A model generated the notes under the pieces. That model was not told the DNA's origin and ran no database searches. It saw nothing but the letters and a program-made list of their open reading frames with translations. A program made the position numbers and the translations under genes. Shown piece by piece: positions 1 to 64,000 of a stretch of 64,000 nt of DNA. The DNA is from Planctomycetota bacterium (GTDB lineage: Bacteria; Planctomycetota; SZUA-567; H5-PLA8): assembly GCA_038227875.1 (NCBI GenBank), contig JBBRPR010000007.1, forward strand, positions 151,838 to 215,837, given 5' to 3'. The stretch's first letter is position 1. Each line of letters begins with the position of its first letter.

Positions 1-239
1 GCCATCGGCAGCGCCTGCTTAATGAGTGTGTCCCACGCCAGATCGCCATTCTCCGGCTCGTTCGGCGGAGCCACGCCGTCTTCGGCCATCGCCAACTGCG
101 GCCAGCCCAGGCACCACACCGCCAGCGCACCCAACGAGATGCGCAGTATGTCCCGACGCTCGACGAGGACGCCGTCGGCGATCAATGCGCCTTCTCTTTC
201 GTCATCTTCTTGTGGAGGAACTTGATGAAACCAACTCAT
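1..239 (-). CDS. Partial (runs off window start) exported protein with probable Tat signal
   Basis: Not in ORF track. Hand translation from ATG at 239 gives MSWFHQVPPQEDDEREGALIADGVLVERRDILRISLGALAVWCLGWPQLAMAEDG..., open to position 1. Has an RRxxL motif, hydrophobic stretch and AMA cleavage site, with GAGAG upstream. Confidence 0.65.
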   Translation of the reverse strand, partial: MSWFHQVPPQEDDEREGALIADGVLVERRDILRISLGALAVWCLGWPQLAMAEDGVAPPNEPENGDLAWDTLIKQALPM

Positions 240-493
240 GGCACTCTCTCAAAGTGTGATCTTTAGTTCTACAGCCAAAATACACCTGCGTTTGCTATAT
301 AGAGGTGCGAAAGCCTCCAGTTTTTTGCACGGGGGTTGTCAGGATTCGGACGCTTATTTTCAAAACTGAAAGCGCGATGGAATTGCAACTTTGCAAAGCA
401 TGAACACACAATACTTTGCGAATTCTTTCGAATGGCCTGAAGACTGCAGGAATGCCACTACAGAGAATCCAGCCACGTGAAAGGTACACACCG

Positions 494-961
494 ATGAGCC
501 ATGTCTCCTGTAAGCCCCCCTTGATGCTGCACTGCCATTCCGCGCGCGAGATGATGTCACCCAATCCGATCTCGATTCCTGCAGTCTCAACGATCAAACG
601 CGCCGCCGAGTTTCTCGCGGATCATCACTTCGGTGCGGCACCGGTGATCGATACCGCCGGCAAAGCGATCGGCGTGATTAGCATGACTGATATCGCCCGA
701 CACGTGAAGAAACAGCAGCCCGCTTCATCCATCCACACAGAGTGCGGAAATGTAGCGACTGAGCTGCCGGCGGAATCCGAGGTGGAAGTTCAGGACGTCA
801 TGACTCCCATGGTTTTCTCGGTCACCCCAGATACTTCACCAAAGCAAGTGATTGATGCGATGCTGAATGAAAACGTACATCGCCTGTTTGTAGTGGATCA
901 CGCGGGGCTGCTGATTGGAGTGATCAGCACGTTCGATATTTTGCGTCACATGAAGTCCTAG
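494..961 (+). CDS. CBS-pair domain protein
   Basis: Two CBS repeats (AREMMS...PVID..GKAIGVIS..DI; VQDVMT...HRLFVVD..G.LIGVIS.FDIL). Start chosen at ATG 494 after AAAGGT. Confidence 0.85.
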   Translation: MSHVSCKPPLMLHCHSAREMMSPNPISIPAVSTIKRAAEFLADHHFGAAPVIDTAGKAIGVISMTDIARHVKKQQPASSIHTECGNVATELPAESEVEVQDVMTPMVFSVTPDTSPKQVIDAMLNENVHRLFVVDHAGLLIGVISTFDILRHMKS

Positions 962-1214
962 GCGATTTCGATCTCGCAAATATCGATCGATACATGGTTT
1001 GTGTCTTTTCAAAATTGTGATCTCTCAATTCAAATTTTTGCACCATGAAGCGGATTATGGTAGTATATAAATTAGTGCACAATGCGCCAAGTCGGCGTAA
1101 TTGTACTTAGTATAATGCTAACTTTTTCTAATTCCTGAAACATTTGTGTGCATGGTTAGTCTTAAAAAACACGTCTTTAATGAACAGGTGCGTTTCTTTG
1201 TTTTTGAGGTGCCT

Positions 1215-2420
1215 ATGTCCGTGAAAAATCTGAGCTTATTTCTATTGCCACTGACCTTCGTGGTCTGCGTGAGCGTTCATGCAGATCCGGCGGGCGAAGT
1301 CGAGAAACTCAAGAGTGAGGCGCTCGATATTCTGAAGGCCAACGCTCAGCGCCAAGCTTCGCCGGAACAATACGCCGATTGCATTTACAAGCTTGAGAAG
1401 GCTCAGCAGCTGCTCGATAAATCCAACGACAACGATAGCGCTCTGGCGCAGGAAGTCAGTTCATCCCTCTTCTGGGCGCGAAAGTTTTCCGATGTTCACG
1501 TGATGGCGGCGCTCGACAAGCTTCATGGCGGCGCCAAAGAGCCGGCTCCGCCACCGACCCCCATTAAGAAGGTAGAGAAAACGCCCGACGAGGCCACGCC
1601 TGAAGCGCCGTCAGCCATGGCCGAAGCCAAGAAGGCCTTCGACCACGCCCAATCGTTCGCGATTTCGCACCAGTCCGACGACTACGCTGTGGCGCTCTGC
1701 TGGTTCAAAGTCGCCAACGACAATTCGGGCACCGATTACGCGCTTAAAGCGCTGGAACTCGCCCGCGCCGCCCAGTCCCGTTTTGCCTCAAAATCAGCTC
1801 CTGAAGCTCCGAAAGAAGTGCTGCCAGACACGCCGGAAATGAAACTCGTGACCGAAGCGGATGAGTTGGTGAAATCCGGCAAGTTCACCGAAGCGGTGGC
1901 GCTCTACAAAGCGTCAATCGACAAGAAGGAATCGATCATCGCTCACCGCAACATGGGCAAAGCGATGTTCGCGCGAGGCCAGCTGGCCAAGGACAAGCTA
2001 CTGCCCGAGATGGAAGCCGCGGACAAGGCGTATCAGAGTGCATACAAGGCGGCGTTGGTCACCCATCACACCATGGGCGGGCGCAATTACGTGGTGCTGG
2101 ACCGTAACAACGCAGGGCTTCAGGCTGCGGTTCAAAAATGCAACGAACTCTCGAAGCAGTCCTACAAGATCGTGAACGACGACTACGATAAAGCACAGTT
2201 CGAATTCAAAGCCGTGCTGCGCATGACGCCCGATAATAAGGATCTGGAGGCTGATGGCCACATCGGCCTGTGCCTGGCCGTCCGGGGAGATACCAACTAT
2301 CGCTCGCTGGCTCGTCAGCACATCGTTAAGTTTCTGGCCAACTACAAGCCAGTGACCGATCTGGAGCGTTCGCTCTATGAGTACTGTAAGACGGAATTGG
2401 TCCGACTGAACAAAAACTAA
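1215..2420 (+). CDS. Secreted helical (TPR-like) hypothetical protein
   Basis: GAGGT RBS before ATG 1215, signal peptide ending VHA-D, Ala/Leu-rich helical repeats with TPR-like segments. Confidence 0.65.
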   Translation: MSVKNLSLFLLPLTFVVCVSVHADPAGEVEKLKSEALDILKANAQRQASPEQYADCIYKLEKAQQLLDKSNDNDSALAQEVSSSLFWARKFSDVHVMAALDKLHGGAKEPAPPPTPIKKVEKTPDEATPEAPSAMAEAKKAFDHAQSFAISHQSDDYAVALCWFKVANDNSGTDYALKALELARAAQSRFASKSAPEAPKEVLPDTPEMKLVTEADELVKSGKFTEAVALYKASIDKKESIIAHRNMGKAMFARGQLAKDKLLPEMEAADKAYQSAYKAALVTHHTMGGRNYVVLDRNNAGLQAAVQKCNELSKQSYKIVNDDYDKAQFEFKAVLRMTPDNKDLEADGHIGLCLAVRGDTNYRSLARQHIVKFLANYKPVTDLERSLYEYCKTELVRLNKN

Positions 2421-2613
2421 TCCAGACCCTTTATCCCCCGCCCATCCAACAGGTATTTTATTTGCTCCCGCTTAAGACGACAGCGGGAGTGGTTGTTGTC
2501 GTCTGACTTCAACTTCGGCTCCCATGCAATGGATCCGGCCGAGTTATGACAAGGCCGGCTTGTGCATGCTTTGTATAGCGCTGCATAAATGCTGAATAGG
2601 AGCGTGTACGCGT

Positions 2614-3840
2614 ATGAAATACATACATGCCATCCCGATTTTCGTTGCCATGCTGGCCATGGCGAGTGGCTTCGCTTCAGATGACCCCAACCTGCAGTTA
2701 GTTTCGGCCCATAACCCCGTGGCCCCGTCATCGCTGCCTCCCTATATGTTCCGTTGTGAAAACGGCCTCTCCGCGACAATCAATGGGTACCTGAACGTCA
2801 AAGGCGTCCAGATTCCCGGGCAGCAGACACACCTGCTGACGGTGCCGGGTCTGGCGGCGCCACTGCCGGTCAGCGTCGTGATGCAGGATCGCCCCGCGCC
2901 ACTGGTAGTGGTCCTGCTGGGCATCAGCGGAGAAGCGAAGAGCGATTTCAGCAAGCTCTGGCCCTCGTATTTTGCCGACGCCGGTTACAACGTCCTGACC
3001 TTCGACTCCTCGTTCCGGCCGGAATTTATCGAACTGGGCGGCTCGAAAGTGGGCGTCCCAGGAAACGTCTGGGCTGAAACGGCCTTGGACCGGGACATCA
3101 TTCAGACTTTTCTTGAGCGCTTTGGCGAACGGACCACGAAAATCGGTATCGTCGGCATGAGTTACGGCGGAACCGAAGCGTTGATCCTCGGTCAGATGGC
3201 GATGGAAGGAAAAGTTCCGTTCAAGATCGACGCGATTCAAGCCTACTCGCCGCCCGCCGACATGCGCCAGTCGGCAAAGATCATCGACGGTTATTACAAC
3301 AATCACCGCTTCGACTACACCTTGATCGAAATGAAGACTGAAGTTGAAAAGCATCATCAGGCATGCGGCGAACTGTCTGATGACCTGATGCGCGCGGTGC
3401 TCGCCACGTCGTTCGAGTCGGCGCTGAGCGACGCCGTCCTGGCCACCGATCACCACTTCGGCCTGAGTCTCTTCTCAAAAGATCCGGAACTGCGCAAGGA
3501 TGAATCGAAGCAGTGGGGCTTTGAGCGCTATGCCTACGATCTGGCCCTGCCGTGGTGGCGCCAGCGTCTGGCCAAAGATCAGATCGACGATTTCGTCTTC
3601 GCCTCAACGCTTGAAAATCTGCTGAAGCATCAGCCGCCCTGCAGCCAGGCGATCATCGCGGCGGACGACCCGCTCAATGACCCGGTGGATACGCGGGTGT
3701 TGCGCGCCCATTTGGCCGAGACGCCGCTTACGATTCTGCCGAATGGGGGACACTTGGGTTACATTGCCGATCCATGGACGCGAGCGAAGCTGCTGACCTT
3801 GTTTGATTGTGTGGCGGATAAGACGGCCAAGTCGCGTTAA
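2614..3840 (+). CDS. Secreted alpha/beta-hydrolase
   Basis: Signal peptide, nucleophile elbow GMSYGG, acid ADDP, catalytic His in GGHLG, AGGAG RBS. Confidence 0.8.
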   Translation: MKYIHAIPIFVAMLAMASGFASDDPNLQLVSAHNPVAPSSLPPYMFRCENGLSATINGYLNVKGVQIPGQQTHLLTVPGLAAPLPVSVVMQDRPAPLVVVLLGISGEAKSDFSKLWPSYFADAGYNVLTFDSSFRPEFIELGGSKVGVPGNVWAETALDRDIIQTFLERFGERTTKIGIVGMSYGGTEALILGQMAMEGKVPFKIDAIQAYSPPADMRQSAKIIDGYYNNHRFDYTLIEMKTEVEKHHQACGELSDDLMRAVLATSFESALSDAVLATDHHFGLSLFSKDPELRKDESKQWGFERYAYDLALPWWRQRLAKDQIDDFVFASTLENLLKHQPPCSQAIIAADDPLNDPVDTRVLRAHLAETPLTILPNGGHLGYIADPWTRAKLLTLFDCVADKTAKSR

Positions 3841-3868
3841 CAGCGATTGATAAAACCTGATCCACGCC

Positions 3869-3908
3869 GAGAAACGCCTCTCCAACGGGGCGTTTCTCGT
3901 TTTATTTT
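3869..3908. terminator. Intrinsic terminator between convergent genes
   Basis: GAGAAACGCC...GGCGTTTCTC stem followed by a T-rich run. Confidence 0.7.
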
Positions 3909-3916
3909 ACGGTTCG

Positions 3917-4141
3917 CTAACGGCTGGTGGATGCGTCAGGTTGATCGTGCGGAATACGCGTGCGGCCGATCTCCGGCCAACTGAGAAATACCATGAAGGC
4001 CAGCCAGATCGCCCACAGCGCGAGCACGACCCATGTTACACCCGACGTTTGTGAAGGTTGCGCCGTGGATGCCACGCGGCCATCGGTCGCGCTCACGGAG
4101 GACGCTGGCGTAGCGGAATTGGCGGCGGTGACGTCACTCAC
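3917..4141 (-). CDS. Small single-pass membrane protein (~74 aa)
   Basis: GTG start overlaps the upstream TGA (GTGA coupling). One TM helix, WVVLALWAIWLAFMVFLSW. Confidence 0.6.
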   Translation of the reverse strand: MSDVTAANSATPASSVSATDGRVASTAQPSQTSGVTWVVLALWAIWLAFMVFLSWPEIGRTRIPHDQPDASTSR

Positions 4142-5373
4142 TGCGCGCCTACCTTCTCCCCCTTGTCGCCTTCCTTGCCGTCCTTCCCGTCCTTGGGCGT
4201 CTGCGTATTGGCGTTCGCGGCGGGAGTCGTCGGCTTGACGTCGTCCGGGAAGAAGAAGTCCACGGTCATGGGAATTGCGACGCCATTTTCGAAGCGCTGA
4301 ATCAAATTCGTCGCGACGGCCTTGCGGAACCACTCGTCTTCCTTGCGCTGCGACTTGGTGCGCAGCAGTTCCTTGTAAATCTTGTCGTAAAGGGGGCCTT
4401 CAAGCGGCTCGACACCAGCCTCGCGCTTATCGACGACCTGGGCAATCGCCCAGCTGTCCTGCAGGTATTCGAACACGCCACTGACTTCGCCCGGCTTCAA
4501 CGCGCGGATCGCTTTCGAGAGCTTCGGATTGCAGCTATCGAGATCAAAGAAGGGGTCGGCGTTTGGATCCTTGGCGTCGGGCAGAATCAAGCCGCCGCGT
4601 TCGCGCGTTTCCAAATCGTCTGACTTGGTCCGGGCAACTTCTTTGAAGTCCGCGCCGTAATCGTGCACGTTCTGATAGATCTCAACGGCGCGATCATAGG
4701 CGTCTTCGCGGACGGAGCGGACGTTCGTGAGTGAATTGGTGACGATCCGGTCGACGCGGATGAGGCGAACCATCACGCCAGCCTTGCGCTGGTAGCGGCT
4801 GAGATTGGCCTTGTAGTACGCCGACACTTCCGGCCGCGTCGGCTGTTCCATGATGCCGTAAAACTTGCTCTGGTACGTTTGAATCGTCTGATTGTCGCGA
4901 ATGGCCTTCTGGACGTCGGCGGACGTGAAGCCTTTGGAGCCCAGCAGCCCGGCTTCCTTCAGGCGCTTCATCTGATTGGCGACTTCCTTCTCGACTTCCT
5001 TGTCATCGGCCGCGATCTTTTCGTTCTTGGCGTACTGCAGCATCAACCGTTCCCGCACCACCCCGCGCAACGCATCGCGGAACGGCGGAATGTACGCGTC
5101 GTACCACTGCTTCATGTTTTCCGGCGTGCACATCTTGTTGCGTTCCCACTCCTGCTTCTTGGCGCGCAGCATGGAGGCAATGCCGGGAGGCGACATGCGG
5201 TCTTCGATGTCGCGCTTGCTGATCATCTCGGTGTTCACGCGGCAGACGAGTTCGTTGTCGAGGTCCAGCGCCTTGGGTTCTTCGCCCGAGCAAGTCAGAG
5301 GCATCAATGCCGTGATCCCGGCAAGGACCATCCCGGTGGCCAGTTCCGAAACGATGCAACGCAATCCCTTCAT
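4138..5373 (-). CDS. SurA/PrsA-like chaperone, PpiC-type peptidyl-prolyl isomerase
   Basis: Signal peptide from MKGLRC, SurA-N-like VNTEMISKRDIE, parvulin motifs DFKEVARTKSDD..T.ERGG and ALKPGEVSGV. Confidence 0.8.
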   Translation of the reverse strand: MKGLRCIVSELATGMVLAGITALMPLTCSGEEPKALDLDNELVCRVNTEMISKRDIEDRMSPPGIASMLRAKKQEWERNKMCTPENMKQWYDAYIPPFRDALRGVVRERLMLQYAKNEKIAADDKEVEKEVANQMKRLKEAGLLGSKGFTSADVQKAIRDNQTIQTYQSKFYGIMEQPTRPEVSAYYKANLSRYQRKAGVMVRLIRVDRIVTNSLTNVRSVREDAYDRAVEIYQNVHDYGADFKEVARTKSDDLETRERGGLILPDAKDPNADPFFDLDSCNPKLSKAIRALKPGEVSGVFEYLQDSWAIAQVVDKREAGVEPLEGPLYDKIYKELLRTKSQRKEDEWFRKAVATNLIQRFENGVAIPMTVDFFFPDDVKPTTPAANANTQTPKDGKDGKEGDKGEKVGAQ

Positions 5374-5513
5374 CGGTGGCAAACCTCTGTGTGTGGGCAG
5401 ATTCGTGTAACGTATTCCCAAGTTGGACGAGCCAATGACACGCGTCTTCAGGTTATCGGCAAAATTCCACAAAGGCAACAGTGGTAACCAGATGCGCAGA
5501 GTTTGCCGCCTGC

Positions 5514-6578
5514 TCACGCCGACGGATAGAGATGGTAGAGCATCACGTACACGATCACGCCGGTGATCGAGACGTACAGCCAGATCGGGAATGTCACCTT
5601 CGCGATCTTGCGATGCTTCTCCCAATTGCCCTGAAACGCGCGCCAAAATGTCAGCGGTACAAGCACGCCAATGACTCCAGCGAGGACCACATGCGTAATC
5701 AAAATGGCGAAGTATAGCGTGCGCACACTGCCCTGCCCGAGGAACTTCACCGAGCCCGCGTGATAGTGGTAGAGGAGATACGACGCGAGGAAGATGGCCG
5801 ACGTGACGCCGGCGATCATCATCACCGTCTGATGTCCCAGAATCTGCCGGCGGCGAATCAGCACGTAGCCCACGATCAGGAATACCGTGCACAGCGCGTT
5901 AAGCGACGCATTCAGGGCTGGCAGCGAGAATACGCAGAGTTCGTGCTCCAGCGCCTGAGCCGTATTGGCCGCCTGCGCGACTTCCTCGGGAACCAATCCC
6001 GAATACGTGCCGCGCACGCGGCCCTGGCGGTCGACGACCATCAGCATCGAACTGTGGATGATCGGCTCATCGCCCGGCGCGGCCTTATCGACGATGGGAA
6101 GTTTGAAGTTGTCGTGCGTCAGCTTGATCATCTCGTCTTTGTGGCCGGGACCGGAAGTGACGAAGTGCCAGCGGGGACTGTCCGCGCCGTGCTGCTGAGC
6201 GTAATTGGCCAGCACCGCGGCCGTGTCGAATTCCGGGTCCATGCTGAAGGAGACCAACTGAACGCGCGGCTCATTGGCGAGCCGCTGATTGACCTCCCGC
6301 ATCCCCGTCACGATCATCGGACACGTGCCGGCACAACGGGTGAAAATGAATCCAGCAACCCACGCATGGCCTTTCAAACTCTTGAGTGTGACTTCGCTCC
6401 CGGTCTGATCGGTCATCGTAAAGTTACTGAGCGGTAACAGGAGCGGGAGCTTGTTGGTCTCCGCGTTGAGCCGATTGACTATCGCCGCGCCAAACAGCCC
6501 GAGCATCGCCGCAATCAAAATCACCCAGACAAGCCGGTGTTGCGGAAGTTGGGCGATAGGTTCGGAAATCTGGGTCAT
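5514..6578 (-). CDS. SCO1/SenC copper chaperone fused to DUF420 membrane domain
   Basis: FIFTRCAGTCP (CxxxC) plus distal His (IIHS). C-terminal DUF420 motifs (LPALNASLN, YFAILITH, HRKIAKVTFPIWLYVSITGVIVY). Confidence 0.88.
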   Translation of the reverse strand: MTQISEPIAQLPQHRLVWVILIAAMLGLFGAAIVNRLNAETNKLPLLLPLSNFTMTDQTGSEVTLKSLKGHAWVAGFIFTRCAGTCPMIVTGMREVNQRLANEPRVQLVSFSMDPEFDTAAVLANYAQQHGADSPRWHFVTSGPGHKDEMIKLTHDNFKLPIVDKAAPGDEPIIHSSMLMVVDRQGRVRGTYSGLVPEEVAQAANTAQALEHELCVFSLPALNASLNALCTVFLIVGYVLIRRRQILGHQTVMMIAGVTSAIFLASYLLYHYHAGSVKFLGQGSVRTLYFAILITHVVLAGVIGVLVPLTFWRAFQGNWEKHRKIAKVTFPIWLYVSITGVIVYVMLYHLYPSA

Positions 6579-6684
6579 TTTGCTCTTAGCTCTTGGTTCT
6601 TGGACCTGACGGGAAATCGACGTTCACTCTAGCAATAGCGCACCATCGACAGGCCCCAAAGCCAGGAGCAACCAGCCAAGGGCC
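6579..6684. repeat. Inverted heptamer arrays (TTRGYTC / AGCCAAG-like)
   Basis: TTTGCTC TTAGCTC TTGGTTC TTGGACC ... AGCCAGG AGCAACC AGCCAAG. Confidence 0.5.
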
Positions 6685-6691
6685 GCCATCC

Positions 6692-7558
6692 CTATTGCAA
6701 ATCTGCGCGCGTTCGCGCCTTTGCCATGAACGAGGCACCCAGCAACGTCGCCACGCCGAACGCCACTGTAATCGAAAGCGAGAGTTTAAAGTCGGGCAAA
6801 TCCGTGGGCTGATGAGCACTGGCGCTGTAGAGAATGTGCCGGAACGCCGCCAGGCCGTACGTCAGCGGATTGATCGTGATCATCGCGCCCAGCCAGACCG
6901 GCACGCCCTTGGCCGGAAAAAGCGCACCGGAGAGCAGCCACATCGGCAGCAGAAAGACGCTCATGATGGCGTGAAACCCCTGCGTCGATTCCATTCGCCA
7001 GGCGATCATGAAACCCAGTCCGGTCAGCGCGAAGGCGATCACGAACATCACGGCCAGCGCTTCGACGAACATCAGCGGCGTAATCGTGATGCTGGGGATC
7101 GTCAGCGCCAGGACCAGGAAGAGCACGCCCTGCATCATCGCCAGGATGGTGCCGCCGAGAATCTTGCCCATCACCATCGTCAGCGGCGAAATGGGCGCGA
7201 CGAGCACCGACTGGAGAAAGCCTTCCTTGCGGTCTTCGATGATCGAGATCGTCGAGAAAATCGCGGTGAAGAGCAGGATCATCACCACCGTGCCGGGGAA
7301 GAAGTACTCCTGGTACGACATGTCCGGCGGCGAACCCTCCGGCGGCTTGAACGATTTGGTGAACGCCGCGCCGAAGAGCACCCAGAAAATCAACGGCTGC
7401 AGCAGCGCGCCGACGACGCGGTTGCGCTGCCTTAAAAATCGGACGATCTCGCGGCGCGTCAGAGTCATCACCGGCAACAGCACACCGCCACTGGCAGCGC
7501 GTTCCGGGATGTCACCGCTCATGGCGGCGCTGGGCGTTGGCAACGTGCTGGCTTGCAT
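6692..7558 (-). CDS. ABC-2 type transporter permease
   Basis: Six TM helices, EDRKEGFLQSVLVAP, LSGALFP and NPLTY motifs. Confidence 0.9.
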   Translation of the reverse strand: MQASTLPTPSAAMSGDIPERAASGGVLLPVMTLTRREIVRFLRQRNRVVGALLQPLIFWVLFGAAFTKSFKPPEGSPPDMSYQEYFFPGTVVMILLFTAIFSTISIIEDRKEGFLQSVLVAPISPLTMVMGKILGGTILAMMQGVLFLVLALTIPSITITPLMFVEALAVMFVIAFALTGLGFMIAWRMESTQGFHAIMSVFLLPMWLLSGALFPAKGVPVWLGAMITINPLTYGLAAFRHILYSASAHQPTDLPDFKLSLSITVAFGVATLLGASFMAKARTRADLQ

Positions 7559-8562
7559 CAGTGTTTGCCCTTCTTTCCCTTGGGCGTGTCTTCCTCTGCC
7601 GCTTCGACCCAGAATTTGTGGCCGGTGCGCCGGATGAAGACGTCTTCCAGCGTGGGCTTGGAAATAGTCATCGCTTCGATGCGCCCAGGCAGCGCCATTC
7701 CCAGCGCGCCGATCAGTTCGGGTCCGTTCTCGCGTTCGATGCGCAAACTGCCGTCGACGATCGTGGCGTCAAGCTTCAGCTTCTCTTTGATCTCCGCGCG
7801 CACGGCTTCGGGATCCTTCGCCTGAATCGTGATCACATCGCCGCCAATGGTTTCGCGCAGCTTGTTGGGTGTGTCGAGCGCCACCAATTCGCCCTTGTTG
7901 ATGATTCCCAGGCGGTGGCAGTGCGCAGCCTCTTCCATGTAATGCGTGGTGAGCAGACTGGTGACGCCTTCGTCGCGGCTGAGTTGCTCCAGGTACTGCC
8001 ACAGGTCGCGCCGCGCCCCGGGATCCAAACCCGTGGATGGTTCGTCGAGCAGCAGTAGTTGCGGCCCGTGAATCACGCCCTTCGCAAGCTCCACGCGGCG
8101 CCGCATGCCGCCGGAGAACGTCTCAACGTATTCGTTGGCGCGATCGGAGAGCTTGACGCGTTCCAGCAGCAGCTTGATGCGGGCGTCGAGCGCCGCGCCG
8201 CTCAGACCGTAAAGATGGCCCTGATGCATCAGGTTTTCGTACGCGGTGAGCTTCTTATCCAGGCTCGGCGATTGGAAGACGACGCCGATACGACGTCGGA
8301 TTTCCCGTGCCTGCGTCGCCAGGTCGAAACCGAGCACGCGAACAGTTCCCTGCTGCGGTGGAATCAGCGTGGAGAGGATACGGAATGTGGTGGTCTTGCC
8401 GCCGCCATTGGGACCCAGCAGGCCGAAAATTTCACCGCGTTGAACGGTGAAATTCAACCCATTGAGCGCTCGACGCGAACCGTACTCGTGAATGAGGCCG
8501 CTAACATCAACGGCCGGTGAGCCTGAAGCGTGGGCAGAAGGAGTGGGCAGAGTTGATGTCAC
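7558..8562 (-). CDS. ABC transporter ATP-binding protein (DrrA-like)
   Basis: Walker A GPNGGGKT, signature FSGGM, Walker B LLLDEP, C-terminal PTLEDVF. Start uncertain (GTG 8562 chosen). Confidence 0.9.
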   Translation of the reverse strand: MTSTLPTPSAHASGSPAVDVSGLIHEYGSRRALNGLNFTVQRGEIFGLLGPNGGGKTTTFRILSTLIPPQQGTVRVLGFDLATQAREIRRRIGVVFQSPSLDKKLTAYENLMHQGHLYGLSGAALDARIKLLLERVKLSDRANEYVETFSGGMRRRVELAKGVIHGPQLLLLDEPSTGLDPGARRDLWQYLEQLSRDEGVTSLLTTHYMEEAAHCHRLGIINKGELVALDTPNKLRETIGGDVITIQAKDPEAVRAEIKEKLKLDATIVDGSLRIERENGPELIGALGMALPGRIEAMTISKPTLEDVFIRRTGHKFWVEAAEEDTPKGKKGKH

Positions 8563-8596
8563 ATGCGTTACTAAAGTAAACCGGAAGACGATTTCC

Positions 8597-8640
8597 GTTT
8601 TGAGCAACGCAACTCAAAACTAAAAATTCAAATTTCAAAC
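8597..8640. repeat. Heptamer array AACTCAA with inverted GTTTTGAG
   Basis: GTTTTGAG-caacgc-AACTCAA AACTAAA AATTCAA ATTTCAA. Shares GCAACGCAACTCAAAACT with 9710-9727. Confidence 0.65.
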
Positions 8641-8648
8641 TGCCGTGC

Positions 8649-8966
8649 TTAGTGGTACTGCCCGTAGACTATATCCGGGAACAGCGCAAAGAGGAGAATC
8701 GCGGCCAGAACGTAGGGAATCAGGCAGATGACGACCATGGTCTTCTTTTCGAACTTCAAATGCATGAAGAACAGGATCACCAGCGAGGCCTTGAACGAGG
8801 CGATGGCCATCGCCAGGATCACATTGCCGGTCTTGCCCAGATTCACGAACGAGACGGCGACGGTGATGATAGTCATCACGAACAACGTTGCCGCGATCGC
8901 CACGTACGGAACCTTCGGGTGTTCGTGGTGATCGCCGTGCGCCGGGATATGTGCTGCGTCAGACAT
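8649..8966 (-). CDS. ctaF: Cytochrome c oxidase subunit IV
   Basis: Three TM helices, KASLVILFFMHLKFE motif, position in cox operon. Confidence 0.85.
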   Translation of the reverse strand: MSDAAHIPAHGDHHEHPKVPYVAIAATLFVMTIITVAVSFVNLGKTGNVILAMAIASFKASLVILFFMHLKFEKKTMVVICLIPYVLAAILLFALFPDIVYGQYH

Positions 8967-9037
8967 GGTACTCTCCGTGTTTCGAATTTTTTACAGGCGG
9001 CGCAACCGCCACCCGAGTGGAGTTCGTCTCTCGAAGG

Positions 9038-9628
9038 TCAGATCAGGTATAGCAACGGGAAGAGGAAAATCCAGACAAGGTCGACGAAGTGCCAGTAGAG
9101 ACCGACCATCTCGGTTTCCTTGGAGACATCGTGCGTCTTCGAGAAATGCGCGAGGCCCAGGATCGGAATGACGCCACACAGAATGTGGAAGCCGTGCAGA
9201 CCCGTCAGCGTGTAGTAGAAGGCGAAGAACACGTCCGTGTTCGGCACCTGTCCGGCGGCGATGTGCGTGCTGTACTCGTAGAACTTCAGCAACAAGAACG
9301 CAATCCCCATCAGCGCCGTCAGCACCAGGAACATGCGCTGCTTGGGTTTGTCCCCGGCCTGCCCGCGGACTACGGCCATCGCCATGGTCAAGCTGCTGGT
9401 GATCAGCAGGAGCGTATTGAAACCCGCAAGCCACATGTGGTGATGCAGATGCGTCTGGCTGGCTTCAAAGCGCGACGGATCGCCCGTGCGGAGCGTAATG
9501 TACGCGCCCAGCAGTCCGGAGAAGAACATCACTTCCGAACACAGGAACAACCACATCGCCAGCTTGCCATTGTAAACCGACTCAATCGCCGGTTCCGACG
9601 GTTCGACTATTGCGTGCGCCTCACTCAT
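9038..9628 (-). CDS. ctaE: Cytochrome c oxidase subunit III (short 5-TM form)
   Basis: MWLFLCSEVMFF, LTGLHGFH, GLYWHFVDLVWIFLFPLLY. Confidence 0.93.
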   Translation of the reverse strand: MSEAHAIVEPSEPAIESVYNGKLAMWLFLCSEVMFFSGLLGAYITLRTGDPSRFEASQTHLHHHMWLAGFNTLLLITSSLTMAMAVVRGQAGDKPKQRMFLVLTALMGIAFLLLKFYEYSTHIAAGQVPNTDVFFAFYYTLTGLHGFHILCGVIPILGLAHFSKTHDVSKETEMVGLYWHFVDLVWIFLFPLLYLI

Positions 9629-9667
9629 GAAAACTTCGCCTCCCTTTAGTTACTGCGTTTCTACAAC

Positions 9668-9741
9668 AGTTTTGAGTGATCAGTTTTGAGTTTTGAATTA
9701 CTGCCTTCTGCAACGCAACTCAAAACTCAAAATTAAAAACT
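9668..9741. repeat. Inverted heptamer arrays AGTTTTG / AACTCAA
   Basis: AGTTTTG x3 ... AACTCAA AACTCAA AATTAAA. Confidence 0.7.
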
Positions 9742-10645
9742 ATCCGTTAGAGTCCACCATCATCAACGCCAGCAGCAGCGGCAGGTAGATCACCGATGCC
9801 AGGAACAACTGGCGCGCCGTTGTGTCCGTCCGCTTGAGGGCGAACTTTACGCCGTACACCAGAAAACCAATGCCGAACAACACCGCGCCCAGCGCGTAAA
9901 TCGGGCCGGTCATGTGGAGCACCCACGGCGCGAGCGTCACCGGGATTAACATCAGTGAATTGACGACCACCTGCCGCCCGCAACTGACGCCTTCCGTGTC
10001 AACTTTCGGCAGCATCACCAGACCGGCCTGCGCGTAATCCTGGCGGTACAGCCACGCGATGGCCAAAAAGTGCGGCAACTGCCAGACAAAGACAATCGCA
10101 AAGAGCGCCCATGCCTGCGGCGTCAAATGACCGCGAGCGGCGACGTAACCGATCAGTGGCGGAATCGCGCCGGGGACCGCGCCGACCAGCGTGTTCAGCG
10201 AAGTCTTCTGCTTCAGCGGCGTGTAGATGAAAATATACGTCGCCAGCGTAATCGTCGCCCAGAGCGCAGCGTCCGTGTTCACGCGAATCGCCAGGTAGAA
10301 CATTCCGGCGATCGAGGAAATCGCACCGAAGTAGAGCACGCTGCCCGGGTTCATTCGTCCGGACGGTAAGGGCCGATTCTTCGTGCGATCCATCCGCGCG
10401 TCGATGTGGCGTTCGAGCAACTGATTGAGCGCGCTGGAACCGGCGGCGACGAGCGTGATCCCGATCAGCGCATCGACGAGTAGCCCGACGTCGAGGTGGT
10501 CGGGCGAGCCGAAGTAAAATCCGACCATGACCGACAGCATCACCAGCGTGGTGAGCCGCGCTTTGGTCAACGTCATTAAATCGGACAGGCGCACGTAGAA
10601 ACCAGCGGCGGGGTTGTTGAGAGTCTGAGGCTCCATCGTGTTCAC
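9740..10645 (-). CDS. ctaB: Protoheme IX farnesyltransferase (heme O synthase)
   Basis: NQLLERHIDARMDRTKNRPLPSG, YTPLK, WQLPHF, DY..AG..MLP. Confidence 0.95.
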   Translation of the reverse strand: MNTMEPQTLNNPAAGFYVRLSDLMTLTKARLTTLVMLSVMVGFYFGSPDHLDVGLLVDALIGITLVAAGSSALNQLLERHIDARMDRTKNRPLPSGRMNPGSVLYFGAISSIAGMFYLAIRVNTDAALWATITLATYIFIYTPLKQKTSLNTLVGAVPGAIPPLIGYVAARGHLTPQAWALFAIVFVWQLPHFLAIAWLYRQDYAQAGLVMLPKVDTEGVSCGRQVVVNSLMLIPVTLAPWVLHMTGPIYALGAVLFGIGFLVYGVKFALKRTDTTARQLFLASVIYLPLLLALMMVDSNG

Positions 10646-11676
10646 GCGGCCACCCCCATCAACGGTGTGGCGGAGCTGGGTGCCTTTTGAGTCGCGGGCA
10701 CAGGCGAGGTAAAGCGGCGCGCGCGGAGTGCCAGCGTGACACTCAGCGCCAGCAGCAGCGCACCGATGGCCAGATGCACCGTCGCCACCACCACCCGTTC
10801 CAGCGGCGGCATGTTGTAATCTTCAATCGTCAGAATTTTTAGAGCCGCGGCGCCCGGACCGAGCAGAAACTGGAAGCTCAGCAGAATCATCAACATCCGC
10901 GCCGGCCAGAGCAGTTCTTTCTGCGGACGGTGGAAGTTGAAGACACGCGAGATCACGCGGAAGATGAAAAACGTTACCGTGAATGCGCCGACAATGTGCG
11001 CGATCAGGTGCCAGACGAAGACAAACGAACGTCCGTTACGAATGGCCGCGCCCTGATCGTCATGGCGCAACGCCGCGCCCAACAGCAACTGCACGCCAAC
11101 GGCAATCACGCAGTACACAGCCAGCCGGTAGAGCGACGGCGAATTCTGGCTGGGCAGCGCCGGCGCATCGGACATCCATGATTTGGACGTCATCATTGCC
11201 ATCGAGACCATCAGGCAGAAGAACGTCTGGCCCATCACCGCATGCGGAATGGACGTCTGCGCGTGCGCGAAAAAGCGCACCGTCAGATAGCCCAGAAACG
11301 CCTGCGCGAAAAGGCCGACCACGAGAAAACACGCGAGTGTGCGCACCGACTTGCGCGTGTCCTTCCAGAGCACCATTCCGACCACGGCGAGCGTCAATCC
11401 GGTCAGGATCGGCACCAGCGCGCGGTGGATGTATTCGGTATTGAGATTTTGAATGAAGAGCCAGTCGTAATGCCACTGATAGTAAAACGGCTGCGGAATC
11501 GTCAGCCCTGCTTCGCGGCTCTTGACCGTGCCACCCATGCACACGACCAGAAACGCCCAGCACGACCCCAGCACCGCCAGACGGTGAACCCACGGATTAT
11601 GCGCAGGCATGACGTCCCGCCCCTGCTCTACTGCAGGCGAGACACCTCCGCGATCCTGATTCACCGTACTGCTCAT
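10642..11676 (-). CDS. ctaA: Heme A synthase (COX15/CtaA)
   Basis: GGTVKS..AGL, EYIHR, further conserved His in TM helices (PHAVMG, AHIVG, VHLAIG), eight TM helices. Confidence 0.85.
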   Translation of the reverse strand: MSSTVNQDRGGVSPAVEQGRDVMPAHNPWVHRLAVLGSCWAFLVVCMGGTVKSREAGLTIPQPFYYQWHYDWLFIQNLNTEYIHRALVPILTGLTLAVVGMVLWKDTRKSVRTLACFLVVGLFAQAFLGYLTVRFFAHAQTSIPHAVMGQTFFCLMVSMAMMTSKSWMSDAPALPSQNSPSLYRLAVYCVIAVGVQLLLGAALRHDDQGAAIRNGRSFVFVWHLIAHIVGAFTVTFFIFRVISRVFNFHRPQKELLWPARMLMILLSFQFLLGPGAAALKILTIEDYNMPPLERVVVATVHLAIGALLLALSVTLALRARRFTSPVPATQKAPSSATPLMGVAA

Positions 11677-11706
11677 GGGTTCTTAATTCCGTCCCAGTTC
11701 GTCCGC

Positions 11707-13515
11707 TTAGTGCGTCGAGACAACCTGATGGCCCGCACCGATCTGCCCCTGCCCGCCGATCACCAGACTCTGCGGCAACCAGTCTTCCTTGACGTCCGGC
11801 GAGCTGTATTCGTACGGAGGGCGATGCACGGTCGGGATTGCGCCCGGCCAGTTGCCGTGACCCGCCGGGGACGGCGCTTCGGTCCAGTCCAGCGTGTTGG
11901 CCTTCCAAGGATTCTGTTCGGCCTTCGGACCGGCGAACATCGAGTAGAAGAAGTTGATCAGGAACAACAGCTGCGAAAAGCCGAGCGCGATCGCGCAGAC
12001 GGTGATCATCACGTTGTACTTCTGCAGGCTCCACAGATTCTGATACAGCATCACGCTGGCGATGCGGCGATGGTGTCCGCCGATTCCCAGGATGTGCATC
12101 ATGAAGAACGTGCCGTTCATGAAGATGAACGTCAGGAACCAATGCAGCTTGCCCAGTCCTTCATTCATCATGCGTCCGAACATCTTCGGGAACCAGAAAG
12201 TGATTCCGCCGAAGATCGCCATCACCGTGCCGCAGAACACGACGTAATGGATGTGCGCGACGATGAAGTAGGTATCGTGGAGGTACATGTCGACGGGCGT
12301 CGCGGCCATGAAGATACCGGACAGACCGCCGATGATGAACATCGAGACAAACGAGAGCGCGAACAGCATCGGCGTCTTAAAGGTGATATTGCCGCCCCAG
12401 AGCGTGCCCAGCCAGTTGAAGGTCTTGATCGCCGAAGGCAGTGCGATGAACATGGTCGAGACCATGAACGTCATGCCCAGCGCGGGATTCATGCCCGACT
12501 GGAACATATGATGCGCCCAGACGATGAATCCCAGTCCGGCGATCGAGGCCATCGAGTAGACCATCGGCTTGTAACCGAAGATCGGCTTGCGCGCGAAGAC
12601 GGGGAGAATGTCGGAGACGATTCCCATCGCCGGCAGGATCATCAAGTACACGGCCGGATGCGAGTAGAACCAGAAGAGATGCTGCCATAGCAAGACCTGG
12701 CCGCCGCCGGGCGAAAGAATTTCATGATTGCTGGGGAAGAGATTGCCCGGGTTGAAGAACGTCGTGCCCGCGTAGCGATCCATCAACTGCATGAAGAGCG
12801 TACCCGTCAGCACCGGCGTCGAGAAGAGTGAGAGAATCGCGGTGATGAACAGCGACCAGACCGTCAGCGGCATGCGGAAGAGCGTCATTCCCGGCGCACG
12901 CAGCTTGATGATTGTGACCACGTAATTCAATGACCCGAAGACCGACGAGAAGCCGACGATCATCACGCCGATCAGCCATAAATTCTGGCCATTGAGGAAC
13001 GTTGGAGTAAGTGTCGTTTGCCGGGAACCGACAGCGATGATGCTTAAGGGAGCATACGACGTCCAGCCGCCCTGCGCCGGGCCGCCGGGGACGAAGAAGC
13101 TGGTGACCAGACAGATAATCGATGGCCACATTAACCAGTACGATGCGGCATTAAGCCAGGGGAAGGCCATGTCGCGTGCGCCTATTTGGAGCGGGATTAC
13201 AAAGTTGCCGAACGCGCCGGCGAGCATCGGGATGATCACCATGAAGATCATCACCGAGGCGTGCATGGTGAAGAGCTGATTGTATTCATTGCCGTTCACT
13301 TCGCCGTACAGCGGCACTTTCGTGTTCGGCCACGCCAGATGCCAGCGCACCGCCAGCGCCAGCGCGCCGCCCAGCAGGAAGAAGAACAAGCTGGTGATCA
13401 TGAACTGCTTGCCGATCATCTTATGATCGGTCGACCAGATGTACTTGAAGAAGAAACTGGGCTCGTGATGCGCGTGATCGCCGTGCCCGCCATGATCCAA
13501 TGCTGCTGTAGACAT
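11707..13515 (-). CDS. ctaD: Heme-copper oxidase subunit I, A2 type
   Basis: STDHK, FTMHA, WFYSHPAVY (YS variant = A2), WAHH, VAHIHY. Confidence 0.97.
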   Translation of the reverse strand: MSTAALDHGGHGDHAHHEPSFFFKYIWSTDHKMIGKQFMITSLFFFLLGGALALAVRWHLAWPNTKVPLYGEVNGNEYNQLFTMHASVMIFMVIIPMLAGAFGNFVIPLQIGARDMAFPWLNAASYWLMWPSIICLVTSFFVPGGPAQGGWTSYAPLSIIAVGSRQTTLTPTFLNGQNLWLIGVMIVGFSSVFGSLNYVVTIIKLRAPGMTLFRMPLTVWSLFITAILSLFSTPVLTGTLFMQLMDRYAGTTFFNPGNLFPSNHEILSPGGGQVLLWQHLFWFYSHPAVYLMILPAMGIVSDILPVFARKPIFGYKPMVYSMASIAGLGFIVWAHHMFQSGMNPALGMTFMVSTMFIALPSAIKTFNWLGTLWGGNITFKTPMLFALSFVSMFIIGGLSGIFMAATPVDMYLHDTYFIVAHIHYVVFCGTVMAIFGGITFWFPKMFGRMMNEGLGKLHWFLTFIFMNGTFFMMHILGIGGHHRRIASVMLYQNLWSLQKYNVMITVCAIALGFSQLLFLINFFYSMFAGPKAEQNPWKANTLDWTEAPSPAGHGNWPGAIPTVHRPPYEYSSPDVKEDWLPQSLVIGGQGQIGAGHQVVSTH

Positions 13516-13586
13516 GCTTTCCCCTGAATGAAGTCCAAATCGAAGCTGTAATCTTTACCAACCAAACTTTTCAGACCGCTGCTCAC

Positions 13587-14606
13587 TTACTTTCCTTCTT
13601 TTTCCTCTGTCACTTTGCGCGGCGGGAAGTCTCGGTCGCCGGTTTCCGGATTCTTCGTCTTCCAGTGTTCCCAGATTTCCGGCTTGTCAAAATCGACGGC
13701 ATCCTTGGACGCCTTTTCCAGCCACGCCTTGTACTCGTCTTCGCTGAGCACCGTCAGGCTGCCGCGCATTTCACCGTGCTGAATGCCGCACAGTTCCGCG
13801 CAGACGACTTCGTAGTTCCAATCGAGGCTCGACGCCGCGGGGTCTTCGCCCTCTTTCAGGAATTCCTTGGGCTTGACATACTTCCCGTGAGTCTTGCGCA
13901 TTTCATCGGTCGTCTTCGTCGCTTCAAACCAGACCCGGATCTGCATGCCCGGCACCACGTCCTGCTTCAGGCGCATGTTGGGCAGGAAGAAGGAGTGGAT
14001 CACGTCCAGCGACGTCTGTTCCATCACGATCGGGCGGTGGACCGGGACGACCAGCTTGTTGTTGAGCGTAATATCGTCGGGCGTGCCCCATTTGCCGTCG
14101 GCGCCTGCGTAGCGGAAATTCCATTCGAACTGCTTGGCGAATGTCTGGATGTGGACGACCTTGTCGCCCGTCGGAAACTTTTCGGGCTTCTTGATGTCGT
14201 CCCACGTCCCCTTCTGGAGAATCGCGATCGTGCCGAGAATGCCGGCCGGAATCAGCGTCCACGCCAGTTCGAGCTTGTGGTTGCCATGCGAGTAGATGCT
14301 CTTGGCACCTTCGCGCGCGCGGTATTTCAAAATGAAAAGCAGCAGCAGGGCTTCGGTGATCACAAACACGCCGCCGGTCAGGTAGAGAATGCCGTAGAAG
14401 AGATTGTCAATCGCGTCGGCGTAGGTGCTCGTGCCTTCCGGCAACCAGGGCATGCCCATGTACTTTTCCGGATTGGAAGGCAGTTCTTCGCCCCGCGCGG
14501 TGGCGCTCACGACTACGCCCAGCACCATCAGCAGCGCGGCGACTTTTCCCACCGTACTCCAGCGACCCAGCAAACCCGGTTGGCCCAGGCGTCCTCGTTG
14601 TGTCAT
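13587..14606 (-). CDS. ctaC: Cytochrome c oxidase subunit II (CuA, no fused heme c)
   Basis: LELAWT, DVIHSF, CAELCGIQHGEM. No CxxCH present. Confidence 0.95.
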   Translation of the reverse strand: MTQRGRLGQPGLLGRWSTVGKVAALLMVLGVVVSATARGEELPSNPEKYMGMPWLPEGTSTYADAIDNLFYGILYLTGGVFVITEALLLLFILKYRAREGAKSIYSHGNHKLELAWTLIPAGILGTIAILQKGTWDDIKKPEKFPTGDKVVHIQTFAKQFEWNFRYAGADGKWGTPDDITLNNKLVVPVHRPIVMEQTSLDVIHSFFLPNMRLKQDVVPGMQIRVWFEATKTTDEMRKTHGKYVKPKEFLKEGEDPAASSLDWNYEVVCAELCGIQHGEMRGSLTVLSEDEYKAWLEKASKDAVDFDKPEIWEHWKTKNPETGDRDFPPRKVTEEKEGK

Positions 14607-14643
14607 CGAATTTCCCTTTTGAATCGAATCTGGATTTTGAATC

Positions 14644-14680
14644 CGCAGGGCACACAGGATTGAATCCCGTGTGCCCTGCG
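14644..14680. repeat. Intergenic hairpin (REP-like or mRNA stability element)
   Basis: CGCAGGGCACAC-AGGATTGAATCCC-GTGTGCCCTGCG. Confidence 0.55.
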
Positions 14681-14715
14681 CTCATCTTGCGAGTACTACG
14701 ATTTGTCGACGTGAC

Positions 14716-15564
14716 TTACTTCACCTTGTATGTGAAGTTCTGTTCCTTGGCTTCCTTGTCGCCGACCTTGACCTTGACCGGGTCGAGCTTGGTCAGCTTG
14801 GCGCCTTCGCTTTCCTGCCAGACCGCAACTTCGTAATCGCCGGCGGGAACGCCCTTGATTTCGTAGCTGCCGTCTTCCTTGGTCACCGCGAACAGCTTGT
14901 GCGGGAAGACCCACAGGTACGCCTTCATCCAGCCGTGGATGTTGCAGGCGATCGCGGCGTGTTCATCGGGTTCCGAGAACTTCACGGCCTTCTTCGAGCC
15001 GGCCTTCTGCTGGCTTTCGTTGAATTCCGGGTTGTTGCCGATGTAGTGGATGTTGTGCGCCAGATCGTCGTCGCTCTGGACATTGACCGGCTGATCGGTG
15101 GTCACGGCCAGCACGTGGGGAATGTACTGACAGCCCTTCTGGTCAAGCGTCACTTCTTCCGTCGCCGGATCGAAGCTCCAGGTGTCGGCGATCGCCTTGC
15201 CGTTGACCGTCGTGACATAGACGACGACATTGGCCAGCTTGCCATCCTTGGAGACGACGTCTTCCTTCGTCACCGCGTCCTTGTGCAACGCCGCGCAAGA
15301 GGCCGCGCCGCTCATGTCGATCTTGTTCATCTTCGGCGCTTCGCCTTCGAGCGTCACAACGCCCTTGATGCTGCCCGTCGCCTTGTCAGCCGGGAACTTC
15401 TCGGCCGTCGCTCCACCCTTCTTGGGCGTATCCTTCTTGACTTCCGGCTTCTTGTCGCCGCCACCCGAGGTGGGAGTCGTGGTCGGGGTGGTTTCCGGCG
15501 CACCGCAGCCGACCAGGACGACAAACGTCAACACTGAAATGAGGGCACAGACCCGCTTCAACAT
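14716..15564 (-). CDS. Lipoprotein with cupredoxin-like and carboxypeptidase-regulatory-like beta domains
   Basis: AAGGAG RBS, lipobox LVGC, LDQKGC.Y.PH, HN and CNIHGWM (type-1 Cu-like), DGSYEIKGVPAGDY. Confidence 0.75.
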   Translation of the reverse strand: MLKRVCALISVLTFVVLVGCGAPETTPTTTPTSGGGDKKPEVKKDTPKKGGATAEKFPADKATGSIKGVVTLEGEAPKMNKIDMSGAASCAALHKDAVTKEDVVSKDGKLANVVVYVTTVNGKAIADTWSFDPATEEVTLDQKGCQYIPHVLAVTTDQPVNVQSDDDLAHNIHYIGNNPEFNESQQKAGSKKAVKFSEPDEHAAIACNIHGWMKAYLWVFPHKLFAVTKEDGSYEIKGVPAGDYEVAVWQESEGAKLTKLDPVKVKVGDKEAKEQNFTYKVK

Positions 15565-16210
15565 CGTTCTTGCTCCTTTGTAAAAAAAGCCTACCCGCTC
15601 GCTGACGCGAACCTGATGTTTCAATAGGCGCGGTTTGGTTTATCTCCCGCGCTTATACACTCAGGCCATAGGGACTGTCAATCGAAAGCGAGTGATCCCC
15701 AAACCAATCTTTAACTTCCGGCGTGCTATCGCGAATGTTTCGACTTGGGTCGAATCGCAACAACGCGCACAAATTAGTAGTCCGCTCGGTCAGGCAATGC
15801 AAGTCGCCGTCCATAACACAATGAGCTTCGGTAATATTCATCGCGCTGGGCAATGGGGAACCTTGTCGACAAGGTCTTCGTGCGACACGCCCTTACAAGG
15901 TGCGGCCCGTTCTTTGCTTCCTCAGAATTACGAAGGTTCGCAAGGTGGAGAAAGTGTGTCGTTACACTCCACTTATTGTGGCGAGCAGGGATAGAGTTTC
16001 GTGCAACGTGGCACGAAGCACTCTATAAGTTTTCACTTTCTGTTGACCGCTGAACGGCGCCCGATAAAGTTCCACACATTGCCGTTCATGTCCGTGAAGA
16101 CGAGTCCCAACGCTGAGCGTAAAATCAGCGCGGCGTTCGTTTGTCATTTTCATGCGTTTGGCGGACTGCACTTAAAAAGTCCGAAGCGATTACGCGAGGA
16201 AGTTCAGCTC

Positions 16211-17149
16211 ATGTCCGACACACCCAATCCAGTACCTGCACCCGACGCCCCCAAACCGCCCGCTCCCGGCACTCCTGAACCGCCCAAAGTCTTGACGGCG
16301 GAAGAGAAAATGGCGCGTCTGGCCGCTGTCCGAGCTGCCAACGCGGCCAAGGCCGCCGCGGCGAAAGGTGGCGCTGCTCCGGCTGCGCCTGCCGCCCCAG
16401 CTCCCGCGGCCGCTGCACCTGCTGCCGCCGCGACTCCGGCCGCGGCTCCCGCTGCTGCTGCTGCTCCGGCCAAACCGTTTCCGCCGAAAGCCGGCGAAGC
16501 GAAAGATTCCGGCATCGACGCCAAGGGCACTCCCGCCAACAAGCCGGCGGTCGAGCACCTTGCCGCCGCTACTGCTGCCAAGCCGGCCGCGGGTGGCGCC
16601 AAGCCGCCGAAGACTCCGGAAGTCCCGCTCCCTCCCCCGCCGCAGTTGCAGACCCGTCGCACGTTCCTTGAATGGGGTTTCGCGGCGTGGTTGTTCTTCT
16701 TCACGTTCCTGGGTGCCGTCGGCGCGTTGTTCCTGCGCTTCATGTTTCCGAACGTACTCTACGAATCCGATCCGCGTTTCATCGCCGGCAAGCGCTCGGA
16801 ATACCCGGAGCTCAACAAGGTCTACGAAAACTTCAAGCAGGCGCAGGCCGTCTGGCTGGTGCGTCTGGGTGAAGAAGGTCAAGACCGCCTCGTTGCGCTC
16901 TCGACGGTCTGCACCCATCTGGGTTGCACGCCCAATTGGCTCGACGCCGAACGCAAGTTTAAGTGCCCCTGCCACGGTTCAGGTTACTACCTCAACGGCG
17001 TGAATTTCGAAGGCCCGACGCCCCGCCCGCTCGAACGTTTCCGCATCTACCTCGATTCGGCCGGCAACATCATCGTCGACAAGTCGAAGAAGTTCCGCCA
17101 GGACTTGGGCCAGTGGAACGAAAACGAATCGTACCTCGTGATGGGCTAA
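16211..17149 (+). CDS. Rieske 2Fe-2S subunit with long Ala/Pro-rich N-terminus
   Basis: CTHLGC and CPCHGS boxes, GPTPRPL, internal TRRTFL followed by a TM helix, GAGGA RBS. Confidence 0.93.
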   Translation: MSDTPNPVPAPDAPKPPAPGTPEPPKVLTAEEKMARLAAVRAANAAKAAAAKGGAAPAAPAAPAPAAAAPAAAATPAAAPAAAAAPAKPFPPKAGEAKDSGIDAKGTPANKPAVEHLAAATAAKPAAGGAKPPKTPEVPLPPPPQLQTRRTFLEWGFAAWLFFFTFLGAVGALFLRFMFPNVLYESDPRFIAGKRSEYPELNKVYENFKQAQAVWLVRLGEEGQDRLVALSTVCTHLGCTPNWLDAERKFKCPCHGSGYYLNGVNFEGPTPRPLERFRIYLDSAGNIIVDKSKKFRQDLGQWNENESYLVMG

Positions 17150-17238
17150 GCCACGGCAAAACAGTCGTCGTCATCCATACAGTGAAAGTCAGTTCAACAC
17201 TCAAATGAAAATGTAAGGCGCAATACCGGAGAGAAATA

Positions 17239-20200
17239 ATGGCCAAGAAGGGCGGTCCGTCCATCAAGAACATGCACATTGCCTTCGGCGCAGCCAGTGT
17301 GGTGCTGGTGCTGGCGACGGTGTATGCATTCGTTCAGGACTACACACGCGATTTCACGCCGTACCAGAAGCAATACAACAAGTTGGAAATGGCGCGCCTC
17401 GAAAAGGAGAAAGCGACCGCCGACGAGCAGGTCCAGGAGCCGGATTACTCCAAGGAAGTTTCCGACGTCAACGACAAGATCAAAGCCGGCAAGGAAGCGC
17501 TCGACGCCAAGAAAGCCGACGTCGACAAGGCCAACGCCGACATCAAGACGATCGACAACAAGCTGCAGCTTGAAAAGCGCAACCTGAACTTCCTCAAGGC
17601 CGACTTACAGACGAAGAACTACGAAGTCGACGCCGCCAAGGACGAGAATTCGAAAGCCGCGCGTCGCAAAGAACGCGATGAGCTGAGCAAGAAGGTCGAT
17701 GAAAAATTCGCACTGGTCGAAGACCTCAAGGCTCAACGCGAAGCCGCGACGAAAGTGATCGTCGACGCCACGGCCGACTACAAAAACGCGCTCAAAGAAC
17801 ACGACGTTCTGCTCGCTTCCGAGACCGACCTGGCCGCCAAGATCAAGAAGGCCAAGGGCAGCACGATCATCAACCTGGCCAAGGACGCGCCGGGCATCAA
17901 TTTCATCGCGCCCAATTACCACATCGAACAGGCCGTGCTCACCGACCTTCCGGAAGACCGTTTCTTCGCCAAGACCATGCGCGTCGATCGCTGCGTCAGC
18001 TGCCACAAGGCCATCGAAAATCCCGACCCCAGCTACGCCAACCGGCCCGAAGGACTGGACAAGGTCCTGCGCTCGCACCCGCAACTGGATCTGTTCGTCA
18101 GCCCCAATTCCAAGCACCCATACAACAAGTTCGGCTGCACGGTCTGCCATCAGGGCAAACCGATGGGCACGACCTTCACCCGCGCCGCCCACTCTCCGCA
18201 GAATCCCGAGCAAGCTGAAGAATGGGAGAAGAAGTTCGGCTGGGAGTACCTGCACTATTGGGACAACAAGATGCTGCCCCTGCAGCACACGGAAGCCAGC
18301 TGCCTGAAGTGCCATCGCGGACTGGACGAAGTGCCGAAAGCCAGCAAGCTCAACGAAGGCCGCTACCTCTTCCGCGACCGCGGCTGCACCAACTGTCACA
18401 TGGGCGCCAGCGGTGACAAGGACATGGCCTGGGTCGGACGCATCGGACCGGACCTGCGCCGCATCGGCGAAAAGACGAACATCGAATGGGCTCGCAACTG
18501 GATCCTGAACCCCTGGGATTTCCGCGCCACCACCAAGATGCCGCGCTTCTTCGGCCTTGAAAATCGCACTGACGAAGACATGAAGCTCGCCGTCGGCAGC
18601 GACCACCTGCCGCGCGATCCGGTCGAAGTTGAAGCGATCGCCACGTACCTCTTCACCACCAGCAAGCTGCGCGAAACGCCCCCGCCTGACGCACCGGCCG
18701 GAGACGTGGAAGCCGGACGCCTGCTCTTCTCCGGCATCGGCTGCCTGGGCTGCCACGCCACGATCGATCAGAAGGATCCGAATAAGTTCGACGTCAACCA
18801 TCACGGCCCGGACCTGAGCCGCGTGGGCGAGAAGCTGACGCCCGGCTGGCTCTACGCGTGGCTCAAAGCGCCGCGCAATTACTGGCCGGAAACGAAAATG
18901 CCCAACCTGCGCCTCTCCGATAAGGAAGCCGCGGACCTGACCGCGTACCTGATGACCACGATGAAGGTGCCGGGCAAGAAACTCGAAGCACAGAAGGAAG
19001 CACCCGAAGACGCGTTCGATCAGGTGATCCGGGATAAGCTCGGCGCCACCACGCCGGTCGTGAAGTTGACGGAAATGCTCGGCGATCCGATCAAGCTGAT
19101 GGACGAGTCGCTCCACAACAAGGTCAAGATGGCCAGCAAGAAGGAAGCCGATGGCACCAGCAAGATGGTCGACACCGGTGAAGGTGAATGGACCGAAGGC
19201 CAGATCGCGAAGCTGAAGGAGTTCATCAACAAGAGCCCCAACCCCAAGCGCACCGCCAAGGCTTTCTACACGGGTGAAACGTTGATCCAGCATCACGGCT
19301 GCTTTGGCTGTCACAACATCCAAGGCTGGACCTTCGCGCCGCTGACCTGCGTCAATCTCGCCGGCGAAGCGGACAAGGATCTGGAAAAACTCGACTTCGG
19401 CAAGACCCAGACGGATAAGCATCCGATCGGGCATACGAAGTGGGACTGGTTCTACACCAAGATCGCCCGCCCCCGCGTCTACGACATGGGCAAGCTGGAA
19501 TTGATCAAGCCCTTCGACCGTCTCCGCATGCCGTGGTTTGGCTATTCCAAGCCCGAAGGTGAAGCCGCCAAGGAAGGCGATCATCATTTCCATCCGGAAG
19601 ACAATGCGGATCTGGAAAACAACAACACGCCCAACGGCTTGAATCCCCGCCAGATCGAACGGCTCGTGACCCACATCCTGAGCCTGACGATGGAACCGAT
19701 TCCGGTGGAGAAGCAGCACGCTCCGTCGCCGCAGGAAGTGGCCATCGACCGCGGCCACCGCGTCATCCGTGAATTGAACTGCACGGGCTGTCATCTCGTC
19801 GGCCTGAATGGAAGTCCCGAACCGGGTGGAGAACCGCTGCCGGAGGAAATTCCGGTCGAAGGTCTCGTCGCGTTGTTGCCACAGGCAGGACCGGGTTCAC
19901 CGTCAGAAATGCGCAAACCTGGAAACTTGTTCTACGTCGATGAAGACGTGGTCTCGCTGACCTACGAAGAGAAGACCGACGGCACGAAAGAACCGTTCAC
20001 GATGCCCGGCTACCTCAACGTGCTGCGCGGTTCGTACATTACCGACAAGACCGCGCCGATCATCCTGGCCGAAAAGCGCGTCCGCGCCAATTCGTTGCTG
20101 CCGTTCATTCCCGTGGGCTTCACCTTCCAGGACAAAGCGAATCCGAAGAAGGGTGTGGTCAGCTACGGCGATGTCGTCAGTGAAGCGCGCTTCCTCGAAG

Positions 20201-21231
20201 TCACGAAGTACTTCTACGCCGACGAGAAGGCCGCCTCCACGTCCTACGCGAAGCTGGCCAAGAAGTTCGTCGAGAAGGATGCCTACGAACGTCTGGCCGG
20301 TACCGATGCGCTGGCCAAAGCCCCTGGCGATGACGTCAAGCTCACAGCTCTGCAGATTGAAGAGCGCAAGGTCAACAAGACGTACTATGAACCGATGAAG
20401 ATCAAGGTCCGCTTCCAACGCGGCGAAGGCCGCATCGCCGATCACATGATCAAGTTCGAAACGGCGCGCGGAATCGACGGCGCCAGCCAGCAACAGGCGC
20501 CGCCCAGCCTGAGCTACGAAGGCGGCAAGGTTCAGCCGGACTGGCTGTACCAGTTCCTCCACAGCGTTTACCCGCTGCGCCAGGGGCTGTACATCCGCAT
20601 GCCCAGCTTCTGGACCGATGGGCCGTACTCGAAGTACAAGTCGATCTACCCGGCGGGACATCTGTCGGCGATCGATCCGCTCAAGCGCGGTACCGGCTTC
20701 GCCGGCGAGCCGCTGCCCTCGGCGGAAGCCGTCAAGCTGGCCGATCTCCCCGACGATGCCGCGCAGGTCGTCGATTACTTCATCGCCGACTCCGGTCAGA
20801 AGGCCTACGGCACACAACCCGGACCGGTGGGCGACACCGACAAGAAGCAGTATACCGACGGCCAGTTCCTGATCTTCGGCGACGAAAAAGCCGGCGGCAT
20901 GGGCTGCGTCAACTGTCACGCGGTCGGCACCAAGATTCCGAAGGAAGCGAAGTGGGCGCCGAATCTCGCCAGCGCCAAGCGCCGCCTCCGTCCGGAATGG
21001 GTCCAGCGATTCCTGATCTTCCCCGCGGCGATCTACCCGTGGACGAACATGCCCAACAATTTCCATTTCGATTGGGACAACTACAAATACTCCACCGATC
21101 CCAACAATCAGTTGAAGGGCATCCAGGAAGGCAACGAAGAGAACCTGAAGACGTGGGGTTCGAAGATCCAGGCCGCCAAGTTCTACCTGATGCACTCCGG
21201 CGAAGCTGAAATCGGCGGCGACGGGAAGTAA
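17239..21231 (+). CDS. Membrane-anchored octaheme cytochrome c (1330 aa)
   Basis: Eight CxxCH motifs: CVSCH, CTVCH, CLKCH, CTNCH, CLGCH, CFGCH, CTGCH, CVNCH. N-terminal TM and coiled coil, repeated GPDL...W...P...MP class-I domains. Confidence 0.92.
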   Translation: MAKKGGPSIKNMHIAFGAASVVLVLATVYAFVQDYTRDFTPYQKQYNKLEMARLEKEKATADEQVQEPDYSKEVSDVNDKIKAGKEALDAKKADVDKANADIKTIDNKLQLEKRNLNFLKADLQTKNYEVDAAKDENSKAARRKERDELSKKVDEKFALVEDLKAQREAATKVIVDATADYKNALKEHDVLLASETDLAAKIKKAKGSTIINLAKDAPGINFIAPNYHIEQAVLTDLPEDRFFAKTMRVDRCVSCHKAIENPDPSYANRPEGLDKVLRSHPQLDLFVSPNSKHPYNKFGCTVCHQGKPMGTTFTRAAHSPQNPEQAEEWEKKFGWEYLHYWDNKMLPLQHTEASCLKCHRGLDEVPKASKLNEGRYLFRDRGCTNCHMGASGDKDMAWVGRIGPDLRRIGEKTNIEWARNWILNPWDFRATTKMPRFFGLENRTDEDMKLAVGSDHLPRDPVEVEAIATYLFTTSKLRETPPPDAPAGDVEAGRLLFSGIGCLGCHATIDQKDPNKFDVNHHGPDLSRVGEKLTPGWLYAWLKAPRNYWPETKMPNLRLSDKEAADLTAYLMTTMKVPGKKLEAQKEAPEDAFDQVIRDKLGATTPVVKLTEMLGDPIKLMDESLHNKVKMASKKEADGTSKMVDTGEGEWTEGQIAKLKEFINKSPNPKRTAKAFYTGETLIQHHGCFGCHNIQGWTFAPLTCVNLAGEADKDLEKLDFGKTQTDKHPIGHTKWDWFYTKIARPRVYDMGKLELIKPFDRLRMPWFGYSKPEGEAAKEGDHHFHPEDNADLENNNTPNGLNPRQIERLVTHILSLTMEPIPVEKQHAPSPQEVAIDRGHRVIRELNCTGCHLVGLNGSPEPGGEPLPEEIPVEGLVALLPQAGPGSPSEMRKPGNLFYVDEDVVSLTYEEKTDGTKEPFTMPGYLNVLRGSYITDKTAPIILAEKRVRANSLLPFIPVGFTFQDKANPKKGVVSYGDVVSEARFLEVTKYFYADEKAASTSYAKLAKKFVEKDAYERLAGTDALAKAPGDDVKLTALQIEERKVNKTYYEPMKIKVRFQRGEGRIADHMIKFETARGIDGASQQQAPPSLSYEGGKVQPDWLYQFLHSVYPLRQGLYIRMPSFWTDGPYSKYKSIYPAGHLSAIDPLKRGTGFAGEPLPSAEAVKLADLPDDAAQVVDYFIADSGQKAYGTQPGPVGDTDKKQYTDGQFLIFGDEKAGGMGCVNCHAVGTKIPKEAKWAPNLASAKRRLRPEWVQRFLIFPAAIYPWTNMPNNFHFDWDNYKYSTDPNNQLKGIQEGNEENLKTWGSKIQAAKFYLMHSGEAEIGGDGK

Positions 21232-21258
21232 TCCGCTCGACGAAGTCGCAGGCAAATT

Positions 21259-21298
21259 CAAAACGGACAAGCGTGAAAGCGCTTGTCCGTTTTGCTTT
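21259..21298 (+). terminator. Intrinsic terminator
   Basis: CAAAACGGACAAGCG-TGAAAG-CGCTTGTCCGTTTTG then CTTT. Confidence 0.8.
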
Positions 21299-21343
21299 CA
21301 CACACGTGGTACTTTTACTCCGTCGCCGGTATACTCTGAAACC

Positions 21344-22129
21344 ATGCCCTCAAAGAAATCTCCGCCCAAGGAAATCGATCCCGTCGCCAGCAGTAGCAGC
21401 AAAGCGCTGACGCGTGGCTTGGAAATCCTGCGGTTGCTGGTCGAATCCGAGCCGATGACGTCAACAGAAGTCGCCGCCAAGCTGGGCCTGCATCAAAGTT
21501 CCGCGTCGCGCATTTTGAAAGTCTTGAGTACCGCCGGCTACGTACGCAAGCCGACGTACCAGAGCTTCACCGTCGACTACGGCGTGCTCACCATGGTCGG
21601 CCGCGCGGTCCACAATTTCAAAATGATGACCCGGCCGCGCGCGATCATCGCTCAGCTGGCCGAAAAGCATCCCGATTTCCTGATCACGCTCGGCACGCTC
21701 TGGCAGGGCGAGCTGCTCTACCTGCTCCGCGCGCAACACGGCCAGGACGTCATCTCCGGCTACGCCGGCAGCTATCCCGTGCACCTTTCGACCGTCGGCA
21801 TGCGCCTGCTGCTCGATCGACCGGAAAAAGAAGCGATCGAAGTCCTCAACGCCAGCAAGCGACGCTACGGCTGGGAACGCCCGACGCCGCTGGTGCCGCA
21901 GACGCCCGCGGAGTGCCTCAAGATCGTCCGTACATTTCTGCGCGAGGACTGCCTCCCACTGGTGAATTGGCAGAACAAGACGACCTTCGGCGTCTCCATT
22001 CCGATCAGCGTGCCAGGTGAACCCGTTTGCGCGCTGGCCTTCTCCGGCAAACCCGGCAGCGAACCGGTCGATCAAATCCTGCTCTACCTGCACGATGGAA
22101 GGCGCGCCATCGAAGCCGCGCTGACTTAG
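21344..22129 (+). CDS. IclR-family transcriptional regulator
   Basis: ALTRGLEILRLL, HTH (EVAAKLGLHQSSASRIL), PVHLSTVG effector-domain motif. Confidence 0.85.
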   Translation: MPSKKSPPKEIDPVASSSSKALTRGLEILRLLVESEPMTSTEVAAKLGLHQSSASRILKVLSTAGYVRKPTYQSFTVDYGVLTMVGRAVHNFKMMTRPRAIIAQLAEKHPDFLITLGTLWQGELLYLLRAQHGQDVISGYAGSYPVHLSTVGMRLLLDRPEKEAIEVLNASKRRYGWERPTPLVPQTPAECLKIVRTFLREDCLPLVNWQNKTTFGVSIPISVPGEPVCALAFSGKPGSEPVDQILLYLHDGRRAIEAALT

Positions 22130-22151
22130 CAGTTACGTAACTTCTTGACAC

Positions 22152-22186
22152 AAAAAAGCGCGGCAGATTTCTCTGCCGCGCTTTTC
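22152..22186. terminator. Bidirectional intrinsic terminator
   Basis: AAAAAAGCGCGGCAGA-TTTC-TCTGCCGCGCTTTT between convergent genes. Confidence 0.8.
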
Positions 22187-22209
22187 TCATTTTAAAAGTC
22201 TCAGTATTT

Positions 22210-23127
22210 CTACGGCAACGACGCGCTGCTGCTTGATGTCGCGGAAGTCCGGTGAGCTACATGCGGCGTCGCGCTGTGCGTGCCGATCGACGTGTGCGCG
22301 GTGTACTGGATCGGGACGCCAATCGCGCCGTCGCCGAGCGACGCGCGGAAGGAACCGACGTCCAGCGCGCGGCCGGGGCACTGCGTGCTCTTGCCTGGGA
22401 CATTGCCGTGGCCAATCACTTCGGACGAAGGCACGCCCGTCTTGACCTGCAGGAAGCGGACGAGCCGGCGCAGGCTGGCCATCTGGTTGGGCGTTGGTGT
22501 GCCGCCATTTTCGAAATCGCCGACCAGGCAGATGCCGATTCCGTGCTGGTTGTATTCAATGTTGCCCGCGTGAGCACCCTGCATCTGGCGGCTCCAGCGG
22601 AATCCGACTTCGACTTCGCCATCGCCCGACGCCGAGCCATTGCCGATCACGAAGTGGTAGCCCAGGCCGTCCCAGCCGCGGTCGCGATGCGCCTTATCGA
22701 AAATCGACGCCGAACCCACCGCGCTGGCCGAGTGATGCACCACGATATGCCGCCATTCGCGCGTGATCGGAATATCCCACGCCGGATCAGCCGAGACGCC
22801 CGTATCCTGAACCACGCGAGTCCGCGTAGGCGGCGCGATCACAATCGGCGCCGGCGCAGGCATGGAATAAATGCGGTCGATGTCTTCCTGGGATCGTGGA
22901 CGGTAAATGGTGGTCTGCGAGGCCGTCGGCGCTTCCACCGGCGGAGCGGCTTCGGCGACGCGCTGCAATTCCGGGTTGGGCGTGCGCGAGGAGTCGGCGT
23001 GGTTGCTGCTGCTGCACCCGGAGAGCATCAGCGCGAACGCTCCAGCTCCTCCGGTGATCCACAGCGGCATGCGACTGAAGCGATTAAGTGTCCCGGTCTT
23101 CGAATTCAGCGCGCCGCTGTGGTTCAT
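22210..23127 (-). CDS. Lipoprotein N-acetylmuramoyl-L-alanine amidase (Amidase_2/PGRP-like)
   Basis: Lipobox LSGC, IVVHHSA, GLGYHFVIGNG, GAHAG, GIGICLVGDF, GH...TQCPG. Start may be 23070. Confidence 0.88.
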   Translation of the reverse strand: MNHSGALNSKTGTLNRFSRMPLWITGGAGAFALMLSGCSSSNHADSSRTPNPELQRVAEAAPPVEAPTASQTTIYRPRSQEDIDRIYSMPAPAPIVIAPPTRTRVVQDTGVSADPAWDIPITREWRHIVVHHSASAVGSASIFDKAHRDRGWDGLGYHFVIGNGSASGDGEVEVGFRWSRQMQGAHAGNIEYNQHGIGICLVGDFENGGTPTPNQMASLRRLVRFLQVKTGVPSSEVIGHGNVPGKSTQCPGRALDVGSFRASLGDGAIGVPIQYTAHTSIGTHSATPHVAHRTSATSSSSASLP

Positions 23128-23142
23128 CTGTTTTGACGCTCC

Positions 23143-24006
23143 TCAAGTGATCCTGTTGACTACTTTTCCCAGTCCCTGAACTTCCAATTCCACTGTATCG
23201 CCGCGCTTCAACAACTGCGGCGGCTTCAAAAACACGCCCACGCCCGAAGGCGTTCCCGTCGCGATCACATCGCCCGGCTGCAGCGTCACGCCGCGCGTGA
23301 TATACGCGATGATTTCCGCGACGGAGAAGATCATTCTTTCCGTCGACGAATTCTGACGCAGATCTCCGTTCACTTTGCAGGTCAGCTTCAGCGCCTGCGG
23401 ATTCCCCACTTCATCCGGCGTCACCAGCGCCGGCCCGAATGGCGCAAAGGTGTCGAACGACTTGCCGCGGTACCACTGCTTGTCCCCGAACTGGCAACAG
23501 CGCGCCGAGACGTCGTTCAGCGTGCAGTACCCGGCGACATACTTCTCAAAATCGGCGGCCGCCACGTTCTTCGCCGTCTTGCCGATGATCACGCCCAGCT
23601 CGACTTCGTAATCCAACTGCTCGACGCCGTCGGGGTAGATCACATCATCATTCGGTCCAGCCGCCGCCATCGGCGACTTGCCGAACAGCAGCGGAGCCTT
23701 CGGGTACGGCACGTTCTGTTCGTCGGCGTGGTCCTTGTAATTCAGCCCCACACAGACGATCTGTCCCGGCCGAGGCACCGGCGCGCCCAGTCGCACGCCC
23801 TCAGCCTTAAACCAGGCTTTACCTGCTGTGGATGGTGTATCGGCCAGAATTCGTCTGGCCCTTTCCCAAAAATTGCCGCGAAGAAATTGTTTCATCGAAG
23901 GCGGAATGGTCCCGTCGGCCGCATTCAGGTCCAGAATCCGCTTTCCGTCCTCAACCCAGGCGCCCAACCGCTCTTCGCCAGCCGGCCCAAAGCTCACTAA
24001 TCGCAT
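23143..24006 (-). CDS. Fumarylacetoacetate hydrolase family protein
   Basis: CVGLNYKDH, DYEVEL, NDVSAR, GKSFDTF, GDVIATGTPSGVG. Confidence 0.95.
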   Translation of the reverse strand: MRLVSFGPAGEERLGAWVEDGKRILDLNAADGTIPPSMKQFLRGNFWERARRILADTPSTAGKAWFKAEGVRLGAPVPRPGQIVCVGLNYKDHADEQNVPYPKAPLLFGKSPMAAAGPNDDVIYPDGVEQLDYEVELGVIIGKTAKNVAAADFEKYVAGYCTLNDVSARCCQFGDKQWYRGKSFDTFAPFGPALVTPDEVGNPQALKLTCKVNGDLRQNSSTERMIFSVAEIIAYITRGVTLQPGDVIATGTPSGVGVFLKPPQLLKRGDTVELEVQGLGKVVNRIT

Positions 24007-24218
24007 TTGCGTTTCTCCTCGATTTTTGATGTCAGTAATTGCGAAATCAGAGAACGAATCACTACCGACCCTGTCGCGAATTCGTGACAGGGTGCCCGAT
24101 TTTAACCACCCGGTAAATTTACCGGGAGGTCAAAATGACCTATTTAGAAATTAATGAGTTGCGCCTTAACCTTGTTCACCGCGCTTTCGACATTCATCGT
24201 TCATCCTTCGCCGTTCAG

Positions 24219-25889
24219 TCAATATTCCCTGAACCGATGCGCGATCGGCATCCGTCGTCCGGTGCCGAACGCCTTCGGACTGATCTTCAAACCTGGTGCG
24301 CCCTGCCGGCGTTTGTATTCGTTGAGGTCGATCATGCGCAGCACTTTCATCACGATCGCGCGGTCGTAGCCCTGCTTCACAATTTCGTCAGCGCTGACGT
24401 GGTGCTCGATCGCTTCTTTCAGGATGGCGTCGAGCATGTCGTAGGGCGGCAACGAATCCTGATCCTTCTGGTTGAAGCGCAATTCCGCCGTCGGCGCCTT
24501 GGTGATGCTCGATTGCGGGATCGGCGGGTTGGCCGGATTCATCGCATTGAGGTGATTGGCCAGGCGATAGACCATCATCTTGTAGACGTCGCTGATTACC
24601 GCCAGGCCGCCGCACATGTCGCCGTAGAGCGTACAGTATCCGGTGGCCAGTTCCGATTTGTTCCCCGTCGTCAGCAGCAGGTGTCCGAACTTGTTCGACA
24701 TCGCCATCAGCAGCACGCCACGGATGCGCGCCTGCATGTTTTCTTCCGTCACGTCTTCATTCCGGCCCGCGAAAACCTGCGAAAGCGCGTTCTTAATTTC
24801 CGTGAATGGCCCTTCGATCGCCACCTCGTGGAACTGGATCCCCAGCCGTTGCGCGAGGTCCTTCGCGTCGCTGAGACTCTCCGGCGAATTAAAGCGAGAC
24901 GGCAGCGCCACGCCGGTGACGTTCTGTGGCCCGAACGCTTCCGCCGCGATCACCGCGACAACCGCCGAATCGATACCGCCCGAGAGACCCAGCACCGCCG
25001 ATTTGAAGCCGCACTTCCGCGCGTAATCGCGGGTACCGAGCACCAAGGCGCGGCGAATTTCTTCCTCGACCGCCAGATGCCCCTTCTCCAGTTCGGTCGC
25101 CACGGGCGGGGCACGCAGATCGACCACTGTTACCGCGTCTTCAAATGCCGGTCCGCACGCGATCACTTCGCCCCGGGCGTTGAAGGCCATCGAACGGCCG
25201 TCGAAGACCAGGTCGTCGTTGCCGCCCACTTGATTCACATAGATCAACGGCCGCTCGTATTTTTTCGCGATCGCCGAGAGCATCGACTGCTTGGAGGCGT
25301 GCTTTTCCATGCTGTACGGCGAGGCCGACAGATTCAGCAGCACTTCCGCGCCGCGGCGGACGAGATCTTCCATCGGGTCGAACGCATAGCGGCGCTGCGC
25401 CCAGAAATCCTTGTCGTTCCAGCAGTCTTCGCAGATCGACAACCCCAGCGTCATCCGACTGCCTGCGCGACGCTGCAGTGTCGTCACCAGAGGCGCCGAG
25501 CCGCTCTGAAAATAGCGGTCTTCGTCGAACACGTCGTACGTCGGCAACAGCGATTTGTGCCCGACGTCGATGATCTTGCCGTCCTGAATCATCGCGCAGG
25601 AATTGAACAGCCCCCGCCCCACGCCCTGCCCGCGACGATGGACGATGCCAATCACCGCTGGCGTTCCGCGCAGTTCGTCGCGGAGCCGTTCGATGGCGCG
25701 GTCCTGAGCTTCCAGAAACGCCGGTTTCTCAAGCAGATCGCGAGCCGGATACCCGAGCAGACACATCTCGGAGAAGACCGTGAGTTCCGCACCCTGCACA
25801 GCCGCCTTCTTGGCCGCCGCGACAATCTGCGCACAATTCCCGTCAAAATCCCCGACGGTGGGGTTGATCTGAGCCATGCCGATTTTCAT
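24219..25889 (-). CDS. nadE: Glutamine-dependent NAD+ synthetase
   Basis: Nitrilase domain (E, K..LP.YDVFDE, ICED) plus SGGIDS, ENMQARIRG, TGNKSE, YKRRQ. Confidence 0.96.
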   Translation of the reverse strand: MKIGMAQINPTVGDFDGNCAQIVAAAKKAAVQGAELTVFSEMCLLGYPARDLLEKPAFLEAQDRAIERLRDELRGTPAVIGIVHRRGQGVGRGLFNSCAMIQDGKIIDVGHKSLLPTYDVFDEDRYFQSGSAPLVTTLQRRAGSRMTLGLSICEDCWNDKDFWAQRRYAFDPMEDLVRRGAEVLLNLSASPYSMEKHASKQSMLSAIAKKYERPLIYVNQVGGNDDLVFDGRSMAFNARGEVIACGPAFEDAVTVVDLRAPPVATELEKGHLAVEEEIRRALVLGTRDYARKCGFKSAVLGLSGGIDSAVVAVIAAEAFGPQNVTGVALPSRFNSPESLSDAKDLAQRLGIQFHEVAIEGPFTEIKNALSQVFAGRNEDVTEENMQARIRGVLLMAMSNKFGHLLLTTGNKSELATGYCTLYGDMCGGLAVISDVYKMMVYRLANHLNAMNPANPPIPQSSITKAPTAELRFNQKDQDSLPPYDMLDAILKEAIEHHVSADEIVKQGYDRAIVMKVLRMIDLNEYKRRQGAPGLKISPKAFGTGRRMPIAHRFREY

Positions 25890-25970
25890 GAATTTCGTTT
25901 CTAGCACAGCCCCGCGCGCCATTCAACGCGCGTAGCGCGGCAGCGTTTTACCTTTGCCGCGAGTCGAAGC

Positions 25971-26936
25971 TCACTTCTCTTTACGCGTAAACGAGATCGC
26001 GGACTTCCCTGTCACGTCCATGCCCTGCCGCTGGCCTTCGATTTCGCCGTCGATGTGGTACTTCACGTCGTTATTGATGGTACCTTCGACGAAATATCCG
26101 GTAGCGGGATCGAAGAGCGCGGTGCCGGTGACGGTGTCGGTGACGTGGCTGATTTCGGCGAGCATACCTTTGGGATTTTCGCCTTTCAGGTCGGTGTGCT
26201 CCATGGCGGAGACCAGTTCGAGCTGCGCCAGTTTCTTGCCGTCTTTCGTCTCCCATTTTGCAAACGTGACTTTGGAATGAACGATGGCCGGCTTGGCCAG
26301 TTTGAAGTCGCCGATGCTGGGCATCGTAAACGTGTCCTGCCACGATTCGCCGGGCTTGACGCTCTTGCCCGCCAGCAGCGGGAAAATCGTCTGCGCGCCG
26401 CCGGAGCGGAACATCTCAACCATGGCACTTTCGCCCTGCATTTCCGACTGGCGGCCCGTTCCGTCCATCATCGTGTGCGCTTCGCCGGTCTCCAGTAGCT
26501 TCATCTGGTCCAGGTAGGTGTTGACCGAATCGGTGCCGATGTCGTTCTCACTGTCGATCAGCACTTTCCCGTTCTCGGTATATTTTACTTTCTCGCGTGA
26601 AACGGTCAGATCGGTCTTCATCTCATCGCCGATCGATCGCCGGTCGGTGTAGTTGATGTTCTGCAGCCGCAACGCCACCGGCGTCTGTTCGCCCTTGGCC
26701 GGAAGTCCTTTGATCTGCAGCGTCATCGCGAACACAAATTCGCTCGAGATCGTGAACGGCTTGCCTTCCGCGCGCCCATTGGAAATGCTGTTGGACGTGA
26801 TCGTCCAGGCATAATGAAGTGAATCGCCGGACTTGATGCGTAATTTGAGTTCCGCCGCCTCATCGTCAGCCGCGAAACAAACCCGCGCCACCACGAGTAC
26901 AATCAAACCCAGTGCTGCGATTTTTCGCATACGCAT
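25971..26936 (-). CDS. Secreted beta-rich hypothetical protein
   Basis: Signal peptide, GAGGT RBS, VKPGESW motif and FD..TG beta architecture (DUF6263-like by eye). Confidence 0.65.
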   Translation of the reverse strand: MRMRKIAALGLIVLVVARVCFAADDEAAELKLRIKSGDSLHYAWTITSNSISNGRAEGKPFTISSEFVFAMTLQIKGLPAKGEQTPVALRLQNINYTDRRSIGDEMKTDLTVSREKVKYTENGKVLIDSENDIGTDSVNTYLDQMKLLETGEAHTMMDGTGRQSEMQGESAMVEMFRSGGAQTIFPLLAGKSVKPGESWQDTFTMPSIGDFKLAKPAIVHSKVTFAKWETKDGKKLAQLELVSAMEHTDLKGENPKGMLAEISHVTDTVTGTALFDPATGYFVEGTINNDVKYHIDGEIEGQRQGMDVTGKSAISFTRKEK

Positions 26937-27060
26937 AACCTCAAAGGAACCTTAGTCGAAACACTGTACGCGAGCTTTTACACGGCGCAATGCCGCCCAC
27001 TGTGCCATGGATGAGCGACTGTATTCGCTACGCTCACACATTCGCACATCCATGGCACAA

Positions 27061-27840
27061 TCACGCCGGCCGCTGATCTTCCGGCAGCGCCGACTTCACC
27101 GCCTCAAAAACCTTCTCGAGCAGCGCGTCGCGATCCTCACGCGATGCGTTTTCATCGAGCAGAATCGGCTCATGAAAGACAACGTGAACCGTGCCCTTGC
27201 GCACCACGTACCGGCCCTTCGGGTTGACCCGGCACGCATCGATCAACGTGACCGGAACGACCGGAATTCCCAGCCGCACCGCCAAGCCAAAACTTCCCTT
27301 CTTGAAGGGCTGCAACCGTCCGTCCGGGCTGCGCGTGCCTTCTGGAAAGATGATGTACGAATACGGAATCGCGCGCTTTTTCTGCATCAGCTTCTGGAAC
27401 ATCTCCGCCGAATGCCGCGGACTTTCGCGCCGGATCGGGATGAATCCCGTGGCGCTCATCGCCCACCCCATGAACGGAACTTTGAAGAGCGATTCTTTAG
27501 CCATGAAGCGCACGTTGAATTCCGGCAGACACGCATTCATCAGAATCGGAATGTCCATGGCGCTCTGGTGATTGCTTAAGAATACGTACGACTTTCCGGA
27601 TTCCATTTTTCCGCGGCGCTCAACGACGGTGCGCACACCGGAGACGGCCATCGTTCCTCGCGGCCACATCATCACGCCGAATTTGGCCAGCGTCTGCAGA
27701 TTCAGCAGCCCGAAAATCGTGCACCAGATGCCCCAGACCGAGCACCAGAAGATCGAAAATAAAAACATGAACACACCCCGCAACCCGCCGCCAGTGTTGG
27801 CGGGGCGCGAAGTCAATTCAGGTACGTGAAAGTCCGACAC
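27061..27840 (-). CDS. plsC: 1-acyl-sn-glycerol-3-phosphate acyltransferase
   Basis: NHQSAMD and FPEGTRS motifs. Confidence 0.92.
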   Translation of the reverse strand: MSDFHVPELTSRPANTGGGLRGVFMFLFSIFWCSVWGIWCTIFGLLNLQTLAKFGVMMWPRGTMAVSGVRTVVERRGKMESGKSYVFLSNHQSAMDIPILMNACLPEFNVRFMAKESLFKVPFMGWAMSATGFIPIRRESPRHSAEMFQKLMQKKRAIPYSYIIFPEGTRSPDGRLQPFKKGSFGLAVRLGIPVVPVTLIDACRVNPKGRYVVRKGTVHVVFHEPILLDENASREDRDALLEKVFEAVKSALPEDQRPA

Positions 27841-27855
27841 GATGACTCCAGCAAA

Positions 27856-27930
27856 TGCAGGCGGGACGCCTGGGCCACAACTTTATTGCCGCGCGTCAGC
27901 GCGAATTGTGTTGCAGGCGTCCCGCCTGCA
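27856..27930. repeat. REP-like inverted doublet
   Basis: TGCAGGCGGGACGCCTG...CAGGCGTCCCGCCTGCA, with each arm internally palindromic. Confidence 0.7.
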
Positions 27931-27934
27931 ACCC

Positions 27935-28555
27935 TTACGCGCGTGTCAGATCCGCCCAGTGCGATTTCGGCCGCACCGCCTGCGAACCCTTCTTACACAG
28001 TGGACATTCCTCCGCCTTCCACATGTGGATGTCCGGAGAGAGCAGCGAACGGATCTCGCGTCCGTTCAACTGCGTCGATCCCGACCGATTCACGAGGCAA
28101 ATGATGTACGGCAGAATCCGCGCGTCGTCCACCCCGCTCTGCTTGATGCCCTCGATGGTCTTCAACGTCGAACCGCCGGTGGAGATCGTGTCTTCTACCA
28201 CGAGCACGCGTTCCGTCGGACCGACTTCGAAGCGCGAGAGTTTCATCGCGTCGCCGTCTTTCTCCGTGAACGCCGCATTCACCTTCAACGCCAACGCCAC
28301 CGCGTATGCAAACGTGACGGCGCCGGCCGCCGAGCCGATCACCCAATCAATTTTCTCGGTCGGCAACTTGGGCTGCAATCCATGCGGATCGGAAAGGATG
28401 CGCTGGAGCAGTTCCGGCGTCTGCGTCACTTTCGTGCAGTTCACAAATCCGTCGGAATGCATGCCGCTGGTCAGCAGCGCGTGCGGACGCGTCGGTTTGC
28501 CATCGTGAATCCAGACTGCCCCTTTTTCCTGAAACACATTCTGCCACTGCGTCAT
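27935..28555 (-). CDS. pyrE: Orotate phosphoribosyltransferase
   Basis: LLTSGMHS, PRPP-binding VLVVEDTISTGGS, C-terminal CPLC, GGAGGT RBS. Confidence 0.88.
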   Translation of the reverse strand: MTQWQNVFQEKGAVWIHDGKPTRPHALLTSGMHSDGFVNCTKVTQTPELLQRILSDPHGLQPKLPTEKIDWVIGSAAGAVTFAYAVALALKVNAAFTEKDGDAMKLSRFEVGPTERVLVVEDTISTGGSTLKTIEGIKQSGVDDARILPYIICLVNRSGSTQLNGREIRSLLSPDIHMWKAEECPLCKKGSQAVRPKSHWADLTRA

Positions 28556-28626
28556 TGCGACCTCCGTGCCCGTACAAACAACTGCGCTTGCGCCCCAGTC
28601 AACCTTCGCCATTATGTTCAGAAGCC

Positions 28627-29448
28627 ATGACGATACATCCTTCCGCAATAATTTCGAGTCGCGCTGAGTTGGGCGCGGATGTTCAGGTCGATGCCTACGC
28701 CATCATCGAAGACGGCGTACACGTCGGCGAGGGCACGCGCGTCCGCGCTCGCGCGCAGCTGTGCTCCGGCACGGTGTTGGGCAAGCGCTGCGACATTCAC
28801 ATGAATGCCGTAATCGGTCACACGCCGCAGGATTTCTCATTTAAGGGAGAGCCGATCGCCACGATCCTCGGCGACGGCGTCACAGTCCGCGAAAACGCCA
28901 CGATTCACGGCACCAAATCCGAGGGCGGAAAAGCCACGCGCGTCGGCGACAACTGCTACCTGATGGTCGGCAGCCACGTCGCTCACGATTGCCATCTCGG
29001 TCATAACGTGCTGCTGGCCAACGGTGCGTTGCTCGCCGGCCACGTTCACGTTGATGACGGCGCGATGATCTCCGGCAACGTGGTCATCCACCAGTTTGTA
29101 CGCGTCGGAACTCTGGCAATTTTGTCCGGTGGCAGCCGTTTCGGCATGGACATTCCGCCCTACCTTATAGGCGACGGCGCCAACGCCGTGACCATCTTGA
29201 ATGCCGTCGGTCTGCGCCGCGCCAAACATCTTTCCGATCAAGATCGCAGAGAAATTAAGGCCGCATACCGGCTACTCTACCGCACCGGTTTAGACCTTCA
29301 AGACGCCTTGGTCCGCATCCAGGCCGAACTCCCAAGCCCCGCCGTCCAGCGCTGGGTTGAATTCTTTAAATCGCCTAGCCGTCGAGGTTTCTGTCGATTC
29401 CGGGCGGGCGGAAGACGCCAGGCAACCCCTGAACCCGACGCCTCATAA
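28627..29448 (+). CDS. lpxA: Acyl-ACP--UDP-N-acetylglucosamine O-acyltransferase
   Basis: IHPSAII, hexapeptide repeats, PQD, HVAHDC, LAGHV, IHQFVRVG, N.VGLRR. Confidence 0.9.
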   Translation: MTIHPSAIISSRAELGADVQVDAYAIIEDGVHVGEGTRVRARAQLCSGTVLGKRCDIHMNAVIGHTPQDFSFKGEPIATILGDGVTVRENATIHGTKSEGGKATRVGDNCYLMVGSHVAHDCHLGHNVLLANGALLAGHVHVDDGAMISGNVVIHQFVRVGTLAILSGGSRFGMDIPPYLIGDGANAVTILNAVGLRRAKHLSDQDRREIKAAYRLLYRTGLDLQDALVRIQAELPSPAVQRWVEFFKSPSRRGFCRFRAGGRRQATPEPDAS

Positions 29449-29476
29449 ACGCACCGCTCCAAGCCCGACAGGATCC

Positions 29477-29511
29477 CCAAGAGCCAAGTGCCGGAATCCA
29501 AGAGCCACGAC
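29477..29511. repeat. One-sided heptamer array CCAAGAG
   Basis: CCAAGAG CCAAGTG CCGGAAT CCAAGAG CCACGAC. Confidence 0.5.
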
Positions 29512-29601
29512 GCCAGCGATAATCCTAAATAATGCGTTGACACCTGCCGAAAAATAACCATACTTTCGACGTTCTTCACGTGTTCAAGCCGGAGGGTATT
29601 T

Positions 29602-30432
29602 ATGCGATTCGTCGCAGCGTTGGCCATGTTGTTCGTGTTGTCCCCCGTCGTGGTGATGGGCGTTGAAGCAGGCGGACTCGATAGGAACAACAGCCAGCAC
29701 GGTTCCGAAATGGGTGCCGGTTCGCAGAGCGGCTCGCGTTCGTCGTCGGACATCGCGATCGAAGCGCGTCTGATCAGCGGCGGTTCGCGTTCGTCTTCGG
29801 ACATCGCGATCGATTCGCGTCTGGGCAGCAGCGATTCTCATGAAGTCAGAGTCAGCGGTTGTGGTGGCGGTAGCGAAGGCACCGCTGCCGGCGGACTTGA
29901 AAAAGAAATGGGCAAAGAGTCCAGCCACTCGGCCGGCAACGGTCCGAGCGTCAGCAAGCAGGCCTCGCATTACTTCCTCAGCCGCTGGTACGATCTCTGC
30001 GACTGCGTCGACTTCTCCGTCGGCGGTGGTCCCGGCTTCCTGATCAACGCGCACGCCACCAAGCTCGCCCAGGTTGGCTTCGGTTACTCCGATGCCTACC
30101 ACGTCGGCTTCCGCGGCCGCAGCGCGGGTTTCTGGCGTGAAAAGCGCCACGAAATCGGCGTTAGCCTGCTCTACTACCAGAAGATCAAGCGCGAACGCAT
30201 CACCGGCTGGGTCGAAAGCTTCCGCAGCGAAAAGATGGACCTCGACACCTCCGCCGTCTACGCCAACGCGGTCGATCGCGGCTTCACCGGCGTCGGCCTG
30301 ACCGTTCACGCCCTCGTCCTGGTTGATGTCAACGTCCGCCCGATGCAGGCCGTGGACTTCGCGCTCGGCTGGTTCACCATCGACATCCTCGACGACGACA
30401 CCGGCCACCCGCACCGCAACAAAGATCTGTAA
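29602..30432 (+). CDS. Secreted hypothetical protein with duplicated 17-aa Ser-rich unit
   Basis: GGAGGG RBS, signal peptide, GSRSSSDIAI(E/D)xRL twice, beta-rich C-terminus ending DFALGWFTIDILDDD. Confidence 0.7.
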   Translation: MRFVAALAMLFVLSPVVVMGVEAGGLDRNNSQHGSEMGAGSQSGSRSSSDIAIEARLISGGSRSSSDIAIDSRLGSSDSHEVRVSGCGGGSEGTAAGGLEKEMGKESSHSAGNGPSVSKQASHYFLSRWYDLCDCVDFSVGGGPGFLINAHATKLAQVGFGYSDAYHVGFRGRSAGFWREKRHEIGVSLLYYQKIKRERITGWVESFRSEKMDLDTSAVYANAVDRGFTGVGLTVHALVLVDVNVRPMQAVDFALGWFTIDILDDDTGHPHRNKDL

Positions 30433-30453
30433 GCGGTTCGGAAACGATCAACG

Positions 30454-30489
30454 AAAAAGGCGGCCCATCACTGGGCCGCCTTTTTTATT
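30454..30489 (+). terminator. Intrinsic terminator
   Basis: AAAAAGGCGGCCCA-TCAC-TGGGCCGCCTTTTTT. Confidence 0.85.
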
Positions 30490-30543
30490 GGTACGGATTG
30501 GGATTCTGAAATCCAGTTTCGGAATAAAATGAGAAGTGCACGT

Positions 30544-30861
30544 ATGGATAAAAACACGCCCTTAAACAATACTTCAATTTTCCTCGCAGTCACGCTTTCC
30601 ATATTGCTATTTTTCTTTGGAGGCCTATGCGCCTTCATGGCAGTTCTACAGGTCAAAAATGGAAATTGGATTTACGCCATACTTCCCTTCTTCGCCAGTA
30701 TCGCGTGCTGCATATATGGAGTTCGCACTTCGAAGCCGCTTTATTTAGCTATTAGAAATGATCCAACAGTGATTCTGAAGGTTGTCCTCATTTTGTTGAT
30801 GTACGCAACTCTGTTGTATCTTCATCGAACCGGGATAATTCCATTGCCGGTTCGATATTGA
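30544..30861 (+). CDS. Small AT-rich membrane protein (3 TM)
   Basis: Three hydrophobic segments. Visibly lower GC than neighbours. Confidence 0.55.
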   Translation: MDKNTPLNNTSIFLAVTLSILLFFFGGLCAFMAVLQVKNGNWIYAILPFFASIACCIYGVRTSKPLYLAIRNDPTVILKVVLILLMYATLLYLHRTGIIPLPVRY

Positions 30862-30869
30862 ATATTTGC

Positions 30870-31874
30870 TCAATCGCGTTTGTGATTCCGCGCTTTTACC
30901 GCCGCGATAATCAACGGCGCATGCTCGCGCGAGTTCTCAATAAAAATCCGCCCCGTGTCCAACCCCGCCTGAATCGTTCCGGCGATGTATAGACCCGGCA
31001 CGTTGGTCTCGCACGTTTCCGGATTGAACTTCGGCACCAGCGTCACGGAATCGACCTCGACGCCGCAGCGCCGTTCCAGTTCCGCATCCGGTTGAAATCC
31101 GATGAACGCGTAGACCGCATCCGCGGGAACGAACTGCGTGCCGCCGGCACCATCACGGATCTCCACACCGCGCGGATGTTCCTGAATCTTCACCACCGTC
31201 GAATTGAAGTGCGCCGCGATCGAACCTTCGGAGATCCGGTTTTCGACGTCGGGGCGCACCCAGTATTTTACGCCGCTCTTCAGCTCCGGCCCGCGCACCA
31301 CCATCGTCACGCGACCGGCCTGGTTGCGCCACAGATCCAAGGCCGTCTCGCAGGCCGAATTTCCGCCGCCGATCAGCACCACATTTTCACGAAAGTGCCG
31401 ATACGGTTCCCGGTAGTAACGATGAACAAATGGCAGATCCGAGCCCGGAATCGTAAACGCGAGTGGCTGATTGAAGTACCCTGTCGCCAGCGCCACAGCA
31501 CGAGCCCGGCGCTCACGCGTCTGGCCTTCGCTACGCGTGCTGACGACAAAGACGTCGCCAGCGCGCCTGGCCTGCAACACTTCTTCGTACAGCGCCAGTT
31601 CCAGTTCATACTTTGCCGCGACCGCGCGGTAGTACATCAGCGCGTCTTGTCGCGTCGGCTTCTCCTGCGGCACCGTGAGCGGGATGCCGGCGATCTCCAG
31701 CTTGTCGCGGGTCGTGAAGAAGGTCATGTACGTCGGAAAATTCAGAATCGCATCCGTCAACTGCCCGCGATCAACGAGAATCACGGAGAGCCCCGCCTTG
31801 CGAGCCTCCGCTCCAATCGCAATCCCCGTCGGCCCGGCCCCGACGATCAGTAAATCGTAAATCGTCTCGCTCAT
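30870..31874 (-). CDS. YpdA-family (putative bacillithiol disulfide) FAD reductase
   Basis: GAGPTG, MTFFTT.DKLEI, KPTR.DAL.YYR, GGGNSA, YWVRPDVENRI, IFIENSR.H. No CxxC. Confidence 0.85.
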   Translation of the reverse strand: MSETIYDLLIVGAGPTGIAIGAEARKAGLSVILVDRGQLTDAILNFPTYMTFFTTRDKLEIAGIPLTVPQEKPTRQDALMYYRAVAAKYELELALYEEVLQARRAGDVFVVSTRSEGQTRERRARAVALATGYFNQPLAFTIPGSDLPFVHRYYREPYRHFRENVVLIGGGNSACETALDLWRNQAGRVTMVVRGPELKSGVKYWVRPDVENRISEGSIAAHFNSTVVKIQEHPRGVEIRDGAGGTQFVPADAVYAFIGFQPDAELERRCGVEVDSVTLVPKFNPETCETNVPGLYIAGTIQAGLDTGRIFIENSREHAPLIIAAVKARNHKRD

Positions 31875-31937
31875 GAGCTCACTTCTAGCAGCCCGAAAAG
31901 AATTGTCCATTCAGCCACAAACGGAGCCACAAACAGA

Positions 31938-32062
31938 TTCATTGGTCATCGGTCATTTTCATGAGTCATTTACGAGAGCGTAAGTTCGGACCGCGAAGCG
32001 CTGCATCACGTCCTCGTAAATGAAAAATGACGGATGACCAATGCCCATTAACCAATGACTCC
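31938..32062. repeat. Inverted TCATTGG/CCAATGA heptamer element, empty form
   Basis: TCATTGG TCATCGG TCATTT...CATTTACGAG / CTCGTAAATG...CCAATGACTC. Confidence 0.75.
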
Positions 32063-32121
32063 GTTCATTGATTTTCTCCGCCGCTCGCCCTACGATCAGC
32101 CCAACACAGGAGAACCCTTGA

Positions 32122-33579
32122 ATGCCCGCCACGGCCTCTGATTTCGAAGTCATTATCGGTCTGGAAGTCCACGCGCAGGTCAAGACCAACACCAAGATGT
32201 TCTGCAGCTGCGCGACGTCTTTCGGTGAAGCGCCGAACACGCAGGTCTGCCCCGTCTGCCTCGGGCTGCCTGGTTCACTGCCGGTCCCGAACGGCAAGGC
32301 GTTCGACCTCGCGCTGAAAACCGCGCTGGCCCTGCATTGCGAAATCGCGTCGTTCACCAAGTTCGATCGCAAGAATTATTACTACCCGGACTTGCCCAAG
32401 AATTACCAGATCAGCCAGTTCGACCTGCCCTTCTCCAAGAACGGGTATCTCGACATCAACGTCAACGGCACGACCAAGCGCATCGGCATCACGCGCATTC
32501 ATATGGAAGAAGACGCCGGCAAGCTGGTCCATTCCGAAGGCGGCGGCTCGGGCGTCGACTTGAACCGCGCCGGGACGCCCTTGATCGAAATCGTGAGCGA
32601 ACCGGATCTGCGTTCAGCCGCGGAAGCCCGCGCCTACATGGAAGCGCTTGCGCATATTCTGGAATTCATCGACGCCTGCGACTGCAACATGCAGGAAGGT
32701 TCCCTGCGCTGCGACGCCAACGTCTCCATCCGCCCGTACGGTCAGAAGAACTTCAACACGCGCCGCGAAATCAAGAACATGAACTCGTTCCGTTTCGTCG
32801 AGCAGGCGATTCTGACGGAAGTTCTGGAACAGAAGGCGATCTACGACGCCGGCGGCACCGTCCATCAGGAAACGAGGTTGTTCAACGGCGAGACCGGCAA
32901 GATCCGGACGATGCGCTCCAAGGAAGACGCGCACGATTACCGCTACTTCCCCGAACCCGACCTGCCGCCGATCACCATCACCCCCGAGATGATCGAAGCG
33001 ATCCGCGGCAAGCAGGACGAATTGCCGGAAGCGCGCAAGCAGCGTTACATCGGTGAACTGAAATTGAGCGAAATGGAAGCGAAGGTGCTCACCGATTCCA
33101 AGGAGATGGGCAACTACTTCGAAGCGACGCTCAAGCACGGCGTCTCCGCGAAAGTCGCCTACAACTGGATCGCCAACGACCTGCAGGGCATCCTCAAGGA
33201 ACGCAACCTGGCCATCCAGGACTGCGGCCTCTCCACTGAAGCCGTCGTCGCGCTGATCAACCTCGTTGAAAAAGACAAGAAGATCAACCGCGCCGCCGCG
33301 AAGGAAGTGGTCTTCCCGAAGATGCTCGACACGAAGAAGTCCGCGCTGCAGATCGCCCAGGAAGAAAACCTGCTGATCGTCGTCGACACCGGCGCCGTCG
33401 ACAAAGTGATCGACGACGTCCTGGCCAAATTCCCAAAGCTGGTCGCCGATTACGTCAGCGGCAAGGACGCCGTTGTCAACGCGATCTTCGGCAACTGCAT
33501 GAAGGAATTCAAAGGCAAAGGCGATCCCGCCGTCATCCGCCCGGCGCTGGAAGCGAAGCTCAAGGCATTGCGGAAGTAG
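32122..33579 (+). CDS. gatB: Asp-tRNA(Asn)/Glu-tRNA(Gln) amidotransferase subunit B
   Basis: IGLEVHAQ, RKNYYYPDLPKNYQISQ, MEEDAGK, YRYFPEPDLP. Confidence 0.98.
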   Translation: MPATASDFEVIIGLEVHAQVKTNTKMFCSCATSFGEAPNTQVCPVCLGLPGSLPVPNGKAFDLALKTALALHCEIASFTKFDRKNYYYPDLPKNYQISQFDLPFSKNGYLDINVNGTTKRIGITRIHMEEDAGKLVHSEGGGSGVDLNRAGTPLIEIVSEPDLRSAAEARAYMEALAHILEFIDACDCNMQEGSLRCDANVSIRPYGQKNFNTRREIKNMNSFRFVEQAILTEVLEQKAIYDAGGTVHQETRLFNGETGKIRTMRSKEDAHDYRYFPEPDLPPITITPEMIEAIRGKQDELPEARKQRYIGELKLSEMEAKVLTDSKEMGNYFEATLKHGVSAKVAYNWIANDLQGILKERNLAIQDCGLSTEAVVALINLVEKDKKINRAAAKEVVFPKMLDTKKSALQIAQEENLLIVVDTGAVDKVIDDVLAKFPKLVADYVSGKDAVVNAIFGNCMKEFKGKGDPAVIRPALEAKLKALRK

Positions 33580-33583
33580 CACT

Positions 33584-33662
33584 GCGGGATTCGGGAATTG
33601 GGAATCGGGATTCGCCATCGCCGACACGCGGCGATTCCCGATTCCCGATTCCCGAATCCCGC
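33584..33662. repeat. Inverted GGGAATC/GATTCCC heptamer arrays forming a long hairpin
   Basis: GCGGGATTCGGGAATTGGGAATCGGGATT...GATTCCCGATTCCCGATTCCCGAATCCCGC directly after the gatB stop. Confidence 0.8.
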
Positions 33663-33713
33663 TTCTCGTTTGCAGTTGCCGTCTCCCCCCTCCCCCCGTA
33701 AGAAAGCTCCCTT

Positions 33714-35351
33714 ATGACAACCCCACACGCCGCTCCCAACTCCAGTGTCAAAGCGTTCCGCGCCATCGCTGACGGATACGTCGAGGAAAGCTTCGAACGC
33801 TTTCCGACCTACGGCTCGTCCGTCGGCCGCAGCGAATTCAATGGTTTGCTTGAGAAGCCCGACCTAAGACTCTACGCAGCGCATCAGAGTCTCGTCCGCG
33901 AAACGCTCGCGGCGGTTCAGAATCTTCCCGAGTTCGATTTCACCCACGACGACTGGCTCGACCGCCGCGCGCTGATCAGTGAACTGCGCACGGAACTCTG
34001 GTCGATGGAACGCGAGACCCACCGGCGCAACCCGGAGATGTGGGCCTCCGGCGCGCTCAATTGCATCTACAACCTGATGGTGAAAAAAGCCGACGCGATG
34101 GGCGAAGTCGCCATCGACGTGCTGTCGCGCATGCAGAAACTGCCCGCGTATCTCGAACACGCCGCGTCGATGATCAAAGACCCGGTGCCGCTGTGGAAGA
34201 ACATGGCGATCAAATCCTGCGAAGGTGCGCCGTCACTCTTCGACGCGCTGGCCGATCCGCTAATCGCCACCGGCAAGGCGCCGGAACAGAAGATCCGCAA
34301 GCTCACTGCCGACGCCAAAGCCGCGTTCGCCGCGTTTGCGAAGAAAGTCGACAAGACACCCCCCGGGAAACCCGGCAGCTTTGCCGTCGGCACCGAACGC
34401 TTCGAAGGCCTGATCCGCGAGCGCCTCGGCTGGGACCTGACCGTCTCGGAAGCGCTCGCGCTGGGACAGACGCTGGCCGAACGCATCCAGGGCGAGATGG
34501 AACAGGAAGCGCGGAAGCTCGGTCGCGGCAAGTCGCCCCGGGAAATTCTCGACCGCGCCGCCGAAGAGTGGAAGCCCGAACGCGGCACGCTGATTGAAGA
34601 GTACCGTTTTCAGACGCTTCGCGTGCGCGACGCGTTCAAGCGCGCGGGACTCGTCAGCTTTCCGAAGGACGAAAAACTGGCGGTGAAGCCCGTGCCGGAT
34701 TTCCTGCGCCATCACTTCCCGACTGCCGCGTACTCCTCGCCGGGCTGCTACGAAAAAGACCAGACCGGAATCTTCTGGGTCAACGATCTCAGCCTGATCC
34801 GCGAGACCGAAAAGGAAAAGCGCGCCGAAATTCAGCAGCACTTCGGTCTCGGGGCGACCTGCGCCCACGAAGCGTATCCGGGACATCATCTTCAGTTCTG
34901 CACCGCCAACCGCCATCCGAGCAAACTGCGCCGCCTCTTCGCGCACGCGATTTTCTACGAAGGCTGGACGTTGTGGTGCGAAAAGATGACCGTCGACTTC
35001 AAGATCGCCAAAGAACCGACCGCGCGCTTGAATCAACTCCACGACGCACTCTGGCGCGCGCACCGCATCATCATCGACTGCGGGTTGCAGACCGGGCGCA
35101 TGAGCTACGACGACGCCGTCAAGCACCTCGTCAAAAACGTCGGATTCACAAAAGGACGAGCGGAAGGCGACGTCAACTGGTACACTAGCAGTCCCACCGT
35201 CCCGATGAGCTACCTGCTGGGCCGCACCGAACTGCTGCGTCTGCATCAGAAAAAAGTCGGAGAGCAGGGATGGTCGGTGAAGCGCTTCAACGATTGGATT
35301 CTGTCGTTCGGAACCCTGCCGTGGCGCTGGATGGAGTTAAGCGGACTGTGA
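33714..35351 (+). CDS. DUF885 family protein (metallopeptidase-like)
   Basis: HEAYPGHHLQ, FYEGW.L..E, WRA.RIIID.GL, P...MSY.LG. Confidence 0.9.
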   Translation: MTTPHAAPNSSVKAFRAIADGYVEESFERFPTYGSSVGRSEFNGLLEKPDLRLYAAHQSLVRETLAAVQNLPEFDFTHDDWLDRRALISELRTELWSMERETHRRNPEMWASGALNCIYNLMVKKADAMGEVAIDVLSRMQKLPAYLEHAASMIKDPVPLWKNMAIKSCEGAPSLFDALADPLIATGKAPEQKIRKLTADAKAAFAAFAKKVDKTPPGKPGSFAVGTERFEGLIRERLGWDLTVSEALALGQTLAERIQGEMEQEARKLGRGKSPREILDRAAEEWKPERGTLIEEYRFQTLRVRDAFKRAGLVSFPKDEKLAVKPVPDFLRHHFPTAAYSSPGCYEKDQTGIFWVNDLSLIRETEKEKRAEIQQHFGLGATCAHEAYPGHHLQFCTANRHPSKLRRLFAHAIFYEGWTLWCEKMTVDFKIAKEPTARLNQLHDALWRAHRIIIDCGLQTGRMSYDDAVKHLVKNVGFTKGRAEGDVNWYTSSPTVPMSYLLGRTELLRLHQKKVGEQGWSVKRFNDWILSFGTLPWRWMELSGL

Positions 35352-35572
35352 GTCGCAATCCGCCGAGTGAAGGTTTGAGAGCCGTCAATCTGCTGCACGA
35401 AATTCGTTGGACCCACCGAAATCCGGGCGGTCTCGCCGCCGTAGCTTGCTGTATCTCGTGCTACTAAGGTTCGTTGATCTCCATCTTTAAGCATCGAATT
35501 TCCAATCTTTGCGCGATTGGCCTGCCAATCGCGCATTGGCAATGATAGCGGTACTGAGGAGGAGCTGTGTTG

Positions 35573-36187
35573 ATGAGGATTGTCGTTTTATTTCATCTAA
35601 TATGCATTCTGGCTGCGTCGGCGTTTGGCGCAGAACCTTTTCATTGCGACGGTAACGGCTGCGGCGAATATGTGGAGACGGTCCCCGAATTCTCACTCAA
35701 AGATGCGGCAGGTGTAAATCATACCAGCGCCTCGCTGTACAAAGACAGCGGCATGTTGTTGATGATTACCGTTCCCAATCTCACTCAATACGAACGCCAG
35801 AAGCGCTGGGAAAAACTGCTCAAGAACGAAAGCTGGCCTGAAATCCACGCACCCCGCTGCGTGGTGCTGGAAGACTTGAGCCAGCAGGACAGCTACAAGG
35901 ATAAAGCGCGCCACTTGATGCAGGAAAAGTCGCGCGAAGAAAGCCGCGAGACCTTCCTGATCGACGAAACCGGAATCGTGCGCCGCAAGTTCGGTGTCCA
36001 GCAGAATGAAACCGTGATCCTGCTCGTCGACGCACACGGCAATGTGGTCCACCACGAATTCGATGACGAGGAAACCGAAACGGAAGCCGCGCGCCGCATC
36101 TCCCGCATCGTTCATCAGCTCTCGCATGCCATGTCCGCCACGGTCGCCGCGGCAATCAAGTCCACCACGGAACCCCGCGGCAAATAA
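35573..36187 (+). CDS. Secreted thioredoxin-fold-like hypothetical protein
   Basis: GAGGAGGAG RBS, signal peptide, PEFSLKDAAG, LIDETG.V..KFG, ILLVDAHGNVV. No CxxC in the active-site position. Confidence 0.6.
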   Translation: MRIVVLFHLICILAASAFGAEPFHCDGNGCGEYVETVPEFSLKDAAGVNHTSASLYKDSGMLLMITVPNLTQYERQKRWEKLLKNESWPEIHAPRCVVLEDLSQQDSYKDKARHLMQEKSREESRETFLIDETGIVRRKFGVQQNETVILLVDAHGNVVHHEFDDEETETEAARRISRIVHQLSHAMSATVAAAIKSTTEPRGK

Positions 36188-36269
36188 CGCGTTTTTGCTC
36201 GCTCGCACAACTTGCTCCGCATGATATTCTCAAGTGCTCATCCCATTTAACAGGGAGGGCTCCGGCCTC

Positions 36270-38633
36270 ATGCAAGACGTGCGCTTCGACGACCAACGCC
36301 TGATCACCGACGACGATTTTCTCGACCACCTGCGGCTTCCCGGAGCCGCAGGGAAACAACTGGCCTCCGCGCGGAGCGCACACGACACCGCGGCGCTTCA
36401 CGACGTCGTGGCGACCCATTTTCGCACCCGCAGCGCCCCGCGCTGGCCGTTTTACATGCACGGCTCGGCGTGGCTTGAAATTAACGGCCGCGGCAAAGCT
36501 CTGGAGAAAGCCGACGACGTCCTGCGCGGCCGCTTCCGCAGTTCGTGGCCGCCATTCCAGATTGCCGACCTCAACGCCAGCGGCGGCGGTATCGACTGGA
36601 GCAAAGGCACGGAGCTCGGCGCGTCCTTCAGTCGCGTCACGTTTGTCCCCGAACTCACCACGGCCTTCGCGCTCACGGGAAAGGTTGAATACCTCGTACG
36701 CGCACGCGATCTGATCAAGTCGTACGTCGCCGCCACGCCGTTCGTACTCGAAGAAGGCTTCCATGAAGACCACGACCGCTACTTCGGTGGCGGGCCGAAC
36801 AATTCCGGCGATGTCTTCAGCCGCTCGCTGCGCTGGCTGGACATGATGCACAGCGGCGCGTTCCAGGTTCCCGGAGTCTGGAACGATGCGGACCTGTTCT
36901 GGCTGATCAAACAGTTCTGGTTCAACTGCATGCAGTACGCCCGCTTCATCGGCGACGAGATGCGCCGCGACAATCATCATCTTACCGACCACGGTTTGGC
37001 GCAGTTCGTACTCGGTGCCGCGTTTCCGGAATTCTCCGTCTCCGACGCGCTGATCAAGCAGGGCCGCGAGACCTATCAGTTCCATTTCAAAAACAACGTC
37101 TACCGCGACGGTTGCTACGCCGAGCACTGCACCAAGTACCAGTACCACGTGATCTACTCGTACCTCTGCGCGCACAACCTCGCCAGCGCCAACGCGATTC
37201 CGCTGTTCACTCCGCAGCAGGTGGAACGCCTTACCAAATGGGTCGAATTCAGTGCCCGCGCCTGCAAACCCGACGGCTACATCGCGGAGTTCGGTGACGA
37301 ATTCGGCGGACAGCTCGGCCACCTTTTCTGCACGCTCGCCGCGGGAGTCCTGAACACGCCGCTGGCCGCGATGTCCCGCGCGCTGGGCTATGAACCCGGT
37401 GAACTCAGTTCCGAGACGCCTGCCGACCTGACGCGGAAATTCAAAAACTGGCAGCCCGGCACCGCGTTGCGCATCGGACTCTCGCCGTGGTACACCGACG
37501 ACTATTCCAAGAAAACAATTTCGATGCGCGATCTGCCCAAGCCCGCGAGCATCCAGTATCCGCACGGCGGATTCTCGTTCTTCCGCACCAAGTGGACGCC
37601 CGACGCCGATTTCCTCGCTGTCGCGCACTACACCGAATCGCTCCCGCACTCTCACACGCACTGGGACATGCTCTCGTTCGTGCTCCACACCCAGGGCCAG
37701 ACGCTGATCGGCGACCCCGCCACGTGGCTCTACACTTCCGACCGGCTCTACGGCCCTCAGAACGCCGAGAACCGCGGCTACATGTACGCCGCCGATTCGC
37801 ACAACGTCCTGGTGATGAACGACGACACACTGAAGCCGCTGAAAGCCCTCGGCCACGGCTGCTGCTGGGGCGGCTATCCGCCGAAGCACGGTCTGGGACT
37901 TTTCGAAGCCGGCGGCCCGATCGAAGTGCTGGAAGCCTGGCACGATGCGTACGCTCCGACGCGCCACCGCAGATTCACGATCCACATCGTCGGGATCGGC
38001 TTTGTTTTCGTCGATCTGCTCGCGCGCACCGGACTGGATCTGCGCCCGCATCAGTATTCGCAGCGATACCATTTTGAAGGCGATGTCGAAATCACGCCGG
38101 AAACACCTGGCCCCGCCGCCCCCCTCAGCGCGTCGAAAAATGGCGCGCGGTGCGTGATCGTCCCCGGCCGCGAAGCGCAGAATTCCTGGAAGACATGGCA
38201 CGACGAACGCCTCGCCGGCGTCTACGGCATCCCCGAGACGAAAGTGAAGGGCGGCCCATGGGTCGCCGAACTAACGCGGCGCATTCAAGGCCCTGCCGTG
38301 TTCACTAATTTTATCTTCACACAACCCTGCGCCGGAAGCTTCACACCCCACGCAATTTACCTGGGTTCGAAAAGCGCCAAGAGCGAATATCAGCAGCACG
38401 AAGCCTTCTCCGCTCATGAAGTGGGCCTCGGCGAACACGGCACGCTTTTCGTCGCAAGCTGTCCCTACGGCAAAAACCTCGACAGCCCGGAACTCGCCAC
38501 CGATGGGGAATTGGCCGTGGTACATCTCGACGTCCGCGGCGTCGTGAAATCCTGGGTGCTGGCCCGTGGCTCAAAACTCTTCGTTCGCGGCAAAAAGCTC
38601 ACCACTGGCCGCAAACGCGATTGGCAAAGTTAG
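36270..38633 (+). CDS. Heparinase II/III-family polysaccharide lyase-like protein
   Basis: NH, DG.Y.E....YQ, FGD, H.HWDMLSF, L.GDP...Y, SHNVL motifs. No signal peptide. Confidence 0.8.
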   Translation: MQDVRFDDQRLITDDDFLDHLRLPGAAGKQLASARSAHDTAALHDVVATHFRTRSAPRWPFYMHGSAWLEINGRGKALEKADDVLRGRFRSSWPPFQIADLNASGGGIDWSKGTELGASFSRVTFVPELTTAFALTGKVEYLVRARDLIKSYVAATPFVLEEGFHEDHDRYFGGGPNNSGDVFSRSLRWLDMMHSGAFQVPGVWNDADLFWLIKQFWFNCMQYARFIGDEMRRDNHHLTDHGLAQFVLGAAFPEFSVSDALIKQGRETYQFHFKNNVYRDGCYAEHCTKYQYHVIYSYLCAHNLASANAIPLFTPQQVERLTKWVEFSARACKPDGYIAEFGDEFGGQLGHLFCTLAAGVLNTPLAAMSRALGYEPGELSSETPADLTRKFKNWQPGTALRIGLSPWYTDDYSKKTISMRDLPKPASIQYPHGGFSFFRTKWTPDADFLAVAHYTESLPHSHTHWDMLSFVLHTQGQTLIGDPATWLYTSDRLYGPQNAENRGYMYAADSHNVLVMNDDTLKPLKALGHGCCWGGYPPKHGLGLFEAGGPIEVLEAWHDAYAPTRHRRFTIHIVGIGFVFVDLLARTGLDLRPHQYSQRYHFEGDVEITPETPGPAAPLSASKNGARCVIVPGREAQNSWKTWHDERLAGVYGIPETKVKGGPWVAELTRRIQGPAVFTNFIFTQPCAGSFTPHAIYLGSKSAKSEYQQHEAFSAHEVGLGEHGTLFVASCPYGKNLDSPELATDGELAVVHLDVRGVVKSWVLARGSKLFVRGKKLTTGRKRDWQS

Positions 38634-38760
38634 CGCGCTATGTACCTCTTCGAGAAGTCTTCGAATCGGTGTAGCAGATTGCACCGTCCGCCCTGGTGCG
38701 TTTTGACGGCCTGAAATTTGCCTGTTAGTCTCATGTTTCATTTTTACGTGGGAGTACGGT

Positions 38761-41145
38761 ATGGAAATCGCGCACTGCGACAGCTGTGGTTGCAAGATCA
38801 GCGACGATCGCTCCAAGCTCACGCGCTCTGCCGACGGCCGGATTTATTGCGCCAAATGCGCTCCACTGCAAAGTAACAAGCTTGCACCCTCTTCCTCACT
38901 AAACCGCCTGGGTGCCGACGAACCCACCGGCGAATACGCGCCCATTTCCGCTCCGGCACCTGCTCAGAGCGTGACGAAATTCTACTTCTGCGAAACCTGC
39001 GGCAAGAGAATCACCGACGCGCAGATCCTGGAAGGTTTGGGGCGCGATAAAAAGCTCAAGGGCGTCTTCTGCGCCACCTGCGCCGTCGGCGTTCAGACCA
39101 TGGAATTCGAAGCGATCTCGGAAGCAGAGGTGCGCAAGCCTATTCGCAAATCCAGTGGCCAGGTCTTGCCAAGCAAACACGACGAGCCGCTCGATCACGG
39201 TTCTCCGATCAAGAAATCCAGAGCGGGCATTACGCCTGCCCGGCGTCTGGAATCGCATGTCCCTCAGGTTTCAGCGCATCCGCGACCGGCACGGCAGAAA
39301 GGAAATAGGCCGCTCATTGCCGCGCTTGCCGTGATGCTTATCCTGGCCATCCCGTCTGCGCTGCTTTTGATTTCACACCGCACTGACGCCAAAGACATCC
39401 GGACCGCGATAGCTCCAACCAGTCAAAACACGCACACTGCGGTTGGGCCGATCAAAGAGGCAGTCGTGCCGCCGCCAACCCCTACGGTCGAATCCAAAAT
39501 TCCAACCACTCCAGTCTCGAGCACCGATCCCAATCCCAACCCCGAATCACTGCCAAAAGAAGGCATCGAGAAAAGAGAGCCCCTTGACAAAGGCGAATCG
39601 CGGGCGCCGGTGGAACCAGCCAGCAGCGTGACGCCCGCGCAGACCATCATCGAGATTCCGCCAAGCCCGGCTGTAACGGATCAACCCAAGGCGGTCGCAG
39701 ATGCGCCGTCACCAGCAAATCTCGTGAAGCCCGCCGCACCGGCTTCCGTCTCACGCGTCGCGTACACCGAATACCTCTCGAAACTCATGAGCGACGCCAG
39801 TGAATTCAAAAGTGTCGACGCAGCCAGCCTTCTCGCGCGCTCAGAACGGGATGCGGCAATGGAGCCGTTCAAAGCGCAGCTCGCAGAGGATCATCGCGCA
39901 CTGACGTGGTTGCAGGAGATCGAGAACGCCGTCGAAGCGGGCGCAAAAAAGCTGGTGGATGCCGACGACTTTTCGATGGCCATGGGGACGACCACGTTTC
40001 GCGTGGGACGGCGCGGCGCATACAAAGTGAATGCGGTGAAAGACGGCACAATTGAATTAACCAGTTCCGGCGTGGTGTTGCCCGTCAAGGTGGACCGCCT
40101 CGCCGCTGAAACGCGGTTCCGTCTGGCCGCTATGGGCTTGGAACCCGGCGAGCGGCAGGCGCGCACGGTTTTCATGGAGTTGGCAACCCAGTGGAACCAT
40201 CTCACTCCAGCCAGGCTGGCGCAATTATCCACGTTCATCCAAAAGCTGGCCGCGGACCCTGGTTCTGCTGCCGACGCCGCGCTGCTCACACGCATCGTGG
40301 AAGCAGCGCGGAATTCGCAGCTGGAAGTGGACGCCGAAAAAGCATGGAGTGAAGCAGGCCGCGCCGCCAAAGCTGAAGATTGGAAGCGCGTCCTCCAGCT
40401 CTTGAACGGTCTGGAAAAGGACTTTGCCGCGACTAAAATTCTCCTCTCGCATGCTCAAGACCTGCAGGCCTTGAGGGACCGCGCAACTGCCGCCGGCACC
40501 GCATTGCCCGCGGAGAACCTGGTTTTCTGGCTGCGCGCCGATGCCGGCGTAACAAAAGATGCCAATCGCGCGGTATCGGCGTGGGCAGATCAATCGCCGG
40601 CGCACGCGGCGTTCACGCAGAAGGAGGCGGGCAAACAACCCCTCTGGGTCGAGAACGTACTCAATGGAAAACCCGTGCTGCGTTTCAACGGCGAGACCAG
40701 CTTCTTGACCACCGATCTCACGAACCTGGAAGGTACCGGGTTTACTATCGCTGCGGTGGTCAAGGGGTCGGCTTACAATTCATTGGTCTATATGAATGTC
40801 CCCGGCAAGGTCGAATTCACATACACATACACATACAATGATAATTTTTTTCTCACCTATTCGAGGATCCCATCGGGATTGGTGGCAAACGAATGGAACG
40901 TCGGACTCGCCACCTACATTCCGGACACCAAAGATGGCGTCGTGACCTATCGCAATATGAAAAAGATTGATTCACAAGACTCGAAGTCGGAACGACTCGC
41001 CAACGGGTTGATGCGCATCTGCGGCGACGGCAAGTCGTCGCCGATGGATATTGCGGAAGTGCTGATGTACCGTGTTTCATTGGGAACCGCACAGCGGCAG
41101 CAGATCGAAACATATCTCAGCAACAAATACGGTGTGGGTAAGTAA
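38761..41145 (+). CDS. Membrane protein: two N-terminal Cys4 zinc fingers, TM, Pro-rich linker, helical region, C-terminal LamG/ConA-like domain
   Basis: CDSC..CAKC and CETC..CATC, TM LIAALAVMLILAIPSALLLI, LVFWLRADAGV..VSAWADQS..PVLRFNG..DIAEVLMY..YL..KYG. Confidence 0.75.
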   Translation: MEIAHCDSCGCKISDDRSKLTRSADGRIYCAKCAPLQSNKLAPSSSLNRLGADEPTGEYAPISAPAPAQSVTKFYFCETCGKRITDAQILEGLGRDKKLKGVFCATCAVGVQTMEFEAISEAEVRKPIRKSSGQVLPSKHDEPLDHGSPIKKSRAGITPARRLESHVPQVSAHPRPARQKGNRPLIAALAVMLILAIPSALLLISHRTDAKDIRTAIAPTSQNTHTAVGPIKEAVVPPPTPTVESKIPTTPVSSTDPNPNPESLPKEGIEKREPLDKGESRAPVEPASSVTPAQTIIEIPPSPAVTDQPKAVADAPSPANLVKPAAPASVSRVAYTEYLSKLMSDASEFKSVDAASLLARSERDAAMEPFKAQLAEDHRALTWLQEIENAVEAGAKKLVDADDFSMAMGTTTFRVGRRGAYKVNAVKDGTIELTSSGVVLPVKVDRLAAETRFRLAAMGLEPGERQARTVFMELATQWNHLTPARLAQLSTFIQKLAADPGSAADAALLTRIVEAARNSQLEVDAEKAWSEAGRAAKAEDWKRVLQLLNGLEKDFAATKILLSHAQDLQALRDRATAAGTALPAENLVFWLRADAGVTKDANRAVSAWADQSPAHAAFTQKEAGKQPLWVENVLNGKPVLRFNGETSFLTTDLTNLEGTGFTIAAVVKGSAYNSLVYMNVPGKVEFTYTYTYNDNFFLTYSRIPSGLVANEWNVGLATYIPDTKDGVVTYRNMKKIDSQDSKSERLANGLMRICGDGKSSPMDIAEVLMYRVSLGTAQRQQIETYLSNKYGVGK

Positions 41146-41172
41146 ACGTTCATCACAGCTCTGCAGCCGCGG

Positions 41173-43041
41173 TTACTTGTCGCCCAGACGCTTGTAGCGG
41201 TAGTAGACTTCCAGCGACAATGCGGCAAGGGACGTGGCGCCCACTCGGCCCCACCAGCCATAGAACGGATCCTTGCCGCTGGGCCCCCAGCTTCCAGCGT
41301 CGTCGCCAACCTTGTCCTGATTGTCCAGAAGCGCAGGCTTCATCGCTTCATTCCACTTCGTCCAGATGTCGCCGCCCTGTTGGAACGTACATAGCGTTCC
41401 GTAGTAGCAGTAGTACATGCTGTTGGGCTTGCCTGTGCCACCCTTCTTCACGAACCACTCGACGCTGTTCTGCAAATCGTCTTTCTTGTAACCCATGAAC
41501 TGGCGGCACAGCAGTCCGATGGCGGTGGTCTGAAACGTGAGAGTTTCGGCCGCGGGCTGATAGTGGTAATTCAACACCGGTCCGTATGCCGGATCGACTC
41601 CGTCGCCACCGGGCAGCTTTACTTCCACCTTGTCGAGGAACGACATGGCACCTTCAAACGTCGCGTGGTTGACATGGAGCCCTGCCACCTTTGCCGATTT
41701 CAGAGCCATCACGAACCAACCGCTGACGGAAATATCCGGCGCTTCTTTGGCCAGGTAGCGCCAGGCGCCCTTTTGAGATCCGTCACCTTGCTGGTGAATT
41801 TCCGTGCAGTAATCGACCGCCCGTTGCGCCGCCGCTCGCGTCTCCGGTATGTTGGCCATCCCCGCCGCTTCCGCCAGGGCCATCGTCATGATGGCTTGTT
41901 CGTATCCGGTGGAGGCGAGGAATTCCTTGCTCACACCGCCGTCGGCGCCCTGAGCGCGTTTCAACCAGCCGACTGCGCGCTGCACGTTATCTTTCCACTG
42001 TCCGATTTTTTCCGTGTGTCCCGCACCCAGGAAGGCCAGCAAGGCCAGCCCGGTCATGGCCACATCGTAGTGATGACCGCCATTCTGGTTGTTCCAGTCG
42101 GCGCCGCCACCATGTTTGACGGCATCCCAGTGACCGTCGGCTTCCTGATGGTACGCCAACCATCGCAACGCGCTGTCCACGGCGCTTTCCGTCGCCTTGC
42201 TTCCGCCGTTGCGCTTGACCATCAGCTTGCGTCCGCCGCCGTTGCGCTGGCCAAAACTGCCTTTGCCCGCACCCGACTGATTACCCACGCCCGTGCCGTC
42301 ACCGCCGCCGAAGCCTCCGCCGCTGCCCCGGCTGGCCCCGCCGCCGACGCCAATCAAATCTTCCATCCCCACCCCGCCGGCTCCGCCTCCGCCCGCGGTC
42401 TCCGAATTTCCGCTGACCGAGTGGTACGACGTAGCGTCCGGATTGCCATAGGCGCTCTGCGTGTCGGGCCGGTCCGGATTGATGGTTTCGAAGTGATCGC
42501 CAAGCTCCGCCTTGGCCAGAATATCCGGCGGTACTTCGATGCGGCTGGTTTCCGTGGACGTGGGATCCGTGGCCGCCACACTTTTTTGATTGAGGATCTC
42601 CACGGCGGCATCCTGCGGCTTTTCACGCTCCGCAGGATCGACCTCGGGCGGCCGGGGCTGCAGTTCGGTCGTCATGATGACCGCGTCATCTCCCCGCGGC
42701 AATTCGATGGCCATCGAAACCAATCCCGCCAGCACGATCACCAGCGCATGCAACGCCATGGACACGAACCACCAGGGCGCGCCACTGAGTCGCATCAGGA
42801 GAGCCGACGATTCGTCCGCGGCAACGGAGTCCTCGCCGCTGGCCGCCGCCGACTCAGGAACCCCGGCGCCAACATAGGCAATCAAACCATGGACGGCGCG
42901 CGAATAATGCATCGTTTCACAGCACGCCTGACACTGGTCGAGATGGGCGTCAATGGCCGCCATCTCAACTTTTGTCAGACGGCGCTCGACGTATTCCGCG
43001 GCGCGTTCGGCAACCGATTCGCAATCACACAGAGTGGTCAT
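41173..43041 (-). CDS. Anti-sigma-like protein: zf-HC2, TM, Gly-rich linker, prenyltransferase/squalene-oxidase repeat domain
   Basis: HLDQCQAC, WWFVSMALH TM, AL.WLA.HQ.ADG.W, TGLALLAFLGAG, LSLEVYYRY. Confidence 0.82.
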   Translation of the reverse strand: MTTLCDCESVAERAAEYVERRLTKVEMAAIDAHLDQCQACCETMHYSRAVHGLIAYVGAGVPESAAASGEDSVAADESSALLMRLSGAPWWFVSMALHALVIVLAGLVSMAIELPRGDDAVIMTTELQPRPPEVDPAEREKPQDAAVEILNQKSVAATDPTSTETSRIEVPPDILAKAELGDHFETINPDRPDTQSAYGNPDATSYHSVSGNSETAGGGGAGGVGMEDLIGVGGGASRGSGGGFGGGDGTGVGNQSGAGKGSFGQRNGGGRKLMVKRNGGSKATESAVDSALRWLAYHQEADGHWDAVKHGGGADWNNQNGGHHYDVAMTGLALLAFLGAGHTEKIGQWKDNVQRAVGWLKRAQGADGGVSKEFLASTGYEQAIMTMALAEAAGMANIPETRAAAQRAVDYCTEIHQQGDGSQKGAWRYLAKEAPDISVSGWFVMALKSAKVAGLHVNHATFEGAMSFLDKVEVKLPGGDGVDPAYGPVLNYHYQPAAETLTFQTTAIGLLCRQFMGYKKDDLQNSVEWFVKKGGTGKPNSMYYCYYGTLCTFQQGGDIWTKWNEAMKPALLDNQDKVGDDAGSWGPSGKDPFYGWWGRVGATSLAALSLEVYYRYKRLGDK

Positions 43042-43049
43042 GCTATCCC

Positions 43050-43676
43050 CTATTTGTGTTTGTCCTGGACCGGGGCATTTCCCTGGGTTTCGGAATCATC
43101 ACGAAGCCCGGGTTTGCCTGCCGGAATCTGGTCCTTCAAGCGCGCAAACAATGCGGCGAAGGCATCAATCAACATCCAATTGACCGTGCCGATGGGCACT
43201 TTCATCCGAATGGAAATGTCTTTGTACGAGAGCTGTTCGAAGTAACGCAGCCGGACGATCCGCTTCAGATTTTCGGGAAGCGTTTGCAGCGCGGATTCGA
43301 GCGACTCTTTCAGTTCAAGCTGGCTGAACCCGCCTGTAGTAAACAGGTCTTCCGGCGCCTGCAGCGACTTGTTCTGGATGCGCCGTGAATCACTTCCCTT
43401 CACGCGAAGTCGGTCCACGGAATTGCGTCGATTGATGGCCTTCAGCCACGCCCCCACGCCGCTCTTGGGCAGCTTCTGAGGATTCTGGGACACTTCGATG
43501 AACGTTTCCTGCACGACGTCTTCCGCGTCGTCACGGCTTCCCACAATCGCCTGTGATTGAATCAACAGTTCCGGCCGAAAAGTTTCCAGCAGAGTCCACA
43601 ATGCGTCGGGAGTTCCCGCAGCACTCTGCATCGTGCCGTTCCCCTTCAGAATCGCTTGCGCCGCTGTGGTAATCAT
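43050..43676 (-). CDS. ECF RNA polymerase sigma factor
   Basis: DAEDVVQETF, AWL..I.R...VD.LR, region 4 LP...RIVRLRYFEQLSYKDIS..M.VPIGTV. AAGGAG before ATG 43676. Confidence 0.9.
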   Translation of the reverse strand: MITTAAQAILKGNGTMQSAAGTPDALWTLLETFRPELLIQSQAIVGSRDDAEDVVQETFIEVSQNPQKLPKSGVGAWLKAINRRNSVDRLRVKGSDSRRIQNKSLQAPEDLFTTGGFSQLELKESLESALQTLPENLKRIVRLRYFEQLSYKDISIRMKVPIGTVNWMLIDAFAALFARLKDQIPAGKPGLRDDSETQGNAPVQDKHK

Positions 43677-43903
43677 TACAACCACTCCTTTGCCTAAGAA
43701 TCGACTCCAAGCGCTGCTTTGCTAGAAAATTCGATAAAATAATCATCTTTCCGAAAGCACATGAGCACTTTTGATATCGCAACTCACGTCGCCTCACCCT
43801 TACGGCGACAGTGAACGACGTCGTCGCTCGACGTGCCACGCGACCACGGGTAAACTCCCGCCTCTTCATTTTGAAACTACATTTTCGCGGGAGAGCATGG
43901 CGC

Positions 43904-45436
43904 ATGGCATTTTTTCTCGGCATCGATATCGGAACTTCGGGAACGCGCGCGATCGTCATCGATCAGAAGGGCAAGCTGCGCGGCGTCGGCACGGCGTCCC
44001 ACACCTGCCAGTCGCCCAAGCCGCTGTGGAGCGAACAGGCTCCCGCCGAATGGTGGGCGGCCGTCCGCCAGTCCGTTCCGGCCGCGGTCAAAGCCGCTGG
44101 GATCAAGCCCGCGGACATCGCCGGCATTGGCCTCTCCGGGCAAATGCACGGATTGGTACTGCTCGACAAAAAGAACGATGTCCTCCGCCCCGCCATTCTC
44201 TGGAACGATCAACGCACGGCCGCGGAATGCGAAGAGATCACGCAGCGCGCCGGTGGCCGCAAGAAACTTCTGGAACTGGTCAGCAATCCCGCGCTGACCG
44301 GCTTCACCGCGCCCAAAATTCTCTGGGTGCGCAAGCATGAGAAGTCCATTTTCGAGAAAGCAAAGAAGGCGCTGCTCCCCAAGGATTACATCCGCTTCTG
44401 CCTGACCGGCGAATTCGCCACGGAAGTCTCCGATGCGTCCGGCACGCTGCTGCTCGACGTCAACAAGCGCCAGTGGTCGAAGGCGCTGCTGTCGAAGCTC
44501 AGTCTCGATGCCGCGTTGCTGCCCGAAGTCTTCGAAAGCACCGTGGTCAGCGGCAAGATCAGCGCCGCCGCTGCCGAAGCGCTCGGTGGCTCGGTCGTCG
44601 TCGGCACGCCGGTCGTCGGTGGTGGTGGTGATTGCGCCGCGGGCGCAGTCGGCGCGGGAATTGTGCGCAGCGGCGTCGGCAGCGTCTCCATCGGCACCAG
44701 CGGCGTGGTCTTTGTCCACGCCGACAAGCCCAAGACCGATCCGGAAGGCCGCGCTCATACGTTCTGCCACGCGGTGCCCGGCAAGTGGCACAACATGGGT
44801 GTGACGCTCTCCGCTGGCGGTTCGTTCCAATGGTTCAAGAACGCGCTGGGCCATCCCGAAAGCGCCGTCGCCAGCCTGACCGGCGGCGATCCGTACGATC
44901 TGCTCGTGAAAGAAGCGCAGACCGCGCCGGCCGGCAGCGAAGGACTGTGCTTCCTCCCCTACCTCACCGGCGAGCGCACGCCGCACGCCGATCCGTTCGC
45001 GACCGGCGCGTTCGTGGGCATCACGCCGCGCACGACCAAGGGCTACCTCACGCGCAGCGTGATCGAAGGCGTCTGCTACTCCCTGCGCGACTGCATCGAA
45101 ATCTTCCGCGGCATGAACGTCCCCGTCGATGAAGTCCGCGTCACCGGCGGCGGCGCAAAGAACAAATTCTGGTTCCAGACGCTCGCCGATGTCTTCGGAC
45201 AAGGCACGTGCTCGCTCCAAGCCTCCGAAGGCGCCGCCTACGGCGTCGCGCTGTTGGCGGCCGTCGGCACGAAGCATTTCAAATCCGTCGAAGAAGCCTG
45301 CGCCGCCACCGTGCGAACCTGCGATCCCGTAAAGCCCGACGCCAAGCGCGTCAAAGTTTACGAGAAGTACTATCCGCATTGGCAAAGTCTGTATCAGTCG
45401 TTGAAGGGCGACTTTGCGCGGCTGGGAAAAGACTAA
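43904..45436 (+). CDS. xylB: Xylulokinase (FGGY family)
   Basis: GIDIGTSG, SGQMHG, ILWNDQR, FLPYLTGERTPH, GGGA. Confidence 0.92.
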   Translation: MAFFLGIDIGTSGTRAIVIDQKGKLRGVGTASHTCQSPKPLWSEQAPAEWWAAVRQSVPAAVKAAGIKPADIAGIGLSGQMHGLVLLDKKNDVLRPAILWNDQRTAAECEEITQRAGGRKKLLELVSNPALTGFTAPKILWVRKHEKSIFEKAKKALLPKDYIRFCLTGEFATEVSDASGTLLLDVNKRQWSKALLSKLSLDAALLPEVFESTVVSGKISAAAAEALGGSVVVGTPVVGGGGDCAAGAVGAGIVRSGVGSVSIGTSGVVFVHADKPKTDPEGRAHTFCHAVPGKWHNMGVTLSAGGSFQWFKNALGHPESAVASLTGGDPYDLLVKEAQTAPAGSEGLCFLPYLTGERTPHADPFATGAFVGITPRTTKGYLTRSVIEGVCYSLRDCIEIFRGMNVPVDEVRVTGGGAKNKFWFQTLADVFGQGTCSLQASEGAAYGVALLAAVGTKHFKSVEEACAATVRTCDPVKPDAKRVKVYEKYYPHWQSLYQSLKGDFARLGKD

Positions 45437-45439
45437 ACA

Positions 45440-46068
45440 GAGTTATTGGTCATTGGTCATTGGGCATTGGTCATTGGGCATTGGTCATCGGTCATTTTTC
45501 ATTTACGGGCGCGGCTGCAACGCGCCGCTGTTAGGCAATAGGAGTTGGCGTGTAGCGTTATTCTATAGGAGCGTGCTATGGGACTCGCTGTTCACGTCAT
45601 TCTCTCCGGTAAGATTATTGAACAACCCAAAGAGTACGTTAACACCAAAGCGCTGGCCGGCATGTGGCCAGATCTTGATTTGATTGCAACAGAACTGAAT
45701 CTCGTGCCGCTTTCAAACTTTCTGCACGTTACTCCTCAAGATGTCGAAGATGCTAAACGATTCGGACTCCCAGCTCCTGCATTGCGCCAGGATTTCATTC
45801 AACCTGAAATTGGTTTACGAACAGTTCGCGGATTGATTGATCATCTATCGAAGAAAAAGAAACGAAAAAACGATACGACGCAGGATGTCCTGGCGGGACT
45901 GAAATGGATCGAGTCGCGACTCAACGTCGCGGAAAAGCAAAACGTAAAATTTTATCTTTCAATCGGCTGAATTGCCGTCTTTGAAATAAAAAGAGGCGCG
46001 CCGTAGCCGCCCCTCGTAAATAACCCATGAAAAATGACCAATGCCCAATGACCAATGACCAATGACTC
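45440..46068. mobile_element. Candidate cassette: ~80-bp imperfect terminal inverted repeats (TCATTGG heptamers plus core) enclosing one gene
   Basis: Left arm 45440-45526 and right arm 45995-46068 are approximate reverse complements. No transposase is present. Confidence 0.5.
45578..45970 (+). CDS. Hypothetical protein (130 aa), lower GC
   Basis: AGGAG RBS, open 130-aa frame, many A/T-ending codons. Confidence 0.75.
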   Translation: MGLAVHVILSGKIIEQPKEYVNTKALAGMWPDLDLIATELNLVPLSNFLHVTPQDVEDAKRFGLPAPALRQDFIQPEIGLRTVRGLIDHLSKKKKRKNDTTQDVLAGLKWIESRLNVAEKQNVKFYLSIG

Positions 46069-46070
46069 CG

Positions 46071-47531
46071 TTACGCACACTCGGCCGTGCTCTCTTCCAT
46101 CACCGGCGCACCCGTCGTCAACCCGCGCTTGGCCATCATCTGCTCGATTTCCAGAAGCTTGCTGTACACCGAGCGCACGCTGATGCCCAGCATCTTCGCG
46201 GCCTTCGTCCGGTTGCCGCGCGTCAGGTCGACGGTGCGGCGGATCATTTCCAGTTCCACGTCGGAGATCGGCGTGCCGACTTTGAAGACCAGTGAGTCGC
46301 TCAAATCCACGTTGGCAGCGGCAGGCGCAGCGCTGGGCATCCGGACTTCAGAAACGCCCGTGCTCGCGACGACTGCGGTGCCACTCGTCGCACCAATTCC
46401 CACGGCAGCGGCCGTGAGCGGCTGTTGCGCGCCGCTCAGGTACGCAGCACGCTTCATGCAGCCCATCAACTCGCTGATGTTGCCCGGCCAATTGTAGGCC
46501 GCGACGGCTTCGCTGAAGCCCATCTCCAGGTTCGACGACGGAATGCCCATCTCGGTGCAGTAGCGGCGGTAGAAATACTCGCAGATCAACGCGGCGTCGT
46601 TTTCGCGCTGCGAGAGCGGCAGCAGCTGAATGTGCGACGCGGCGAACTTGCCGTGAAATTCCGGCTTGAAGCTGCCGTCAGCCAGGCGCGCTTCCAGCTT
46701 CGCGCCAGTCAGACCGATCAGGCGCACATTAACTTTGATCTCGCTTCCCTTGCGGGTGAACTGGCGCTTCTCGATCAGTTCCACCAGTCGTTCCTGCACG
46801 GGGATGCTCATCATCTCCACGCGGTCGAGCACCAGCGTGCCGCCGTCGGCGAGTTCCAGCATGCCGGTTTTGCGGCCGAACGACGCGTCGTTTTCACTTC
46901 CAAAAAGTTCCTGTTCCAGCAGCGATCCCGGATATGCGCCGCAGTCCACTTTCACAAACGTCCCGCGAGCGCGGGGCGAGCGGGCGTGCAGATTCAGCGC
47001 GACGAGCTTCTTGCCTGTGCCGTGATCGCCGGAGATCAGCACCGGATCAAGCGTGGCGGAGTAATGGTCGAGATCGCGGAAGACCTTGCGAATGTGTTCG
47101 GAGCGGCCGACAAGTTCGTCGGTGAAGTTGGCGACCTGGGCGCGGTAGAAATCGATTTCGGAGCTCAATGTCTGGTGGGCGCTGGCGCGCTGGAAAGCGA
47201 GAAGCAACGTGTCGGGTGTAATCGGGGCGATAAGTACATCGGTAGCGCCGGCAGCAATCAATTCGCCGGTCATGCGCTTTTCGGCTTCCTGGACAATAGC
47301 GATGACAGAATTCTGGACGCGTGCGGAACGCAGCTGGCGCACCAAGTCCTGCACACGTGATTCGGGGCGATGTTCGATCAATATCGCATCGAACTTGTGT
47401 GCCGCGCCGGTGTTACGTGCGGCCTCAGAGGTGTGCGAACGCTGGAAAGTGATCGCCTGCTCGGTGAGAAAGGCGGAGATCTCGTTGGAAAGGGGCTGGG
47501 CCGTAAAGAAGAGTGCCGACGTAAGACGCAT
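46071..47531 (-). CDS. Degenerate NtrC-like regulator (pseudo-receiver, AAA+ lacking GAFTGA, Fis HTH)
   Basis: GDHGTGKK, ELFGSENDASFG replacing GAFTGA, Walker B LVLDRV, WPGNISEL, GNRTKAAKMLGIS. Confidence 0.85.
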   Translation of the reverse strand: MRLTSALFFTAQPLSNEISAFLTEQAITFQRSHTSEAARNTGAAHKFDAILIEHRPESRVQDLVRQLRSARVQNSVIAIVQEAEKRMTGELIAAGATDVLIAPITPDTLLLAFQRASAHQTLSSEIDFYRAQVANFTDELVGRSEHIRKVFRDLDHYSATLDPVLISGDHGTGKKLVALNLHARSPRARGTFVKVDCGAYPGSLLEQELFGSENDASFGRKTGMLELADGGTLVLDRVEMMSIPVQERLVELIEKRQFTRKGSEIKVNVRLIGLTGAKLEARLADGSFKPEFHGKFAASHIQLLPLSQRENDAALICEYFYRRYCTEMGIPSSNLEMGFSEAVAAYNWPGNISELMGCMKRAAYLSGAQQPLTAAAVGIGATSGTAVVASTGVSEVRMPSAAPAAANVDLSDSLVFKVGTPISDVELEMIRRTVDLTRGNRTKAAKMLGISVRSVYSKLLEIEQMMAKRGLTTGAPVMEESTAECA

Positions 47532-47675
47532 CGTATATCCCCCGATTCTTCGATCCCTTGTTCAGCTCGGCATCCGTTGCCGAAACTGTTCTCAAAATCA
47601 GATTCATTTGAGATTGTCGCAATCCGTGTGCCCAGCCGGGGAAACCGGGCACACGGTCTGATAACAAGGCAGCGT

Positions 47676-49106
47676 CTACGCGCGCAGGTACGTCACGTTA
47701 CGGGTGATGCCATATTTGCGCGCCTTCAAGTACAGAGTCGATCGGCTAATCCCAAGCTGGTTCGCGGCTAAGGTAAAGTTCCAGTGCGTCTGCGTCAGCG
47801 TCTGCATCAGCGCTTCGCATTCTGCATTCTCCAGCGGGCTGAGCTTCGCCTTGGTCGGATCGGGCTGCTCCATCGGTTTGGGTGTTGCGACCTGCGTCGT
47901 CATTTGCAATGGTGGCAGCAGCGTCGACGAGCCCAGGCGTTGCGTTTGTCCCGTTTGCAGCCACCACAGATCGCCGGGGCGGAGCACACTGTCGCGAGCC
48001 ACGAGGCAGGCCCGTTCGATGCAATGTTCCAGTTCACGGATGTTCCCTGGCCACGCGTACGACTGCAGCAGGTTCATCGCTTCCGTCGAGATCGTCGTCG
48101 GTCCGCGGACGACCTTGGTCAGGGCGCGGCGCAGGAAGTTCTCCGCCAGCGCCGGGATTTCGTGCGCGCGTTCGCGCAGCGCCGGCAGATGAATCGGGAA
48201 GGTGTTGATGCGGAAGTACAAATCCTGGCGGAACGTGCCGTCGGCAATCATCTGCTCCAGGTTTCTGTGCGTCGCGCAGATCAGGCGGAAGTCCACCTTC
48301 AGCGGCGCCGAACCGCCGACGCGTTCGATTTCGTAATTCTGGAGCACGCGCAGCAGCTTTGTCTGCATCGGCATCGACAGTTCGCCGATCTCGTCGAGGA
48401 ACAGCGTGCCGGAATGCGCCCGTTCAAAGCGGCCGGTGTGGCGCTTGTTGGCTCCCGTGAACGCGCCCTGTTCGTGGCCGAAGAGTTCCGATTCGATCAG
48501 GCTCTCGGACAGTCCGGCGCAGTTCACCTTGATGTACGGCTGTTCACGGCGCGGGCTGTTGGCCTGGATAAAGTCGGCCAGCACTTCCTTGCCCGTCCCG
48601 CTTTCGCCCGTGATCAGGATGGCGCAGTTGGTCGGCGCGGCCGCGGAGATCATGGTGCTGAGGTTGTCCGGGCATTCCGAGGCGTTGGTGAACAGTACCT
48701 GGGCCTTGGACGCCGGGGTCGGCGGCGGCGCGGGCGGAGCCTGCAATTCGAGGAGCTGACGGACCATGCCCGGGATGGCGCGGTAGTTCAGCGGCTTGGT
48801 GAGAAAGTCCGTCGCGCCGGCCTTGATCGCGCGCACGGCCAGTTCCACGTCGCCATAGCCGGTGAAGATCACCACGCTGCAGGCCGGGAACTTCTTGCGC
48901 ACCAGCTCCAGCACGCGGAAACCGTCCATGCCCGGCATCTCGAGGTCCGAGAAGAGAATGTTGACGCCGTGCGCCTCCATCCCTTCCAGGGCCCGCGCGG
49001 GGTCTGAATAGGCGTAGACGTCGCAATTCGAACCGGCCAGTACTTCCTTGATCAGTTCGACGTTCTCCGTCTGGTCATCCAGCACGACGATCTTCGAGTT
49101 CTTCAT
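47676..49106 (-). CDS. Sigma54-dependent response regulator (NtrC family)
   Basis: Receiver [57 protein letters not shown]. Alternative start 49184. Confidence 0.95.
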
Positions 49107-49215
49107 GGTCCTGACTCCACGGGTGTCACCCGGATAAACGACTGCACGCTCAAAAGGAACTGGGGTCTTCGTTTCAACCTGCATGTTGCACCGCCTCTTT
49201 TTCCTGCACGCACTG

Positions 49216-50058
49216 CTAAATGGAATTCAACCGATGCAATGCCTGCCGCGACTGAACCAACGACCGCCAGCACACATCCGACTTCATTCCCGACAACGCC
49301 AACAGGGCGGCGGGCAGCGCATCGTCGCGGCTGCCCGCGCGCTGCGCTTCGTGTGCAATCAGATTGGCAAGCATCAGCACCGAGCGGACGACGCGCTGGG
49401 GATCGGTCGCCTCCGGCATGGTGTGATGATCGCGCACCAAATCCGTCAGGGTCTGCGGCAGATTCCAGCGCTCCAGCACCGCGCCACCCAGGCGCGCGTG
49501 ATGAGTGCCAAAGAAATCCATCTCGCGCCAGGTCAAATCGGCGCCGCGCAGCAGACCGTTTTCGGTGAGCATCGCGTACTGCGGCGTCACCTTGTAAAGA
49601 ATCAGTTTTCCGATGTCGTGGAGAATCCCGGCGCTCATCAGTTCGTCCGCGCCGCTGGGCAGGCTGTGCGCGCTCAATTCGCGGGCGATCACACCGACTT
49701 CCAGCGAATGCTTCCACAGTCGTTCATTGAATGGAGACCAGACCGCGCCCGCGCCGAACAGTTCCTTGGCCTTCAACGCCGCCGCGATCGACCAGACTTC
49801 CGTGTAGCCGATGCGGAAGACCGCCTCATCGATGCTGCGCAGCGAGCGGTTCATGCCGTAGGCTGCGGAGTTCGAAACGCGCAGCACCTGGGCGGCCAGC
49901 GACGGGTCGGAGGTCAGGGTCTGGGTCAGCTCGCTGGCCGGCCGCTCGTTGTTCTCCAGCAACTGGCTCAGCTTGATGAACACCTGCGGACAGACCGGAA
50001 GTTGCAGATCCCGCGAGAGCAGGTCATCCAGTTCGACAGGTATGGTGCGTTGCAGCAT
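49216..50058 (-). CDS. HDOD domain protein
   Basis: LP..P, DPSLAAQVLRVSNSAAY, SIDEAVFRIG, LWKHS, AGILHDIGK, E...G.HH..LG..VL..WNLP. Confidence 0.9.
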   Translation of the reverse strand: MLQRTIPVELDDLLSRDLQLPVCPQVFIKLSQLLENNERPASELTQTLTSDPSLAAQVLRVSNSAAYGMNRSLRSIDEAVFRIGYTEVWSIAAALKAKELFGAGAVWSPFNERLWKHSLEVGVIARELSAHSLPSGADELMSAGILHDIGKLILYKVTPQYAMLTENGLLRGADLTWREMDFFGTHHARLGGAVLERWNLPQTLTDLVRDHHTMPEATDPQRVVRSVLMLANLIAHEAQRAGSRDDALPAALLALSGMKSDVCWRSLVQSRQALHRLNSI

Positions 50059-50081
50059 GGCAGACAACCTTGAATTTTATA

Positions 50082-50263
50082 GTCCGACTAACTTCCCAAT
50101 CACTGTCTAACAAATCGGACAGAAGTAGGCACAGTTAAGGGGTGGGCTGAAAATTCCGTACGATTATTTTTCGGGTGTGCGGCGCATGGGACAATCGGAC
50201 ACCATTTAGGTGAGCGAGGATTCGGACAGCCGTAGAGCGCTCAGGACACACGTGCAATCGGAC
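50082..50263. promoter_or_regulatory. Cluster of TCGGAC(A) boxes including dyad CTGTCTAA-N4-TCGGACAG
   Basis: Boxes at 50082 (reverse), 50115, 50195, 50222, 50258, with variants at 50187 and 50242. Confidence 0.5.
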
Positions 50264-50372
50264 GATGCTGCCGAATTCCATTGAAACTTCGACCAAATTT
50301 GAGGCACAATGTAATCATCTTATCAGCGATCCAACTGGCTGGGCCGTCTCACCAGACTAAGGAAGAATAAGC

Positions 50373-51440
50373 ATGGCCACCAAAAAGAAGCGATCAACGT
50401 TACCAAAAGACTTCGAAGATCTGTTGAAAAGTGGTGCTGACCTGCAAGCGCTCCAACGCGTCTTCGATTCCTGCGAGATTGACGCTCGAGGCGGATATTC
50501 GCAGGAAACGGCCCTGCTCATGCCGAACTGCCCGGACATGTTGGCACGTTGGCTGGTCGAGCAGGGGGCCGACTTGAAGGCCGTTGATCGATATGGAAAG
50601 AGCGCGTTGCATATCGCAGCGGGTACCAGACGAGACATTTCGTTGCTCCTCGAGCTTGGTTGTGACGTGAAGGCAATCACTCCGTCCGGTGATACTCCGC
50701 TACACACCGCTGCAGATGCAAAGAATCTCACAACAGTTGAACGCCTGTTAGCGGCCGGCGCGGAAGTCAACGCCACCAACCGGGAAGGGTTAACGCCGCT
50801 CGAACAAGGACTTTGGGGATGCACAAATATCGAGATTGAGCGAATCGTGTCAATAGCGCACACGCTCCTCAAGGCAGGCACACGCCGGACAACCCGGATG
50901 AACGAGTTCGTGCTAAAAATCGGCGAGAACTTTGAATTCCATCGCGCGGCATTCGCCAAGAACTCGGTAGAGGCAACCAGCGAAGCGCTAATTGCGCTCT
51001 GTCAAATCTTTGGCGTCCAACCGCCTCCTCGCCGAGTTATGCACGACGGAAAATCGGAAATCACAGTACGTCCGGGGCGGTGGCAACAGCAACACGGCGA
51101 ACTTTGGGAATTGCTTGTTCCTTCGAAAGGCCCCGCTGCGACCGTGCAGGGAGAAGTCATTCGCATCAGTGGGCGCATTGGCGATGAAATCTCACGCAAT
51201 GGCGGCGGCAACTGGGACGCTGATTATACAAAGATGTCGCGGACGTTAATAGAATTCATTCGTGGCGGAAAGCCACTTGTTGAGAACGACATACGAAAAG
51301 CCGAAGAGATAGTTGAGGAGATTGTGGCGAAGCGCGGAGGGGGTGATCACGACCATTCCCGACTTGCCGAGTTCGCCGTCGAGTGGGTGCGACAAAATCC
51401 GCAATCACAAAGACTGGGAAATGTCGCATACAAGCGTTGA
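50373..51440 (+). CDS. Ankyrin-repeat protein with extra C-terminal domain
   Basis: GKSALHIAA, GDTPLHTAA, GLTPL, LLAAGAEVNA. C-terminal LWELLVPSKG.A.TVQGEVIRI. Lower GC. Confidence 0.88.
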   Translation: MATKKKRSTLPKDFEDLLKSGADLQALQRVFDSCEIDARGGYSQETALLMPNCPDMLARWLVEQGADLKAVDRYGKSALHIAAGTRRDISLLLELGCDVKAITPSGDTPLHTAADAKNLTTVERLLAAGAEVNATNREGLTPLEQGLWGCTNIEIERIVSIAHTLLKAGTRRTTRMNEFVLKIGENFEFHRAAFAKNSVEATSEALIALCQIFGVQPPPRRVMHDGKSEITVRPGRWQQQHGELWELLVPSKGPAATVQGEVIRISGRIGDEISRNGGGNWDADYTKMSRTLIEFIRGGKPLVENDIRKAEEIVEEIVAKRGGGDHDHSRLAEFAVEWVRQNPQSQRLGNVAYKR

Positions 51441-51562
51441 AATCAACATCATAAGGCAACTTTACCTTATGGTCAGCGCGTGAGGTGGGCAAACAAACTC
51501 GCTCTCTCCCTTTTGACGGAAGAGAGCGCGATTGCGAGGTAAAAGTGCGAACCGCCGTCAAT

Positions 51563-51603
51563 TGACCAATGAAAAATGACCGATGCCCAATGACCAATGA
51601 CTC
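51563..51603. repeat. Solo right arm of the CCAATGA heptamer element
   Basis: TGACCAATGAAAAATGACCGATGCCCAATGACCAATGACTC, near-identical to 46027-46068. Confidence 0.75.
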
Positions 51604-51606
51604 AGT

Positions 51607-54150
51607 TCAACTCCGGCAAAACACCCTGAAATCCATCTGATCTCCCGCAAACAACGTGTCCGCTGCCTCCAACGTCGCGAGGTACTGCATGTTGATCTCG
51701 CGGATCGCAATCTGCCTCAGGAGTTCCTTGGCGCGATCGATGTGCTTGATCAGACGCACTTCCGCGTAGCGGCTGCTCTGGTCCATGGAAATCAGGAACG
51801 GCCAGTCGCTCGACTGCGCCAGCATCATCTCGCGCGCCGCCTGGTTGAGCGCCCGGGCCTCAAGGCCCGTCGCGTCCTTGCGGTCGGTGGCCAGAGCCGA
51901 CATCTCGTTGCTGATCCGGAAGAGGTGCCGGTAGACCCACGTGTTCGGACGGAACGTGCGGCCGTCCAGCCACGTTTCGAACGTCGCCTTCTTGCCCCAC
52001 GTCGACGCGCCGGGCATCAGCAGTTGGTGTCGCGAATGTTCCGCCAGGAATTCCGTCGGCGTCACCGGACGCACTTCCGACTGGTCGCAGCACATCTTTC
52101 GGAAAACGGTCTCGATCCAGTGCGGACCTTCCTCCCACCAGTGGCCGAACAGTTCCGCGTCGTATGCGGAAACGGCGATCGGCTTGGTCTTGTATTTACT
52201 CCGCAGGAAATTCGCCTGCGTCCCGCGGTGGAAGACAAACTGCCCCGCCTGTTCGTTGACCGCGTCCCACGCCCAGCCCGGGTTGTACGGCTGCTTCTCG
52301 TTCAGCGCCGACGTCTTGCTCGTGATGCGATAATACTTCAGCCCCGTGTTGCGGCGGACATTGGCGGTCTTGAAATACTCGGGGAGATAATCCCAGCCCG
52401 CGTCGTACCCCAGGTCGCGGTACCACTCCTTGTAGCGCGGGTCGCCCGGATAACCGGCCTCTCGGCTCCAGACCTGAGCACGCGTGTCTTCATCGATCCC
52501 AAACACCGCGAGATTGTTGTGCGTCACCACCGGCCGGTAGGTGTTGAACCACGAGCGCGTGTTGCCGCGCGTGATGCCGGTGGAATTCATGATCGTCCAC
52601 TTGATGCCTTCGGCCGCGAGGAAATGGTCCAGCCCTGGCGTGAACGCATTTTCAGGCAGCCACATGCCGCGCGGCCAGCGCCCAAAAATGCCCTGGTACT
52701 GGCGGCAGGCGAGCTGAATGTGGCCGCGCACGATCTCCGGGGAATGCAGGTAGTACGGCAGGATCGGATGCGTGCCGGCGCAGATCATCACTTCCAGCTT
52801 GCCCATGTCCTGGAAGTCGCGGAAGCCGTTCAGAATATTTCCGCCGTACGCTTCGAACACTTTCCGGGCGTTGTGCAGACGGTCGAGAATCGTTTCGATC
52901 GTGTGCTGGAACACCTTGCCCTTGTTGTTGTGCAGTTCCTTCTCGGCCAGCCGGATCGATTCGTGCAGGAAGACGCGGTAGCGATCCTGCAGCGGTTCGT
53001 CGCAGAGCATGCTCATCAGCGGCGCGGAGATGGAAACTGTAAGGCGGAAGTCGATCTTGTCGCGCTCCAGGTTCCACATCATCTTCAGCAGCGGCGCGTA
53101 GCAGCTCGTGATCGCCTCAAACAACCACTGCTCTTCCAGTGCGACCGGGTATTCCAAGTGCCGCACGAACGGCAGATGCATGTGCAGGATCAGTGCCCAG
53201 TAACCGCTCTCTTCCTTCTTTTCGGTGCTGCGGCGTTTCCAGTATTCGTACACGTTGAAACGCCAGTCGTTCTTGTCGACAGGAATGATCTGGCCTTCGT
53301 AGTCGACCTTGATCTCACGCGTGTCGCCCTGAGTCTCGTGCTTCATCTCCACTTCCGGCAGCGAGCGGAATCGATTCGAGACGGCGACCGGTTCAAAAAA
53401 CTTCGTGCCCTTCGCGCGGTAGCCCAGCTCCGCTTCGTGTTCGACATCGGGCTCGATCTTGATCCAGTAACTGTTCTTCGCATCGAGGTAGTCTTCGATG
53501 TCCCACGTGTGCCCGGTGTCGGTACGGCGGATGCGCAGCACGAGATAATTGTGATCGAAGAAATTCTGCCCATACTTCTGCTTCAGATGTTCGCGCGCGC
53601 CGGAGCTCACTTCGTAAAAGATGAACGCATGGCGCGCGTTCGCGACCAGCCCATACAGATACGTCTGATTGTACTGCTCGCCGATGAACGGCTCGTTCTT
53701 CAAAATCTGTTCGGCAAGGTCGGAGTCAATGGGCGGCGGCAGTGGGTCCTCATGTCCGTGCTCAGTCGTATCCTCGTGCGCCGATTCAAATTCAGGCCGG
53801 CGCGAGTGCGGCCGCACGTCCTCGGGCTCACCGGTCATCTGCGGCACGGGTACGGGCGTAGCGGCGGGCGTGGTCACGGGCTCCTTGCTGAGCGGCAGAG
53901 TCTCGTTGGTGATCTCGGTGGACTTCACAACCTTGGTCTTGGCCGGCTTGGCAGCTTTGGCCGGGCGCACGGACTTCGGCGCTTTCGGAACGTCCTTCAC
54001 TACCCGCGCAGCGGGGGCGGCAGGTGCGGGCGCTGAAACCGCGGCGACGGGCTTGCCTTTCTTCGCAGCGCTCTTTTCGGCCGTGCGCGGCGCGTGTCCA
54101 TTGGCACCGGACTCCTTCGCCAACGGCGGATTCTTGCGGCGGGACGCCAT
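51607..54150 (-). CDS. GH57 1,4-alpha-glucan branching enzyme with N-terminal low-complexity tail and DUF4912-like domain
   Basis: HMHLPFVRH, EQWLFEA, WLPE (nucleophile), YDAELFGHWW (acid/base), QAARE.MLAQSSDWPF. Alternative start 54189. Confidence 0.9.
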   Translation of the reverse strand: MASRRKNPPLAKESGANGHAPRTAEKSAAKKGKPVAAVSAPAPAAPAARVVKDVPKAPKSVRPAKAAKPAKTKVVKSTEITNETLPLSKEPVTTPAATPVPVPQMTGEPEDVRPHSRRPEFESAHEDTTEHGHEDPLPPPIDSDLAEQILKNEPFIGEQYNQTYLYGLVANARHAFIFYEVSSGAREHLKQKYGQNFFDHNYLVLRIRRTDTGHTWDIEDYLDAKNSYWIKIEPDVEHEAELGYRAKGTKFFEPVAVSNRFRSLPEVEMKHETQGDTREIKVDYEGQIIPVDKNDWRFNVYEYWKRRSTEKKEESGYWALILHMHLPFVRHLEYPVALEEQWLFEAITSCYAPLLKMMWNLERDKIDFRLTVSISAPLMSMLCDEPLQDRYRVFLHESIRLAEKELHNNKGKVFQHTIETILDRLHNARKVFEAYGGNILNGFRDFQDMGKLEVMICAGTHPILPYYLHSPEIVRGHIQLACRQYQGIFGRWPRGMWLPENAFTPGLDHFLAAEGIKWTIMNSTGITRGNTRSWFNTYRPVVTHNNLAVFGIDEDTRAQVWSREAGYPGDPRYKEWYRDLGYDAGWDYLPEYFKTANVRRNTGLKYYRITSKTSALNEKQPYNPGWAWDAVNEQAGQFVFHRGTQANFLRSKYKTKPIAVSAYDAELFGHWWEEGPHWIETVFRKMCCDQSEVRPVTPTEFLAEHSRHQLLMPGASTWGKKATFETWLDGRTFRPNTWVYRHLFRISNEMSALATDRKDATGLEARALNQAAREMMLAQSSDWPFLISMDQSSRYAEVRLIKHIDRAKELLRQIAIREINMQYLATLEAADTLFAGDQMDFRVFCRS

Positions 54151-54196
54151 CTCTTTGTTCCTCTCCGACCCGGCTTTGCGCTTATTCATTCAACTC

Positions 54197-56305
54197 TCAA
54201 TCCTGGAGCGGTGAAATTAAAATGACCGCCGTACGCGGCGTCAATATATAGTGATCCGCCGGTTTCAACGGCACTGCGTTCTGTTCCGGAACAATGTCCT
54301 GCGGCGTCGGCAGCCCCGTGTCCACCAGGCGCCTCCAGCGCCAGCGGCCTTCGTGCGGCGGGATCATGAACTTCTTGTTTTCCCAGTGCCCGTTGAACAT
54401 CACGTACAGATCCGGCTGCGCATGCCAACCATGCATTTGGAATGCCAGCGTGCGGCTGATCCCCGTCCAATCCGGATCGCCGACCTTGATGCCATGCCAC
54501 GTCACGCGATTGCAGAACTGCTCGCGGTTCAGCGCGAAGTACTGCTTGCGCAGCGCGATCATCAACTGCGTGAAGCGCAGCAGCCCCGCGTTCTTCTGCA
54601 TCAATGACCAATCCATCCACGACAATTCATTGTCCTGACAATACGCATTGTTGTTGCCACTCTGCGTGCGTCCGAATTCATCGCCTTGAGACAACAGCGG
54701 CACACCCTGCGAAATGAGCAGCATGGTCAAAAAGTTGCGCATCTGCCGCTGGCGCGTGGCGAGAACGATCGGGTCGTCCGTCTCGCCTTCCACGCCGCAA
54801 TTCCAACTGATGTTGTCGCTCCACCCGTCCTGATTTTTCTCGCCGTTGGCCAGATTGTGTTTCTGCGAGTAGCTCACCAGGTCGTTGAGCGTAAAGCCGT
54901 CGTGACAGGTGATGAAGTTGATCGAATGGTATGGATGCCGCGACGAGTCACCGTAAATATCGAGGCTCCCGCAGATGCGCTTGGCAATCGCGGAGGCCGC
55001 GCCAGGCTCGCTGCGGATGAACCGGCGCGTGTCGTCGCGGTAGACGCCGTTAAGCTCCGCCCAGCGCCCCCAGACGGGAAATTTCCCGAGCTGCGAAAGT
55101 CCGGCCGCGTCCCACGCCTCGGCGATCAGCTTCGATCCCGCCAGCAACGGATGCTCGGCAATGTGCTGAATCAGCGGCGGATCCTGCAGCACTTCGCCAT
55201 TCGGCCCGCGCCCCAGAATCGAGGCCAGATCGAAACGGAACCCGTCGACATGCATTTCCGCCACGAGGTACGTCAAGCTGTCGATGATCAGGTCGCGGAC
55301 CAGCGGATGGTTGCAATTGAGCGTGTTGCCGCAGCCGGAAAAATTGTAGTACCGGCCGGTCTTGTCGAGCATGTAATAGATTGAGTTATCCAGCCCGCGA
55401 AAACTGATCGTCGGTCCGTTCTCGTTGCCTTCCGACGTGTGATTGTAGACCACATCGAGAATCACTTCGATGCCGGCGCGATGGAAGGTCTTCACCATCT
55501 CTTTGAATTCGCGGACCTGTTCGCCGGGGCTCACCGCGTACGAGGCCTTCGGCGCGAAGAACGACATCGGCGCGTAGCCCCAGTAATTCTTCAACTGCTC
55601 GCCGGTCTGCGGATTTTTATGCGTCTGGTCGAGCTCATCGAATTCCAGGATCGGCATCAGCTGCACCGCTGTGATGCCCAGCTGCTTGAGATGCGGAATT
55701 TTCTCGCACAGTCCCAGGAACGTCCCCGGGTTCTTCACCTCCGACGACGGATGCTGCGTGTACCCGCGCACGTGAAGTTCGTAGAGCACCGTCTGCGCCA
55801 TCGGCGTCGAGAGCGGCACGTCGCCTTCCCAATCAAAATCATCGAACACCAGCCGCCCGCGCCGGGTCAGGTGTCCGCCGTGCGGACCATGCGGCACATC
55901 CGGCACGCCCCACTGCGACCCGCCGCTGATCGCGCGCGCGTACGGATCGATCACGATGGCCGTGGGATCAAAGCGGTGCCCGGCTTTCGGCGCGAACATG
56001 CCGTTGACGCGGTAGGCGTAGAGCATGTCGGGCTTCACATCGAACACGAAAATATGCCAGATGTCGCCGGTCTTGTGGCTGGCCGCTTCGAGCGGGATCT
56101 CAGCGATCGGTTCTTCCTGGTCGGACGTGTACAGCAGCAGCGTCACTTCCGTCGCATGGCGCGAAAAAATCGCAAAGTTCACACCCCGCGGCCGCACCGT
56201 CGCCCCAAATGGGCGCCCATGACCACGATCGGTGGCAAAGGTGATCTTACTGACAACGCTTTCGCGCAATCCGGAGGTCCTGGCTTCAGAAAGAGTGCCC
56301 GACAT
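54197..56305 (-). CDS. glgX: Glycogen debranching enzyme (isoamylase, GH13)
   Basis: GVNFAIFS, NYWGY, DVVYNHT, DGFRFDLAS, AEAWD, NFITCHDGFTL, GNNNAYCQDN. Confidence 0.97.
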   Translation of the reverse strand: MSGTLSEARTSGLRESVVSKITFATDRGHGRPFGATVRPRGVNFAIFSRHATEVTLLLYTSDQEEPIAEIPLEAASHKTGDIWHIFVFDVKPDMLYAYRVNGMFAPKAGHRFDPTAIVIDPYARAISGGSQWGVPDVPHGPHGGHLTRRGRLVFDDFDWEGDVPLSTPMAQTVLYELHVRGYTQHPSSEVKNPGTFLGLCEKIPHLKQLGITAVQLMPILEFDELDQTHKNPQTGEQLKNYWGYAPMSFFAPKASYAVSPGEQVREFKEMVKTFHRAGIEVILDVVYNHTSEGNENGPTISFRGLDNSIYYMLDKTGRYYNFSGCGNTLNCNHPLVRDLIIDSLTYLVAEMHVDGFRFDLASILGRGPNGEVLQDPPLIQHIAEHPLLAGSKLIAEAWDAAGLSQLGKFPVWGRWAELNGVYRDDTRRFIRSEPGAASAIAKRICGSLDIYGDSSRHPYHSINFITCHDGFTLNDLVSYSQKHNLANGEKNQDGWSDNISWNCGVEGETDDPIVLATRQRQMRNFLTMLLISQGVPLLSQGDEFGRTQSGNNNAYCQDNELSWMDWSLMQKNAGLLRFTQLMIALRKQYFALNREQFCNRVTWHGIKVGDPDWTGISRTLAFQMHGWHAQPDLYVMFNGHWENKKFMIPPHEGRWRWRRLVDTGLPTPQDIVPEQNAVPLKPADHYILTPRTAVILISPLQD

Positions 56306-56386
56306 TGAGAACGGCCCTTGGTTTGATCGAAACTACCACTGCGCAGCATCGTACGTTCGAATCCCCACGTTCGCCAGCGCGCTAAA

Positions 56387-56601
56387 GCGCGAGGGGTCAG
56401 GGGCCAGGGGTCAGGGGCCAGAGCAGACACGCCTATCGAACATGCCGTCCTATCTCTGCTTTAAAAATCTCTCAACTGAACCGCCGCCCCTGCCATCTAT
56501 AACTGTCTTCTAAACTCCCCCCAAAGGCAGAAGCCACTCCCGACCTCGCCCTGCGCCGGCTCTATTCTGACCCCTGGCCCCTGACCCCTGACCCCTCGCG
56601 C
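56387..56601. repeat. Inverted CAGGGGT/ACCCCTG heptamer arrays around a ~140-bp spacer
   Basis: GCGCGAGGGGTCAGGGGCCAGGGGTCAGGGGCC ... CTGACCCCTGGCCCCTGACCCCTGACCCCTCGCGC. Confidence 0.8.
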
Positions 56602-56602
56602 G

Positions 56603-58203
56603 TTAGCGCGGCGCCCCGCTGCAATACAGCTCATAATCCAACTCCGGAAACACCGCGTCCATGTACTCCAGCGTCGCCAACCGCTCCTCGTCATACGCGT
56701 GCTTTTCAAACCCGCTGATCAGATCGTGAAACCGGTTCAGATGGTCCGCGAACCGCCGCCGCGCGTACTGCTCCGTCGTGCCGTTGGTGATGATGAACGG
56801 CCAATCCGAACTCTGCGCCAGCAGCAGTTCTCGCGCCGCCTGGCAGAGCACCCGCTTGTCGAAGGCGCTGAGCGTCTGCGCTTTCGCCGAGTCCGCGTTG
56901 CGGCGCATCAGCACCGCCGCTTCGTGAAGAGGCCGCCACATCCAATCGGTCTTCGGATTCACCCAATGCTCGCTGTACCCGTTGCGCCCCCAACTGCTCG
57001 GCGCCGGCGTCGCCTGCTGCTGAATGGATAAGCGGAGAGGTATTCGCCTGGCGTGCCGACCGCCAGGTCGCCGCCGTTTTGATGGACTTCGCGCAGTACG
57101 TAGTAAATCCACTGCGGCCCTTCGAACCACCAGTGCCCGAACAACTCCGCGTCATACGGCGAAACAATGATCGCCGGAAACGGCATCCGCGACGACGCGC
57201 GCTGAACCTGCTCGCGGCAGCGCCCCACAAAATCTCGCGCCTGCCGCTCCGCCGTCTCGCGACCGCGGTCGGGATTGTACAGATGCTTGTCGTTGGTCGC
57301 ACCCGTGATGCGGTGGTATTTGAAGCCCGTGTGCGTCCGCACGTTTTTAGCGTACTGAAATTCCTCGAGGTAACTCTGGTCCAGATCAAAGCCGATGTCG
57401 CGGTGGTATTCGCGGTAACTGGGATCGCCCGGGTACCCGACCTTATCGGACCAGACCAGCCGCGACGTCGTCGGGCTGCGCCCAAACGCCGCCACGCCGC
57501 TGTTGCAATACAGTGGCGCATTGATTCCGAACAACGGTTTGGGATCCGCGTGCTCGATGCCGTGCGCGTCGGTGAAGAAATAGCGGATGCCCGCCTCCGC
57601 CAGAATCGCATCGACGCCCGGATAGTACGCGCACTCCGGCAGCCACATCCCCGCCGGTTTCTTCCCGAAGAGCCGTTCGTGTTCCGCGACCGCCAGAAAA
57701 ATCTGCGCCCGCACCGACGACGGTTCGGAACTCAACAGCGGCAGAAACCCATGCGTCCCCGCGCAGGTAATCAGCTCCAGATTGCCGGAGGCTGCGTACT
57801 CCTTAAAAACGTTGAGCACCTGCAGGCCGCAGCGGTTGACGAAGCATTCCTTCGCTTCCGAAAACAGCGTCCAGTACATCTTCGAGAGCGCATTGACGTC
57901 CGGCCAGTGCTTCGTCCGCTCAATCTCCCGCTCCGCCAGCCGCAAGCTCATCTCGATATGCTGAACGTAGCGGTCCTGCAGCAGCGGATCGTTGAGCATC
58001 GCCGCCAGTGGCGGAGAAACGGAGAGCGTCAGCTTGAAATTAATCTTCTCATCCCGCATCCGATCAAAAAACTTGATCAGCGGAATATACGTTTCCGAAA
58101 GCGCCTCGAACAACCAGCGCTCCTCCAGAAACCGATCATACTCCGGATGCCGCACGTAAGGCAGATGCGCGTGCAGCACGAAGCTGAGATAGCCCTTTGG
58201 CAT
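56603..58203 (-). pseudogene. GH57 branching enzyme (~533 aa) split by a 1-bp deletion near 57026 (pseudogene or sequencing error)
   Basis: Starts MPKGYLSFVLHAHLPYVRH, with WLPE and YDAELFGHWW in one frame and SSWG, QAARELLLAQSSDWPF in another. Adding one base restores EYLSAYPIQQQATPAPSSWG. Confidence 0.88.
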
Positions 58204-58223
58204 TTTGTCAGCTCCCCAGCGCG

Positions 58224-59990
58224 CTAACGCGCCCCGACCGAAAGCAGCGCACTCAACTGCTCGGCCGCGCAATTCCACCCAAACCGCGACTCCAGCGTCT
58301 TGCTGCCGTTCTCCGCAACCTTCTTGCGCAGGCCTTCGTCGAACAGCAACCGCTCCACGCCCCAGACCATGCTGCCCTCGTTGGCGTAGGTGACTACGCT
58401 GTTCTCTTCGTGCTTCAGCAGCGAACCGATCATCGCCTGCGTGCTCAAGACCGGGCGCTTCGCGGCCCACGCGGCGAGGATCGGCCACTCTTCCGTCTTC
58501 GAACGGCTCGGCACCGCGATCACATCGGCCGCCTGAATCAAATCGAGCAGCTCGCTGCCGCCCACATGCCCGACGATCCGCACTGCGTGTTCCAGAAGAA
58601 GGTACCGCGCGTGCACGCGCAGTGGCCACTGCAGCGGGCCATCGCCGACAAAAATAAAGCGCGCCTGCCGGTTGTTCTTCAGAATCTGCGGCACGGCCTT
58701 CATCAGTACGTCCGGACCATGGCGGTCGTCGAGATCGCCGATGAACAGCACCGTCGGATCGATCGGCCCGATCGTGTACTTCGCCTTGATCGATCCCGGA
58801 TCCAGCTCCGCCACAATCGGTCGCGTCGAGAACGGATGATGCGCATAGACAATCTTCGAACCGCATTCCGGAACCGCCGTGATCGCATGCGAGGCCGCCG
58901 CGTCCTGCTGAATCAACACGCTCGTCGCAGCGCGCAGGCCGTCGGTTTCGATCTTCAGAATCTCCTGGCTCAGCGCGCTCTTCATGTCGCTGCGCTGTGT
59001 CTCCAGCGAATGGATCGAGAAAATCGTCCGCAGCCCCAGCCCCGCGAATTCAGCGATCAGCGGAATCGACGCCCACTCGTGTCCCATCAACACCGCGTTC
59101 GACGGAATCCCATTCGGAAACGCCGCGCGGACCGCTTTCATCCCCCGCCGCGCAAACGAGCGCACGCGATCGATCAAATCGTCCGTAACATCTTCCCCGA
59201 CGACGTGAAGTTCAACGCCGCTGGCCACGTTCGCGAATGCCCCGCGCGAGAAGATGTGAACCTTCGTCCCCTGCTCCACGAGATGCTTCGCCGTATTCGC
59301 GACGTACGTCCCGATCGGCGTCTCCGCGTCTTCGTAGCAGAACACACACAGGGTCGCGGCTTCCGTTGCTTCGACCACGCGCGTCGTCAGCGGCACGACG
59401 CTCTTGGGCGTCTCCGGCGGCACGCTCTTTTTCGCGGCCGGTTTCTTCGCCGGAGCGTCCACCACAGGCGCCGGAATCGGAGCCGGAATCACTGGCACAG
59501 GCGTTTCAATCTTCTTCGCTTCAACCACCGCGGGAGCCGCCTTCGCGACCGGCGCTGCCACGGGAACTGGCGCGGGCGGAGCCACTGGCGCGGCCGCAAG
59601 CTTCAACGCCACGACCGGCTCCGGGCTCTTCTCGACGACGGGCGCTGTCGCCACGACCGACTCCGCCTTCTTCTCAATCACCGGCGCTTTCGCCACCACA
59701 GGAGATGGAGCGGGAGCAGAAACAGGAGCCGGCGCGGGAGCCGCAACCGGCGGCTTGGCCGCGGGGACAGGCGTACGCCGCTTGCGCGTCGACGGCGCGC
59801 GCTGCGCGATGCTGTTGGAAATCTCCATCACCAATTGATCCGCCGCGTCACTGCCGGTGGACTTCTTGGCATTCTTCACAGAACCTGTAGTGGATCTGCT
59901 CATTGATTTCTCCTTCGCCTTACCGTTCGCGCCGCCGTCGGCCTTCGGTTCCGCCTTGGCGTTCGCGCTATATTTTTTCGCTCGACTCAC
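58224..59990 (-). CDS. GT4-fold protein with ~200-aa Ala/Pro/Lys/Val-rich N-terminus and degenerate catalytic motifs
   Basis: GHEW, IKAKYTIGPIDPTVLFIG, VGDG. EX7E region reads PSRSKTEEWPILAAW. GTG start overlaps the upstream TGA. Confidence 0.82.
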   Translation of the reverse strand: MSRAKKYSANAKAEPKADGGANGKAKEKSMSRSTTGSVKNAKKSTGSDAADQLVMEISNSIAQRAPSTRKRRTPVPAAKPPVAAPAPAPVSAPAPSPVVAKAPVIEKKAESVVATAPVVEKSPEPVVALKLAAAPVAPPAPVPVAAPVAKAAPAVVEAKKIETPVPVIPAPIPAPVVDAPAKKPAAKKSVPPETPKSVVPLTTRVVEATEAATLCVFCYEDAETPIGTYVANTAKHLVEQGTKVHIFSRGAFANVASGVELHVVGEDVTDDLIDRVRSFARRGMKAVRAAFPNGIPSNAVLMGHEWASIPLIAEFAGLGLRTIFSIHSLETQRSDMKSALSQEILKIETDGLRAATSVLIQQDAAASHAITAVPECGSKIVYAHHPFSTRPIVAELDPGSIKAKYTIGPIDPTVLFIGDLDDRHGPDVLMKAVPQILKNNRQARFIFVGDGPLQWPLRVHARYLLLEHAVRIVGHVGGSELLDLIQAADVIAVPSRSKTEEWPILAAWAAKRPVLSTQAMIGSLLKHEENSVVTYANEGSMVWGVERLLFDEGLRKKVAENGSKTLESRFGWNCAAEQLSALLSVGAR

Positions 59991-61852
59991 GTCAGCTCCG
60001 CAAATTTTTCAGCGCAGAGCTCCAGGTACCTCCGCGCGACATCGCTCCATTGAAACACTCCGGCCTCAACCTGCTGCCGGCCAGCCTCACCCATCCGCAC
60101 CGAGTGCGCCGGATCGCTAAGCACCCGGTCGATGGCCCAGTTCATCGAACCGGGATTGTCGTACGTTGCCAGCCCGGTGTGGTCATGCTTGACCAGGTAC
60201 CCCACCCCGCCATGCGTCGCGATCACCGCCTTGCCCGCCAGTCGCGCCCAGCGCAGTGCCTCGCCGTCGCCGGAATAGCGATGCCGCGCCGGAAAGACCA
60301 GCGCCTCCGCCGCTCGCACCGCGCGCTTGAAAAACTCGCCGTCCACCTTGCCGAAAATCTTCATCGCATGATGCACGCCCAGCCGGTGCGCGCGGTTGTA
60401 CAGCGCGTCATGCATCCGCCCCATCCCGATAAACGCGATCCGCAGGTCCTTCGCGCGATGGAGCGCACTGGGCAGCGCTTCAATCAGCAGATCCGGTCCC
60501 GCGCCATGCTCCAGCGGCCCCACGAACAACAACACGCGGTCGATCGGCCCAAAGCCCAGTTCCTGCTTGACCTTCCCCACATCCAGCGGCGTCTCCCATT
60601 CGTTGGGCAGCCGTCCCTGGATCGGAAACGAAACCAGCGGCGCGCCAGGCAGTTTGCACGCGTCGATCGCCTTCGCGCGCAGATACTCCGGCATTAACAC
60701 CACCTTGAACGCCTGAATGATCTCGCGTTCGACCTGCTCGATCTCCAGCGACAGCGGCGTCGCCTCTCCGCCGTTGCGGCGCGTAAGCTCCAGCGACGTC
60801 ACCGACAGGATCGCCGGCCGCCGCGTAATCCACGGCGCCTTTCCCGCGATCCATTCGTGGACGTGAATCAAATCGAAGTGCGGCAGCGTCGCCAGTTTCT
60901 TCTCAACACCGGTCGCGAAACGCATGGCCTGTTTCACCGGCGCGGCCGTGAGATCGATCGCGATTGGATGATACACGACCCCGTCGGCTTCGCGCTCCGC
61001 CGTGAAATCCTCGCGCTCCGGCGAGAAAACATGAACGCTGTGCCCCGCCGCGCACTGCTCCTTCGCCAGCTCGCTCACCGCCGCAACATCGAACGTGAAC
61101 GTCGCGATGCGCAGCGGATGGCGCAGCACCGGCTTGCGCAGCTCGGTGAGGATGCGGTCCTGTTCCCACAGATTCCCAATCGGCGTGCACTGCAGCGTGT
61201 CGTCGACCAGCAACCCCGCCTGGCTGTTGCGCGACGAAGGGGATTCCGGCGGAAATGGCGTCGTGAACGAACGCGCTGCCGCGATGAATTCACCATTGCG
61301 CAATTCGAAGCCGACTTCAGCCAGCTGCGTCGTCCCCGGCCGCGGCAGATGAAAGAAGATGTGTCCGCAAATCTGCGGCAGCGACAACGTCGAAATGTGG
61401 TGCGCGTTCAAGCCGTTGAAAATGATGAACGAAACATCGTAGAGCTTCAGCACCATGCGGCAGTTGGTCCACGCCGCGCCCCGCGACTTAGCCGTCGCGT
61501 CGATCCACTCTTGCTTGATCCGCCAGTGCGCGAAACCGTGCTTCGGAGCCACCCAGTGCAAGGCCACCGCACTGGTTTCCGGCACAAACAACGACGCCGG
61601 ATTTTTCTCACCCACTTCCCAGCCGACGCGCCGCATCGTTTCCTGGCTGGGAACGTTTGACGCCGCTTCGCTTCGCCCGGAATTCAGGCCCGGCCCCGCA
61701 TTTGTGCCCGGTCCCGAGTTCGTGCTCGGCCCCGAATCCGTGCTCAGAAGGGAGAGCGAGCAAAATTGAAGCGCCGGCATGGAAGACATTTTGTCCCTGA
61801 CTTTTCTAGGCGTTAACTGTCGCTTGGAATCACGGCCCCTTTTTTTAGCCAT
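59987..61852 (-). CDS. DUF4912-like domain fused to degenerate GT4-fold domain
   Basis: LKLYDVS...FNG.NAH, EVGF...GEF..AARS, HVHEW, LGFGPIDRVLLFVG. EX7E region reads PARHRYSGDGEALRW. Start may be 61789. Confidence 0.8.
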   Translation of the reverse strand: MAKKRGRDSKRQLTPRKVRDKMSSMPALQFCSLSLLSTDSGPSTNSGPGTNAGPGLNSGRSEAASNVPSQETMRRVGWEVGEKNPASLFVPETSAVALHWVAPKHGFAHWRIKQEWIDATAKSRGAAWTNCRMVLKLYDVSFIIFNGLNAHHISTLSLPQICGHIFFHLPRPGTTQLAEVGFELRNGEFIAAARSFTTPFPPESPSSRNSQAGLLVDDTLQCTPIGNLWEQDRILTELRKPVLRHPLRIATFTFDVAAVSELAKEQCAAGHSVHVFSPEREDFTAEREADGVVYHPIAIDLTAAPVKQAMRFATGVEKKLATLPHFDLIHVHEWIAGKAPWITRRPAILSVTSLELTRRNGGEATPLSLEIEQVEREIIQAFKVVLMPEYLRAKAIDACKLPGAPLVSFPIQGRLPNEWETPLDVGKVKQELGFGPIDRVLLFVGPLEHGAGPDLLIEALPSALHRAKDLRIAFIGMGRMHDALYNRAHRLGVHHAMKIFGKVDGEFFKRAVRAAEALVFPARHRYSGDGEALRWARLAGKAVIATHGGVGYLVKHDHTGLATYDNPGSMNWAIDRVLSDPAHSVRMGEAGRQQVEAGVFQWSDVARRYLELCAEKFAELT

Positions 61853-61896
61853 GGGGCTTCCCAGCTGAACACGTTATTGCGTGGCGATTTTGAAGT

Positions 61897-63060
61897 TCAC
61901 GCAACGCCGGTATAAACCTGCTCCGTCTGTTCGGCGATGCTGTCCCAGCTGAACGCCGCATCCACCGCCGCGCGTCCGTTCTTGCCCATCCAGCGGCACT
62001 TCTGGTGATCCGCCAGCAGCGTCCCCAGCCCCCAGCCCACCGAATCCGGCGTGTCGTCGACCTGCAACCCGTTCACGCCATGCCAGACAAACTCCGCCGG
62101 CCCGCCGCGCTTGGTGCTCACCACCGGCTTGCTGGCGCTCCACCCTTCCAGGATCACAATGCCGAACGGTTCGTTGCGGCTGGGCACCGCGACAATGTCG
62201 CAGGCCTTGAACAGATCCACCACTTCCCGCCCCTGCTTGCCGCCCAGCAACCGCAGCGCGTGAGCCACATTCAACTGATGCGCCATCGACGCGACTTCGT
62301 GCCGCATATGCCCGTCGCCGACGAAGACGAATTTGGTGTTGGGATAAAACTTCAGCACCGATGGCATCGTGCGAACGAGAATGTCCGGTCCCTTCTGCAC
62401 CACCATGCGCCCGACGAAGAGCACCGTCGGATCCAGCGGCCCGATCGCGTACTGTTTCTTGATCGCGCCGACATCCAGCTCGTGGTCGAAGGCGCTGGCG
62501 TTGACGCCGTTGTAGATCACCTTCGTCTTCTCGTCGGGAAGCTGGTAGAGCCAGCGGATCTCATCGCGGAGCTGATTGGAGACGGTGATCACGCGGTCGG
62601 CGCAGTACGTGCCGTGGCGTTCGTGGTCGGTGACGCGCTGCGCCTGTCCGGCGAAGTGGCGGTTGCCGTTGCGGCCGTACTCGGTCGAATGCATCGTCAG
62701 CACAGATTTGCGCGGCCGCGCTTCCTTGATCCAGACGACCGTATTCGACGCCAGCCAGTCATGAGCATGAACGATGTCGAACGTGCCGACGTGATCTTCG
62801 ACCGCGAGGAATTCCTTCACGAACGCGCGGCACATGTTGTTGATCTCGTCGACGAAATTGGGGCTCAGCGTGAATCCGCAGCGGTGGTAGTGCACGCCGT
62901 GAATGTTGTCGTACGCCTTCTGATTATGGCCGACGCGCGTAAAGACGTGAACTTCGTGGCTGCGCCGTTCCAGCGCCGCGGCCAGTTCTGTCACGTGGAC
63001 GCCCACGCCACCCACCGGAATGGAATGGAGCGACTCCCACGAAAATAAAGCAATACGCAT
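61897..63060 (-). CDS. Glycosyltransferase family 4 (glycogen/alpha-glucan synthase candidate)
   Basis: GGVGVHV, HAHDW, HSTE, VGRMVVQKG, PSRNEPFGIVILE. GAGGAGG upstream of ATG 63060. Confidence 0.92.
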   Translation of the reverse strand: MRIALFSWESLHSIPVGGVGVHVTELAAALERRSHEVHVFTRVGHNQKAYDNIHGVHYHRCGFTLSPNFVDEINNMCRAFVKEFLAVEDHVGTFDIVHAHDWLASNTVVWIKEARPRKSVLTMHSTEYGRNGNRHFAGQAQRVTDHERHGTYCADRVITVSNQLRDEIRWLYQLPDEKTKVIYNGVNASAFDHELDVGAIKKQYAIGPLDPTVLFVGRMVVQKGPDILVRTMPSVLKFYPNTKFVFVGDGHMRHEVASMAHQLNVAHALRLLGGKQGREVVDLFKACDIVAVPSRNEPFGIVILEGWSASKPVVSTKRGGPAEFVWHGVNGLQVDDTPDSVGWGLGTLLADHQKCRWMGKNGRAAVDAAFSWDSIAEQTEQVYTGVA

Positions 63061-63146
63061 CCCTCTAAACCTCCTCAACCCAAGCCCGCGATTGGACTGG
63101 GACGATTCATAACGTTCGCAACGCCGCGCCGTTTTTTCATGCTCAA

Positions 63147-63162
63147 AGCACAGCAAGTTCCG
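63147..63162 (-). promoter_or_regulatory. Possible sigma54 -24/-12 promoter for the alpha-glucan operon
   Basis: CGGAACTTGCTGTGCT has GG-N10-GC spacing about 90 bp upstream of the first gene, but deviates from consensus in both boxes. Confidence 0.3.
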
Positions 63163-63676
63163 TAATGAATTGCACTTGTTAGCAATTAAAAAGCCAGTAC
63201 GGAATCGGGCGTTAAGCGTCGAATTGTAGCGTGAAGTTCCGAAGATACACTCTTATTATTTCAGTCAAGTTAACCAGTCTGGTTCTTTCTGACCACCTAT
63301 CTATGATATGTTTTATATGTGCTACAGTATGGCGCGCACATCGAGCATCTCCGATTCGGTGATCGCTTATTTCAAAGTTTAATCAATTCGAGCGACTCAT
63401 ATTCAGGGGGCGATTCATATGAATGTCGTATCCATAAATCCCCATAACTGAGTAAGCCATCGTCAAACCCACCACTTTCGCAGCATCAAAATACCGCCAA
63501 CTTTTCCCTTGCGTTTACTACCCTTCTTAGGGTAATGTTCATCCACCTGCGGCTGTCCGTCCTTATCGCTGAAACGCGGTCCGGCAGTCGCCCTACTTTC
63601 TCCCACACAACCCAGCACACCGATCAAAGCGCTCAGCGCCTTCGTGTCGCTCTGTGGGTACAGAAAGGAAATACCT

Positions 63677-64000
63677 ATGAAAACGCTCGACCCCATCCAC
63701 GACCGTGCCATCGACCTTCTCGTCCAAGGCTACCGCCAGCACGAAATCGCCGCCGAACTCAAGATCAGCGACCGCACGCTCCGCCGCTGGATCAAAGATG
63801 AAGTCTTCCGCGAAGAACTCGAAACCCAGCGCGACGGCGCCCGCACCATGGCGCAGACGGTGATGGCCATCGCTGCCGCCGACCAGGCCGCTTACGCCAA
63901 AAACGCCATCAACCTGGCCTTCAACATGCTCAACTCCCACGACGAAAAAACGCACGAACGAGCGATCGTTTTAGGCATGAAGCTGATCGCTCAGCAAGAA
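63677..64000 (+). CDS. Partial N-terminal helix-turn-helix protein
   Basis: Not in ORF track. AAAGGA RBS, MKTLDPIHDRAIDLLVQGYRQHEIAAELKISDRTLRRWIKDEVFREEL..., open to window end. Confidence 0.75.
   Translation, partial: MKTLDPIHDRAIDLLVQGYRQHEIAAELKISDRTLRRWIKDEVFREELETQRDGARTMAQTVMAIAAADQAAYAKNAINLAFNMLNSHDEKTHERAIVLGMKLIAQQE

Follow-up and report, generated by a model that had tools for sequence, protein, structure and literature searches.

Gene Cluster and Operon Parts

The stretch of DNA analysed here, called the window, comprises 64,000 nucleotides from a Planctomycetota bacterium (contig JBBRPR010000007.1, positions 151,838 to 215,837). It contains three co-directional GT4-type genes, G1, G2 and G3, all encoded on the minus strand and located where an earlier sequence-only reading had placed them. 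They head a conserved planctomycete alpha-glucan (glycogen) operon, in which they are followed by a GH57 branching enzyme (BE), the debranching enzyme GlgX and a second GH57 enzyme. From the head of the operon, the features are:

61897..63060, minus strand: G1, intact GT4 glycosyltransferase, putative NDP-glucose alpha-glucan synthase, 387 aa
59987..61852, minus strand: G2, 621 aa, DUF4912 plus donor-site-dead GT4
Parts of G2: disordered N-terminus (residues 1-65); DUF4912 beta-sandwich block (61157-61657); dead GT4 core (59990-61120)
58224..59990, minus strand: G3, 588 aa from a GTG start, 559 aa from an ATG at ~59903
Parts of G3: Ala/Pro-rich disordered N-terminal extension, then donor-site-dead GT4 core (58227-59354)
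56603..58203, minus strand: BE57a, GH57 1,4-alpha-glucan branching enzyme in two frames, 1-base frameshift near 57030
54197..56305, minus strand: GlgX glycogen debranching enzyme (NCBIfam TIGR02100, 702 bits, cut-off 640.9)
51607..54189, minus strand: BE57b, second GH57 branching enzyme (Pfam GH57 4.6e-34, BE_C 8.3e-26)
51500..51528, minus strand: terminator-like hairpin 3' of the last gene of the cluster, a consensus match only

The gene for BE57a is split over two frames, one carrying the Pfam GH57 domain (7.4e-38) and the other the BE_C domain (1.3e-31), and tblastn with the intact orthologs of loci L019 and L027 as queries locates the frame switch at ~57030. GlgX follows the branching enzyme in most near loci. 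The gene for BE57b, also found in L019 and L027, encodes a long Ala/Pro/Lys-rich N-terminus with a sub-threshold DUF4912-like block. Both branching enzymes retain the WLPE and DAELFGHWW segments, which we take to hold the catalytic Glu and Asp of GH57 enzymes. The hairpin, the strongest match of the scan, has an 11-bp stem with seven GC pairs, followed by a T-rich tail. No GlgE was found among the ORFs scanned within the window.

G2 and G3 had been described as translationally coupled through a GTGA at 59987-59990. This overlap exists if G3 begins at the GTG, but the start of G3 is uncertain. The gene call of the collection (P0121, 559 aa) begins at an ATG 29 codons downstream (~59903), and the closest relatives of G3, P0122 and P0123, begin ~20 residues ahead of the conserved AAEQLVxEIxNSIAQR motif, consistent with the ATG. 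With this start, G3 follows G2 after a gap of 83 nt without any overlap, and coupling via GTGA is doubtful. At least 120 G3 orthologs share 46-72% identity, and their N-terminal extension is variable in length (median 67 aa).

The Intact Glycosyltransferase G1

G1 carries the segment IKKQYAIGPLDPTVLFVG together with GRMVVQKG and NEPFGIVILE. Its ORF in the window begins with MRIALFSW, and the database gene call (P0391) likewise comprises 387 aa. Pfam assigns Glycos_transf_1 (1.9e-34) and Glyco_transf_4 (3.1e-27). The best 120 relatives, nearly all exactly 387 aa long, share 77-100% identity, or 77-92% if the window's own P0391 is left aside. G1 belongs to the canonical retaining GT4 enzymes. 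Each of the 41 orthologs (window included) has the Gly-Gly loop, HxHDW, Arg/Lys and EX7E, and all ten key columns are canonical in every one of these sequences.

The nearest solved structures to G1 are MshA (6e-26), BshA and the maltose-1-phosphate synthase GlgM (2.5e-22), which have their fold in common with both G1 and G2 and are among the nearest to either; all of their donor-site residues are kept in G1, but lost in G2 and G3. G1 nevertheless stays below the respective NCBIfam cut-offs, with 161.4 bits over its full length for the GlgM-type 'glgA_Coryne' model TIGR02149 (cut-off 302) and 139 for the MshA model (cut-off 462). The GT5 GlgA model TIGR02095 (cut-off 328 bits) is missed by all three proteins (G1 76.3, G2 18.5 and G3 20.5 bits). 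By these scores, G1 is a relative, but not a member, of the GlgM-type GT4 enzymes. Its genomic context and motifs indicate that it most likely makes alpha-1,4-glucan from NDP-glucose.

Loss of the Donor Site in G2 and G3

G2 carries VKQELGFGPIDRVLLFVG and GPLEHGAG, while G3 carries IKAKYTIGPIDPTVLFIG and GDLDDRHG. All peptides quoted in the sequence-only reading were found in the three proteins, and its statement that only G1 keeps the Gly loop, the Arg/Lys and EX7E extends to the orthologs: donor-binding residues are lost in every G2 and G3 ortholog examined (38/38 near G2, 20/20 distant G2 and 36/36 G3), but in 0/41 G1 orthologs. The distant G2 set is made up of loci with the BE directly after G2, i.e., 18 distant loci plus L024 and L046, both of which also belong to the near 38. 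By Pfam, the GT-B fold is nonetheless recognisable, as the C-terminal GT1 domain is above cut-off in G1, G2 and G3 and the N-terminal GT4 domain in G1 and G2. In G3, Glyco_trans_1_4 is matched with 3.3e-21, and the N-terminal GT4 domain reaches 21.5 bits, below the cut-off of 28.5.

In GT4 enzymes, the Arg and Lys of GRxxxxKG hold the diphosphate of the NDP-sugar; this role, like those of the other lost residues, is taken from PMC8760489. Neither residue occurs at its column in any of the 38 near G2 sequences, where Arg is replaced by Pro (38/38) and Lys by Ala (36/38), and Glu is found at neither EX7E column (0/38 each), the first being occupied by Arg in 38/38. The single G2 sequence with Arg at the Lys column comes from L024, which counts in both the near and the distant set. 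The distant G2 sequences score 0/20 for each of Arg, Lys and the two EX7E Glu, and 34 DUF4912-GT4 representatives from a scan of 1.84 billion proteins score 0/34 for each of the four. G3 has Asp (34/36) or Asn (2/36) in place of Arg and Tyr (28/36) or His (8/36) in place of Lys. Arg, Lys and the second Glu are each found in 0/36 G3 sequences and a Glu at the first Glu column in 1/36; the second Glu column is Ala in 34/36 and lies inside a conserved PWWPIQAAW segment. The second Gly of the N-terminal Gly-Gly loop is present in 41/41 G1 sequences, but in 0/38 near G2 and 0/36 G3 sequences. Judged by these columns, G2 and G3 are not canonical transferases. Most near G2 proteins have an Asp one residue ahead of the second-Glu column, and a small register shift could save one contact.

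Other conserved residues stand in for those of the lost donor site; G2 has acidic residues there, whereas those of G3 are both aromatic and acidic. The G2 cleft contains G[P/E]xxHAxGxD and a conserved D[D/E], the G3 cleft PWWP and Tyr/His, and the net charge of the R/K segment, calculated from the sequence, is +2.0 in G1, -1.0 in G2 and -1.5 in G3. The segments homologous to R/K and EX7E show a column identity of 0.79-0.88 in G2 and G3, compared with a core mean of 0.62-0.68, whereas the Gly-loop segment is the least conserved with just 0.50-0.57. On the acceptor side, G2 retains HxH[D/E]W, with the first His in 37/38 near and 19/20 distant sequences and the Trp in 38/38 near sequences. In both proteins, these replaced cleft segments vary less than the remaining sequence. 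This points to a bound ligand, as known for the inactive GT-B proteins GtfB and Asp1 (see below). 'Scaffold', one of the roles proposed for G2 and G3 in the earlier reading, may therefore be too weak a word.

The conservation of the cleft fits a new catalytic activity just as well as binding. According to this alternative, G2, G3 or both are enzymes with new chemistry, which either use a non-nucleotide-sugar donor or transfer or hydrolyse glucan. It draws on the (near-)invariance of the replaced segments within each family, on the motifs specific to the two clefts and on the acceptor-side motifs kept in G2. However, the near and distant G2 subfamilies share no conserved basic residue that could hold a phosphate, the Gly loop has diverged most of all segments, and GT-B proteins of proven inactivity bear the identical pattern of losses, which makes new chemistry quite unlikely. 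No GT-B enzyme is known to work without these donor-site residues, which likewise counts against it.

Origin of G2 and G3 and Selection

BLASTP aligns G1 with G2 at 28.0% identity over 382 aa (E 2.4e-37), G1 with G3 at 28.8% over 364 aa (E 2.5e-47) and G2 with G3 at 30.6% over 369 aa (E 3.5e-34), and by these values the homology of the three proteins is well past chance. They had been regarded as close paralogs, a description that has to be abandoned in view of their mutual identity of 28-31% and of a G2 family that spans many phyla. In a maximum-likelihood tree, all motif-less proteins (G2 with its distant relatives, and G3) group in a single clade with an SH-aLRT support of 98, and G1 is the sister of this clade; the tree comes from a quick search in which G2 and G3 are both fast-evolving branches, such that long-branch attraction is possible. 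A recent tandem duplication of G1 as the origin of G2 and G3 is rejected in view of the low identities and the tree. On this topology, G3 is a branch of the dead G2 lineage, and both proteins go back to a single ancient lineage of GT4 descent in which the nucleotide-sugar site was lost, including the Gly loop, Arg/Lys and EX7E.

The order G1-G2-G3-GH57 BE is conserved in 37 of the 39 loci with room on both sides. G1 is adjacent to G2 in 45/47 near loci with room and G3 in 42/44. The dN/dS values, calculated by NG86 for 11 locus pairs with dS saturated in most of them, range from 0.013 to 0.13 for G1, from 0.11 to 0.30 for G2, from 0.08 to 0.29 for G3 and from 0.03 to 0.14 for the BE; the least saturated pair, L008/L013, gives 0.013, 0.147, 0.111 and 0.032, respectively. 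At the protein level, G2 and G3 evolve ~2-10 times faster than G1, which is the one observation in favour of decaying copies or functionless annotation artefacts. Against such decay stand intact ORFs with a core that is alignable in 38 G2 and 36 G3 sequences (window included), dN/dS values of 0.08-0.30, a gene order held across Planctomycetota orders and invariant motifs specific to each family. Decay is refuted by these conservation data and its probability is practically nil. Purifying selection keeps G2 and G3, and the earlier proposal that the degenerate copies are maintained is borne out by losses shared by every ortholog, by the conserved order and by dN/dS values far below one.

The DUF4912 Domain of G2

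G2 matches Pfam DUF4912 (PF16258) with 59.7 bits (gathering cut-off 29.4) in addition to the GT4 domains, and G2-type proteins in six loci scanned reach 49.8-72.7 bits. One hundred G2 orthologs share 42-97% identity with it. In an AF2 model of G2 (pLDDT 80), Foldseek matches the GT-B core to MshA, SPS, BshA and GlgM, with E values of 3e-22 to 1e-16 for the first three. G2 belongs to a family that crosses phylum boundaries, combines DUF4912 with a donor-site-dead GT4 and occurs in at least eight labelled phyla. A conserved TYDNPGSxxW loop is specific to G2.

The DUF4912 domain alone is modelled well (pLDDT 89). Its interpretation as a carbohydrate-binding module was dropped, because a Foldseek search of this model against the PDB returned no such module and merely weak, generic FN3/Ig-like matches (TM 0.33-0.42); a PDB sequence search with the domain gave no match. 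DUF4912 is not glycogen-specific, because it is found elsewhere as 2-10 tandem copies in PstS-like proteins. A 'Rosetta stone' argument, by which BE57b would share the DUF4912 of G2, was also rejected, as the block in BE57b scores 27.4 bits in Pfam, below the cut-off of 29.4, and its E value of 0.063 in hhalign is not significant.

The Link to GH57 Branching Enzymes

BE57a and BE57b share GH57 and BE_C with the branching enzymes of the Thermus/Thermococcus type. Those GH57 branching enzymes that have been characterised are reported to act by themselves. In contrast, a dead GT4 gene precedes the BE in the window and in 57/57 related loci with enough sequence, either directly or with G3 in between. 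In the near loci with 3 kb of room, the GH57 BE is located downstream of G2 in 40/40 cases; for the distant G2 type, it follows directly in 17/17 loci with room, and the two genes overlap by 8 nt in 9/17. Pfam confirmed this two-gene module of G2 type and BE in 6/6 loci checked, the surroundings of which are otherwise unrelated. G2-type genes without G1 or G3 are found in two near loci (L024 and L046) and in 17 distant loci, the flanks of which are visible on both sides or in part; the evidence refers to these loci. Because a GH57 BE comes next in 19/19 of these loci, the conserved partner is the BE rather than the intact GT4. Judged from gene order, the best-supported partner of the dead proteins is the branching enzyme or its glucan, and not necessarily G1.

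This bears on the model of the sequence-only reading, in which G1, G2 and G3 constitute one heteromeric alpha-glucan synthase with the dead paralogs as structural or allosteric subunits of G1. The ordered adjacency of the three genes in 37/39 loci is in line with such a heteromer, as is the observation that G1 and G3 come and go together, both being absent from L024, L046 and the 17 distant loci. Pairs of a catalytic and an inactive GT-B subunit are also known, e.g., GtfA/GtfB. However, in many phyla the G2 type is found in the absence of G1 and always together with a GH57 BE, the joint presence of G1 and G3 counts as a single event on the tree, and the GTGA coupling of G2 and G3 is doubtful. 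The heteromeric synthase is therefore considered unlikely.

Proposed Function and Known Systems

The reading we favour, with slightly more confidence than doubt, is that G2 and G3 serve as non-catalytic binders of glucan, of partner proteins or of both. G2 would bind via its retained acceptor-side residues HxH[D/E]W and S-x-E-x-x-R, and the remodelled, probably negatively charged cleft would take part in binding by both proteins. Alpha-glucan chains would be held by G2 and G3, which would couple or tune branching by the GH57 enzyme and, in Planctomycetes, also elongation by G1.

A comparable arrangement is found in the accessory Sec system of Streptococcus with the O-GlcNAc transferase pair GtfA/GtfB and with Asp1, where the gene of an active GT-B/GT4 enzyme adjoins that of a GT-B paralog, as it does here. 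According to bioRxiv 10.1101/219105, GtfB and Asp1 are inactive GT-B proteins; two positive residues and a Glu that is essential for activity are missing from their cleft, which is negative, and they serve to bind carbohydrate or, for an active partner, its substrate. At the sequence level, G2 and G3 show these residue losses and, in the R/K segment, the charge shift. The two systems differ in that GtfA/GtfB serves protein glycosylation and the present genes storage glucan, and there is no specific sequence relation to GtfB or Asp1, the nearest solved structures to G2 being MshA, SPS and BshA. Unlike GtfB, G2 contains DUF4912, and its conserved neighbour is a BE of the GH57 hydrolase type instead of an active glycosyltransferase.

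Plants have retained an inactive paralog in the ISA1/ISA2 isoamylase heteromer, where it influences glucan synthesis by binding. Likewise, STARCH SYNTHASE 5 (SS5), which according to PMC10801857 is a noncanonical starch synthase without enzymatic function and binds MRC, is a retained inactive paralog of an alpha-glucan enzyme and shapes glucan synthesis by binding, as proposed here for G2 and G3. SS5 differs from them in being a GT5 relative of eukaryotic plastids. In the literature surveyed, which lay mostly outside subscription journals, no bacterial glycogen counterpart to such SS5-like inactive paralogs was found. Judged mostly by titles and the first lines of abstracts, the papers found on DUF4912, planctomycete glycogen and GH57/GT4 clusters give no account of the family of DUF4912 with a dead GT4. 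It is also not described in the accessible part of a 2024 review (PMC11046441), where the roles of the GT4 genes in glycogen clusters are explicitly called 'unclear'.

Implications for Storage-Glucan Synthesis

The donor-site-dead GT4 paralogs in this glycogen operon are real and conserved, and they vary a known theme in a way that is as yet uncharacterised. The usual picture of bacterial glycogen synthesis has GlgC, GlgA and GlgB as free enzymes. What is new here is a whole GT4-derived family that, by its residues, has given up nucleotide-sugar binding, yet is kept beside GH57 BEs in at least eight labelled phyla, and the finding that the dead GT4 has been duplicated in Planctomycetes, where it stands together with an intact GT4. 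A bolder reading, which we regard as possible but rather doubtful, is that proteins combining DUF4912 with a dead GT4 are obligate, hitherto unrecognised partners of GH57 BEs across many phyla. GH57 branching would then be the work of a machine of two proteins, to which a fossil glycosyltransferase would contribute the binding of glucan or chain ends, or else a new chemistry, through its remodelled cleft, and Planctomycetes would have expanded this machine to a four-protein synthase-branching assembly of G1, G2, G3 and BE.

Should the dead proteins turn out to bind glucan or the BE, bacteria would shape the architecture of their storage glucan with non-catalytic paralogs, as plants do with SS5. 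The names 'glycogen synthase' and 'glycosyltransferase', given to relatives of G2 and G3 by annotation pipelines, would then be wrong, and those GH57 branching enzymes that are employed in starch processing might behave differently in the presence of their natural partner.

Gene Cluster and Its Setting

The window ends with six minus-strand genes in the same direction. Three encode GT4-type proteins, of which G1 is intact, while G2 and G3 lack the residues of the nucleotide-sugar donor site (Gly loop, Arg/Lys pair and EX7E).

Features of the cluster (window positions)
61897-63060, minus: G1, intact GT4
59987-61852, minus: G2, DUF4912 and GT4-like core
58224-59990, minus: G3, Ala/Pro-rich N-terminus and GT4-like core
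56603-58203, minus: BE57a, GH57 branching enzyme
54197-56305, minus: GlgX (TIGR02100, 702 bits, over the cut-off)
51607-54189, minus: BE57b, GH57 branching enzyme longer than BE57a
51500-51528: terminator-like hairpin after the cluster's last gene, the strongest of the region, by consensus match only

BE57a is split over two reading frames by a one-base frameshift at ~57030, located against the intact orthologs of the related loci L019 and L027, at a place with no long homopolymer. Its halves each remain 61-70% identical to the L027 enzyme and 54-70% to the L019 enzyme, so the lesion is either very recent or an error of assembly; several long-read MAG loci have comparable splits (L004, L021, L044, L045, L050). 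BE57b, whose gene also follows GlgX in L019 and L027, carries an N-terminal extension of ~325 residues, in which an Ala/Pro/Lys-rich low-complexity part precedes a DUF4912-like block scoring just under the Pfam cut-off (27.4 versus 29.4 bits).

The window ORFs that were scanned include no GlgC, GT5 GlgA or GlgE. The remaining window is ordinary chromosome with GatB, NAD synthase and sigma-54 regulators. At 5514-15624 and 16001-21231 lie a cluster for cytochrome c oxidase (SCO1/DUF420 fusion, COX1, COX2, COX3, CtaA, CtaB) and, adjoining it, a Rieske protein and a multi-haem cytochrome c protein of 1330 aa.

Conserved Loss of the Donor Site

In GT4 enzymes, EX7E contacts sugar and ribose and the Arg/Lys pair contacts the diphosphate, according to PMC8760489. 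Genes of 77 related loci, drawn from one-genome-per-species contigs, were identified by BLASTP with the window proteins and scored over ten key alignment columns (two Gly, HxHDW, Arg, Lys, two Glu), all of which are canonical in 41/41 G1 sequences. The sequence-only reading had set as a check whether orthologs share the loss of R/K/EX7E; they do in all 38 near G2 sequences (orthologs of the window type) and in 36 G3 sequences, one of which has the first Glu. In near G2, the Arg column is Pro and the first Glu column Arg in 38/38, the Lys column is Ala in 36, Arg in 1 and Ser in 1, the second Glu column is Leu in 36, Met in 1 and Trp in 1, most sequences having an Asp one residue ahead of it, and the second Gly is kept in 0/38. 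In G3, Arg is replaced by Asp (34) or Asn (2), Lys by Tyr (28) or His (8), and the second Glu by Ala (34), Met (1) or Ser (1). The replacements are themselves conserved, as GPLEHAAG[V/P]D and PSRYRVPFDDAVVDLAR in G2 and as GDLxERYGPD and PSRExTPWWPIQAAW in G3.

Both degenerate genes are under purifying selection, as their low Nei-Gojobori dN/dS implies. As the earlier reading expected, values lie below 1 (G2 0.11-0.30, G3 0.08-0.29, compared with 0.013-0.13 for G1 and 0.03-0.14 for the branching enzyme; 11 locus pairs, dS saturated in most). The sole pair with unsaturated dS (about 0.2-0.26), L008/L013, gave 0.013 for G1, 0.147 for G2, 0.111 for G3 and 0.032 for the branching enzyme. Constraint on G2 and G3 is about 2-10 times more relaxed than on G1.

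Gene Order and Origin

Each locus was viewed with 10 kb flanks. Of the 50 near-type loci, 43 have a Planctomycetota label and 7 have others, taken from MAG record titles. Where there was room, G1 adjoins G2 upstream in 45/47, G3 adjoins it downstream in 42/44 and a GH57 enzyme lies downstream in 40/40. The three-gene order recurs, complete with the branching enzyme, in 37/39; L024 and L046 (labelled Polyangiaceae) depart from it, the branching enzyme there directly following G2.

The peptides originally quoted for the three proteins are all found in the translations, and homology is far above chance (G1-G2 E 2.4e-37, G1-G3 2.5e-47, G2-G3 3.5e-34). Their identity is only 28-31%, making them distant paralogs rather than the close ones first described. 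Of the proposed translational coupling through GTGA, the overlap of the G2 stop with a G3 GTG is present, but the G3 start is doubtful: the database gene call (P0121, 559 aa) begins 29 codons downstream, at an ATG that agrees with the starts of the closest relatives measured from a conserved AAEQLVxEIxNSIAQR motif. This N-terminal motif, common to G3 (59376-59990, minus) and the related proteins P0122, P0123, P0126 and P0128, is followed by an Arg run and a variable Ala/Pro-rich tail; more distant G3 orthologs have a shorter, unrelated extension (median 67 aa).

A quick maximum-likelihood tree was built from 76 GT cores, with 12 each of G1, G2 and G3 (every third locus), 20 distant G2 types and, from weak matches of the ortholog search, 20 generic GT4 proteins. 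G1 is monophyletic (SH-aLRT 100), and G3, near G2 and distant G2 form one clade (98) sister to G1 (92), with the cautions of a quick search and long branches for the dead proteins. From this topology, it is plausible that the donor site was lost once, in a G2/G3 ancestor. In P0262 (750 aa), DUF4912 at the N-terminus is joined to a GT core bearing the G3-type motifs LGHEW, SSLERQR, GELDEAHGPD and DWPILAGW, which hints that the G3 branch formerly had DUF4912.

A Wider DUF4912-GT4 Family

In eighteen additional loci there is a DUF4912-GT4-like protein with 26-30% identity to G2; among the record labels of these loci are Methylococcales, Candidatus Moduliflexota, Chloroflexota, Nitrospirota, Thermodesulfobacteriota, Verrucomicrobiota, Alphaproteobacteria and Polyangiales. 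A GH57 branching enzyme directly follows in 17/17 with room, overlapping by 8 nt in 9, and in none of these does G1 or G3 lie beside the distant gene. Pfam confirmed the two-gene module in 6/6 loci scanned, in unrelated neighbourhoods. Among these six, a GT5 GlgA directly follows the pair in Chloroflexota-labelled L052 (13512-14984), and a TreS-maltokinase fusion lies ~5 kb downstream in Nitrospirota-labelled L051 (18049-21444). In these 18 loci together with L024 and L046, Arg, Lys and both Glu are absent in 20/20 (L024 carries Arg in place of the Lys). The acceptor-side motifs are nearly G1-like, HxH[D/E]W being kept in 19/20 and HSTExER in most.

A DUF4912-block profile searched against 1.84 billion representative proteins gave 3397 matches at E <= 0.001, of which 111 reached E <= 1e-30. 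A GT core is present in 34 of the best 150, P0262 among them, and Arg, Lys or either Glu occurs at the key columns in 0/34. The domain is also repeated 2-10 times in tandem, mostly after a PstS-like domain, in large proteins of about 700-1630 aa (P0241, P0242, P0256, P0265 and others). In 24 such proteins scanned, the N-terminus is a PstS-like phosphate-binding domain (PBP_like_2) in 18, and WD40 repeats occur in 1. This setting has no relation to glycogen. DUF4912 is a general module, and no glucan-binding claim is made for it. No description of the DUF4912-GT4 family was found in a literature collection with few subscription journals.

Structure and Possible Roles of G2 and G3

The predicted G2 model (pLDDT 80) has disordered residues 1-65, a β-sandwich that includes a single long helix (about 70-225), and a GT-B core, closest among solved structures to MshA, sucrose-phosphate synthase, BshA, archaeal glycogen synthase and GlgM. 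Modelled alone, the DUF4912 block (pLDDT 89) has only weak, FN3/Ig-like matches. A TYDNPGS[M/I]xW loop (G2 ~560-575, window about 60128-60175) is invariant or nearly so across near and distant G2 types; its counterparts are VDDTPDSVxW in G1 and a looser Y-x-x-E-x-S-x-V-W in G3. It stands apart from the classical motifs and could be an interface.

The segments replacing R/K and EX7E are more conserved than the core (column identity 0.79-0.88 versus an average of 0.62-0.68), and the former Gly loop is less so (0.50-0.57). The net charge of the R/K segment shifts from +2 in G1 to between -1 and -1.5 in G2/G3; G2 retains the acceptor-side motifs, and G3 acquires a Trp-rich segment and a Tyr. A remodelled catalytic site in the cleft is a less probable reading than a binding role. 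A precedent for binding is provided by GtfB and Asp1, inactive GT-B proteins that have lost two positive residues and one Glu, have a negative cleft and bind substrate on behalf of an active partner (bioRxiv 10.1101/219105); G2/G3 resemble them in residue loss and, at sequence level, in the charge shift of the R/K segment. In plants, granule initiation involves SS5, a starch synthase without enzymatic activity (PMC10801857).

Donor-site loss, selection and linkage are observed for both genes. By analogy, G2 and G3 are probably non-catalytic proteins of glycogen synthesis that would bind glucan or a partner. The branching enzyme would then be the evolutionarily constant partner of this lineage, with G1 as an extra partner in Planctomycetes.
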